A stretch of DNA of 64,000 nt from Kudoa neothunni (GCA_964304625.1 OZ199838.1:14448261-14512260); one strand, 5' to 3'; positions 1-64,000 are shown, numbered from the stretch's first letter. The notes: generated by a model from the sequence alone, not told the origin. Numbers and translations are program-made.

Positions 1-110
1 GTGGTTTGGTTAGATGTCATTGTGTGGCGTTTTTTGTGGTGATGTGATGTGTGTTGCTATTCACCACATCGCATAATTTTTAACTATAATTGCAATCTGA
101 TTGTATTTAG

Positions 111-1336
111 GTGAACAGAATCAGTAGTTAATTCTACAAACTCCACCTGGAGAAATCAACGAAGTTGCAAACGGTAATTATTCTCTTTTTTTGGTCTTTT
201 GGTTTTTTTGATAACCACCATTCAATATTTGTAGATTTGAAGACGTTGATTGGTGAAACGGTCATATCGAATGATTGTTTGAATGCATTTGTACAGCATG
301 ATAATGAGGCTTTTATCGAGGTTAAAATCGATGATGGAAAACCTAATGTATGTGTGCGCCTCATCTACCCCTATAGAGCTTATCCATATGGATTGGTTTA
401 ACTCTTTCCTACTCAATTTCTTATTGTCTATGTGTTTTGTAGGCATTAGTCACCAAATACGGTCAAGTAAGTGGTGAGCCCAGAAAATATCAAGATCACA
501 CCAACAAAGTTGTGTTTCAGTACAATCACATCAAACAGAAAAAAGAAAGTCAATCTCCTTTTACCGTTCCTCCTGAAGTGGAGTGTGATCGAATCCTAAT
601 TGAAAATCATTTGAAAGCCTACTTGAAAGAATTTTATGAAAAGTGCAACTTTGCTGTGAGTGTCTAAACAGTGGTGTTCACATAATGTTGACGATTTTTA
701 AATAGGTCTATGGATTCGAAGATAAAGAACGTCCATTTGTTATTTGTACCGAAAGTCATATTTTCAAACCTAAAAATTTTTGGTATTTTTATTCGCACTA
801 GCTGAATTTTAGCTGATTGTTTAGGAATGGCCAAATAAAATCTCATTTCAATGTCACTGTGTCAGGCTCCAATATGACCATCAATGGAGAGCTCAAAACT
901 CATGTTATTTTTGCTTTTACGAGCTAAAATTATGCTTCCTTTATAGATTCATTACTATGAAGATGGTAATGTTCAAATGCTCTCTCTCAGATAGAAACGT
1001 ACAAACAACGATTCCTGTTGGGGTGATTTCTACAACAACTACGATGATTTAAATCCCCGAATCAATATAATTTACATTGTAGGACCCCGAGAATAATGCT
1101 AAGGAAATAGTAAAATTTATTAGAAAAGAAGAATCCTCCTACCAAGTTGATTGATCGATCATTTAGATCCATAACAATATATAATTGTTTAGGATGCTCA
1201 ACTCAACCAACTTACCGATATGATGGAGTCCACATTTAAAGCGTTAAGACGTCAACTTCCTATCACTCGTACCAAAGTTGACTGGGCTAACATTGCTGGC
1301 TACAGCATCGGTAAAAACATATCAGGAACCAAATAG
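111..1336 (+). CDS. CAPZA: F-actin capping protein subunit alpha, multi-exon; first exon lies upstream of the window
   Basis: Exons at about 111-173, 235-347, 443-655, 706-782, 825-903, 947-1022, 1083-1145 and 1193-1336 splice to ..[12 protein letters not shown].., ..[15 protein letters not shown].., ..[11 protein letters not shown].. and ..[21 protein letters not shown], all hallmark CAPZA motifs. Two indels (near 128 and in a CT repeat at 980-989) must be corrected to keep frame. Confidence 0.93.
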
Positions 1337-4300
1337 ATTCCGCTTTTTCTTTGTTGGTTGAGCAGATGATTATTCGCTGTTATCAAACCAACTCTCAGCT
1401 CCCTACACCTTTCTCTATGATATATTTGTTAATTCGATTCTTATTATTTTATTAATTTTTTGTTGCAATATTTTTGTGTATCAGCTAATTAATTCTCTTG
1501 TTCATGTAGTAGTCGTTTAAAGAATATTAGAATTTGTAAAATAATTATTTGAATAATTTTTCAATAATATTTTGTGTGTTTGTTTGTTGTTCCGCTATAT
1601 TGATGGATTGTCGGAGCGGAGCTTAAGATTTTTTAACATTTTTTGCATTAGAAATCAAATAAATTATGGTCACGTGGGCGTGTTAAATTTATTTTCTAAT
1701 TTATTACTATCTGTTATTTCCATCTCTAAAGTTCCACCTAATTATTATTACATATTCAAATTCACTGAAGAAAACTCTCCGTGTGAGCGAAGGGTATGTA
1801 TGTTCAGTGAGTTAACTTAACAGTCGAATATTTTGTGTCGAAAATTTTAAGTGTGGCCATGGTGGAAATTTATGATCCCAACCATTTCTTTTTTTATCCA
1901 ATATAAAAGTGAGGAGTTATTATTCGTAATAAAATTTTTACTCTAAATTGTAATGAAATCTGCAATAAAGTTGCTTGAAGCAGAGAAATTTTTCGATTAA
2001 GTATAATTTATTTTTCGGTTAATATCATCAAAATCAAAACAATTTGAATATTTTCATTAATTCGAAAAAAAATTGTTTTGTCGTGTTAATGTCTGTTAAA
2101 AGTTTCTTCAAATAAAATGACAACGTTTCAAATATGCATAATCAGATAGATAATATGGCAGAGAGACAAAATTAGCCGTTTAATACGGTGTTCAACAAAC
2201 ATCGTTGACCAAAGAATTGAACTATGATGAATAAAGTCAAGTCTCAGTGATTCTAACTTATAATTAGTTTCTTCTATATAATTACAAATTATATTGATGA
2301 TATTTTTTATGCTACATTATCATCATAAAATATATTTAATTATACATCCAAGTTTATATGTTAGTTCATTTATTATAATTTGATTTAAACAGCTATTGAA
2401 TGTTATAAATTAAAATACAGATTTGATTGAGTTTATCCAAGAATTTAATTAAATAAACGATTTATGAATTAAAGTTACTTATATAATTTAGAAATATTTA
2501 ATAAATGTGGATTAATTAATGTAACTTTTTAAATGATTTAAGTCAGATATATTCAACGGTGTGTATTATTAATGTTTAGATTTCAAACTGTATTACTTTA
2601 TAATAGAAATTTTTTCGTTATCGATGTTTTTATGAGAAGGTTTCGATGTAAGACGGATTTATGATTAACAATATTTGAAACAAATTGATGTGAAATGTTG
2701 GTTTAAGTTTTTTTCATTGTAAGAAGATATTGCTCAATTTATAATTAAGCTTAATTTAAATATTAAAAATCAAATAACAAATATTGTTTATGCCTAAGAT
2801 TTAACATAAGCGTAATCGCTAGTCTCTACGATTACCTTATCGATCTTCGTAATCCTTTGGTAGGAGATAAGAACCCCCCAAATTATATTTCTGTATGTTT
2901 TGGTATATATTTATCACATTAAAATTTTGCTAATATATTTAGAAATTAGAATTTTTGATATGGTAACTTAATTAATAATTCTAAAGAAATATAGAAAATC
3001 TTCTGCCCAACAAACATTTTTTATAAAGTAAAATGTTTTATGTACAGTTACATTAAAAGAACTTAAAGCCACAACAAAAGATTAAATAGATTCTATACAG
3101 GCATTGGCTATTGCAACGGAAATGCCGAATCCGCTCAAATCTTACTCATAAGCAGGCTGTACAAATTTAATTTTTTAGATTTTGTTTAATTAAATTATTT
3201 TCGATATATTCCCACGCTCTTGGGACAAGGAATGATTAAAAATAGTCATTTTAAGTATTGTTATTGTTACGCTACATCACTTTGAGATAAACGAGGCATA
3301 ACAGAATGACACAGATAATAATTTTATAAATAATTTTAAAATAATTATTCCAAGAACATTTTAAATATTTTAGTCTAATTCTTATTGAGTTTAATAGTCC
3401 TGGATAACTTAACTCCTTAGACATCCCCAAATACGCCACAAACTTCATTATGCAAAAATTCACCCTATCCAATTTTGATGTTACTTATTGTAACCCATGT
3501 CATTTAAAATTTAATCCGGGTCAACGTACATGTTTATTAAATAATGTTTGAATTATTCCACAAAAATTATTTATTAATATATTAATACTGATTCTTTATC
3601 ATTAATTACATGAAATTGGTAGAATACGAAAGGGCAGATAGAGAAAATTGACTGGCTACTAATTTACCTCTTATTATAATCTAATTATAAAATAAGAATA
3701 AAAAATTGTGGAGCAAAAAGAATATTAGTTTAATACAAAAATCAAATAATTGCGTATAATTTCGCTATTTCAAATTCGACTGTCGATTACTACGCATTAA
3801 TATAGATAATTCGTTTTTTTAGATTAAGATTATCACGAAACATAACTGCAGATAAGAAATCCGCGAATACTGGGAGTTTTCCATATATCGAATTTTGTAT
3901 TCATCTATTAACTAAATAATAATCGAATAAAAAATCGAAATAAAAATACTTATTATGGCACATTATTAATTCAAATTCTCAGATGGAATTTGGAATAACA
4001 TAAAATTAAATGATACAAACAAATGCCCTGAACAACTTGCGTTGCAAAGAAAACGGTCAAGATTTGTTCTCTACTTTAAATAACTGTAGCGATCATATGT
4101 TAAACTCAATACTCACCTCGGTATAATGAAAATGTTTTTACAGGATATAAAGAACTAACAATAAAAATAGATATAAAACTTGAATAAAGAATAAATTTAG
4201 ATTATAATGTGTGGACTCCTATGTATATACACGCGCTCAAAAACAAACCCCTCATGGCACAGCCACATTTCAAAACACTCAAGAAGAAAATTAGCAGAGC

Positions 4301-4663
4301 AAAGCATCTAACTCATCAAAAAATTGAAGAGCCAGTTCTCAGGTTCTCTGTTTGATTTAAATTTGAAACCCAGCATAACAACCGTTAAATGTCTGTCAAA
4401 CAGTCATTCGAAGATTAAACGACAACTGACCTGTTTAAAATTACTTCAAAAAAATTATACAATACTTCACCAGAAAGATATTATAAAAAATTTGTAGTTA
4501 TTTTCCTTCAGAGCAAGTTCTAATAAAAATATCACAAATCCTAGCGCAAAAAAAGTCATTTTAATCGTGTTAAAACAAAATTCCGACTATTTCACTCCAC
4601 GCAATAGACAAGTGGTTGATAAAAAATTCATGCACTCTATTTTTCATGTTATAGCTTGATAAT

Positions 4664-5438
4664 TTAATTAATGTATCTCTGACTTATATTACGCGCCTTG
4701 GTTTCGTATTCGTTTCTGTTTTGATTGTACATTTTTCTAATGTGAAAGTAACAATTAGAATGCATTCAATGCAATTTTATTATACAGCCGCATCTACATT
4801 GGCTGGACTTGCGAAATTCGGTTCTACAAACAATCAAATATCAATATCTGTCTAACTCCATTCAAATAATTGAATGTGTACACCTACCACACAACACATT
4901 GATCACAGATATGAGAACTTTTTCGATTGAAAGAACAGGCGACCACATTTCACTGGAATCAATGTAACCGGTTGGATCGCTAGTTTTCAGTATACTTATA
5001 CATATCTCGCCATTGGTGTAAACTAATGTTAGAAAATGTTCAATGTAGGGAATCCCCCTATCAATCTACCGTTTGGATGCCATATTTTTGATTTAAAGAT
5101 CAACTTGGGAGGTTGAATAGGATAGTTTTGTGGAAAGGATATTTCTATCTCCAATTTAGAACCTTCATATGGGGTACCTTCGGGTCCTCTAATTATACAC
5201 ATTGTGTGGTTCATTAAATGGAATCTAAACACCAACTTTGCACAGAAAATTATATTACCTTATATGTCCTGCCCATTGATACAAGTTGGTAAGGTCTTTG
5301 GGTCCAACTATACCCGAAAATTCGAAAATTAGCATCCATATTCACATTATTCTTAGATAATCAACTTGAGATGATTCCTTCTGGTAGATTGTTTGAAAGC
5401 TCCTTGTATTCATTGGCCAATCGTTTAGCAGAAAGCAT
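4664..5438 (-). CDS. UBE2G2: Ubiquitin-conjugating enzyme E2 G2 (Ubc7-like), multi-exon
   Basis: Reads MLSAKRLANEYKELSNNLPEGII.., GPEGTPYEG..FPQNYPIQPPKL.F..KIWHPN, the Ubc7-type acidic insert DPTGYIDSSEMWSPVLSIEKVLISV, and EPNFASPANVDAA. The last exon needs a 1-nt homopolymer correction at about 4732-4736. Confidence 0.88.
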
Positions 5439-6281
5439 CCTCAACAATGTAATGCGTTTTTAGAGATTTCCGAAAATTGGTATCGGAAATAATCGTCATA
5501 TAACTAAGTCTTTATTTGACACCCATTTAACTTTTATTAGGTTGTAGCAGTGGTCCATGGTGATACAGGAATTCTTCCTTGATAGGCAACAAACTGGAGT
5601 CACATTCACAGAAATACGACATTTTTTCTTAATCCTTTGAGAATATTCCAATACTAATTAGTTATGTTCGGCTCCGGTTGTAGCTTTTTTAGAAAAATAA
5701 TAATGTAGTAAGAATGCAAAATAAATTGTAGTTATCAGAACAAAATCTGATTTCAATATAGAGGTTCAGTCAATGGAACAATGGCAGGTTGAAGCAAGCA
5801 GCCGATTTGAATACTTTCGGGTAAAGTGCCATTAATATTATTTAGATTTTGTCTTTTTTAAACATTGTTATTGATTAATTCAGTCGATATATTTTTAAAG
5901 TTTATACGATCGTGAAGCTGCTATTGTAAAAAATTTTACGAGAGGGGTACTAATCGGTCGGACTTAACACATTTTCCTATCTATTATCTTATTACAATCA
6001 ATGAAGTATAAAATGAAACACTTTATTAATTTATTATAGGTAGAAAATTTATTAAAATTCCATAGAAATATTTGTGGTTAATAAAAATCAAATTGGAATT
6101 ATCATGAAATGACTTTTCTGGTAATTTTCATGACATGTACCAACAAAATTTGAATAAATATAATCAGCTCTTTATAAATACAATGAAAAGGTTAAATGAT
6201 GAATAAATTGATATTCTATTCACATTTATCATTAACCATTGTGATGAATAAATATTCAATTGTTATAAGACTATAATAAAT

Positions 6282-6320
6282 TACAATGGCTTATGGGTCG
6301 TGCGTAATCAAAAGAGAAAT
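6282..6320. repeat. Solo terminal inverted repeat fragment of the Tigger/pogo family seen at 48075-49914
   Basis: tacaatggcttatgggtcgtgcgtaatcaaaagagaaatt is close to the reverse complement of the element end at 49878-49916 (tacaaggacttatgggtcgtgcgtaatcaaaagggaatt). Confidence 0.75.
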
Positions 6321-8657
6321 TAACTTTCGAAGTATGTCAAAAACGACTATACATTGTACATCAGGCAATTTTGGCGTCCAGGAAGACCCTAGATTTTTAT
6401 TGTGTATTTTGATATATAATGTTGTGAAATACAATTATATTATCTAACAAAGTTTTTTATCGGCGCGACAACGAAACAATCATAAATTACGTGTAGATTG
6501 TTGACAGTCGAAGTTAGCCGATCTTTTATTAATTAATTTCAAATATTTAAATATTAATAAAATTCTTTTTAAATGTACTTTATGATTTTTTACAATGTTA
6601 TCTAGATACTTAAAGGATAGTAGAACTTATTAAAATTGCGATAATATCTTAAAATACATACGTTATCTTGTGGCAACATGATTCTGATTTTACCGATTGT
6701 TATAATTTTTTAATGAAATTTTTTATAATAATATAAATTACAATATTATATAACTGAAATTATTTAAAACATTAGGAAAATCGATCGTTACGAGCTCACC
6801 CATAGGCCAATCATTAATAATAAAATATGGATTAATAATTAATTATCAAATAATTAATATGATCCTTGACTAAGCGAAAAATGAATCAAACTTAATAATG
6901 AAGTGTATAATATAGAATAAAATATAGATTGCTAATCATTTTTTGGTACGCACTCGCAACAAATAATTCTCGAAAGTTTGTTGCAACAGTATTTGGAACA
7001 GCTATAACATTGATTCTTTGTTTTTGTTTCGGATAATCGAGCGCATAAGCTACATCGTTTTTTTCGTCGTAGATTCCACGGTTTCATCAGCCAAAATCAG
7101 TACAGTTGGGTCGCTAACGGGCTTCAATAATAAGTCTGCAAGTTGTACTAAATAATTGCTTCTACAAATATTAGGTTTATTAAATATCGTTTTATATAAA
7201 TAAAACGAATTGAGAAAACTTATATCAAGTATATTATAAAAAAACCACAGACCATCTTCTGGTGTATCTTTTAATGCTAGTCATGGACAGGATACGATCT
7301 ACCTTATCCACACCACCTTTGGTTTTGTTATAATCAATTATCACCTGGGGCTTTTTTGCCTTCTCTTGGCATAAATTGACATTATTAGAGGATATAACCA
7401 ATAAAATAACCACTTTGTTCCTTTTTGAAACATATAACATCATTATTGTTTTCCATGAAAAATGAATATAGAACTAAAAATCTCTCTCGATTTCCTGGCT
7501 CTAAGAATTAATGGGATATCTCGTTTATTATGGCGGATAGTCCCCAAAAGAGTTAAACCGAGGTAAAAAAATTGTTATAAACAATGTTTCTTCCAGGTCC
7601 TTTTAAATGTGACGAGAGCTCGAAAACGACTTTTTCACCAACACATTTGGTAATTTGGTTATTGGTTCTTCCAAGATAAACGGAATTGTTGTGTGTATAG
7701 TTGGTATGAAGGTCGGTTAAAAGAAAGAATTTAATGTCATAAACTGCAGATTTAGATGGCATATACTGTTTAACGGGACACCTGCCCCTAAACACAACTA
7801 ATTGTTCATCGACAGTAAGATCAGCAGAAGGAACTACACACATCGGCAAAATACTTATCCATGTATTGAAAACATCGGTTACTGGGAAAAACTTATCATT
7901 TTCTCGTCTCAGATTCCTTGTCTCATAATCATCAAAAAAAGACATCTATATAATGACATAATCCTACGAAAAATGTCACGTCCTTTATTCAAACTCCATA
8001 ATTGCTTAAGAGATTCCATTTTAGATTTGAAGATTGAGATATATATAGGAATCTCTATATATAATTTAAATTTCAGTATATATATATATATATAGATCTT
8101 TCCATTTTCCCTCGTAATGAAATGCACCAAATTTGTTAGTGTGAATAATGACAGAATTGAAAAACTCATCATCAATAAAAATAGAAAAACAATCCTATAA
8201 ATAGCAAACTCGGGATATTGCAAATGCAGTTAGGTCTGTAGACTTGTTTAAGATGTTTCCTTTTTTAACTTTTGTATTCGAAGGCGCAACTGAAAACCAT
8301 AGCACATTGTTTTAGTCCCTATACATGTTAATGATGCCATCATCTTCTGAACTATCAGAGCTGGACGAAGAGAAATATTCTTCAATAATATCTTCAATTC
8401 CACTGGGACCAGAGTCATCATTTGTTAGGAAACCATCATATAATTATTCCTTTTCTAACGGCCGATGACAATCGGAATCGCTCGTTCAATAACGGAAATA
8501 TAAACCTTGATTTTTCTCAATATTTGGTGGTTGTAACCTTTCAAAATTATAATATTTTATTTTTTATAATTTTATGAATGTTTTTATAAAATAAAAACGT
8601 GGGGCCCTCTTGGACTCCAAAACTGCTCGGTGCAAGTATTCGACATAAAATCTTAAC
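6320..8657 (-). mobile_element. Degraded piggyBac (PGBD) element
   Basis: Transposase fragments LTVDEQLVVFRGRCPVKQYMPSK (7553-7945) and IIDYNKTKGGVDKVD..RRWS (7234-7443), plus a Cys-rich C-terminus near 6950-7060. Inverted subterminal repeats ttttggcgtccaggaagaccc (about 6369) and ggggccctcttggactccaaaa (about 8601). Multiple stops and frameshifts. Confidence 0.9.
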
Positions 8658-8899
8658 AAACAAAAAAATCTTAATTTTAAAATTAAATTATGAATATATA
8701 GAAACTTTTAAAAGAATGATGATATAATTGGGCAGTATGACGTACTTTGAAATCAATATCGCGATTTTCGACTACTATTTTAAAAACTGAGGCACGCGCT
8801 GCATAAAAGTTTATTACCGAGCCCAATGTCAATGAAACAAACATAAATATAACTTGTTTATAAAATTTTCGTCTGGAATATAATATTTAACACATTCTC

Positions 8900-9335
8900 A
8901 TCCTTTCAAAAGCTAGGTTAAATTTATAACTTTCGATCAAATATTTTAATTTTGAGAAACTTCTTTCCACGGCTGTAGGTGGTAGCGGTATACGCACCAA
9001 ATCTTGGCCAACCTAGACAATACGAAATACTTTGATTTATTTATTCTTCAAATCCAGGACCTATCATTTTATCATTTCTATGGAGTGAAAGTTTCAAAAA
9101 CGCCTGTTGTGGAATTCTCGATGATTGACGTTAACGACTCTTGGTATATTTTTGGGGGTCATTTTCCTCATGTAGACCTGTTTATTCGGCTATACAATTG
9201 TCAACCCCTTTTCCCTTGTTGCCCATAAGTAGACTCAAAATAATCAACGAATTATCTCGATTTTAATCGAATAATGTAAAAATCTTTTTAAAATTCATCG
9301 TTTATTGATTTTAATCGAAAATTACGGCCTCTACT
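8900..9335 (-). mobile_element. Internally deleted hAT transposon remnant
   Basis: Minus strand about 8935-8995 encodes IPLPPTAVERSFSKLKYLI, the hAT C-terminal dimerisation motif. A TAGAGGCCGTAATTTTCGAT end lies at about 9333 and a related end at about 14564. Confidence 0.6.
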
Positions 9336-12300
9336 TATAATAGATCATTGTCTAAATGTTATGTCTGACGCATGCGCGCTCGATTTTCGACTTATGTGCA
9401 ACTCCATCTGTTGAAATGTTCATTTCTTAATTCAATTCATTCATTTATAAAAAATCAAAGAACACGTTAATTTAAAATTTGATTAGTAAAAGTCTTTTTA
9501 GTGATTAATATCAGATATTTTTCTTGAGCGGAAAGGACTGTATATTTTTGACATTATAATCTTCCAGTTTTACTTTCAAATTTGTTGTAATTATTTTTAT
9601 CTTGATAAATAAAAATTTTTATGTGTAACTTTCTAGTTCACAATTCTTTGCGTAACTTTTTATGATAATAATAAAATCAGAAAATAAATATAATATACAA
9701 TATTACCTCGAATTATAACTTATAAGATAAATGTCAATTAACTTATCGGATATATTTCTATAATAATGTAAAATATTGTCCTGCATACTTTTTACAATTA
9801 TTTATGAATTTGTTGGAATAATTCATAATAATTTAAGCGTCAACCATTAAGAACTGAATCATTGTCAGTATATTTAAATAAAATTAAGTTTTAGTTTTAT
9901 AGATATCTTAATTAGATTTATTGGAAATGAGTTGCATGCTAATATGCTTTGAATCATCAAAATGGTTGGTATCTTTCTTGTGAACAAAATTATAGTGACT
10001 TTTATCTGTTGTAATAAGATCAATATTAATCATTGTTTCTTTCTCGGCTATTAAAAATCTCAGGAAGATTTTTCGATTTAAGAAACTTAAATATATATAT
10101 GTGTATGTATATGTATATATATTTCACCTTGCGTTATAATTTTATTGAACGAAATAACTTTTAATTGAGTATGATTTTAAAAAATTGTTATTGCATCAAA
10201 CATGGATTTTAACGAAACATAACTCCTCGTTAATTTAAATTCTCTGACATCTCATCATATTGGATGCTTAGATGTGTAATTTAGGGGGATAATCAACTTA
10301 AAAATTTAGATGGTTTCTACACGTTAGCATATTACTAAAAATCTATAAGTTTTAATCAGAGTTTATTTTTTTTTTCCATATTCATTTTTAAAATATTTCA
10401 CTATATACTTCAAACAATTAAAATTTTATTCAAGGCTTTGATGAAAACGTCAACTAAGCTATTTAAGCCACGATATATCGATTCTTTATTGTGATAGGTA
10501 AAGAGTATTTTAATATCTCATGTGAACATGAATAAGTACTATTTTTATTATGTCAGTAATTACGTCATATCTTTGTATTAGAAAAAAAATTGAGCGAGAT
10601 ATTATAATAAAAAATACATAATTAACATTATGAAAGTATGATAATTATTTTTCCTCTATTAGAAGTTTCAGAAAACCCTAAATATTACGAAATATTCTAA
10701 TATTACAGAAAAATTATCATATTTAGATTGTATGTAAAGGTTAAATTGCGGTCTCGTTAATAATTATTTTATTTTCAATATAATGAGTTTTTGGTCTCAT
10801 CATATCTTTTAAGACACGTAAAAATGATTCAGTACAGTAAACCTCATATTCTAGAATCTAGATGGAGATAGGAACCACCATGTATTGTGTATAAGTAAAG
10901 CACGTCAAAAGTCGATTACTATCAATAAAGTGTTCGCTTTTACATTTATTTCAAAATAATAGTATATTTTCTTGTAGAAAATCTTAAAACATCATGTTTT
11001 AATTTAGAATCTTGCAATCTCGACAGACTACCGGGATGATTAAGGAAGATACGTAACATCAAATGTGGAATCTAATTTTGTGTAAACCCGTTATTTAAAG
11101 AGAAAATTATATTACAAAAGTAAAAATTTACTTAAATATCTACATTATATTTATATTTAAATAATCATATATTTTTCTAAAATAAAGTAAAAGTTAGCAG
11201 AAATATGCTTTTCATCTGCTACATTTATAAATAAATATTTTTCAAAAATGCTGGTTAATTTAATTATGTTTTACATATTTAAAATAATTATACAATGGGT
11301 GACGAAATGTGGAACAGAAAAAAATTGAACTATAAATTTAAAAGAGAAATATGAAATAATAAAGTTTTTCACAAACCAACGAAGGCGTGGAGCGGAAACA
11401 ATGTTGAAAACGACGCCAATATTAGTGATTTTATAGGCGATGAGAAATGTAACAAATATGACAATTTTGACGGATTAGACGAATGAGAACAACAAATTAT
11501 TCCATTCAAAACTTTTTCTCTTGTCTTTCTGATTCAAGACATTAGTTGAAATATAATGGGTAAATAATTATAAATATCCAACGGATATTGAACGAGAAAC
11601 ACACAATAAAAATTTTTTAAACAACCTAAAAATATTACTACAACTGAGTAATTTCATCCAAAATAATTAATTATTATAGTTGATTTATAACATTGTTTCC
11701 TCCTTAATATCGCGCGCGAAATCTTAGAAATTACGAACCACATGTATCGTGCATATGTTCGTAATTTTTTCTTAATCCCAATGGGATTAGGAAATCACTC
11801 GTCACTAGGCCTTTAAAAAGTCGGGGGTGATTATGTGTTGAAGTGAGGATTATTAAAAATTTGGATAGGGATTTCATGATTCCAACGTTTTGTGGTTGTT
11901 ACTAGTTTTTACAGACATTTTGATAGCTAATGCATCTCAGTGAATTTAATGTATTAGGTTAAAACGCTTGAAAAATTCAACCACACAAAATTATTGAAGC
12001 AGATTATAAAATATGACGAAATATTTCACTTTATATTCAAAAACTAAGTAATAAATATTTATTTTTAGAGTTTACACCATTTTTATATTGATGAGATAGG
12101 TAATAAAAAAATGCTCTGGACTTATTGACGTCTGTAATTAATTTAAGTCGAAATTCTCCAAAATTGTATATTTTCATTTGTGACGATTACACTACTTTAA
12201 AGTTGATTTTATTTAGAAAATAATTATTTAATATTTTTTAATAGTTACTTAATATGTATAAATTAAAAGATAACTTAATAAAATAAATTAAAAATTTTCA

Positions 12301-13412
12301 GGTTGGAATTTTGAAACAAATATTGTTATGAAAAATTTTTTAATCATGAATAAACTACCCAAAAAAATTTATAAACTAATAACCACATTAAGAAATGCTA
12401 ACGTTAAATTGAAACACCATCGTTCTAATTTATAATAGAATAAATTAGAAAGTTCTGTTTTTATATACAGAGTCACAATATTGAACATTTACAAACTTAT
12501 TACCAACAGATACAAAGAAAAAAAATTCAGTGAACAATTAACGACTTCAAATTTGTTAAAATTATAGAGAAATAATAATATTTTTGATGTATTTATCAAC
12601 AACATAGAGATTCCGCGTGAATCCGAACGCGCACTACTTAAGATTTATTTCCAGTTAATGGGGTAATTTTTTTAGATGTGAATTCAACTACATAATGTAA
12701 TTTTTTGTGATAAGAACAAACATGGAAAAGCTTTTGAAAAAGGAGTGAATTAACTGGGTGAATTGTAGGAAATGACAATCTTTCCGATTTTGTATGCGAC
12801 ACCGCCCGAAATTCTACACAGATACTGCAGTACTGTAGTTTAGCTGATATTTTAAAGAAATAAAATAGTTTATTCCAACAATTAATGCACTGCTGAATTT
12901 TGATAAGAAAATGTCTCCTAACATTGAATACAAAAATCCACTGTGAACGAATCCCTCAATCTTGTTAATACACTGAGTTAATCTCATCGAAATAGAGGAT
13001 AATCCTTATACCCTCAAAATTTCGAGAGTTTAGAGAATTTTCGAGGGTCGAGGATCCTCGATTCTTTGAAGCCCTACCCGGCACCCACTGTATTAACTTT
13101 TCGTTATGTATCGATATTACATTGAATTTTACTACTATGCAAACTTTCAATTATGTTCTCAGTTTCTAACAGATAACACATTACTCCTTTTTAACTAGTT
13201 GTTATGTAGACAAGAGTCGCGAAATTTACACCAAAAAGTTTCTTTTGTTTTATACATTTTTTGAATACGTCGATATTTGCTAAAAAAGTATGTCACGCAC
13301 GAATTAAATTCACCTAAATAATTTATTCTGTTTCTCGTAACGACAATTACAAATCTTTTTTTACATTTTTGGTATAGCACAAAATTAAGGTTACAAAAAT
13401 ATGTGAATTTAT

Positions 13413-13724
13413 TTAACCCTAGAAAGTTCGCCAAAAATATTTCCACAAAATGTCATTTCTCATTTTTAGTTAAATAAACTATGAAAAAACTCTTTGTGAG
13501 AATAAAGAGGCTTTATTTGATCAATTTATACTTGGACCAAAAAAGGGACCCATTGAGCCTTTGTGTAACTTATTGAAAAATCTGAGAAAAAGCATATACA
13601 GGATGAAAAATTTTTGTTGACTCATGTAAATATAATTACATAAAATTTATGATATAATTTTATAAGCATTTAATATTAATTAAATTTTGGACCGAAAAGA
13701 GGCCGCCGAGCTTTCTAGGGTTAA
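13413..13724. mobile_element. piggyBac-type MITE
   Basis: TTAA-CCCTAGAAAGTTCG ... CGAGCTTTCTAGGG-TTAA: terminal inverted repeats with a TTAA target duplication and no coding capacity. Confidence 0.88.
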
Positions 13725-14786
13725 GTAAGATACTGATTGAATTGTAACCGATATATTTGTATTGGAAATCACGTAAAATTGATGGAGATGGAATGTCGTT
13801 TCATGAATGTTATTTTACTGAAAGATAACTTGCTGGGAAAATTCATGTAGGAATCACGAAATCAAAAATATTCAATTAACTGAAATGAAGGCGTAATAAA
13901 AAAAGCCAATAATTGCGTAGTGTTTCGTTAATATGTATTCGACGTTCAGCTGTCAATAATGAACTGAATAATAACATTTTTAGAATTAAAATTTTGGCGA
14001 AACGTAATTCCGAAAACTTAGGGTTTATTACATATCCATTTTCAAACGATAAAAATCGGAACCTAACTAGAGATTAGTTTGAAATCTAACGGATGCGCAA
14101 GTTGGAATAAACTGAAACACGTGATGGAGTTTAAATGATGACGCGCATGGGTAAACGCGAGGAGCAGAATGTTGACTAGGGCGTGCACTCGGCTGGTAAT
14201 TAACTACTATATTAAACTTTTATGAATGCCACTATTATTATTTACTATTATTATTTATAGCTGGGTGCTATAAACAAACAATTTTGTGCCAGATATTCTA
14301 CTAAATCTAGATCCTATGGGTTTGAGGGTATTGCAGATACTGTTGTTTTTTGCGCTAATAATCTGTATCTGATCGCAAATAGATTCATGGAGGGGTATGG
14401 GAGTTACAGATAATAAAAGTTTATTTTTCTGCCTTATTTTTGTGTAATTTAATTTTTAGAAATTGAATACGAATACAGCGATTACGTTCGTAAAGTTATT
14501 AATAGAAAATTAATGAAGAAATTAGGTAATCAAATTTTGGAGTTGTTCTAGTGTTAATTCGTAATAGATGGCCGTGATTTCCGACCCAAAAATCAACCTT
14601 ACATTCGAAATAAGAGATATGTGAATGATATCGATTAAAGCTGAAGTTCATTTTATTTTTGAATAATTTTAAAGTTGATTATAGGGGTAGATAACTTGAA
14701 TAAACTTGTTTATTTCATTTTTAAGTATGTTTCTGCAAATTTTTTATTTTTGCGTTGCTTGCATCATTATCTCTCGCTCGCTCCCA

Positions 14787-17700
14787 TTAACGCTGCCTAT
14801 CCGAGGTGGGGCACTCAGCGAACCCAAAAGACGCATTTTGTTCGTAATTCATAGAAAACTAAATTATTTTCTCTATAATTTTCTGAATGTCCCTTTGATG
14901 TTTTAAGGCTTCCTTTTAAACAATAAGTTTTCGATTTTTTTAGGGTAAAATTTTTGCGTCGCAAAATGGCACATTTTCAAAAATTTATGTGAACGTTCGA
15001 ATGTCGCCGTCTAATTTTGATATATTGTTTATTTAATTATTTTTAATAGTTTAAAATTAATTATATCATTATCAGAAATGGTAAAATTTTCCTGCAGTAA
15101 GATTGTCTGGAGATTTACATAAGTTAATCTTCCGCCAGTGGAGAACTTTTTGTTACTGTTTAATACTACTTAAGCAAATTATTATGTTTCAATTATGATA
15201 ATTTTCTTTTATAATAAATATTAGTATTGTGCTAAAAAATTGTGTCTGAGAAGATTCATCAAGCGGCGACGATGTTTCAGAATATGACTTTTCTGAGTCC
15301 GATGACACCTCATCTGATGATTTTATCGAAGGCATAAGTAATGAAGGTGAGACTGAAGAATTTTCAGATGACCTAGACTCTATTCCTATCAATGAAAATC
15401 CTGATGTGCTAATTTCTCTATTTGGTTTGAGTGGAATTAACACCACGATTATGAACAAGAGAACGTTCCCATAGTATGATTTCTCAACCTTCAATAGATT
15501 GTTTAAATAATGCTGCCAGTTTTGAAACAATAGCTGATGCATTTGGACTATTTATTTCAAATGATATCCTTGCAGAGTTAATCGAATGTGCAAATCAATA
15601 ACGCCAACGATACAAAAGTTTGTTCGAAGGAGAGGTTTTAATTGATGAACTAAAAGACATTATGGGGGTTTTGCTTACTTCAGATCGGGCAAAAGGCTAA
15701 TGCATAAGTCTCAGAAGTGTATGGGATATCGAATCCTTATTCAAACTATTTTTATAATTCTTCAGCGATCTCTAGAGATCGTTTCAATCGCATTTGCCAA
15801 TTCTTATGATTTGATGATAAAGCTACTAAACAAGCACGAAAACAGATGTCGAATGATAATTTTGAGGGAGATGTTCTTTCAAAGTATATACGGAGAGTAA
15901 GCCAGGTAGTTACGGCATCAAATTGTGAGCCGCCACGGATGTTGAAACACCATATCGCTTTAACATTCAACCATTTACTGATGAGTTTGATGACATTAGA
16001 AATATAAACCAAGGAGCCTGGGTAATGAAAGGTCTCGTTTCTCCGTTTTATGACACCCACCGAGGTGTTACAACGGACAATTTTTACACTCCTGTTCTTC
16101 TTGATCAGGAACTCTTGTGCAATTTCTTAATTCTGACGGGAACTATGAGCATAAACAAAAGAGAAATTCCAAATTATTTTCTCAAGTCATGGAAACGTGA
16201 TGTTTTTCATACATTTTTGGTTTTAATGGGGATCTTACATTGTTGTTGTACGTGCCAAAAAAAACTACGCCGTAAACCTCTTGTCTAGTCAACACCATGA
16301 TAATTCAGATAACTCAATCCATGCCGAAGACTGAAAGGGGTCCAACATCATCATGCACCACAACAAAACTAAGGGTGGTGCTGATATGGCTAACAAAATG
16401 ACCGCCCAATATTCCTGCAGCAGATATACGAGGAGATGGCCATTAAAATTTTTTTATGGACATGCTCGATATAGCTTGCTTAAATTCCTATATTTTATGG
16501 ATCAAAAAATCTCCTGAGTGACAACAATCAAGTAGAAGTCGAAAAGAATGTTTTGTACGGCAGTTATCCATTGAATTAGCACGAGAACATGTACCACGGC
16601 GTCCAAATAACCAAGAAAGATTGCCAATTTATATTAAGCATGGATTTTGTCTATTTCATGAAAATACCAACAATGATTCTTCTTCACTCGAATCGAGTTC
16701 TTCGCAACAATTAAGTAGGAAACAATGTTTTTTTGTCCAAGAAACCAAGACAGAACATCACAGATATTGTTTTAATTGCCAAAAATTTGTTTGCGCCAAA
16801 CATAGATAACATAGGAACGTTATTTATGTTCTCAGCCTTGTGTGAATATAATGGCTTCATCAATATACCCAGTAAAACATTGATGCTGATTTTTTTAAAT
16901 ATAATACATAATAATTAATCTTTGCATCACATTATTTTTTTAATTTTGATTATTGATATCGCATTTTGACTTAACCTACGCTTAATGCGCTGATTAAATC
17001 CAAAATAAACCTTAAACGCCTGAATCGATAATCGATAATTGGTGTAGTTTAAAGTGTTCAAAAACTACATGACTTTGACCCATACAATGATTTCAGGAAA
17101 TAAGTGAATAAATGAAGTAACGTTTTATTCTCTAAACGTAAACTATATGGGGGTTGAAATAATTTTTTAAATTATACGTGGAAATAAATCTTTCAATATT
17201 TTTATATACATATTTAAACCTCTCATTTAAAAAGTTTGGACGTTTCATATTTTTTAAGAATTAAGGTCACCCGCAAAAGAATTTTTGATAGGAAAATATC
17301 AATTATGATGAACAATTAATTGCCTGTAATGTTTATTGTAATTTAAATAATAAAAATTTTGTCTTTCGGATGTTCATTTGAATGATTAATTAATAAAAGG
17401 ATATATAAACGGTAAAAAAATTTGAATCAATCTCAAAAAAAGGTAGTTAAAGAACACAACGATTGAAACACGTAATTTCCTGACATTACACTTACTCAAA
17501 CTAATTTTTTCATTCGTAATATTGTTGAGGTTTCGTGCGCAAACCAAAAATAAAACTATTACGTTTCGTTTTTCAAGTATATACAAAGATCAAAATTTAA
17601 AAAGCGGAAATAAACTCGACTGAGAAATGGAAGCTTAGAGCTCACATAAATTGAATTATATTGTCAGTACATAATCAAAAATCGTGTAAATTTTAAAATG

Positions 17701-18149
17701 AAACAGATTATGACCGAAAAATTCAGCGAGCCAAGAAAACACAAAATCCTGCGCCATTGGGATCCAAAAACCGCTTATACTATACCGACCACAACTGGAA
17801 GTCGCGTTTCGATGTGTGGTTTGTTGTTGGTAGCATATATCATGCTAAACTTTTTTTAAAAAAGTTTTCTGATTAGAGAATGAATTATGCCTACAACGCA
17901 ATCACCGTTGCCTAAATGTTACCGATTTAAATCAATTCTTTTCATTTTGTGTACAAAATGATGCGGCTAAGAAACAATGGCATTTTTTGTAATGAAGGAA
18001 ATAAAAATTCAATTCAAATTTTGTTTTTATTAACTTAAAACTATATAATACATTAATTGATAATGATTCAAGCACAATAAAATTTAATTAACATTGATTT
18101 CTTCGGTGGTCGCTGAGTGCTCCACCTCGGCACGTCGGCACGGGGGTAA
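14787..18149 (+). mobile_element. Degraded full-length piggyBac element
   Basis: TIRs ccgaggtggggcactcagcga (about 14801) and tcgctgagtgctccacctcgg (about 18110). Acidic N-terminus at about 15240-15400, then RGVTTDNFYT, HNKTKGGADM..RRWP and a C-terminal CFNCQKFVCAKH zinc finger. Many stops. Confidence 0.9.
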
Positions 18150-19873
18150 TTTTTTTCACTCAATACAGGGAAGGTCAAATGAAATACTTCTTTTTATCTT
18201 TATGAAAATAGTATTAAATGTTGTTTTAAGCTTATACGGAATTTTGGTAGACGAATTTTTTTTACCGTGCTATCTCAAACAATTCAAATAAATAATATAT
18301 AATTTTTTCGAGTATGTATAAATATATTGGTTATCATATGGTTGAAAAATAAGTAAAAATTATGGTTTTTAAATTAGAGTGAATCTTCATTATAATATGA
18401 GATTTGGCATATATGCGCATACGTATGTGTAATATTGGCTTTTTTAAACGTTAAAGTAAGTTTATTTTTACTCAGTTTACTCTTTTATTAAAAAATATCA
18501 ATAAACCAAATATTAATTAGAATTGATTAAAATTCTGTTTCGGTATACTTTATAGATAGTCACATATTTAACTTTAATATAAAATATCCCCTTGTTTATA
18601 TAACAAAAGGGGGTGATATAGACGTTATTTGTCGATCAATTCTGGTAATGCACCATGAACTTTCCAATGAGCTTTATAAAGTATACAAATTTTAAGCATA
18701 TTGTCATCACGTAAATAAAACTAGTTCTCATTATTTTAGCGTAATCGCGTAACTAACTGAAATTAAATTATCAAACTAGCTTTTATTTTCAATGGCAGTT
18801 ACGAAATGATATATTACGTAAACTAGATAAAAGTAGGGGTTGTTAAAATTAAGGATTACCATTTACCCATTTGTGTATTACATTTAGAATAACGCTGCCC
18901 AAATAAAATAAAACTTACACGCCCCCTGGTTGATAAATTTAATTTCGCATTTAATTTTTAAATACACTTGTCTCAATTGAAGTAATCTAATCTCTTAAAG
19001 ATTGGGCATAATTAACTTATTTTTAATAGCAGATCTTACCGCCAATTAGTTTCCATCAATTATTCTTGTATAATAACCTACTTTAATTAAGTTATAGCTT
19101 GAAGAATTGTAGAAAACTTTGTTGTGAAATATTTTTACACAAAATATTACTATTAGATATTTTATATTGCCGCCATTACATCATAGTTTGTATTTTTTAA
19201 TAATATATTTAAACTTAAAGTATTCACAAAAATGCCTAAATAATTAATCGAGAAAAGTAATTTTTAACTAATTTATACATATGAACTACTTAAGGGCAAA
19301 ACGCTGAATTAATTATCTAAATTTCTCATGTATTGAGATTGTATCAGAGGAGATTCTTTAATCATTATTTAGAAGGTGCTGATTTTGTGTATTATAAAAA
19401 TAGCTCAAAACAATTTTTGCCGCTGAATTCTCCTCACTCTATTTCTAGAAATAAAGATGACAGAAATGTATTCCCTATCTCAGTTTAAATTTGAATTTAA
19501 TTACTTGATCCAATATAGACTTTATTTTAGCTAGCAACTTTATTGGGGCAAATAAGATTACATTAAAATAAGTAATGGAAATCAATTTAAATTATAGGAT
19601 GACAGAGGCATTGATAAACTTTAAAATCCTATTTTACATATTCTCATATTTTGCAAGTTAAACGCTCTATGCATGCATGATTTATGTGATTCATTAAACA
19701 TTTAAATCTACGATTTTTGCTTTGTATTTCTGTTAAATAAACATATTTTATACTGCGTTGATTATAAAGCGAGAGAGATGGAACGACTATTGTAGGGATT
19801 GAATATATACAATACAATACAATCTATAGAAAACTCCATTGTTAAACCAAGACCTATAATTGTCTATGCCGAA

Positions 19874-20513
19874 TCAATCATCAGAGATCGACGATCGGAA
19901 TGTAGAAACTGTTTGATAGTTAGCAGAAAGTGGTTGTAACTAAATAAATCAATAAAATGATGTCATTATCCGCGAAAATTTACTTTTCCGCTCATCAATC
20001 GAAATGCAGAAAGCATTTGTGCCTCGAACGGTTCAAAATTTGCTTTCGAAGTCTCACCTTCCAAACCAATGCTTAAAAGAGATAGCCTTGTGTTAATAGT
20101 GTGAGGAGAGATATGCTGCATTGCAGATACTGATATAATATAAAAACATTATTCGGAATGTGAAACACTCCAACGACATACTTTTATCACTTCCTATGTA
20201 TTTGATAAGAGACTTTTCGGTTTTAATTTCTGGATAGTAATATTTAGGTAGAGACTCCATATTCTGAATATCAGTGTCAGTATCTGTGAATGAGTTTGAT
20301 ATCAAACGATAAATATCATTCTTATGGATGTTTATTTCTTTCAACAATGCGAACGTACTTTTCAGCACATCCTTTGCTTGAATATCTACAAGCAATGGTA
20401 TGAGTTTAATAATTGCTATTTGAAGAAAAGTGATGATTGTTGGTGGGTTATAATACGACAAATATACCCTCACTATTATTGTTTTCAGTAGGGAAAAAGT
20501 AAAAGTCTGGCAT
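19874..20513 (-). CDS. Small four-exon hypothetical protein (about 160 aa); N-terminus weakly resembles the WASH/SCAR homology helix
   Basis: Splices cleanly with three GT-AG introns: MPDFYFFPTENNN|TIIKLIPLLVDIQAKDVLKSTFALLKEINIHKNDIYRLISNSF..GSDK|ISAMQHISPH..LMSGK|LQPLSANYQTVSTFRSSISDD*. Confidence 0.65.
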
Positions 20514-20587
20514 TGTTTGCGCGCGCACGTCGCACAAATGTTATATCAGTCGCTATTTTTTATCTTAAGCTTTCACCCCGACTATGA

Positions 20588-21124
20588 ATGAGAAATATAA
20601 AATTTATCATTATTAAATGTATAAAAAATGCTGTAATTAAGAAAATTTGTATGATGATTATTCAAATGACATGCGCAGCTAATTTAAAAGAATTGCGGAC
20701 GAAATGGGTTTCCACGAGGGTGCGTTGGTGGTGCCCAAAACTCTTATTTTGTCCACAATTGCATTATCCACATTAGTATTCATAAACAAGCATGATCAGC
20801 TTGAGGACTATGCCAATGTTAGTAAACCAGAGATGATTGTTGTAGGGTTGCTTTAAAATTTTCTTTTAATAGAACCAAGAAATTGATAATGTTAGCGTTT
20901 ATTATGATATCAGATCGGATCCATACAGAAAACTCATGCTCACCTACTCCAATAGCTACAGTATGATGAAAGGAGGTTTTATTCCTAGTGAGTTGAGGTC
21001 CGCTGAAGCTACCACTTTCGGACATTACCAAATCAAGCGTTTCCGCGAAGGATTGATGGTTCGCGAGACTCGTTACTCCTACAAAGTTAAAAATTTAGCT
21101 AATGAATATTTTCTTATTTTGTAA
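20588..21124 (+). CDS. Hypothetical multi-exon protein, divergently transcribed from 19874-20513
   Basis: Exon-like segments ..RIADEMGFHE|VFINKHDQLEDYANVSKPEMI|NQEIDNVSVYYDIRSDPYRKLMLTY..RETRYSYK joined by short introns. The start and one frame junction (about 20685) are unresolved. Confidence 0.5.
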
Positions 21125-22133
21125 CTTTTGTGCGAGTGTGTTTGTTATTATTTGCTGGTGAAATAGTTTATTTTAATTTTACAATGTGATTGTGCTACTG
21201 AATTCTCTGTCGTTAATAAATCTTTTGCGAGTTTTCATTGTGTATTTTTATTCGAAAAATTCATTGCATTTTTTAAGTTTATCCACTCGAAGCGATTCGA
21301 GGTTATTAAGATTTTCCAGCGTCGATGTGAGGTAGAATTAGAATAAAAATGGGGTGATTGGTTTAACGATTTGATGATTATTTTTTATTTTAATTTATTA
21401 TTGGAATAAATGATAGATTTGATTATATATAATAAATTTTATGATAAAATATCTTAATTCGGCGCGTCCCTTCGGCAGGGTTTTAGAAAACTTTGGGGGT
21501 AGAAATTTCAGAACATTAATAGATAATATTAAGGGAGTGTAAGTAACAATAGCGCAAAATTTTATAGCTTGGAACATTTGAAACTCATTATCTTCTACAT
21601 TTTTCATAGCTTTTGTTTTCGTGCAATTATTCATATATAAAATTAAAATAGAAGAGAAAATTTTGCATAAAATAATATATGCCAACATTTAAATTCATCA
21701 TAATGAATCCAATATCCAATACAATCAGAATAATTCTAATGATAGTTTTATTTCGTGATATATCAATATTTCTTTTTTTGCTCCTTCACTTAATTGTTAA
21801 TTTTATTCTTTAATATTCTTTATTCCCATTGCTAAAAAACTTTTTGAAATTTCACCAATTAGTTAACTAGAGTTTTCAAATGTTTGGGAAAATACTATTT
21901 AGCGTAATATCCTAAGTTACATTGTGTTGAAACCATCCAGTTAAATATCGTACACATTAAATAAAAAATTAAAATTGAACATTAACTCTTAAGAGGAGAC
22001 GGGGTATTTTAGGAACCCCAATTATTTTATTTGTCGAAATTTCTATTTTCACCTTTTTATTTTCTCTATTACTTTCCATGTAATCTTTTAATATCAAATA
22101 AACTTTAAAACAAACTAACAAAAAATTTTGACC

Positions 22134-23030
22134 TTAACCTTCTAAATAAAATGGGGTAGATTTCTATCCTAAGTGAATTTTTGCCAACAATATTATAGAG
22201 TATAAATGGAACATAACTCCTCCCAAATTTTTTTTGTCTTTTACCTTTATAAAAACTTTCAGAAGAATAGGTTTAAAATTTTTTTTGTCATAAAAAAAGT
22301 CAATGTAAAAAACACTTTCCGAATAAAATTAATTAAAATATTGATACATGTGATTTTTAAAAATTTACGGAAATTCGATCGAGCAAATAATGAATAAATA
22401 ACGAAACACTATACATGCGAAGCCAGTACGCACGCGCCGCGTAGATATAATCAAGTTGTTCTCTCCAGAATACAGCGATAACTCCTCATTCTCTCATTAT
22501 TTTTATACCAGTTATTCAAAAAACGATTACTTTCCATCAGATTGCTTATTTCTATGTTATAATGAGCATTAAAAAACAAATGATATAATTATTCATTAAT
22601 TTGACAATTTTTGTGTTTTAGAAAGAGTTTATAAACATACATGATAACTTGTTTGTGAGTTACGCATTATTTTCCATCATTTTGTGTTTATTTACGCAGT
22701 ATTACACTACGTAGTTTAAAATAAGAAAAATTAATTGGCAGCTGTCATAAAACTTGAATTAAATGTTAAAACTAAAAACACGCAGAAAGAAACCTATAAA
22801 TACAATCATACCCCATAGAAATGTAACAACATTAATGTATGCGCATGCGTAAATTGAATATAACTTTAATAATTGATCATTTATTCAAAATTTACTCGAG
22901 GAAGTTTCCTCATATTTTGTCAGTCAATGCTGAATTTTATTTGAGACAATCTGATCAAATAAAAAAGTAAGGTAGCTTTTTACCCCATTTTGTTTAGAGG
23001 GTGTAAATTTTTCAGCTACTTAGAAGGTTA
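22134..23030. mobile_element. piggyBac-type non-autonomous element, copy A
   Basis: TTAA-CCTTCTAA ... TTAGAAGG-TTA ends with subterminal ggggtag/taccccatttt repeats. Closely similar copy at 31665-32509. Confidence 0.88.
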
Positions 23031-24735
23031 CGGACATAAAATAATAAAGTACTCTTTCAAATCGATCCAATATTATTTGATGATTCGAGGTCTTTGAATC
23101 TCTTATATTGATGATTTATTTAATTTAACTAAACATTAATAATTAGAAATTAGCTTTTACTCAAATAAGAGGAATAAGAGTTTGACTTAGTTATGTTTTT
23201 ATTTTCTACAGGAAGAATCTGACAAGCTTGGAGATTATCCTGGTATTATTGTAAGACACTAGCGCTTTTTGTGATTTATTAATTTTAAAAGTAAAGGTCG
23301 TTTAATATTTAATTTTCTTCCAAAATGGTTTTTCTTTTTACATCAGCCTTAATTTTTATCATAGAATAAAAATTATAACAGAAAAGGTTGTTGTTTGAAA
23401 GGAAGGAAGTATTCCTACGATTTAATATCACGATCGCAAAATTAGATAAACGAAAATTTCCGTGTATCTTTGTTGTGACGGTTTTGTCGGTTGTTCCTTT
23501 CAGATGATAAATTCACTTGAAAATCAATGTTGAGTTTCCCAATAATTAGTTAATAGCTTATACGAACATAACCTATATTTTTGAGGAATTGTTTGTTTAT
23601 TCTCACTTTTTTCTTAAAGTGATGGCTAAGAATTGCTTGAATTTTTTTCCTAACCGGTTAAATATTTTTACATTTGGGATGGTTATTTTGTTGAATTAAA
23701 TGATAACCACATAAAAATAACTTTTATCCAAGGGGAAAAATTAAATTGAAAATCCTCGGGGTGCCTTAGGCACCTGCGTAAATTTTTTTAGCTCTGTCTT
23801 CCGAGTTTTAAATTGATTAAAATAATGATCAAAGTATGGTCCACATAATAATTAGAGAAATTTTATGGATATCCCTTAAATAAGTTAAAATATGATTTGT
23901 TTTCATTGAATTTTTTAATTATTCCTCAATACTTAAAAAATTAGGTTATCAATATAAGTTTATACCTGTATATGATATAAAATACGATTATTAAGTAATG
24001 TTTGCTAAAAAATTCTTATTAAAAGATTAATGTGTTTTTTTGTCTAACAACAATATATTTTTTGAAACAAATTTAACATTGCCGCTTAAAATTGTATACG
24101 GTGGAATTCTAAAAATTAAATGCATATTACTAACATTTTAGATCAAACAACATGATATAAAATGTTTTAACTTGTAGATCTTAATTGAGAATTTTATTAA
24201 TTCTGTTAAGTTTATTACTATATCATTAATTTTTTCTATTAATGATAATTATAATGTTCAACAGTTACATTCGTTAAATCTCAAAATTTGGGGTCGTTTT
24301 CGTTATCACTATTCAAATTTTTGAATATAGTGGAGCTTGAAAAACAAGATTGGTTAACAATGTCTAATCATATTTTTTCTATTGAACTGTATAATTCAAA
24401 GACAAAGTGTGAGTTGTTCGGACCGCTAAGATCATTATTCCATATCAGTGATAATTAATTTAAGAATATTCTAAAAATTTAGCCAGATCTGTAACCCATA
24501 AATAAGAGTTGGGATAATTATGAACAGAGGTGGCAAAGGTATATATAACATCGAAGAAATAACTTATGTTTCCTGAATGAGTGGACAGAAATAAGCCACA
24601 AGTAAAAAACAGAATAAATATAAAAATCGATTCGTGCTATTTTATTTTTGAATACTCAAAATAGTGTGCCATTTTAATAATTTATTCATCATAAATTTTT
24701 GGAACATTCACGAAAAAAAAGAAAGAAACTTTATT

Positions 24736-25891
24736 TAACCCTCTAATAAATTTTGGGGAAATTCTTACCGCAATAAGAAGTTATTGGATGTATACGTGAT
24801 TTGTTTGCTCTTCATGGGATGCGAGTTTTTTTCCTAATCTTCCAACCGGTAAGCAATATATGATTTTAAAATATTATGACTAAAAATATAAAATCAGAAG
24901 AATTATAGCAAGTTTACACCAATGAATTTTTGGTGTAAAAATTATCCCAGATATTTTTACATTAATTGATAGATAAAATAATAATTAATGCATAAATCAA
25001 ATTTTGGGTTTATCTTATGGATAAATTTGAAATTAAATGATTATTACCCATATGAATGTTCACGTGACTGACCTTTTAATCTTAAAATTGCGATAATTGC
25101 GATGGATTTCCCCGATAATGATTAAAATGATGATTAAAGTTCTTTTAAAGTGATTATGAATATTTTAAAACCGATATGTCGGGAGAATCTTACGATATTG
25201 ATACTGAGAATTCGGGTCAATCCACAATCAATAATCACGATCTATGGTGGTGTTTTTCCGATTAATGGATTTATTATTAATAAATGTGTTTCATTTACAA
25301 AAAAACTTGTGAAATAATATGGTTATGAGAAAGTTTTTGAAAATATGGAAAAATTAATATATCATTCCACTAATGGAAAGAGTCCTTGGAGCCCAAAATT
25401 CTAAGAGTTGGACCTTACCTATTCTGCTATAACTCGCCACAACAGATAAATGAACAATATTTTCAAGATTTGAATGTTTACAGCAGATTAATAATAAATC
25501 CACTACTGCTTGTTTCAGATACATGAAATTGTCGCAAAACTCATACTGAATGATTGCGAATCTTATTCTCACGTAAATATTCTATTTTGTTGCCCGAATA
25601 ATAATTAAAATATTGATTACGTAATATAAATGTGAAGTCTACTCAAATATTAAGCTTTAATCAAAAATAGTCATAGCGGATTTTGATGAATACAATTTTC
25701 GTAGGATTATGAGAATTACTGCTCGAGATGTTAATTATTTTTCAGCTGAATCTAGTCATGGGATAATGTCTATTTTTATTTTATGAAATCAAATATTTTT
25801 TATGGTTCGAATGGAGAAATAAAAAACTGGGGTAATTTTTTCCTCAAACTTCATCGGATGGCAATTTATTTTTAGTACATTAGAGTGTTAA
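24736..25891. mobile_element. piggyBac-type non-autonomous element
   Basis: TTAA-CCCTCTAAT ... ATTAGAGTG-TTAA ends with ggggtaattttttcctcaa subterminal motifs. The right-hand ~240 bp recurs inverted at 45870-46110. Confidence 0.75.
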
Positions 25892-26564
25892 TATCAATTT
25901 TTCTACTTAATTTAAATAAATTAACTCTAAAATAAGTGTGAAAACCTAATTGGCTCATAGAGATATATAGTAGAAAAGTTAGCTGAATAGAATAATTATA
26001 TTTTGTAATTTAAAAGTCACTTAAAGATCTGATCTATACACACAAAAAATTCTTTCTCCGTTTGTGTATTTAATCCTCCCCGTATAACTTCCGAAACAAA
26101 ACGCGTGTGCCTGACTGGGATATTTCTTGACCCCAGACGAAATATGATTTAAGTTAGTTCAATTTATTTCAATTTTATATATTGTAAACAATACGTCTAG
26201 TATAACAATTCCATAGAAAACGCGCCCACGGATTGCTGTTTCTGGAGTTATTTACGTGAATTTATTTATCAGCAACATTATTGGCATAATGTAAAACTAA
26301 AAGCCTAAAACTACATTTTACATTCCTTAAACAATCAATAATGTTGATTTCATCATCAAAATGGCCCATAACCTAGGATGAATGAACATTTACGCAGCAA
26401 TAAACTCCAGATACATCCTTTAATGCTTGGACATTTCCCCAGTAATAGTCGGTGATACAATAAAATTTAGGATTAGTGATATTATCAAGTCAATCGATAT
26501 TCTATGAAACAATAAAGCATATAATATTTCATTATAGTATTTATTTTCAGATGGGTGTAATGAA

Positions 26565-26638
26565 TGGCCGTGGGCGGGGTTCAAACCTGCGAGCCATAGC
26601 TTAAAAGGTGGTGGCGCCATTCCGCTGTGTTGACGGTC
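26565..26638 (-). pseudogene. Degenerate tRNA-like sequence within a possible solo-LTR-like stretch
   Basis: Minus strand GACCGTC...GCAGG-TTTGAAC-CCCGC-CCACGGCC resembles a T-arm/B-box and an imperfect acceptor stem. D and anticodon arms are broken. Confidence 0.35.
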
Positions 26639-28608
26639 GCGCATTAGTTCACTTTGGTTACAACTCTTATACTAGCAATTAAAGAGTTTTCTCAATCTTT
26701 AAATTGTTATAAGTGTTATATGTAGTGTATTAATCTTATATTGTTGTCCAACTCTTATAAAAAGAGTTATTATTATTTCTCGTTGTTCCGATTATAAATT
26801 GTAATCTATGGCGTGTTCACCTCATTCTTTGGCTGAAGTTAACAATAAGGACTCATATTAAAATCCAAGAAAAACAAAAACTTAAAAAATTTTGTTACTC
26901 CAATATGCATGCGAAACGAAAACAAATGGAATAATTAATTGAATTATCGTTAATCTATTGTGGATTATATTCAAAAATAAATACTGCTTTTCGCGGTTCT
27001 CGTTTTGGTTTGATCTAAAATTTTGATGTTGATGAGAGAAACTCATATTTATAATAAATATATGAGGTTTAGAAAATAATAGAACAAATATTAAATGTAA
27101 TTTGAGAAACTGTCTTATTTAATGCATAAATCTCTAGCCGATAAATTACGAATTTTATTTTCAGATATAAGCGCATTTAATATAAGGACATGAGAAATTT
27201 CAACGTAAATAACCAAATTACATCAATGTAGAAACAAAATAGTCAATTTGGGATCTTGAAATACCTCAGTCAGTACCGGCAGGGTTAAAGCCACTGAGTA
27301 CGCATGTGTGCTATAATTTTCTCCGATAAAAACATATTGATAAATGATTAAAAGATTAAGTTGCTCAAAAAATTTGTTAGTTTTTATAAATACTTTAAAA
27401 TTAATCAAATTATTAAATAATGACCATTAAAAAAATTTAAAATTTATGGACGATATACACGACTTCAATAATGGGATTAAAATTCGTTCATTTGAGAATA
27501 ATGGTTCACTGAAGTTAACATTCAAATATTGTGTTAAAATCATTTTTTAATTTGACTATATCATCATTTTATATTGCGTAATCTTACGTGTGTGCAGATG
27601 TTAATTTGGATGGTATATTAATTTGCTATATCGCTTCAAAGCAATTTAATCCATACAATAAAAATTATCGTAAGTTTATACGTAGCCATATAGGTTTTAT
27701 TATTTTCTATGAAAAAAAAATGTCATTAAATTTCACTAATCATATTTTTAAAGGATAAAATTAAAAAACATTTTGCTTTAATCTTTTCTCCTATAAAATA
27801 AAACATTTTTTGAAAAGATTCTTCAATTCAGAATATGCCCAATTTTGACGAAACTGGAAAACTCACGCTGTTATCTATTTAAAAAAATACTTTATAACAA
27901 ATTTTCTCCACCAAACTAAGTCATTCTTGTTTATTTTCGAGATGTTTGCGTTATAACAGTTGTTTTTGATTTGGCTTCAAGATCAAATGTGAAATGCATC
28001 TCACCACACATAAGATGACACTCTGATTCAATCAGAAAAACACTTTACTAACATAATTGCATTTATATAGTAGAGATCGAATTGATGTTATTACCAGCAG
28101 AAAATAGTTGAGAATATACTAGTCATAAAATTCATTTCTCAAAATTTTATTTTATGTAAATGTATAAACAAATATAAGAACGAACACAATTTCGAATCGT
28201 AATCGGAGAACCAGATAAGTTGGAGTAGATTCAGAGATATTTTTATTGACTCGTCGTAATTTGCATATGATTGATATAACTATAAATTGTTTCAAATGAT
28301 TTCATTGATTTTTAAAACAGATAATAAAGTTAAACTATGGAATTTATTTTTAATATACGATGATTTGCGGAATAAATAATTGTGTGGATTAAAAGGAAGA
28401 ATTAATTTATAAAATAATCGGTCTGAAAATGATCCATGGTTATTAGAAATAGAAAAATTAAATTAATTCCAAATCTAGTCTATTGGTAGTATTTAATCAA
28501 ATCTTATAGTATCTATACCAACGTCACGCAATTAAATTGCAATATAGAAAATATTCTCCCCACGGAGTATGAATAACTCACAGCGAAAATTATTTCTCCG
28601 AAGGAAAA

Positions 28609-31600
28609 ATGGAAAATTCTTTTGAGGAATTATGGAGTTCAGAATCTGTCAACAAACTTGAACGGGCAGCTACAGATGACGTCACTTTGGAAGAAAGTGA
28701 ATCCATCGAATCTTACAATTCGGAAGAATATTGTCGAATGATTGCAAAAAATCTTGATAATAGTGAATATTACGAAAAAGAAACCAACAGAAGAAGAAAG
28801 ATTGCATTAGATATGCTGAAGCGTTTAAATATTGAAAATCTAAATCGTACTCAGGCAGATAAATTGTTGGCGTCAGTGAAAAGCACATCGTTAAAAATTC
28901 AAATATTTGTCAAAGTTGTATCCACAACCAAAGTATGAGTGTATCGCTAGTCATTATGCTACGTGATTGGGGGCAGTTTTATAGATTGTTGTTGTTACTT
29001 GTATTGCTGTTACATTTGAATGTTACCATTAAAAAGACTATGTTTGAGTATTTGCACATCGCCTATGCCGAAAGGGTAAATACGTGCATATGTTAATGTG
29101 ATCAAATGCTTTTAGATACAACTATCGATTATTCTAATATTTTATGTGATGGATTGTACTGTGAAAATCATACGATACGGTTTCATGACTAGAGAACATT
29201 CATTCTTCAAAACATTCATAAACTATTTTGAGTTGATATCCATAGCTTGCATGTATAAATATAGATTGGATCGGCTTATTAAATTTTCTTAATTACTTCT
29301 TTAGTATGGCTATTCTACATATTCAGCATACTGATAGTAGAAAATTCTGGTTTCCTTATTTGTACTCTCTGAATATACTTGGGCTGTTGACCATATTGGA
29401 TTTCTCCCCGGGTATATTGACCAGATTGGAGTAACTTAATGTTTGTGTAAACATGAGAAAATATGTAGGCTCCGAGAAAGTTTTGAAGATGTTTAAAGTT
29501 GTCGTTATAAATTGTGTTCCTAAATTGTTGCTACTGTTTCCTTTCTGGCTTGTATTGGCTATTCATATTCAATATTTTGATAGAATCATCAATCACTTGA
29601 AAATTGGCGCCAAGGCGGCACCACCTCCTAAAAACGTAATTTTAAGAACACTACATTCACAATAGATTTCCCTACGACAGAATAAATTGACGCTAAAAAT
29701 AATTTATAATCTCATTTTCTTCATGAGAAAATATAATTATATTCATAACAAGTTTCCAATATAATTAATCTTCTTGTGGTAATTTTTTCTTTCACATTAA
29801 ACTAAGTTTTTCTTCTCATAAAGTTAAAATAATTAAAACATCTACATTTTAGATAACTATTACCTACTTGTAGATAATTCTTTTAATACTGGAAGGAAAA
29901 AATACGATACTAATGATAAAAATTACTTAACAAGGATTAAATATATCATAATTATTACAGCATTAACTAGATTCATTATTATACATAGTAAATTGTATAG
30001 AAAATTTTATTTCTTTGACAATTTATTATTTTTATCAATAAATGAAATAGAAATTCTGCATATTTATTTATCATTAAAAATTCTAGTAATACAAAGCTGG
30101 ACTCATTAATACTACAAACAATATAAAAAACTATTTGTTAAATAATATTGACTCAACAAGAATAATTTCTTAATAAATATATAATAAAATAATAAGAATT
30201 TATGTGTTAATGCCAACGAAAAAACCCCTTTACGTGTATGATAAGTGTATAACGACAAAAATTGCCTGCAAATTTAAGATCATAAATAAATTTATCAAAA
30301 TTGAAAGTATTCACTTTGCATTTCGACTTCGTTTGGTAAATGAATAGAAATAATTGATTTCTATTTATTAGAACAAATGTGTAATATCTCTTCGATATTT
30401 CGAATGTGAATTATTAATCAGTGTATACTTAGGAGAATTAATAAAAATTTTCTTCGTAAATAGGTGGTTTTTTCTAATTCACATGACGCAATGAATAGTT
30501 GTATGGCTGTATCCCATAAAAAATTAATAACTTTAGACTACCGCTGGCAAGAATCAAACAGCAGCAGCAAAAAAGACTGCGACAACATCTGGATTTGTGT
30601 CGATTCCCTCTTTGACTCAGTCTAACTTTTTCTACCATATCTATGCTGTGTTTATTTTTACTCACGCTCGTGATTCTGGAGAGTTATATCACATGGTGAA
30701 TAACTGAGATCGCCTTCGCTAAATTTATCCTATGTGTAGATGTTGAATGGCACCAATGTAAACATACCTTATTTGATATTTTTGAATTTGCTCGGTTGGC
30801 TGGTTGTTAAAAACGTGGTGCTTGGATATATTTTCGGTAGCATATCACAGTATACGGATTATTTTTGAGTTTTGAGAGTTATACTGGGATTTAGTGTGTC
30901 CACAATGGAATCAATCTATAATTCCATACGAAATGCTACGCTAGAAAAATTGAGAATCGAGAAAAAACTTACCTCAATTCTGTATTTTGATCGTACGAAT
31001 ATAACTGTTCTAGAAGTGGAAAAATATAAAGATGAAATCAGGGCTTTTTGGAGTAATTTGACAGTCGTCCTCATTCGATACGTTCGATATAACTCCAAGT
31101 ATTTGATAACTTTTCAATAATTCATTTTTATAAATCTCAAAGAAATCTTATTAATTTAAGAAGAAAATACAAAAATATTATCCACTTCATGAAAAACTAT
31201 TTCTCAAGTTTGTGGTATATCTATATAAATTCAGTAATTGTGCTAGTATACACAGTTGTCATGTTTTCTTATGATGCTGACCATGTACCGATATTTTTCA
31301 CCATTCAAAGTAGACCTTTTTGTCGTTAATCCGTCTTTATACATATCTGCATTAATAAAATAAGATTACTTTGAGTTAATGATCGAAGTGTATTTTATCA
31401 CGGAATTGATGGTAAAGTGGTTAACATTTGGGAAAGAATTTGCGTACAATAAAAACCTCCAAGAATTCGAAATTATTGTACGTTTAATTGATATTTTACA
31501 TAATGAATCTACACATTTAGATAACTATTCTATCCCTGTATGATATATACCTTCTGTTTGCGTATAATTACACGTATTCCTTCACCATTCTGAGAATTAT

Positions 31601-34600
31601 ATCTCTTTCGAAGTTGATATTCCATAGAAAGTATTTATAAGTTCAAAAATATACAATCGTTGCTTTAACCTTCTAAATAAAATAGGGTAGATTTCTACCC
31701 TAAATGAATTTAGCCAACAATATTATAGTGTATAAACGGAATATAACTCCTCACAACTTTTTTTAATCTCTTATCTTTATAAAAACTTTCAGAAAAATGA
31801 GTTGAAATTTTTTTTGACATATATAAAAAAAGTTAATGTAAAAACACCTTCCGAATAAAATTAATTAAAATATTGATACATGTGATTTTTAAAAATTTAC
31901 GGAAATTCGATCGAGCAAATAATGAATAAATAACGAAACACTATACATGCGAAGCCAGTACGCACGCGCCGCGTAGATATAATCAAGTTGTTCTCTCCAG
32001 AATACAGCGATAACTCCTCATTCTCTCATTATTTTTATACCAGTTATTCAAAACACGATTACTTTCCATCAGATTGCTTATTTCTACGTTATAGTGAACA
32101 TTAAAAAACAAATGATATAATTATTCATTAATTTGACAATTTTTGTGTTTTAGAAAGAGTTTATAAACATACATGATAACTTGTTTGTGAGTTACGCATT
32201 ATTTTCCATCATTTTGTGTTTTTTACGCAATGTTACACTACTTAGTTTAAAATAAGAAAAATTAATTGGCAGCTGTTATAAAACTTGAATTAAACGTTAA
32301 CTCTAAACAACCGCAGAAATACACCTATAAATACAAGCATACTCCATAGAAATGTAACAACGTTAATGTGTGCGCGTGCATATATTGAATATAACTTTAA
32401 TAATTGATCATTTATTCAAAATTTACTCGAGGAATTTTCCTCATATTTTGTCAGTCAATGCTGAATTTTATTTGGAGGATGTAAATTTTTCAGCTACATA
32501 GAAGGTTAAAATTGATTTTCGATGACAAATATATTATTTCAATCAACTTTTAAGTTATAGTAAAATTCTAAACAACTATTAATAGTTTAATCACTGACTA
32601 TGTAAGCCAAGGGAAAAAGAAATGTCCCTGAGATAAAAAGTAGGACAATTGACGTAGGCTTTGAGTCATTATATTTTTGATCAACTCATAATACATTAAC
32701 TTAAAATATTTCTGATAAATTCAAAGGAATAAGGCTCAGAAGGTATTGACTAATGCTCCCAAAATTTAACCCTTTAAAGTCGCTATGACATGGACAATAT
32801 GGCGAAGTGGCGTTAGGTCAAGATCGCATACTGTGAGATTGTCAGTTCGAAGTCTAGTCCGCGCGTTCCTGTACTCCTAATCCGAAATTAAGTAGAGAGG
32901 CTACAGTAATCGCAGGAATCTACGATTTATCATGGTCGGGCTTTTAGTTGGGAGGGGAGCCTGTAGGAAGCGTTGATCTTCGGAACCTATAAACGCCGGG
33001 GTACAGGGACGAAATAAAACCCAGTAGGGATTTCCCGTAGAGTCGACGCCTGCATTCAGGTGACTTTCCTAGACCAATTTTGGGTTAGTCCAGGGTATGG
33101 TTGTGGTGGTTGCTCCGAAACGAGTATGTTTAGTGGGTTAAAATTCAACACTACCGCATAAATATAAGTCGCCTTAATGTGAAGCTGCGGTGCCTGTGCC
33201 TAATGCGTAAATAGAGAGGGCCTAACCAGCCCTAACTTCACAACTTAACAAGTTGCGCCAGGGGTTTGACTTTGTAAGCAAAACGAAAAATCTAAAGTAG
33301 CTATAAGCTCGAAATTGTCCAATCTCAGAAGGGATTCCAATGAGTCTCAAAAAATTATAGGCCTTGAACATTTTAGCCCTAATATTGCAGAATCTGTGGA
33401 TATTGAATCCAATAAATAAATCCAAAATTCGGTCCACGATGATTATATCTCATTGAGAATTTTGATATTGTCATTTGTTAATTTATTCCTATTTATTCAA
33501 GACATAAGGCGAAAGGAAAACTAAAATATAGCAAAATAGTAAAAACTGATAGTAGTCCGTATGAAACCAACATTTTTCTATAGCATATAAAAATTAAAAT
33601 TAAGTTCTATTAATATTTTGTTTCAATTTGAAATTCACCCAACACATTGAAAGTTTCGACTTGAAATTTATTAACGGCAGTCAACGCGAATCTCACGAAT
33701 TTTCACGAACCAGGTCCAAGGAAATTAATAATTATACTAACTACGATTTTATAGGGTGATTTTCGAATAAAAATAATAAATAATTCGAATATTAATTTTA
33801 AATAATTTTTAGAATAAACTAATCGAATAAAAATCGGGAATCAATTTGATAGGAAGATTTTCTGAAGATAAAATTTTACCTCTAAGATTAAAAAAAGTTC
33901 AATTACATTAATAAAAGCAGCTGAAACCTCAAGGAATACCAACACATAAAAAAGCGATGATAATTTTAATTATGATTTAGGGTCAGTTTAAACCCCAAAA
34001 TCTTTAAAATGATTATGACAAATACCCAACTTAAATAAACTAATTTAACATGTTTTTCCATATTGTAGTCCTTTTTTATGATATAAAATCCATTTAAATC
34101 AGCATAAAACTAAAATAATTAATAACATTTCAAATATTTGAATATATTAAAATTATAGAGGCAAAAAAAAGTTGATGGTGGATTTGAACGGCTGCAAGGA
34201 AGCATGTGTTTCAGTTATACGTCATCTTGTTTGGTTGTTAGTATTGAGCTTGGGGTTAACTATTTTGGGAATGGCACTATTTGGATTATTGTATTTATCC
34301 AATTAGAAATATTTTCAAAATTTGGCAAATTTATAGAACCAACAGTGTACATTGGACACCATTTCCACGTTTGTTTGAAAAATTTGATTTGAGTTTCACC
34401 ATTATCTATTCAGTAATGATTTATTCACCGCGTCTTTATTCGTATATTGATTTGGAAAGTTATGGTACCATTAACAACAACAACAATAATAATAATAATA
34501 ATTTATTATATGTCGTTTTTTAATAAATGATAATCGATCTAGTTTGTGATTAGTAATTACTGGTGCAAAGGCGTTATGACGTCGGTTTACGGCTGTTAAG

Positions 34601-37600
34601 AGTTTAATGAAAGGTTTCTTTTTCTTGGGTGTTTATTTTTTCCTCTACGGTAGATATAAGATTTTTTATTTTCATATTTTAATTAGCTTTGTAGTATTTT
34701 TCAACAGCTACATCACTTGTATGATGTCTTTTTGTATTAATGATGATCAAAAAACGACTCTCCATGGGCAGTTCAAAGTAAGGAACTACACAATTTTATA
34801 GGCTAACAAATTATAATCAATTTAAAGAAAAGAAAATTTAATTCTAGCAAATGTATGAATTTAGATTTTTTCGGGGTATTTGCATGTTTTATGGTTATTT
34901 TTATGTTTGTTATATAGTTTAAAATTATAAGGATGAAAATTTGTTTAGAGACTCCTAGAATGTATTAAAAAAAGCGAGAAAAGAAAAACGTGATTATTTA
35001 AGAATACTTTAATTTCTAAAGTTGAATTTAGTTAAAAAGAGGCATCGCATGAGAGAAGATGATGCTTCTAGCTCTGTCAGTTCTGCTTCATCTGAACACA
35101 TCCCAAAGTAATGAAAAAAAATTAATTTTTCTAAGAAAAAACATAGAAAAAGAAAAAAAATTATTACCATCTACAATTCGTGGATCTACCGAATAGCTTC
35201 AACGGCTTTTATATTGTCGGCGATGGTGTTTTCAAATATTTGAAACCGAAAAATATATTAACAATAAAAGTTAAAAGTGAGTTAGAGATAACAAATAATT
35301 TGATAAATATATTTATATAGACGTTGTTAGTGTTTGAGATAATTTTCAACTTCTTGGTTATTTTTGATTGTCTAATAAATGTAACTTGAATAAATAATAT
35401 CTAATTATTTATCGAGTGTTATTATTTAAAGATTTATGTCAATGGTATGATTTCGAACAAAGCACCGACACTGGGAAAATATGAGAATATTATTCTACTG
35501 TTGGCGGATTCAGCGGTTCTGTTATCTAATTTGGTTTTGATGTAATGTTATGGAGACATTATATATTTAATATAGTTTAGATCATTATATAAAAAAACAA
35601 TCAATCAAATAATATATCCAATTTTGGTTATAAAATTTTCGATTGTATATGCGGACTAGCCATTTTCAGCAAATTCAAGATATTTGCAGTAGAATTAAAC
35701 AATTATTAATTCATCGCTTCATTTTTTTTATTTTCGATTTAGATCGCCTTTAGAAAATATAAAAACTGCGTTAAAAACAAACGCTATGCGCTTCTTTTAT
35801 ATGTTTTGATTATGATTGGCTATACTTATATCAATATGAAGTCGTTTAATGTAGAGATTATTGTGTATCACGAATTTCTATAATCAGTAAATTAACAGCA
35901 CCTACCAAAATTGTGTAATGATCCTATTTTTAACAACGGAAAAAACTGGTAAAATACACTATAAATTTATTGATAACAAATATGAACGCGAAACCATTGG
36001 TATACATCTTTAGGTTGTTGTAAAGGAAAATTTTACACTCTAAAGGCAGATTCCTTCGACAAAATAAAAGTAATAATTGAATATCTATTTTTTTAAATCA
36101 TCCATTTTTGATTATAGCTAAAGGATCGAGCGGTTTATTACAGTGGAAATGTTCCATTCAATCCCAACAAAAACATCCTCCATTCGTTTGTTTATGTTTT
36201 ATTTCTACCATTCAACGTTTTCACGTACAAATATTCTAAACATTAAATTATTATCTATTTTAAAAATAATATTAATTAGTGTTTATGACAAATTCAACTA
36301 TCTCTACAATTCGGAAAACAATGCCAATATTCTCTATTTAATATTTTGCATCGCCGAATACACCTTCATTGGTGTTTATGCTACAGGAATATTTTATTCA
36401 ATTTTTATTTCCTACAAAGATGAATTCAATTTTTGTAGTTACCTTACAGATAATCAGGTCATTTTTTATCTAAATAATTATATATTATATTGAATTTGTT
36501 ATATTAATTATATTATAACATATTTGTGTTTTTACAGTACACTTTATTTCAAAATATTATCACCAAAAAATTCTCCAAGCGTCAACCGTATTCCGTGCCT
36601 AAGGACCCCGTCTTTCTACTAGCTTTTACCATATGGAAATCAAACATATGCAAATACACACTACAAGCGATTGTAGTCGTGATCAACACTCTAATATATG
36701 TTAAAGTATTTGACTTATGCTTACTTTTATAAGTTTCGTTTTAGATTATTGTTGCCTCAAATATTGCCTATATTCAATTGGCAAATTATATTCTTATTGT
36801 ATTTCACACTATACTACAAAGCTTGATTTTGAATTTTTCGTTACCAACTGTAACATCACCTTATTATTTCGAAATATATAACCATGTTCCAGTGGAGTCA
36901 ATTATGGAAACAAAAAACAATTCATATAATAAATCTGCTTCTTGCGGTTTGTGGAACTGTGAAGTCGGTACAAAACTTGGACCTGGTAATACAAAATTCT
37001 AAGCTATCTAATCAATATCGGAATAATTCATATTTATTTCGGTAGTATCAACGTTACGACGATCTCTTCTTTATAGTCGTTGATTTTATCATTGTAATGA
37101 CTTATACGGTCTATTTGGTGGATGTCCTGGACAACTTCTACTTTGGTCTCTTTCTTAAAAATTCATTTCAAGTATCAATTTAACTTTTACAAATATATGA
37201 CAGCAATGGTGCGTTATTTTTAAAATAGGGGTTCATTGTGGCTTTAACTTATGCATTGTATATCTATTACACTTTTATTCTATATGGAATGATGGTAACC
37301 AACCTCAGTTATACATAGTTACATATGTTTCTGTTATAATAGTGGTTTTCTAATGTGGCAATTGTTGATGATCATAATAATCTGTCAGATTTAAATTTTC
37401 GAACGATTGAAGACACCATTAATGTAATTATGAGGTAGATATTAATGATAATATAATTTCGCATGTGTAAATTAATAAATAATTACTTGATATACGAAAT
37501 TTAGTTTCTCAGCCGGAAGTTATTGGCTTACCTTTCAACGAACCATCTACAATCAATTCTCATGCAGCAACTATCGCGCCAACTGCGGAACACCATTTTT

Positions 37601-37980
37601 CTATGTTTACTTTATATTGTTTGTGGCTGTATTTTTCTATTTAGTATGACTTTATTTCAACAAATTAAGGAAAACTAACTATTAAATACACGCTTATTCA
37701 GGTACCATTGCTCATATATAAAGAATTTGTAGACGGATACAAACTCACCTATGGCACCAACTATTCTTGTGGTGTGTATCATGTGGTACAGCTAAATAAA
37801 GTTTGGTCACGATATGACACTCTCAACACGTAATTAGTTGGGCCTTTTCATTTTCCGCTTTTATCACAAAAATGAACAAATAGCGGCTATGTCAATGTAT
37901 CCGATGTCCCTCAACTAATGAGAGATGTATCATCTACATTCGGTCTTGGCCACAACACTGCAAATTGGACCATCATGAAA
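28609..37980 (+). CDS. Highly divergent four-domain voltage-gated calcium channel alpha-1 (Cav1/Cav2-derived) like protein; 3' end unresolved
   Basis: Hand-spliced exons give Cav-type segments in the expected order: DI S2-S3 (DCTVKIIRYGF..FKTFINYFELI), DI S6 (PYLIFLNLLGWLVVKNVVLG), DII S2 (YFITELMVKWLTFG), DII S5 (LTILGMALFG), DIII S6 end (CSYLTDNQ vs CELDKNQ), DIV P-S6 (NFRTIEDTI.., CGTPFFYVYFILF) and the proximal C-tail (GVYHVVQLNKVWSRYDTLN-GYVNVSDVPQLMRDVSSTFGLG). Two single-nt indels are needed (about 34583 and 35591). Confidence 0.85.
31665..32509. mobile_element. piggyBac-type non-autonomous element, copy B, in an intron of the channel gene
   Basis: TTAA-CCTTCTA ... TAGAAGG-TTAA. Colinear with 22134-23030 except for a ~55 bp deletion near the right end. 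Confidence 0.9.
32790..33270 (+). mobile_element. Putative tRNA-headed SINE-like or retro-derived element (GC-rich island in an intron)
   Basis: A-box-like TGGCGAAGTGG (about 32800) and B-box-like AGTTCGAAGTC (about 32844) at tRNA-like spacing, followed by ~400 bp much more GC-rich than the flanks. Confidence 0.45.
34473..34503. repeat. Compound (AAC)n(AAT)n microsatellite, intronic
   Basis: aacaacaacaacaataataataataataat read directly. Confidence 0.9.
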
Positions 37981-38065
37981 GTATGCAATTTTATAGATTG
38001 GGTTTCCAACGATCTTCACTTATTACTCTTCCTTAATTAATTTGATCCCATTAGTCAAATCATTA

Positions 38066-39253
38066 TTAACCCTTTAATGATCCTAAAAACGATGAACGCG
38101 TAATGGACCTTGGGATAAATTTTACCCCACATTTTTTTAAAATTATTGTACTGTAAAAAATCTATTAATCAATATTGTAGAATAATTTTTAATTCCTATA
38201 GATAAAACACTGGCAAATGCATATTAAATTTTGACGTAATCCACGCGAAAATCGGCTTCGTTTACGACCCGTCTTATGCCGGTACACATCGATGTTAATT
38301 AAAGTAATTGCGTTAATTCAGCAGAATTAAACGTGTTGCGCCAGTTGAAATATTAAAAAAAACATATAAAGAATTCTTGAAAGTTATGCGAAATTAAAAC
38401 AGTTTTTAAATGCCTGAATTGGACAATAAAACTTATTACAATTTTCGAACCATTTAGAAGATTTTTATCATTTTTCCTCTCACTATATCCATATGTTACT
38501 CGCTTTACATTAAGATATTAAGAAGAGGTTCCTGTTGGGGTGCATAAACAATGCTGAGACCAGTTTTTATTGTTTTGTTTGTGGAATTTGTTGTCAACAA
38601 TGTTTCGTTTAATTGTTCAACGATTTCTTTAAGTAAATCATGCATCTCGATTTATTGTGAACATATGATAACAACATAGACTTTTCACGGAATACAAAAA
38701 TGCTCCCACAAGGGCTCTATTTGATGATGATTGGAGGAGTGGTGGTATCTCTAGTTATTAACGTAATATCTCTATGATCAATTTATTCCAACAATTTTTC
38801 AGCAAGAAACATCGATACGAAGACATTTTTGTCAACAAAATAATGTTCATTCTCTGATAAACAAAATTCATCAACGAAATCATTAGAATCGCACATCTTC
38901 ATATACTTCGCGCGTGCGATTTAATTAATTTATCTAACATTTCCTTATTTTCTACAAAAACTACTCATAGACATTTCATGTTATTTAAGTTAGAAGTGGT
39001 TTACATTTTTAAAAATATTTTTAAACAAAAAAAAACATGGGGTAAATTTTCCCTCAAAGACCATTACAAAATTAAATAATAATTAAAACTTATACAACAA
39101 TTTATCGACAAAAATGTTTTCGTCAAACCAAAGACAAAATAATATTAGAAGAATAATTGGAATCTATTAGGTACTGGTTTACTTTATTAAACGATATACC
39201 ATTAATAAAATCGTTTTGGGGTAAAATTTACCCCAAAACCATTAGAGGGTTAA
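38066..39253. mobile_element. piggyBac-type non-autonomous element with non-transposase interior
   Basis: TTAA-CCCTTTAATG ... CATTAGAGGG-TTAA, with palindromic GGGGTAAAATTTACCCC subterminal motifs at about 38113, 39039 and 39218. Confidence 0.85.
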
Positions 39254-41286
39254 AATCTGAAAGTTTCCCAAAAATAGCGTAAAATAACCTTATCGTCCTC
39301 ACTGTTGATTTAAATTTTTAAATAAACATGAGAAAAAATTGTATCTTACTGGCGCTCTATTTTGAATATTTATTCTAAAATAGTTTTATAATTTTACAGT
39401 GATTTTATCGATTAAAAAATAAATTAAACGAAGTTTGGTGAATTATAACTAGGGCAAGCAATTTTCGACTCTTCCATTCATAAAGGAGATTTATACAGAT
39501 TTACGCAAACATCTTTATGGCGCAAAAAACAAAATTAGAATTACACGGAATATAATTAAATTATATTTTAATTTAATTACAATTCCATACGTATTTTTCC
39601 TATCGAAAGAGATGTTCTCTCATCTGAAAGAACATGCCTAATCTTCAAAAATTTTTTTATTGCGATTGAAGACAACGGTTTGCTTAAAAAATATTGTCGG
39701 AAAAGTTGGCGTTGATAAAATCTTATTTTTAATTTAGATATGTGCTTATCAACAAAAGTTTTAACATTGAAAAGTGAACGTGCTGTATGCCAATATTCTT
39801 AGAAAAAACTTCTAGGTCTTGTGTGACTATCTATTATTTCAAATGCTAATCCTTAATACCCTACAGCTGAAACAAGATAAATCTTTATTTTTTGATTTTT
39901 ATAATCTCTAAATAACAAACAGGATAAAAAGAGACAAGCTTTAATGATTTTATCGTTGAACAATGTTTCAATAATGCAATATGTTTCTGCACGTGATTTT
40001 GCTTTGTAGGTAACTTTAACTTGCTGTATTTGTAAACAAATCTATTTTAAATAATTTTTAAATTAACTCAATCCTCAATATAATTCTCTAAATCACATCT
40101 TCTGTTCATTCCTATTAAAGCGCCCTTTCGGAAACAATCCGAAAAAATAAACGTCAAACCACCCTGATAAAATCGACGGTTTAAATCGAACATTGCATGC
40201 GCTAATTATAACATTTGAATAAGCATTTAGAAGTTTGAAATGGCGCCATATTAAACAACATAATTTATTTTTATACAAGATCGTAATACATTCTATTAAA
40301 GATTTTTGTTAAAATAAGTGTTGATGTTTCGAAAATATTTAATTTAAAAATGTTATGTATGAATGAATGATAAGTATTTTTAATAAATCATGATTGTCAT
40401 TAATTTATTCGTATAGTATATTTATTCAAAGAAAAAATTATCAAGCGATTTCTAAAGCGTCTAAAACCACACGTTATATTCAAATGGTTTAATTTTAATT
40501 TCGCCAATTATAAATTTTAGAAATAATACTTAACATACTTTTTCTAATCCGCCATATGGACGAATTAAAAAAATAATACATTATTTGGAATTATTTTGAG
40601 AGATTTTTAAGGGAAAATATTCTCAATCCTGATAAAGCATAGAAGGTTGCCATAATTTTAAATAGTAAGAGGTATAGGGGGGAACAGTAATTGAATTTCG
40701 TTGGAGAATCATATTATCTAATTAGATTTATAAAGTTTGTTTAATTAAATAAAAAATTAAGGAACTGCTTCCATTCAATGTTTCTATCACCAACCAAATG
40801 ATTTCTTACAAAAAACTCTGCCTAATGCTCATAATGAAACATAGTCCCAACATTAAACCTTCTGGTATGTATATTTTGCACTTAACATCTTTACGACAGC
40901 ATTCAAGCATATAATTGAAATTTTTAGCAAATCTAACATATGTAGATATATTTGATTTTATACTCAACGAAAACTTTTCAGATATTAAGCGGCATTTGGA
41001 AGACGAAGAGTTCGAATCAAAAGATCCAGACCAAACCTTAGTTTTCAGCAAATATGTCGTGTTGAAACTTATCCATGAGCAATTTAAATATAAAAAGATC
41101 TTTAAAAAGTCGTGAAATAACGTATTTGATGGAACACATATTGGTTGATTAATTATGTTCACAAGTTTTAAAACGTTTGTTTTTGAGAACTGATTTTTCC
41201 TTAAAAATAACTTCAAAATTTTACAAGAAAGTGAAAAAAATTACACCACTACAAATATATAAAAAGCTAACTCTATCATAAATATA

Positions 41287-44200
41287 TCATTCGGCTTTAG
41301 GTAATTTTTGGTTGCTATTGAATTCGATATCTTTGGTATTGTTAACTCGATGGGTAACATTTTTGGGAATATTTACGGTCATAAAAGCGATCGCCAAGCA
41401 TGAAAACAATCCTACGTGTCCATAGAAATAGACACTTTTCCACACTTTTATCACTGGACCAGCTTGTAAAAGACAGAATCCAATCACCGTATAATCTATG
41501 AGTCGACTGAGCAAAAACCAGCACATGAATTTAAGTAATAGACAGGTGGTGGCATTCAATTCCTTTAGATGAGTGTTGCAAAAATATATCAATCGGCCTT
41601 CAAGTGATAACAAGCTTATAGCAGTACCAAAAGTGAGGTAGTGTCCCGGGTGTATTCCATGCCATAGGGCGCTTACTATAAATGTGGCTAATCGTCTAAA
41701 TAAATAAATTGATTGAAAATATTCAAGTTTATTTTATTAATTATTTTAATATTTAACACGTCATTTATATTTTGAAACAGATTTTTATTTATAAAGAAAA
41801 AAATTAATTAATAATATAATGTTGCGTCATTATTGGATTGATATCATGTTTTAGAATGTATTAGTTCCACTCTACAATTTTCAGGAACTTAAAACTTCGA
41901 AATTATATACAAGTATTTTTTATATCTTGCGTAATCCTGGAGTTTTTTAGTCTAAATATCCATAAAGAAAATTACTAAAAAACACAAAATTAAATCAAAA
42001 AATATTTTTGGCATTAATGAGATTAATTTTTCTTTTTTTAATAAATTAATAAATATCTCCATTTAGTTTAGAAAGATATTCCATAAAATTTGCATGCAAT
42101 CAAATCATTAGATAATGATTTAACGAGTATTTTACCAACATTTTATTTAAAAATTATTATGAATAATCAATTTCAATTTTCTGATAAAAAAAATAATTCC
42201 TACACAGTATACAGACAATATTTGTCGAAAACATGCACAACAAAAACCACACCTTCGCATAAGCGAGTAATACAATTAATATCTGGTATTTCTTAAGATA
42301 CCAATACTCAGAGTCATTAAACAAATTATTATAGAATTGAAATATATTTTAACCCCCACACATTCTCACTAGCTAATTTTATTAGATACTTATAATTAAA
42401 ATTTTCCCCAACGTGCGTGAAAATATTTGTCACTGTATAAAAAATTAATTCTTATAAATACCGTTAAATAAATTAAATCCATATGGAAACGCTTTATTTC
42501 ATACCAAAACTAATTTTATGTTGATGAATCATTAATCCAGTCTAAATAGAACAATACTCAAATTATTTTATTTATTAAAATGATACAGAAAGACAGGAAA
42601 ACTTTAAAATCGCAAGTTTTACAATTAAATTAATCACTTTGCTTGTTGGAACATAATTCTCTGTAAAATGATAAATTATATTTGTATCTGATGGCAGAAC
42701 TCTTAAAAAGACAACACACGAGGCAGCTTTTCATCAAATATATGGTCCGGAGACTTTTACAATACTTTGTGAAATTTTTAACAATACAAAAATTTATGTG
42801 AGAACAATTGTTGACATAAAGAGCACACATATAGCACGCGTAACGATTATTTTTTAATCTCAATAAATTTTACTATATACTCGTTGTTATCAATTTTTTA
42901 AGGAATCAGATCATTTCTTACAAATAAAACGCGCGCATAACTTACACTTTGATAACAAAAGCGATATATCAATAGTCAAATAATGAAATTTCAACAAATG
43001 AATAAGCACGCGCAAACAAAATTTATGCATAACCACAAATTTCTACCTAAATAATCTAGTTTAATCTATAATATTTTCAGCGTACATAAAAGTTAGAAAG
43101 TATTCGACTTTTAGAGGCTTAATTTAAACGCGGGAATTGTTTATTTGATGAATAAAAACTCTATAATCAGCAATAATGGGACCATGAACTCCATTAGTTC
43201 ACAACAACGTTTAAAACTATTGCTAATATTCCCATTATGTATACAAACAAGTCGTGGTAGCTTGAAAAACTACTATAAAATGATTAGAATTTAAACAGTA
43301 CAAGAATCAAAATCACATAAACACTTAGTGAAGGGGTTCTCAACGGGTTTTTTCAAATTTACCCCCATAACTTGGAATCCGAATTCATATTTACTTTAAG
43401 GCTTTATACTGGTTTAATTATGGCAGAAGTTATTTGAGAGGTAAATTCTGATCCTAAAGGCGTCTACGCTTGCATAATGACAATTTTTAGCCCCATCGAC
43501 TCTTTCTTACTCACAAGCTGTCTACAGATTTAATTTTCTAGATTTTGCTAAATTAAATTGTTTCTACCTCAATCCTTTGCTCTCCAGGCCATACATTATT
43601 AAAAATAGTCCAAACTAACGACACTTAAGTATTAATATTATTTGTCTACATCACTAAAAAATAAACGAACTATATAAGGATGAGACCGATTATAGTTTTA
43701 TAATTAATTGTTAAATATTTATTCCTAAAAACATTTTAAGCACTTCTGTCTAATCCTTATTGAGTTCAATAACTCTAAATAATAGAATTCATTAGAAATG
43801 CTAAAGTGCGTTAAAAATCTTTAATGAAAAAATTTCTCCTGTAATTTAAATTTTACCCCTAGTTGAGAACCCCTGATTTAATGGGTTAAGTTCATGTCGA
43901 TATCTCAAAGTAAAGATTCTTCCTTAAACGGACGGCTTCACAATTGATATTTAAATAAAACCCTCATTTAGAAGAAACTGGTTACCGCCATATGATCGAT
44001 AATTCCATATTCCTCTCAAAATTTTTTGAAAATTTATAGAAGAATTGACGGAAATTGCAGTTGCGTATTAAAATTAATTAAAATCAGATTAGTTTTAGAG
44101 TCGTTTTATATTTAACACACAAATCAAAAAACTTTGAATTATTTATTTGTCATTTTCAAGAAAGATTGGAATGTTGTGCACTTGGTCGCGATTTGAGGTT

Positions 44201-45548
44201 GGTTTTTAACTTTCATTAAAATATTATTAAGATTTATTTTAAAGATAAAATTAACTGAAAAAGTCGAGAAAGTATCTACCCATGGGACTTTCTTTTGAAT
44301 GATAACCCCCTGTATATGTTGTGAGCCAACCAACTTTGAACGGTGATATTCCAATGTCGCACCATATTTCCGTAAATGTATCCAAATTCCATGTCGTATA
44401 CGCTAATATTGTTTATTGTCGTAAATCTAAAAAGAATAAAATAATTTGTAACAAATATAGCTTTGTACGAAATATCTTGAGGTCGAGTCACTTTTTTCCA
44501 CAATGGAGCAGGATCAACCGAAGGTCCAATAAGTGTTTTGGGTCTCGATTCAACTGGATAAGCTCCCATTCCCAAGCCTTTGCATGTCCATTTGGCAAAT
44601 ATAAATGCAACATAAAGTCGATATTTGAGAACAGTAGCGCACACAGTTATCCACCACACTTTCTTCAAAAAACTGTCCTGATAAAGAAACTGATCTGTGG
44701 TAAGATAAGTGAATTTGACGTATGATTTGGCAGTGAGAGCCGCCGTCCCTAAATACACTACCACCAACAAATCTTCCATGATAATGGACGAAATGGAGGG
44801 AAGAAATTCTATAATTTGAATTCCATCTTCGTTAAAAATTCTAAAATAAAAATTTAGTTTCTAATGTAAAAAAATAATTCAAACATACTTATTCATATGA
44901 AGCATATCTTTGTAGGTGGGATACGAAATACATGGACCGACAACCATGCCACAATAACAAAGATAATAGGATAATTCATCATACAATGAAACTATCTGAT
45001 GTATTGAAAGATTGGGATTGTTCCGTCGATTATATTCACCATTGATCCAAAATGCAAAGCCAACCAACTAAAATATAACACATTAATCCACTGAGATTTT
45101 ATGCAGATTATCTACCTTGAGAATCAAAAATAACACAAGCAAATCACCAAGAAATGAAATTCGAACTTTCTCCATCAAAATCATAATACGCAGGATGGTC
45201 GCCATTGTGAAAATTATGGTTAATGAATACATGTGGCATCGTCTAAAAGTTGATAATGATTAAATATAAAAGAAAACAACCTAACTTATAATAATATAGT
45301 TACTTTGGTCCTGTTATTCGTATAGTTAAAGTGTTTGTCAATTTCATCAACATTGTCGCATAAATATCAGTCATATTTCCAATACAAAAGCCATAAGTTG
45401 CAACCCCCAGCAAAGTGCAATATATTTGTTTTGTGTTAGGGTTGTTCACTTTTCTTATTAGTGCACCAAATACAACCAATGCGAATACATATGGAGGAAT
45501 AAAAAAATCCTCAAAAAGTTTATTAGAGAGGTTGAATTTATTTGTCAT
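41287..45548 (-). CDS. MBOAT7: Membrane-bound O-acyltransferase, MBOAT7/LPIAT1-like, multi-exon
   Basis: YCGMVVGP, KWTCKGLGMGAYPVESRPKTLIGPS, VRHWNITVQSWLAHNIY (44276-44779) and SALWHGIHPGHYLTF with the catalytic His (about 41630-41675). A ~2.5 kb intron separates the last two exons. Confidence 0.88.
43331..43875. mobile_element. hAT-type non-autonomous element in the MBOAT intron
   Basis: TIRs aggggttctcaac / gttgagaacccctg with an imperfect 8-bp TSD (acttagtg / atttaatg). Interior is similar to about 3150-3480. Confidence 0.75.
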
Positions 45549-45869
45549 AAGGATAGATAAGTTGATATAGTGTATTCAGGCTCCAATTTCTATGTAGATG
45601 ACCAAAATTTAAAATTTACTAGATTTATATTAATTAAAATTCGATTACTAAAAATATAGGAAGTGGCTTTGATGCAAAAATTATAACTTGTATCTTTATC
45701 CTCCTTATTCCCGATCTTTAGCGACATCAATTCGAGCAATTTAAAGGGACTACGATTGTTGTTTGTGTACTAATTTGGTATAGGTTATTGGGATGAATTT
45801 TGTTTTGATTTAATTAGAAATCGTTAATACCAACAACATAGATGTAGTCTGTAATGATGAATGACCTTG

Positions 45870-46110
45870 ATTAACCCTCTTATGTACTAAAAATCGACTG
45901 CACTCTGGTGAATTTTGGGGTAAAAAATTACCCCCGATTTTTATTTATCCATTGAACCATAAAAAATATTTGATTAAGGAAATACAACTAGGCATAATCT
46001 CAACGCTAGATTCAGCTGTAAAACAACTAACAACCGAGTAGTAATCCTCTCAATCTTACGAAAATTGTATTCGTTAAAATCCGCAATGACAATTTTTTAT
46101 TAACGCTTAA
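45870..46110. mobile_element. End fragment of a piggyBac-type element of the 24736-25891 family, interrupted at a TTAA by the Merlin-containing element
   Basis: Starts TTAACCCTCTTATGTACTAAAAA and matches the reverse complement of about 25650-25891. Confidence 0.7.
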
Positions 46111-49100
46111 CCCTTTCGTGACAAATTTTTCTTTTTTTTTGAATTTTTTCATGCGTTTATAAACTCTAATTATTCCCATTTTATTTTTATGTATTGAATT
46201 AAAGTTTTTGGTAATTATAAAGCCTGTGACACCTGAAAAACACTCCTTTTCGCATCTTTTTAGTTGATAACTTTTTTACGATTCTTATTAATAAAATAAA
46301 CAAATATCGAAAGCAAAAATTCAGCCCTAGGTAATAACCTCTAAATTTTAATCAAATTCTACTTGAGCAAAATCGTCCCTGCGTGTTACCTCCTTTTTGT
46401 TTACTAAAGCTCGCCAGTTTCATTATTTGTCACATATTTTAACATATTCGTTACATTAAATCATTTAAGTTATTTTTTTACATTAAGAAATAAACAGATT
46501 TGCTAATTTCACGTTTTTTAAACGCGTGCTAGTCCAAACTGGAGTCGTTAAGTTTTACAGGCGATGATGACTCTTATTTACTCATTAATGATTACGAAAA
46601 GTTCTTCCATGTATTTGTTGCTAAGGGTTATCTTCACAGTGCTCCAACTTGCTGTAGCAATTGCAAGGATTTTGGTTGCTTCATCCTTAGAAAGCGAAAA
46701 TTAAATGTTGTCAGACCGATAACTGAACAGCTAGCATATGACAGAAATAACGTCGATTATTCTATCACCTATTATGTAAAAAAGTAATATTTTATCTCAA
46801 GTCGCCGCTTTTAAAAACAATAGACGTAAAACTACTTCCCCCCCCCCCCCCCCCCCCCAAAATGGAACATTTTTTTCAAACTCTCATATACGTGGTCCGT
46901 CCCAGAATCTAACACTGACAAAAAATTTAAAATATTATATCGCTGGCGTATGGATGAAACTATTTTAAATACAAACAAAAATGATTAGTTAAGTATGCCT
47001 GCAGTTTCAGCGTGGTTCAAAAAACCCGATAACTCTGCAAATCACCCCTCGAGAACAGAACAAACTTGATGGGAAGATTTCATTGTAGAAATTCATGAAT
47101 TCTTCCTCCATGGAAAAAGGAAAAATAAAGAATTTTTAGAGTCAGGTACTAAATCTCGAATTTGATATAATTATTTAGATAACGTATTTCTTTTACTTAA
47201 TAGATGCGGAAGATGGAAGTGATAGCGATTATTTCCCCACAGAAGTTGAATTTTTTTGATGTATCCTTCGACAGCATTTTATGATGTCACTATTTTAATA
47301 AATAGTGTAAATAGATGCTGCACTAAGAAGAGGAAAATATGATGGAAGGGTTGATGATCCTTTGATTTTTGGATTGGCTCAGTGTAAACTTGACGGCATG
47401 GGAAAGAGGACTCTCGTAGAAGTGAGGTACTTCTATGTAGTGAAGTGGAATTCGGTGACACTTTTGCCCATCATCGAAAAAGAAATCCACAAAGGATCAA
47501 CCATATCCAGTGACGAATGGCACGTCTATAATGGTATACGTGAGCTTAGCTATGATTATGTTAAGGTCAACCACTTGAAAGGATACGTGCAGAATTGTGC
47601 CCATACAAATACTATCGAAGGATGCTGGGGAGGTTAAAAACAAAATTTTTTCGCATAAAATGGGGGGTATCATCCTCAAATCTTGAGGAATAACTTATTG
47701 AAGAAATGGTACCGATTTATCATGGCGAAGAAATAAATCCTCTCAATAACATTTTAAGATAATTTATCTTTGTTTTTGAAAATATTCATATTTTAGTCTT
47801 TTTTTTATGTTCAAAAAGTCGATGTTAACATAAATGGATAAATAAACTGTTCCAATAATGATAGGTTAGTTATTTAAGAATTTATTAGATAAATTAATAT
47901 TTACCACGCAACATTTTCTGAATTTTGATATAAAATAATTAAATGCTTGTGTACACTTAGAAATCTGCCAGCTGAATAATGTCATTAACAAATATCGCAG
48001 AAAATTTTTTATAGCGGAAGAATTTTTCTTTGGAAGTCATTAACATTAGAATTTTTGAAATCTGATAAGGATTACAGTGACTTATGGGGTCGTTCGTAAT
48101 ATCGCAATAAAACATAAATTAATAAGCTTTTTGAAAATTTAATTTTTACTATCTAAACTTTATTAAAAACGTAACATATTGCTTAAATTGGACTTTAGAA
48201 AACTTAAAATATCAACAGTTTTTATGCATTTAATGTGTCGTGCGCAATTATGGCTCGTGCGTCGGTAGCTAACAAAAAGAAATTACTAACTCTATCGATA
48301 AAATTAGAAATCATCAAACACTACGAAAAGATATCGAATAAACCAAACGCCAAATTGAAACGATGAAGGCCTTCGACGTAAAAGCAAGATCTACCTTGAA
48401 TACTATCCTAAACAATAAAGACAAGTTGCTTAAGCACTATAACGACGGTTCTGTTTCCAAACTAAGAAAAACTCTTAAGAAAGGAGAACATATAGATATC
48501 GATCATCAAGTGAAAGACTGGATAGAATTCATGAGAGCAAAAAATATAGAACTTTCTCAAGAAGTTATCATCAATAAAGCCAATGGAATTCTTGATGATG
48601 CCTCAAAAGAAACACCTTTGTCAATTGGCTGGTTTTATGGCTTTATAAAAAGATTTAATATCTCTCGTAGTACATTTTTCGGTGAATCGAAATGTGTAAA
48701 CAATATTGTCATCGAGGAATGGAAAACCAATTTGAGCGAAATCTTTAAGAGCTGGGAGGCCTAAGGATATTTTTAATACAGACGAAACAGGCTTGTATTA
48801 TCAGCAACGAAAAATTTATTAATATGTTTATGTGTTATATATCTTGCGTAGGTAGAGGATATGTATTCACTAACGAGGTAAATAAAAATGGGTGTAAACA
48901 ATCAAAAAAAAAGAATAACTGCTTTGTTTACCTGCTCTATGCTCGGAGAAAAATTAGACCCATTAATAATAGGTAAGTTTTCAAAGCCCCGTTGTTTTGG
49001 ATCAATTAAAAAGCTGCCATTGGATTATGAAGCAAACACTAACGCTTGGATGACAGAGAAAATATTTTCCCAATTCCTCATTAGGTGGAACAAGAAATTA

Positions 49101-50800
49101 ATTATGTCAACAAGGAAAATTTTGCTTTTTCTTGACAACTGCCCCTCACACCCTAATTTGAACCTTTCCAATATTACTTTATGTTTCTTCCCATTTAATG
49201 CTACTAGCGTTTTGCAACCTCTTGACTAAGGGATAACCAACAATGTTAAAGTAATTTATAAGAAACATTTAATGGAGTCTCTTATACAGAGATTGGAAGA
49301 TGGATCGACCAAATGCGAATTACCCACCATTTTGGAAGCGATGTTTCTGTTGAAGAATTCATGGGATCATGTAAAAACCGAAACAATTGTAAATTGTTTT
49401 AGAAAGTCATTTTCCCCATGCCACGAAGAATTAGAAACTCTCACAGAAAATGAAAATCCAACAATCGAATTAAAAGAAATGATGGAAGAAGTCAATATAA
49501 TCACTATAAATCCAGAAGTTTGTGTTGCTGATGAAGTGGATAGCGATAATACTAGTATTCTTTCACATCATGATAGGATAGAAGCAGGGTCTGATAATGG
49601 TTCTATTTAAGCTGTTCTCGTTTCTGATAAGGATATGTTTAAATATTTGGCCTGTATAAGGAGATATTTTAAAACCAAAAGCCCAGAAATGTTAAAGCAA
49701 ATAACAAAATTCGACGATCTAATTTTAGGAACGACTGCATTACAAATTACTTTAAAAGTAACCGTAGTTGATTACGCTTGTTAACGAAGATATTACGTAT
49801 TATTTTTAATTTTTGTTTATTTCGCATGCGCAAAGCTATGTGTGATGCGTAATTATGGCTCGTGCGTAATGACTTTGAATTCCCTTTTGATTACGCACGA
49901 CCCATAAGTCCTTGTATTTTGCGAGAAATTCAAAAAATTAAATAATTCATATATGGCACTTGAATAATTCTATATTCACCTTCTCGTAAAAATATTATTT
50001 TTGCGTAAAATCAGGTATTGAGTGCTATTAACAAATGTTTTTTTAACATTTTGGATTTTTTACATTTAATTGAATAGAGTACTCCAAAAAATTGTATATG
50101 ATACTTTATCATTTTTATTGGATTTATCTACGTAACCTTAAAATCGTCTATTTTCTATTTTGATAACTGCTGTATTATATTGATTATTTTATGACAAACA
50201 TAATAGTTTATAATTTTTTTTGGAAGATAATGGACATAATAAAATGTCAACTTTCAAACGACTTCAGCCATACCATTGTATTCACCGAATATAAATTTAC
50301 CAACAAAATTTATAAACTAAAACTCTTGTTTAACATAATAAATAATAGTCAAATTTAAAGTTTACTTATTTTAATTTGAATAGAATGGTGTTTCCAGTAT
50401 CTAAAATATGGCATCATTATATAGAACACTTAAATTCATTTGTTGGTCAAATAATTATTTAAAAAAATAATTTAAGTTATTTTAAATAACGAACGCATTA
50501 AAATATGTGACAAACATTGAAACTGGCAAGTTTTTGTAAACGAAACAGAGATTACACTTAGGATCTATTTTGCTCGGGGCGGGTTAGATCAAAATATAGA
50601 AATTAATGTTTGTGACCACATTCTTCCATTACTTATTTATTTTATTAAGGAGAATCGTGTAGAAATTGACGATAAAAGAGACGTACGAAGGGTGTCTTTC
50701 AAGTATCACATGTTTCATTATTACTATCGGAGAACTTCTTAAAAATTAATGTTATGAAAATTAAAAAATGCAAAAAAATATTTCAAAACAAACGAATATT
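46107..50800 (+). mobile_element. Long-TIR element with a degraded Merlin/ISXO2 (IS1595-like) DDE transposase
   Basis: ~400 bp imperfect inverted repeats (46110-46500 vs 50440-50800). Coding remnants IVEIHEFFLHGKRK, IFGL.., TLLPIIEKEIHKGSTISSDEW.., VNH..AHTNTIEGCW, plus an upstream Cys cluster at about 46650. Confidence 0.82.
48075..49914 (+). mobile_element. Tigger/pogo (CENP-B-like) transposon, inactivated, nested in the Merlin element
   Basis: TA-flanked TIRs CAGTGACTTATGGGGTCGTTCGTAAT / ATTACGCACGACCCATAAGTCCTTG. HTH region (SIGWFYGFIKRF) and DDD motifs (FNTDETGL, ILLFLDNCPSH, SVLQPLD), with stops. Confidence 0.93.
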
Positions 50801-50868
50801 TACACTTGACTCTTAATCGTGAATGTCAGTATCAAGATCTTATTTATGCATTTCTATAGCCTTCCAAC

Positions 50869-53024
50869 TGTCACGTGATTATGGTTCTCTCGAAAGGCCC
50901 CATGCTAAAATAATTTATTCTAAATACAATTTATTTGACTCCCCATGTCTTTGTAATAATCAATTATTTAGAACCTTGATATGAGGAAGGAAAATATATC
51001 CCCAAAACTTTGATTGTAAACAAGGTTTCACAATATTTCTTAACTTAAAACATTTACTCATATGATAAATTCATGTTGTAAAGCACTAAACACATGATAA
51101 AAATTTTATTTTTTATCTTATTGAATTATCTAGGAGCTTTTGTAGTGCCATATTTACTGAATTTTTTCTGTGGATATTTCAAAGAATTCAAACTCTATTT
51201 TCCTATTAATAAAGTTAATTTCTAATATATTAATTATTTTGGTTAAGTATAAAAATATTTCGGAATTAAAAAGCTACCGACACGTAAATCCATCACATAA
51301 ATTAATTTTATTATTACATTGACTTCATTGTTTCACACTTTATAATAAAACTTATTGTAAGTTCAAGAACTGAAAAATTCACCAACACTTTTCAAGGTGA
51401 CATTAAACCAGGCGAAAAAACCTCATATAATGTGCAATTTAATAAACAATTTTTATTTTGGGATTTAAATTAAATACAAATAATTATTCGAAAAATCAAT
51501 ATCTATAAATTTAAGGTCATAATTATTATTCCGCAATAGCTCAATAAAATATACTGAATATAAAATAAGAAAATAATAATCGGTAAATATTGAAATCTAA
51601 AACGACCTTTCTTATTAAGCTTCATCAACCTAGTTTCTTTTTCGGAATGCAATAAATGCACCTATTCCTCCAATCACAACAATTATTGCCACAACCGCTA
51701 TGATGATTCTAAAATTTATTATTTAAATAAATCATATTTCCAACATAATACATAGTGTTTTTGCTTGACCTAGAAAATAATATAATAAGTTTTCTGACTA
51801 TTATAATATTTACGTTGATCTACTTCCCGCTTCTCCTACATTTTAAATCAATATAGCTGATCGATAGGAGAATTTTTACCTTTCTTAATTTCTTCGGCTC
51901 CAAATACTGTTGCATCTTCACTGTGATAAATCGTCAAGTGATAATCATTTAAATCCTCCACATTTTCGATGGTGAAACTTTCACAATTTGGCAGTGAGTT
52001 GCAATCGCCGACTGAATTGCCAGTACATTTTTTGACCGTTGGTCTTGCAGGATCATTTGAATTTACCAATGTCCACTTACATTTGGATCCTTTGGATTTA
52101 CCCTCGGGAAGGGTGCTGGTGACTTTTAGTGTTGTACCCTCACGATTAATGACAACAGTTATTTTTTTCGATGGTTCAGTTGGGGTCACCGGTAATGGTT
52201 CTAAATAAATTTTAATATTTTTATTATCATGAGAAAATATTATTATTGATTATATCAATAGATAAAAATAATTTCTGTTAACAACTGATAAAGTTTACTT
52301 GGTTCTATCGTAATTACTGACTCTTTTGATCTACCAACAGCTGTAACCAATATTTTATATTCCTTGTTTGCATAAAAACCATCACTGAATACGATATTTT
52401 CACATAATGGCACTTCAGTACAATATTCAGCAGGTGCTGGATTTGCGAGTGGTTGCTGTTTGTCTGTACCTGTTCTAGCAATAATAATTCCGTCATTTTC
52501 ACCTAGCATTATTGACAATGCTGATTTGGGTGCATTAACCGGGCAAGAAAAAACAGTCTCCCATTGACCTCCCCTTTTCTCTTTAATCTGATAATGACAT
52601 TGCGCTTCAGCGTACGGTGTTGACAATGTGCCTTTGATTCTGTAACCCTTGTCTAATGGTTCTTTAGCAAGCGCAAGATTAGAAAATACTATTTTAAATA
52701 TTACTGAAAACATTCATATAATAACCATATTTACTCGTTTTAAGATTGGAAAATGTAGTAGAACCATACTCGGAATATGCTACAACCTTAACGTCGTACG
52801 CTGTATTAGGCTCAAGGTCAACAACAGTTTTGGAATCTTTGCACAAGCCTCTGCAGGGTACGCTATCCAAACATGCAGCTTCTACAAACAGATTTTTCCC
52901 TGTAGCACTAACATAGAAGTCACATACAGGCTCGGTTGATTCATTTCCAGGACTTCCATCTATTGCCTTTATTATGATAGACGTATCCCTCAGAGTTGGC
53001 TGGGCCGAATTAAATAATTTTTCC
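50869..53024. repeat. Segmental direct duplication, unit 1 (partner 61835-64000, offset about 10.97 kb)
   Basis: Near-identical sequence from tgtcacgtgattatg onward. Scattered substitutions and small indels, mostly in the 3' flank of the gene. Confidence 0.95.
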
Positions 53025-54548
53025 CCATTTTTTTCTTTATTATGTTAAAAATAGGATAATTAAATTTTTATTACCTGTTTCAATATATAGGTATTCTTTA
53101 AAATCAGCGTAGTTGTTTATATTTCTCGGAGAAATTTGAAACATGAGTGATTTTCCTTCAGGTAAGCTTTGTATGGTGGCCACTGAACTGCAAAGATTGG
53201 AGCAAGTCTGTCCACTTGAACATTGTGCATCATTATTTTGGCCGTCCTTAGGCGTGCCTGCGGCATAATATTTAATGTTGCATTGATCAAAGTTTACTCT
53301 AGTTCCAGTCGATGGCGCCAATAACGGCAGATTTATTTTAACCCCAGTACTTGTAATAGAAGAGATCAGTGCTTCTTCCTCTCCACTGGGTTCGATTATG
53401 GCTATAACAATTTCATAAGAGAAGGAATTTATTTATTTACCATATTTTTTATAGGTATATCCCTGTATTGGCCTTTGATCACCTGCTACTAAATTATGAT
53501 GTCTCCTTTGAATCAATATTTCAACGATGGGTTTAGTTTGTTCGAGTGTGAGCTCCACCTCGTCACAAGGGGCATAGCAAGGTTTGTTTATGCCGCCGCA
53601 ATTTGAGGAGTAAACGGCTGGATTTGGACTTAGGCTATCGATTCCGTCTCTAATACTGAATAAGCATATTTCACTTGGAAATGAGTTGGTGAATTTAAGT
53701 TGATATTGTGTTTTTATCGCTTCAGATTTATACTTAACGTAGAACTGTGGCTTATAAATGTCTGTTTCCTCTCTCATATAATAATTGGGCAGATGGTAGT
53801 AGAATATGGGATAATCGGTGCATCTCACTTCAAAATATGGGATTTTGATGCCGTATTCAACCGATTTGGCGTAGGTGTCACTACTGCTATTGTAGGCGAA
53901 TCCACAATTATCCCCTGCAGGTACATTTTTGTATTTTATGCCTTTGTAATAAATAGGACATGCAACTGGTTTACACGTAACCGCACTCAGCATTAATTGA
54001 TCACCATTATGTGTCGACCCTGTAATAAATGGGTCAACCAACAACGCTAAATTTACCTTAATATATAACAAAGTTATTTAATCATACGTATTTGAAAACC
54101 AAAAACATTCCCACCCTTTTTATGAGAATTTTCTTTTACATCAGCTGGATCATCCCCATCCTTTATGTAAACATATTTCGACCTTGGGGAGAAATATAGA
54201 TAATCAAGATTATTGTCTTTTCCAGTACAGGATCGGACACACATACTATAAATACCACTTTCCTTATTTGCACATCCATCTATTTCATCATAGTCGTTTC
54301 CATTGGCGTTTTCTTTCATTATACGACATTTTTTTGTTCCTTCATACGCTAAACCCTTTAATTCAATGTTAACTTTAGCGGAACTTTCAAGAGGATCTTT
54401 CAACTGATAATAAACTTCTCTAGCAGCTTTTGAAGTATCTGTTGTAGAGTAAGAACATGTGACTAATTAACAATTAATTAAATCAACCATTATTTGAATT
54501 ACATGCAAGTATAATCAAAGGAATAAAGTTTTTGTTATTAAATTTCAT
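51630..54548 (-). CDS. Type I membrane surface protein with about 7 Cys-rich fibronectin type III-like modules, copy 1 (roughly 800 aa)
   Basis: Signal-peptide-like exon MKFNNKNFIPLIILA|FTCS. Module-sized phase-1 exons follow; one missed by the ORF track (about 52735-53035) reads ..VVDLEPNTAYDVKVVAYSEYG, an FN3 signature. Ends with TM IIIAVVAIIVVIGGIGAFIAF and tail RKRN*. Confidence 0.8.
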
Positions 54549-55683
54549 TTTGAATGAATTATAACGATTACTAATCTGTTATTATGTAAACCGGTATATT
54601 TGTTCATATTAAACACATTCAATCAACTGGATAAGTTAATCCGAATGTTTACGGTTGTTTTATGTTAATTCATAATATTTTCATATCAAGTAATATTTAT
54701 ATCGCAAAATATTACACTTTCTCCAACTCGTACGTTTCAGGATCTGAGAATCTTCAGGTAAATTCAAATTCTTTTAATAATTAAGTCTGTTAGGGATTTT
54801 AAAAAATTATTGTCAATTAAACCTTTTTGTGTAATAAATGTCATATTAAATTATTCAATTGTATTTATTTTATTATTGATCAAATAAGTTCCAAAATAGC
54901 CTTAATTACTAAAATTATTTTTGTAGTTTTGCGAATTGTAAAAATATTTTGTATTTTGTCGTTTATTTTTAGATAATGAAATACTTAACTTAAATTGTTG
55001 GAAATAATCTATCTTCTCCTTATAGAGAGACTTTATTTAGTATTTGAGATCGTTTTTGTACTTTAAAAATGAAAAATTAACTAAAAAAATATAACGGGAT
55101 TGTCTGCTTTCTTATAAAAGGTGATTTGTAGTGTAAACTTATAGTAAACAGATTAGAGCGGATGATAATGAGATTACCACTGCACATGGTTTGCTAATGG
55201 GTTCAGTGATATGCGTAACAAATCTAATTTTCGGTATGTAAATTCTACTGAAACTTTGAAAGTTAACTATTTTTATACTTTTGAAGTACTTAAGACAATC
55301 TACAACATTCGTTCGTGCTTAGGCAAGGACTCAGGGTAAACGAAGTTTTGTTGTTTAAAGGGGAGCATAATACGCGTGAATAAATTATTTCCTTTTCACG
55401 TTTAATTAAAGATAAAAAATTTTAAATATTTCTTAAATAAACGTAAAATGATGTTAGCACGTTATAATTGAATGCAATATTGCCAACAAACTTTTAGATT
55501 AGTTAATTCATCGACGGGTTAGTTAAAGTGATTAATACGCCAAATGAGTTGTAAGAACTTATGATTTCTAAATGAAAATAAAATCCAATAAAGAAGAAAA
55601 TGAAGGTTATCCGATTAATGTTGTTCATCTCGAATAACACTGTCGTCAAAAGAACGATTAAATAAGTATAATTGACTTTGAAT

Positions 55684-56193
55684 TTAACCCTTTCGACCCG
55701 AATAATGCCATATAGCATCATCGGATTGATATCGGAATATCTCTTCCATGTTTCTATGTATAATTTAAATCTACCGTTAAATAAAATTATAAATATGCTT
55801 TATTAAATGAATTTAAAAATTAGAATTATCAGTTGTTTATTTATTTTGTAATAAATAAACAGCATGCGTGAACGGCGTTAACAGATAATGAATTATTGTA
55901 TCGATATTTACGGAAATAACGATTATGTATTTTATATTTCAGAAAAATATAATCATTTATTATTAAGAAAATAATGTTTAAAAATTGGATCGAAATTTAA
56001 AAATAATGATGTATAGCGGGCTCGGGAGCTGAAACAATGAACGATGCCACATGGCATCATGTAGTTATTTAATTATATATAATATTTCGTAAATCAAAGA
56101 TAATGTATTCCATTTTAATTTTATATCTATAAATGAAAACAATGGAAAAATATTTATTCTCAATTTTTATTTTGTTGAGGTCGAAAGCGTTAA
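55684..56193. mobile_element. piggyBac-type MITE
   Basis: TTAA-CCCTTTCGACC ... GGTCGAAAGCG-TTAA, with internal repeats atgccatatagcatc / gatgccacatggcat. Confidence 0.82.
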
Positions 56194-56780
56194 GAATTTA
56201 TATTCACGATTACTTTTACACAAAATACAGTTCCATCTCAATACATGCCATATAAGTTAATAAGAAATTATTGTTCTACTCGATCTAATCGATATTTTCA
56301 CGAAGTTTTTGTTAATGTAAGACAGATCAAATACAAAGAAGTTCTTTAGAACAATCAAAATGGTGCACTGCTTTCTAGAAAACCAGTTGATATATAGCAT
56401 TGTTGTAATTTTTCAAACCAAAAACCACCTTTACATTTTAGATTTAATCGTATTTTGTTAATTAAATTTGTATATTTTTGACGCAGTATGTATTTTAAAA
56501 AAAAAATGGTTGCATTTACATACAAATCAGTAAATTATGTTAAAAATAATGAATACGTACGTTACCGCACCACAACTTATTAAAACCTGCATTAACATCC
56601 TTTATAAAAATGCTAAAAAAAGGAGGAACAACTAACATTTTTATTTCTGACGCATCTTAGGTTGATTTTTTTTCTTATCGTTTGTAGACTAATAATAAAT
56701 TTTATAACTAGGAGGATTAATGTATATCGCTAAATTTGAAAAGAACTGAAAGTCCTAGTCAAGTCACTTAATGATTTTGG

Positions 56781-59700
56781 TTAACCCTTTGTGGCACGCA
56801 TGGGGTCCAATGGATTACGCGTTATATTTTTAGCGCGATAGCTCGTATTCTACAATAACTGGTGCCTATATATCACACTTATTCACATATTTTTGTCAAT
56901 TCTATAATTTATTATAATCCGATGAGCCAAAACAGATTTTGCAACTTCCATAGCGATGTATCTGATTCGAAAGTACCAGATTCATATAGATAAGACTTCG
57001 ACTGTACCACGTTTTTGATGATGAATGCGAGAAAAATAATTTTGAATTTAAGTTATATACAGTCGAGATTGGATATTGCGTAATTTAAGATTTTCGATAT
57101 GAAGATATTTACATTGGGACTTAATTTTAGAGTTATATCATTACTTTATTTATTAAGTTAATAATATAGAATAAAAATAAAAAAATATTTTTTCGATCTG
57201 CCTCTGATTTAGTATTGCGTAAAACCTTTTTATTGCGTAACGTAAATTACCAACGTGACTCGATATTGCGTGATTTCATCTTCGATATGTCCATGGAGCA
57301 GCGTGAAATTTCTGAGAAAATTAGATTAATACAATATTACAATTCAATAAAATCAATAAAGAGCGCAAGAAAATGACAGTTGAAATGTTTAAACGTAGTG
57401 CTATGATTATTTTTGATCGATAACAATTTATTTCTTAAAGGACATTCAGCGTTTGACCAGAATTCTTTCTCATGAAACCAAGCTGAGAAATTCAGATGTT
57501 GCAGGAAATAGGAAGAGGCATTCAAATGGAAGATTTATCAATATAGACGAAGAAGTTTATGAATGGTTTATCAAAAAACGCACCAATGGTCACATTATTT
57601 CTGGTGACGTAATACTTGAAATGGCCACCATAATTGCCAGAAAGAATGAAGTTAAAAATTTTAAAGCAAGCAGGAGTTGGCTAGTGGGGTTTAAAAAAAG
57701 GTTTGGAATCATTTTCAAGAATTTTCATGGTGAAGCTGCGAGCGCTAACGTCGCGTCTATTGATTCGTGGATCTATGAAAAATAAAAATTTGATAAGCAT
57801 ATATAGCCCAAAAAATATAATCAATATTGACAAAACTGGTTTGTTTTATGAGCAATTACAGAACAGTAGTTATTTATTCAAAGAAGAAAATGACATTAAA
57901 GGTAAAAAGCTATCGAAAAAAAGAATAACGATTTTGGGTATCGTGCTTTTTAAGCGGAGAAAAGTTGCCCTTAGTCGTAATTGGGAAATACCAAAATCCC
58001 AGGTGATTCAAGGGGGTAAAAAATTTACCTTATGAGTATTATGCCCAAAAAAATCTGGATGACCTCTGCTATTTTTCTCCAGATAATGAAAAATTAAATT
58101 TTAAAATGGAGTCAGAACAACGAAAAATACTACAAGTGTTTTACAGCCACTCGATCTCGGAGTGATCATATTGTCTTAAAAGTAGATATAAAAAAATATT
58201 GTGTAGCCATATGACATTATGTGATGATTCGTTAAATAATAAATTTACATTACTTAATGCAATTTTGACACTCCAAGAAGCATGGAACATTATTCCACCT
58301 GATATTATTGTCAACTGTTTTAAAAAGTCGGGCATATTTAGCGAAGTAAAAGCTAATGCGAACTTCAAAAATTAATCATTATCATAGGAGATACAGAGAC
58401 GGAAACAAATGATAAAATTTTCGAAGATGAACAGAGTATAAATATACAATAAAATTTTAACATTTTTATAGTCGAGGAGGAAACATGGGAGAGCAGCTTT
58501 GATGATGATAACTTACCTACTTGTGAAGATGATAACGGCGATGTCTTAATATCAACAGTGAATCCAATCAGAATGAAATCGAATCTGATGAGGAAGAACC
58601 AAAAGTTCTAATAAAAGATATAAAGCATGCCGTAAGTACATTAAGGAAGGTGTTTATTCAGGAAGATCCATCTGGACTCATCGATCCTTATCCGATAATG
58701 GATCGAATTTTAAAAAATATCATCTCAAAGATGGCACCAAACTAAAATTACTTCATTTTTTCATAAAAATTAATAATTTTGTCTGGTGAGTTAAATAAAA
58801 TTCCTTATATTTATTTTATTTCACTAGCAATGATTTAAAGTAAGATAAACGCACAAAACAATTTTAAATCGGAATATTTTTACAAGTGCGCATGTGCATG
58901 ATTCGATATTGCGTAAAACCTTTTTATTGCGTACTTTTTCCTTGGTCCCGAAAATTACGCAATATCGAATCTCGACTGTATTACTAAGTTTGATTGGTGC
59001 CAAAGTCTGTGGGGCTGTTTCAAAGAATAGAAAGTATGATATGATTATGGAGAAACGTCAAATAAAAATCCCTGATGATGTATACAGGAAGTCTCAAATT
59101 TGAAGTCTATTCATTACTGATGAAATACTACATCGAATATTGATTATTTACAAATAATCATCCGGAGAATATACATTCAAATTTCACATGATTACTGGAT
59201 TGCGTTGAATTCGATTGTGCTAATTGAAGGCATTTATTGGTTTACATCATTTTTAGGTATAAAAAAACGAATCTAACAGATATGCAGGAACCTTGGGGCC
59301 GATGATGATTTTGGTTTCGTTATTTGCAGAAGGCATTCTGCAGTAACAGATTTAAATTTTTAAAAAGATGCCTACGCTATAACGACGATTCTACTGAATC
59401 AGTGATACTCAAATCAAGATAGATTTTCAAAAATAAAAGATATTTTCAATTATATCAACTCCAAATTTATGACATATTACAGCCCCACAGAGTGTCTCAC
59501 TATTGATGAAATGCTGAGGCCGTTTAGAGGACGATGTATTTTCAAACAATACATTCCATCAAAGCCTTCCAAATATGGCATCAAGATATATAATTTATGT
59601 GACACTAAAACATATTATACACTAAATCTTGAAGTATGTTTTGGAGCTCAATGTGGTATTGTCTATAAAGTTGATAATTCTCCACAGTGTTTAATAATGC

Positions 59701-60250
59701 GTCTTGTAAAACCAGTGTTACAATCTGGGAGAAATATTACATTTGACAATTGGTTAATTTCTCTCCCACTATTTGAAAAATTACTAAACAATGGCTTGAC
59801 TGCGGTTGGAACTATAAGGAAGAATAAAAAAGAATCCCCTCCACTCATTTACCTTCAAAAACACGAGAGAAATTTACATCAAAATTTTCATTTACAAAAA
59901 ATCTTACATTATTAATCCAATGGACTTAAAAAGAATAAATCCGTCCTTATTCTAATTTTATTTCGTCACAAGTCTATTATCGATACAAAACATCCAAAAA
60001 AGCTTCCTGAGATGATTAATTTTTACGACTCCACTAAAGGATGAGTTGACAAGATGGATCAAATGTGTGCCAGTTATTCCAGTCATAGGAAAACTAAAAG
60101 ATGGCCAGCTGTTATTTTTCACACTTTATTAGATGTAACTTCTATTAATTTATACATTATATATGGTATCAAAAATAATGTAAAAGTGCGAAGGAAAGGT
60201 TACATCAAATTTAGGATCAAGTAGTATTAACAAAAAGATAACAGAGTTAA
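56781..60250 (+). mobile_element. Degraded piggyBac element split by a Tigger insertion and truncated at the 3' end
   Basis: TTAA-CCCTTTG left end. Transposase LTIDEMLRPFRGRCIFKQYIPSKPSKYGIK..GRNITFDNW (59469-59915) and FYDSTKG*VDKMDQMC..KRWP (about 60020-60110). Confidence 0.88.
57060..58978 (+). mobile_element. Tigger/pogo transposon (second family), inactivated
   Basis: TA-flanked TIRs CAGTCGAGATTGGATATTGCGTAATTT / AAATTACGCAATATCGAATCTCGACTG. Coding remnants FKASRSWLVGFKKRFGI, NIINIDKTGLFY and LQPLDLGVI. Confidence 0.93.
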
Positions 60251-60259
60251 AATTTTTGA

Positions 60260-61810
60260 CAATGGCTATACTCATGGATCCATTTAATCCTCCCTCGGGA
60301 CTGGCCATTCTCATGAAACCGAATAACTCCTCCGTTATAGACAATATTTAAAATCTGATTTCGTATTTAAATTTAACAATTTTTAACCTAATATTCTATT
60401 AAAAAATTATTAAAATGTTTAGAGAATAAAAACTCGACATTTTACCTTCCCCATTTACACTATTCGCCAGTAGTAAACTCCCATTTTTTGAACCTAATAT
60501 TGTGTAATATAAACATTTTAATTGAAATAGAAAGTGAAAACATTTACTAATAAACAGAAACTATGCTGTTCCTGTATTCTTGTGTCAACCATCATGTCAG
60601 AATATGCGCGTGAATCCTATTTGATTGTGGGGCGTTCTATTTCGCAAGATTATTTCTAAGGTTTAAACGATTTTGAAATAACTGAAATCTGTAGAACAAG
60701 TTTATATATTATATTCAGTTGGAGAAGAGAAATTTAAGCTTCCGTAAGATATAAAATATCAATTGCATGGAATAAGTCTGAAAAGTGTTGTCATTATTGC
60801 TTCCTATGAACCACTTTTAAATTGATTTGCTCAAACCTATACCTTTTATTAAAAAATATTATTATACTGTTAAAATTTCACATTTCTCAATATCAAGAAG
60901 AAAATGTTTGCAATATTAAAATGAAATTTTTCAGAACAATCCAAGCTTCTCAAGGAGGAATTAACCGTTTTCTTAACTCCAACATTGTTTATTATAATAC
61001 TTACTACATTTCTTCGTTTGCTCGCTTTACAAAAGCCAATTAATCGTACCCCAAAAATCATCATTTAACAATCTTCATTTTATAGAGGTACCCACTGTAC
61101 ATTACCAGAGGAATTAATGCAGAAAATTTAGAATTACCCTGGCTGTTAAAAATTGATAAATAAGTTTAAATTAAGCAGTATAGACATACTCTTAAATTTA
61201 AACACATAGATTCTGTATTCACGAATAGGCATCATGAAAACCTTTCTCATACTTCTGATTAAAGTAAACACATTCGTAGGGAGAAAACAACGAAAATTCC
61301 CCGAAATTATGGTCCAATCTTATAGATACCTATGAAAAGTGGTTTACACCGATGTAAAATAGTTTGAATCCAATTAATCTTCATTGATTAACGACAATTT
61401 TGTTAAATTTATATTAAAAAATTTTATGATAGGAATATACATGTTTTGTAAATAATTGGAGATGACTTATTCTAAGTTGAACTACATGCGTTGAGATGTA
61501 TTAAACTAAGGGTTACTAACCACCATTAGATATGTTTACATTTCATTTCAACTAAAATGTTCATATTACACAATATTAGACTCAAAAATGTGAGTGTACT
61601 TATTGAACAATGTAAATAGGGCAGACAAAATGTCGAATTTTTATTCTTTAAATTTTCGAATAATTTTTGCATAGAAAATTAGGTTAAAAATTGTTAAATT
61701 CAAATACGAAATCAGATTTGAAATATAGTCTATAACGAAGAAGTTATTCGTTTCCATGAAAATAGCCAGTACCGAGAGGGGATTAAACGGATCCATGAGA
61801 ATAACCACTG
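60260..61810. mobile_element. Non-autonomous element with ~250 bp terminal inverted repeats, superfamily unresolved
   Basis: 60260-60510 is the imperfect reverse complement of 61565-61810 (caatggctatactcatggatcc / ggatccatgagaataaccactg). No clear TSD or transposase. Confidence 0.8.
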
Positions 61811-61834
61811 TCTTTCTATAAACCTCCCCCCGGG

Positions 61835-64000
61835 TGTCACGTGATTATGTTTCTCTCGAAAGGCCCCATGCTAAAAGAATTTATTCTAAATACAATTTAT
61901 TTGACTCTCCTTGTCTTTGTAATAATCAATTATTTAGAACTTTGATATGAGGAAGGAAAATATATCCCCAAAACTTTGATTGTAAACAAGGTTTCACTAT
62001 ATTTCTTAACTTAAAACATTTACTCATCTAATAAATTCATGCTGTAAAGCACTAAACACACGATAAAAAATTTTATTTCTTATCTTATTGAATTATCTAG
62101 GAGCTCTTGTAGTGCCATATTTGCTGAATTTTTTCTGTGGATATTTCAAAAAATTAAAACCTTATTTTCTCTTTATAAAAGTTATTTTCTAACATATTAA
62201 TTATTTTGGTTAAGTATAAATATATTTCGGAATTAAAAAGCTACCGACACGTAAATCCATCACATAAATTAATTTTATTATTATATTGAATTCATTGTTT
62301 CACACTTTATAATAAAACTTATTGTAAGTTCAAGAACTGAAAAATTCACCAACACTTTTCAAGGTGACATTAAACCAGACGAAAATCTTCATATTATTTG
62401 AATTTCAATAATTTTTATAATGGCAAATTTTATTTTGGGATTTAAATTAAATACAAATAGTTATTCGAAAAATCAATATCTATAAATTTAAGGTTAAAAT
62501 CGTTAAACCGCACTAGCTCAATAAAATATACTGAATATAAAATGAGAGAATAATAATCGGTAAATATTGGAGTCTAAAACGAGCTTTCTTGTTGAGTTTA
62601 ATCAACCTAATTTCTTTTTCGGAATGCAATAAATGCACCTATTCCTCCAATCACAACAATTATTGCCACAACCGCTATGATGATTCTAAAATTTAATATT
62701 TAAATGACCATAATTCCTACATAGTACATAGTGTTTTTGCTTGACCTAGAAAATAATATAATAAGTTTTCTGACTATTATAATATTTACGTTGATCTACT
62801 TCCCGCTTCTCCTACATTTTAAATCAATATAGCTGATCGATAGGAGAATTTTTACCTTTCTTAATTTCTTCGGCTCCAAATACTGTTGCATCTTCACTGT
62901 GATAAATCGTCAAGTGATAATCATTTAAATCCTCCACATTTTCGATGGTGAAACTTTCACAATTTGGCAGTGAGTTGCAATCACCGACTGAATTTCCAGT
63001 ACATTTTTTGACCGTTGGTCTTGCAGGATCATTTGAATTTACCAATCTCCACTTACATTTGGATCCTTTGGATTTACCCTCGGGAAGGGTGCTGGTGACT
63101 TTTAGTGTTGTACCCTCACGATTAATGACAACAGTTATTTTTTTCGATGGTTCAGTTGGGGTCACCGGTAATGGTTCTAAATAAATTTTAATATTTTTAT
63201 TATCATGAGAAAATATTATTATTGATTATATCAATAGATAAAAATAATTTCTGTTAACAACTGATAAAGTTTACTTGGTTCTATCGTAATTACTGACTCT
63301 TTTGATCTACCAACAGCTGTAACCAATATTTTATATTCCTTGTTTGCATAAAAACCATCACTGAATACGATATTTTCACATAATGGCACTTCAGTACAAT
63401 ATTCAGCAGGTGCTGGATTTGCGAGTGGTTGCTGTTTGTCTGTACCTGTTCTAGCAATAATAATTCCGTCATTTTCACCTAACATTCCTGACAATGCCGA
63501 TTTGGGTGCATTAACCGGGCAAGAAAAAACAGTCTCCCATTGACCTCCCTTTTTCTCTTTAATCTGATAATGACATTGCGCTTCAGCGTACGGTGTTGAC
63601 AATGTGCCTTTGATTCTGTAACCCTTGTCTAATGGTTCTTTAGCAAGCGCAAGATTAGAAAATACTATTTTAAATATTACTGAAAACATTCATATAATAA
63701 CCATATTTACTCGTTTTAAGATTGGAAAATGTAGTAGAACCATACTCGGAATATGCTACAACCTTAACGTCGTACGCTGTATTAGGCTCAAGGTCAACAA
63801 CAGTTTTGGAATCTTTGCACAAGCCTCTGCAGGGTACGCTATCCAAACATGCAGCTTCTACAAACAGATTTTTCCCTGTAGCACTAACATAGAAGTCACA
63901 TACAGGCTCGGTTGATTCATTTCCAGGACTTCCATCTATTGCCTTTATTATGATAGACGTATCCCTCAGAGTTGGCTGGGCCGAATTAAATAATTTTTCC
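61835..64000. repeat. Segmental direct duplication, unit 2 (runs off the window)
   Basis: Colinear with 50869-53024. Confidence 0.95.
62607..64000 (-). CDS. Cys-rich FN3-like type I membrane protein, copy 2 (3' part; 5' end beyond the window)
   Basis: Same exons as copy 1 with intact splice sites, TM helix and stop. Three visible amino-acid changes (T>R, I>G, R>K). Confidence 0.8.

What the first reader, a model, noticed from the sequence alone, without database searches (positions are those of the whole stretch)
29354..37130. Cav-derived four-domain channel whose S4 voltage sensors have lost their gating charges
Seen in sequence after manual splicing. DI S4 (29354-29411) is PYLYSLNILGLLTILDFSPG, aligning without gaps to the Cav1 pattern [20 protein letters not shown] with every basic position neutralised. 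DII S4 (31575-31630) SFTILRIISLSKLIF keeps 2 charges. DIII (35615-35688) YKIFDCICGLAIF keeps 1 in the core and has an Asp at an Arg position. DIV (37061-37130) FFIVVDFIIVMTYTVY vs FFRLFRVMRLVKLLSR keeps none and gains an Asp. Established: Cav1/Cav2 S4 helices carry Arg/Lys every third residue and these are very highly conserved. Inference: hydrophobic periodicity and splice sites are retained, so this looks like a maintained, voltage-independent Cav derivative (leak-like, ligand- or mechano-gated, or scaffolding), convergent with but more extreme than NALCN.
Basis: partly seen in the sequence, partly recalled or inferred. Interest (0 to 1): 0.85.

Follow-up and report, generated by a model that had tools for sequence, protein, structure and literature searches.

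The report
Degenerate calcium-channel-like gene in a parasite

Summary
A + strand gene (28609-38040) with about 20 short GT(A)..(T)AG introns encodes a very diverged four-domain channel-like protein. Six exons match a Cav1 reference colinearly (z 1.9-6.4). Cav1/2 is the closest family over Nav, NALCN, Cch1 and Cav3. Pfam sees only one sub-threshold Ion_trans hit.

- DI S4 (29305-29411): confirmed. It sits between S3 and S5, is flanked by 52- and 57-nt introns, and has no basic residue in the helix.
- DII S4 (31521-31630): keeps R and K. The next exon, across a 2.5-kb repeat-bearing intron, adds a Lys cluster.
- DIII peptide: its frame is closed by two upstream stops and has no acceptor. Canonical splicing reads another frame, and DIII is truncated.
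- DIV peptide: a real coding exon, but it lies after an S5-plus-turret exon and before S6, so it is pore-loop or S6-like. The likelier DIV S4 (36538-36705) has two Lys.
- The pore Glu ring is also lost (D / none / ? / S).

The genome has no canonical Cav: three diverged Cav-like loci plus a normal NALCN. Maintained derivative versus young pseudogene therefore stays open, and I favour the former (about 55:30). Other first-stage notes of this scan flagged two similar loci in this genome.

The parts
28609..28846 (+). Exon 1: ATG and acidic N-terminus
   Evidence: Part of a 121-aa ORF. Codon log-odds +13.5. Donor GTACTC at 28847 leads into a 104-nt intron.
28951..29075 (+). DI S1 exon
   Evidence: In-frame junctions on both sides. 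It is followed by a 40-nt GTAAAT..TTTAG intron.
29116..29252 (+). DI S2-S3 exon, the one statistically significant Ion_trans-like piece
   Evidence: Pfam PF00520 E 0.0028. Four-domain HMM E 1.5e-4. Maps to P0173 residues 112-150.
29305..29411 (+). DI S4 exon: a hydrophobic helix with no Arg/Lys and one Asp; R-K only in the S3-S4 loop
   Evidence: Flanked by 52- and 57-nt canonical introns. Log-odds +7.0. Ungapped alignment to P0173 residues 182-217.
29469..29635 (+). DI S4-S5 linker (contains KxxKxxK) and S5
   Evidence: Read. Log-odds +8.2.
30464..30622 (+). Candidate DI pore loop (..ITLDYRW: Asp at the filter position, Trp kept). This is an ORF; the exon ends were not set.
   Evidence: Read by eye only. 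Log-odds +8.5, but no significant alignment.
30740..30865 (+). DI S6 (ORF; exon ends not set)
   Evidence: Best local match is P0173 residues 319-357, just after the DI filter. z 3.1.
31093..31309 (+). DII S1 (the start is the ORF limit)
   Evidence: Donor GTAGAC at 31310 leads into a 55-nt intron.
31365..31477 (+). DII S2 and the start of S3
   Evidence: The S2 Glu and Lys are kept. Donor GTACGT leads into a 43-nt intron.
31521..31630 (+). DII end of S3 plus S4 (..FTILRIISLSKLIFHRK): R1 and K3 kept, R2 and K4 lost
   Evidence: Read.
31631..34158 (+). 2528-nt intron carrying a dispersed repeat of about 495 bp (about 32790-33285)
   Evidence: GTATTT..TTATAG boundaries that keep the frame. The repeat has more than 300 candidate copies at about 80% identity in the genome.
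34159..34290 (+). DII inner end of S4 (G-K-K-K), S4-S5 linker and S5 (..LGMALFG)
   Evidence: Best local match is P0173 residues 580-609. z 3.5-4.0.
34337..34520 (+). DII pore-loop region with no acidic filter residue and no Trp, then a poly-Asn run
   Evidence: Preceded by a 46-nt intron. Read. No significant alignment.
34580..34777 (+). DII S6 (ORF; donor GTAAGG at 34778)
   Evidence: Read.
35115..35541 (+). DIII S1-S3, in exons 35115-35225, 35321-35380 and 35432-35541
   Evidence: The 51-nt GTAACT..TAAAG intron gives an exact register with the Cav DIII S2-S3 sequence.
35593..35688 (+).
   Evidence: Stops at 35578 and 35590. No AG between 35593 and 35657. Log-odds 0.1.
35743..35850 (+). Basic stretch (..FRKYKNCVKNKR) plus the last hydrophobic segment of DIII. 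It resembles the end of DIII S6 and the start of the III-IV linker.
   Evidence: Restricted alignment to P0173 residues 1055-1079, p about 0.03. Log-odds only 0.6.
36118..36224 (+). End of the III-IV linker plus DIV S1
   Evidence: Matches P0173 residues 1076-1115, z 3.0. Log-odds is +4.3 in this frame against -9.2 in the overlapping long ORF frame.
36280..36457 (+). DIV S2-S3
   Evidence: Log-odds +8.8. The junctions are in frame.
36538..36705 (+). DIV S3-S4 loop (K-K-F-S-K-R) and the likelier DIV S4 (..VFLLAFTIWKSNICKYTLQAIVV.., two Lys)
   Evidence: Preceded by an 80-nt intron with a strong polypyrimidine acceptor. The assignment rests on segment order only, so it is an inference.
36745..36963 (+). 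DIV S5 plus a Cys/Asn-rich extracellular turret
   Evidence: Part of an 85-aa ORF with a hydrophilic, non-AT-biased second half.
37046..37171 (+).
   Evidence: Log-odds +9.2. Best match is P0173 residues 1343-1365, the ..MDNF region. It lies after the turret exon.
37513..37643 (+). DIV filter-like A-G-S-Y-W (Glu replaced by Ser) and S6 (CG..VYF..LFVAV)
   Evidence: Matches P0173 residues 1331-1350, z 3.7-4.3.
37702..38040 (+). C-terminal EF-hand-like region (exons 37702-37829 and 37884-38037) and the stop codon
   Evidence: 58- and 54-nt introns. CTD1 matches P0173 residues 1374-1389, z 6.4. The spacing of the YD...G..x..DV and G.G motifs equals that of Cav1.

Best explanation
The locus is a genuine protein-coding gene, derived from a high-voltage-activated (Cav1/2-type) four-domain channel. 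It sits in a small, AT-rich, fast-evolving genome that looks myxozoan.

What is shown:
- An exon chain with short canonical introns.
- Colinear residual homology to Cav1.
- A DI S4 helix without any basic residue.
- A DII S4 with only R1 and K3 in the core, plus a Lys cluster at its inner end.
- No RxxR array anywhere in the locus.
- Loss of the pore Glu ring.
- A shortened DIII.

What is inferred: the protein can no longer be a voltage-gated, Ca2+-selective channel. VSD-I is electrically silent, VSD-II at best weakly charged, and the filter cannot bind Ca2+ with high affinity. What survives is most likely a voltage-insensitive membrane protein, either a poorly selective leak or a non-conducting scaffold. 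It has been kept as an open reading frame under much relaxed constraint in an animal without neurons. It is one of three such diverged Cav-like genes in this genome.
For: Gene structure:
- Introns run 39-104 nt, plus one of 2528 nt holding a dispersed repeat. Most have GTA donors and TAG/CAG acceptors, and they link the homologous pieces in frame.
- The NALCN gene of the same genome has introns of the same size.
- Codon log-odds summed over the proposed exons is +122 in frame, against -7 and +20 out of frame.
- Two ORFs exceed 120 aa where about 0.4 are expected by chance.

Homology:
- DI S2-S3 has E 1.5e-4.
- Six exons score above nearly all shuffles (at most 3 of 60 reach them) and land in colinear positions on Cav1 reference P0173: 112, 319, 580, 1331 (two exons) and 1374.
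- Sum of median local scores: Cav1/2 335, Nav 296, NALCN 272, Cch1 272, Cav3 265.
- The NALCN orthologue lies elsewhere and keeps its S4 charges.

S4 readings.

Extreme divergence together with intact frames and splice sites argues for long evolution as a coding gene rather than neutral decay.
Against:
- Apart from one exon, profile scores are about zero, and a protein language model does not recognise the DIV S1-S3 piece.
- Much of my segment assignment in DIII and DIV rests on order and on reading by eye in AT-rich sequence, where every frame yields hydrophobic peptides.
- 111 in-frame splice routes exist across one 700-nt stretch.
- DIII lacks S4, S5 and pore-loop equivalents, and its second half has no coding signal. 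That fits decay.
Confidence: 0.55

Rival explanations
1. It is a young or ongoing pseudogene: a Cav paralogue released from selection in a neuron-less parasite. The S4 charges, filter glutamates and half of DIII have simply decayed, and the remaining open frames are what is left.
For: - It is the lowest-scoring of the four-domain loci in the genome: chain score 27 bits, against 41 to over 400 bits for the other three.
- DIII is truncated, and its second half has no coding signal in any frame.
- A homopolymer frameshift would be needed for one plausible reading.
- A second S6-like motif sits in a non-coding-looking frame at 37204-37293.
- A repeat is inserted inside the gene.
Against: - About 20 canonical short introns still join homologous pieces in frame.
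- In-frame codon usage clearly beats the other frames.
- ORFs of 121 and 123 aa survive in 29% G+C DNA.
- Divergence this deep under neutrality should have destroyed frames and splice sites.
- The repeat lies in an intron.
Confidence: 0.3
2. The voltage sensors are normal, but the hand-made gene model is wrong. Charged S4 helices would then be encoded by exons that were missed, or by alternative splicing.
For: Many in-frame routes are possible. A KxxKxxK triplet follows the DI helix, and a Lys cluster follows the DII helix.
Against: - No [RK]xx[RK]xx[RK] array in a hydrophobic context exists in any + frame between 28 and 39 kb.
- The DI and DII S4 exons are fixed between S3 and S5 by short canonical introns, with Cav-like spacing.
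Confidence: 0.05
3. There is no channel gene here. The resemblance is pattern-seeking in AT-rich DNA, whose random ORFs are rich in Phe, Ile, Leu, Tyr, Asn and Lys.
For: Pfam finds only one sub-threshold hit. PDB phmmer finds nothing. I found competing 'motif matches' in overlapping frames, for example at 36118-36279 and 37204-37315.
Against: - Six exons beat nearly all shuffles (at most 3 of 60 reach their scores), and their best matches are colinear with Cav1. I estimate the chance of that at about 1e-6.
- The splice and codon evidence also argues for a real gene.
Confidence: 0.05

Closest known systems
High-voltage-activated Ca2+ channel alpha-1 subunits (Cav1/Cav2); reference used here is P0173, a fish L-type alpha-1
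   Same: - Four-repeat layout.
- S2-S3 motifs.
- DI S6 (N..LG...G) and DII S5 (LGM.LFG).
- DIV S6 (CG..VYF..LFVAV).
- A C-terminal EF-hand-like stretch with identical motif spacing.
- Cav1/2 is the best-scoring family.
   Different: - DI S4 has 0 of 5 charges, and the DII core has 2 of 5.
- No Glu ring: D / none / not identifiable / S.
- DIII is about 165 residues instead of about 280.
- No IQ or GPHH domain was detected.
- No exon other than DI S2-S3 yields a notable profile score.
NALCN (sodium leak channel)
   Same: A four-domain channel with reduced S4 charge content, gated largely independently of voltage (my own knowledge).
   Different: - NALCN keeps several S4 charges and an EEKE/EKEE filter.
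- This genome has its own NALCN orthologue at C1:8.727-8.734 Mb, with R-containing S4s.
- The target scores lowest against NALCN-type references.
Nax (SCN7A), a Nav-derived voltage-insensitive channel (my own knowledge; not tested here)
   Same: A member of a voltage-gated four-domain family that lost S4 charges and voltage gating while staying expressed.
   Different: Nax keeps a functional pore and all 24 segments. Here the pore signature and part of DIII are lost too.
The two other diverged Cav-like loci of the same genome (C1:7.886-7.918 Mb and C1:10.366-10.373 Mb)
   Same: They share the genome and the short-intron architecture. Their S4 arrays are also reduced: DI keeps 2 R in one and K+R in the other. 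Both were flagged by other first-stage notes.
   Different: - They still score 26-64 bits with channel HMMs.
- One keeps R, R and K in DIV S4.
- They show no detectable similarity to the target beyond noise.

Membership tests
Voltage-gated four-domain channel superfamily (Ion_trans x4) | Pfam PF00520 match above the gathering score in each repeat | tested here: not met
   Only 29116-29289 hits, at 17.4 bits against a cut-off of 25. Ten further exons give no hit.
Voltage-gated four-domain channel superfamily (Ion_trans x4) | Four colinear repeats of S1-S6 | tested here: inconclusive
   DI, DII and DIV can be traced and are anchored by colinear matches. DIII has only S1-S3 plus one or two hydrophobic segments.
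Voltage-gated four-domain channel superfamily (Ion_trans x4) | S4 with Arg/Lys at every third position | tested here: not met
   DI has none. The DII core has R and K. No array occurs in any frame of the locus.
Cav1/Cav2 (HVA calcium channels) | Closest family by sequence | tested here: met
   Sum of median local scores over 8 exons: Cav1/2 335, Nav 296, NALCN 272, Cch1 272, Cav3 265. No tree was built because the joined model was left out.
Cav1/Cav2 (HVA calcium channels) | EEEE selectivity locus (T-x-E-x-W in each pore loop) | tested here: not met
   The candidate loops read TLD-YRW (DI), no acidic residue and no Trp (DII), not identifiable (DIII), and AGSYW (DIV). The loop assignments were made by eye.
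Cav1/Cav2 (HVA calcium channels) | C-terminal EF-hand / GPHH / IQ module | tested here: inconclusive
   The EF-hand-like stretch matches Cav1 residues 1374-1389 at z 6.4, with conserved motif spacing. PF16905 and PF08763 are not detected, and the ORF stops at 38038.
Cav1/Cav2 (HVA calcium channels) | AID (beta-subunit binding helix) in the I-II linker | not tested
   The exon boundaries of the I-II linker (30869-31117) were not resolved.
NALCN | Orthology to NALCN | tested here: not met
   The NALCN orthologue is at C1:8.727-8.734 Mb. Its best hits are Thelohanellus and Myxobolus NALCN. The target scores low against NALCN references.

The most novel reading that the evidence does not exclude
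Myxozoans keep a small family of Cav-derived four-domain proteins (three loci in this genome, and no canonical Cav). Their voltage sensors and Glu-ring filters would have been dismantled while the reading frames stayed under selection. That would make a natural lineage of voltage-sensor-dead Cav relatives, re-used for some non-electrical role such as a leak, a mechanically or ligand-driven Ca2+ entry route for polar-capsule discharge, or a scaffold, in an animal without neurons.
Probability: 0.2. Interest if true: 0.75.

Novelty: new variant of a known kind. Interest (0 to 1): 0.45.

Why it matters
If the gene is expressed, it would be an unusually complete natural experiment. It would show what remains of a Cav channel when an animal lineage gives up neurons and muscle: which modules (S6, the C-terminal EF-hand) are kept, and which (S4 charges, the Glu ring, part of repeat III) are dispensable. 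It would also give a testable case of a Cav scaffold without voltage sensing. If it is a pseudogene, it is only an example of gene decay in a reduced parasite genome.

Tried and rejected
- PDB phmmer with two exons: nothing.
- Own-genome search with two exons: only self-hits, so this is no recent paralogue. blastp of all window ORFs against the paralogue loci gave only transposon hits and noise.
- Family HMMs (Cav1, Cav3, Nav, NALCN) on window ORFs and on single exons: no discrimination, scores about 0.
- The search for homologous proteins with the 123-aa and 109-aa ORFs: nothing. Exact look-up of the N-terminal ORF: not on record.
- ESM Atlas features for the DIV S1-S3 piece: no usable hit.
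- Rfam on the window: nothing. No internal DNA duplication was found in the gene.
- Enumerating splice routes between DIV anchors gave 111 in-frame paths, so in-frame connectivity alone is not informative there.
- Rejected readings:
  - Frame-1 continuation of DII S3 (..VRLIDIL..), which is intronic.
  - The long ORF frame for DIV S1 (log-odds -9.2).
  - 37204-37293 as S6 (log-odds -5.4).
  - The KxxKxxK triplet as the DI S4, which breaks the topology.
- All searches were done exon by exon.


Full report
**Context.** The window is 24-37% G+C. It lies at C1:14448261-14512260 of a 40.3-Mb assembly in 4 contigs. The best-conserved channel gene of that genome is NALCN, at C1:8.727-8.734 Mb. Its nearest named relatives are the NALCN proteins of Thelohanellus kitauei and Myxobolus squamalis, at 32-34% identity, plus an unnamed Logan contig at 52%. 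I therefore take the organism to be a myxozoan or close to one. This is an inference from a single gene. The library papers I read say only that myxozoans evolve fast and have few ion channels. None describes Cav genes in them.

**Is there a gene?** Yes.
- On the + strand from 28609 to 38040 I could link the pieces that resemble channel segments through short introns. Their lengths are 39-104 nt, nearly all with GTA donors and TAG/CAG acceptors, and they keep the frame.
- The NALCN gene of the same genome has introns of 38-64 nt.
- The one long intron (31631-34158) holds a dispersed repeat of about 495 bp, with more than 300 candidate copies in the genome.
- Codon log-odds, trained on other genes of this genome, sum to +122 in the proposed frames and to -7 and +20 in the other two.
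- Two ORFs of 121 and 123 aa stand where about 0.4 of that length are expected by chance in 29% G+C DNA.

**Is it a Cav relative?** The signal is weak but real.
- Pfam gives one sub-threshold Ion_trans hit, on 29116-29289 (E 0.0028). A profile of 72 four-domain channels gives E 1.5e-4 for the same exon.
- All other exons score about zero with profiles.
- In pairwise local alignment against a fish L-type alpha-1 (P0173), with shuffles as control, six exons stand out, and their best matches are colinear:

| Exon | Match on P0173 | z |
|---|---|---|
| DI S2-S3 | 112-150 | 1.9 |
| DI S6 | 319-357 | 3.1 |
| DII S5 | 580-609 | 3.5 |
| 37204-37293 piece | 1331-1346 | 3.0 |
| DIV S6 | 1331-1350 | 3.7 |
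| C-terminal EF-hand region | 1374-1389 | 6.4 |

  (confirmed in restricted searches)
- Over eight exons the sum of median scores is highest for Cav1/2: 335, against Nav 296, NALCN 272, Cch1 272 and Cav3 265.
- No tree was built.

**S4 of repeat I: confirmed.** The exon 29305-29411 lies between the S2-S3 exon and the S4-S5 linker/S5 exon. From the end of S3 to the start of S5 there are 54 residues, against 55 in P0173. The hydrophobic helix has no Arg or Lys and one Asp. Anchored on the V-P at the start of S5, the five basic positions of Cav1 read Y, N, G, T, D. An R-K pair sits in the S3-S4 loop, and a K-x-x-K-x-x-K triplet sits in the linker. Taking that triplet as the S4 would leave an extra membrane helix and no linker, so I reject that reading.

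**S4 of repeat II: partly reduced.** A 43-nt GTACGT..TTTAG intron (31478-31520) joins S3 in frame to ..FTILRIISLSKLIFHRK. R1 and K3 are kept, while R2 and K4 are lost. The donor at 31631 joins in frame to 34159, which adds G-K-K-K before the linker and an S5 that matches Cav1 well (..LGMALFG, z 4.0). The inner end of this S4 is therefore basic. 'Two charges' holds only for the core.

- Its frame is closed by stops at 35578 and 35590, and no AG occurs between 35593 and 35657.
- It could be joined to the acceptor at 35575 only if the A7 run at 35591-35597 had one more A.
- The canonical route (GTAATG at 35542 to TTTAG at 35580, then GTATAT at 35645 to TTTAG at 35742) reads the same DNA in another frame.
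- Neither frame has a coding signal.
- The following exon resembles the end of S6 and the start of the III-IV linker (FR..KNC.KNKR).
- The whole repeat has about 165 residues instead of about 280. I could not identify an S4, an S5-turret or a pore loop in it.

**Repeat IV: real exon, wrong label.** The order along the DNA is:
1. S1 (36118-36224).
2. S2-S3 (36280-36457).
3. An exon with a basic loop and a hydrophobic helix carrying two Lys (36538-36705).
4. An exon with a long hydrophobic helix followed by about 50 hydrophilic residues with Cys and N-x-S sites (36745-36963).
6. A-G-S-Y-W and a Cav-like S6 (37513-37643).
7. The C-terminal region.

That is the canonical order S4, S5-turret, pore loop, S6. 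The detailed route here is open, because 111 in-frame paths exist.

**Other features.**
- The candidate filter positions read D (DI), none (DII), not identifiable (DIII) and S (DIV). These were read by eye.
- No RxxRxxR array exists in any + frame of the locus.

**The rest of the genome.**
- A canonical Cav1 query finds no canonical Cav.
- There are two other diverged Cav-like loci, at C1:7.886-7.918 Mb and C1:10.366-10.373 Mb, with partly reduced S4s but much higher profile scores. Other first-stage notes flagged both.
- The target is not detectably similar to them.

**Verdict.**
- The loss extends to the pore and to repeat III. This looks like general relaxation of channel function, not a specific conversion to voltage-independent gating.
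- Intact frames and splice sites alongside near-total sequence divergence favour a still-coding gene (about 55%) over a young pseudogene (about 30%).
- That could not be tested. No orthologue was found.

Noticed in passing
window 32790-33285 (inside the 2.5-kb intron): A dispersed repeat of about 495 bp, richer in G+C. It has more than 300 candidate copies at about 78-82% identity across at least three of the genome's four contigs (SINE- or MITE-like). Rfam gives no match.
   Followed up: partly
window 51851-54466 (-) and 62827-63999 (-): Two nearly identical copies, 10,976 bp apart, of a gene for a Cys-rich, apparently secreted protein. The 133-aa ORFs differ by one residue. This looks like a recent segmental duplication. 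The protein was not identified.
   Followed up: no
window 7556-7945 (-), 59406-59912 (+), 47311-49607 (+), 57417-58032 (+): Transposase fragments that look piggyBac-like and pogo/Tigger-like by eye. Related copies also lie near the other Cav-like locus (L002, L012).
   Followed up: no
window 41290-45575 (-): The downstream neighbour on the opposite strand looks like an MBOAT-type acyltransferase (..WHGIHPGHYLTF..). It could serve as a synteny anchor when looking for orthologues.
   Followed up: no
G000 C1:8,726,700-8,734,200 (L001 + L010): This is the NALCN orthologue. It is well conserved and keeps Arg-containing S4 helices, so the charge loss in the target is not simply a genome-wide artefact.
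   Followed up: partly
G000 C1:7,886,000-7,918,000 and C1:10,366,000-10,373,300 (L002, L012; L011, L005): Two further diverged Cav-like genes. DI S4 keeps only 2 basic residues in each. One keeps R, R and K in DIV S4 and a Cav-like III-IV linker. No canonical Cav was found in the genome.
   Followed up: partly
window 37204-37293 and 37584-37643: Two stretches in different frames both match the start of Cav DIV S6 (CG..VY..). The first has negative coding log-odds. No DNA-level repeat links them, and their relationship is unexplained.
   Followed up: partly
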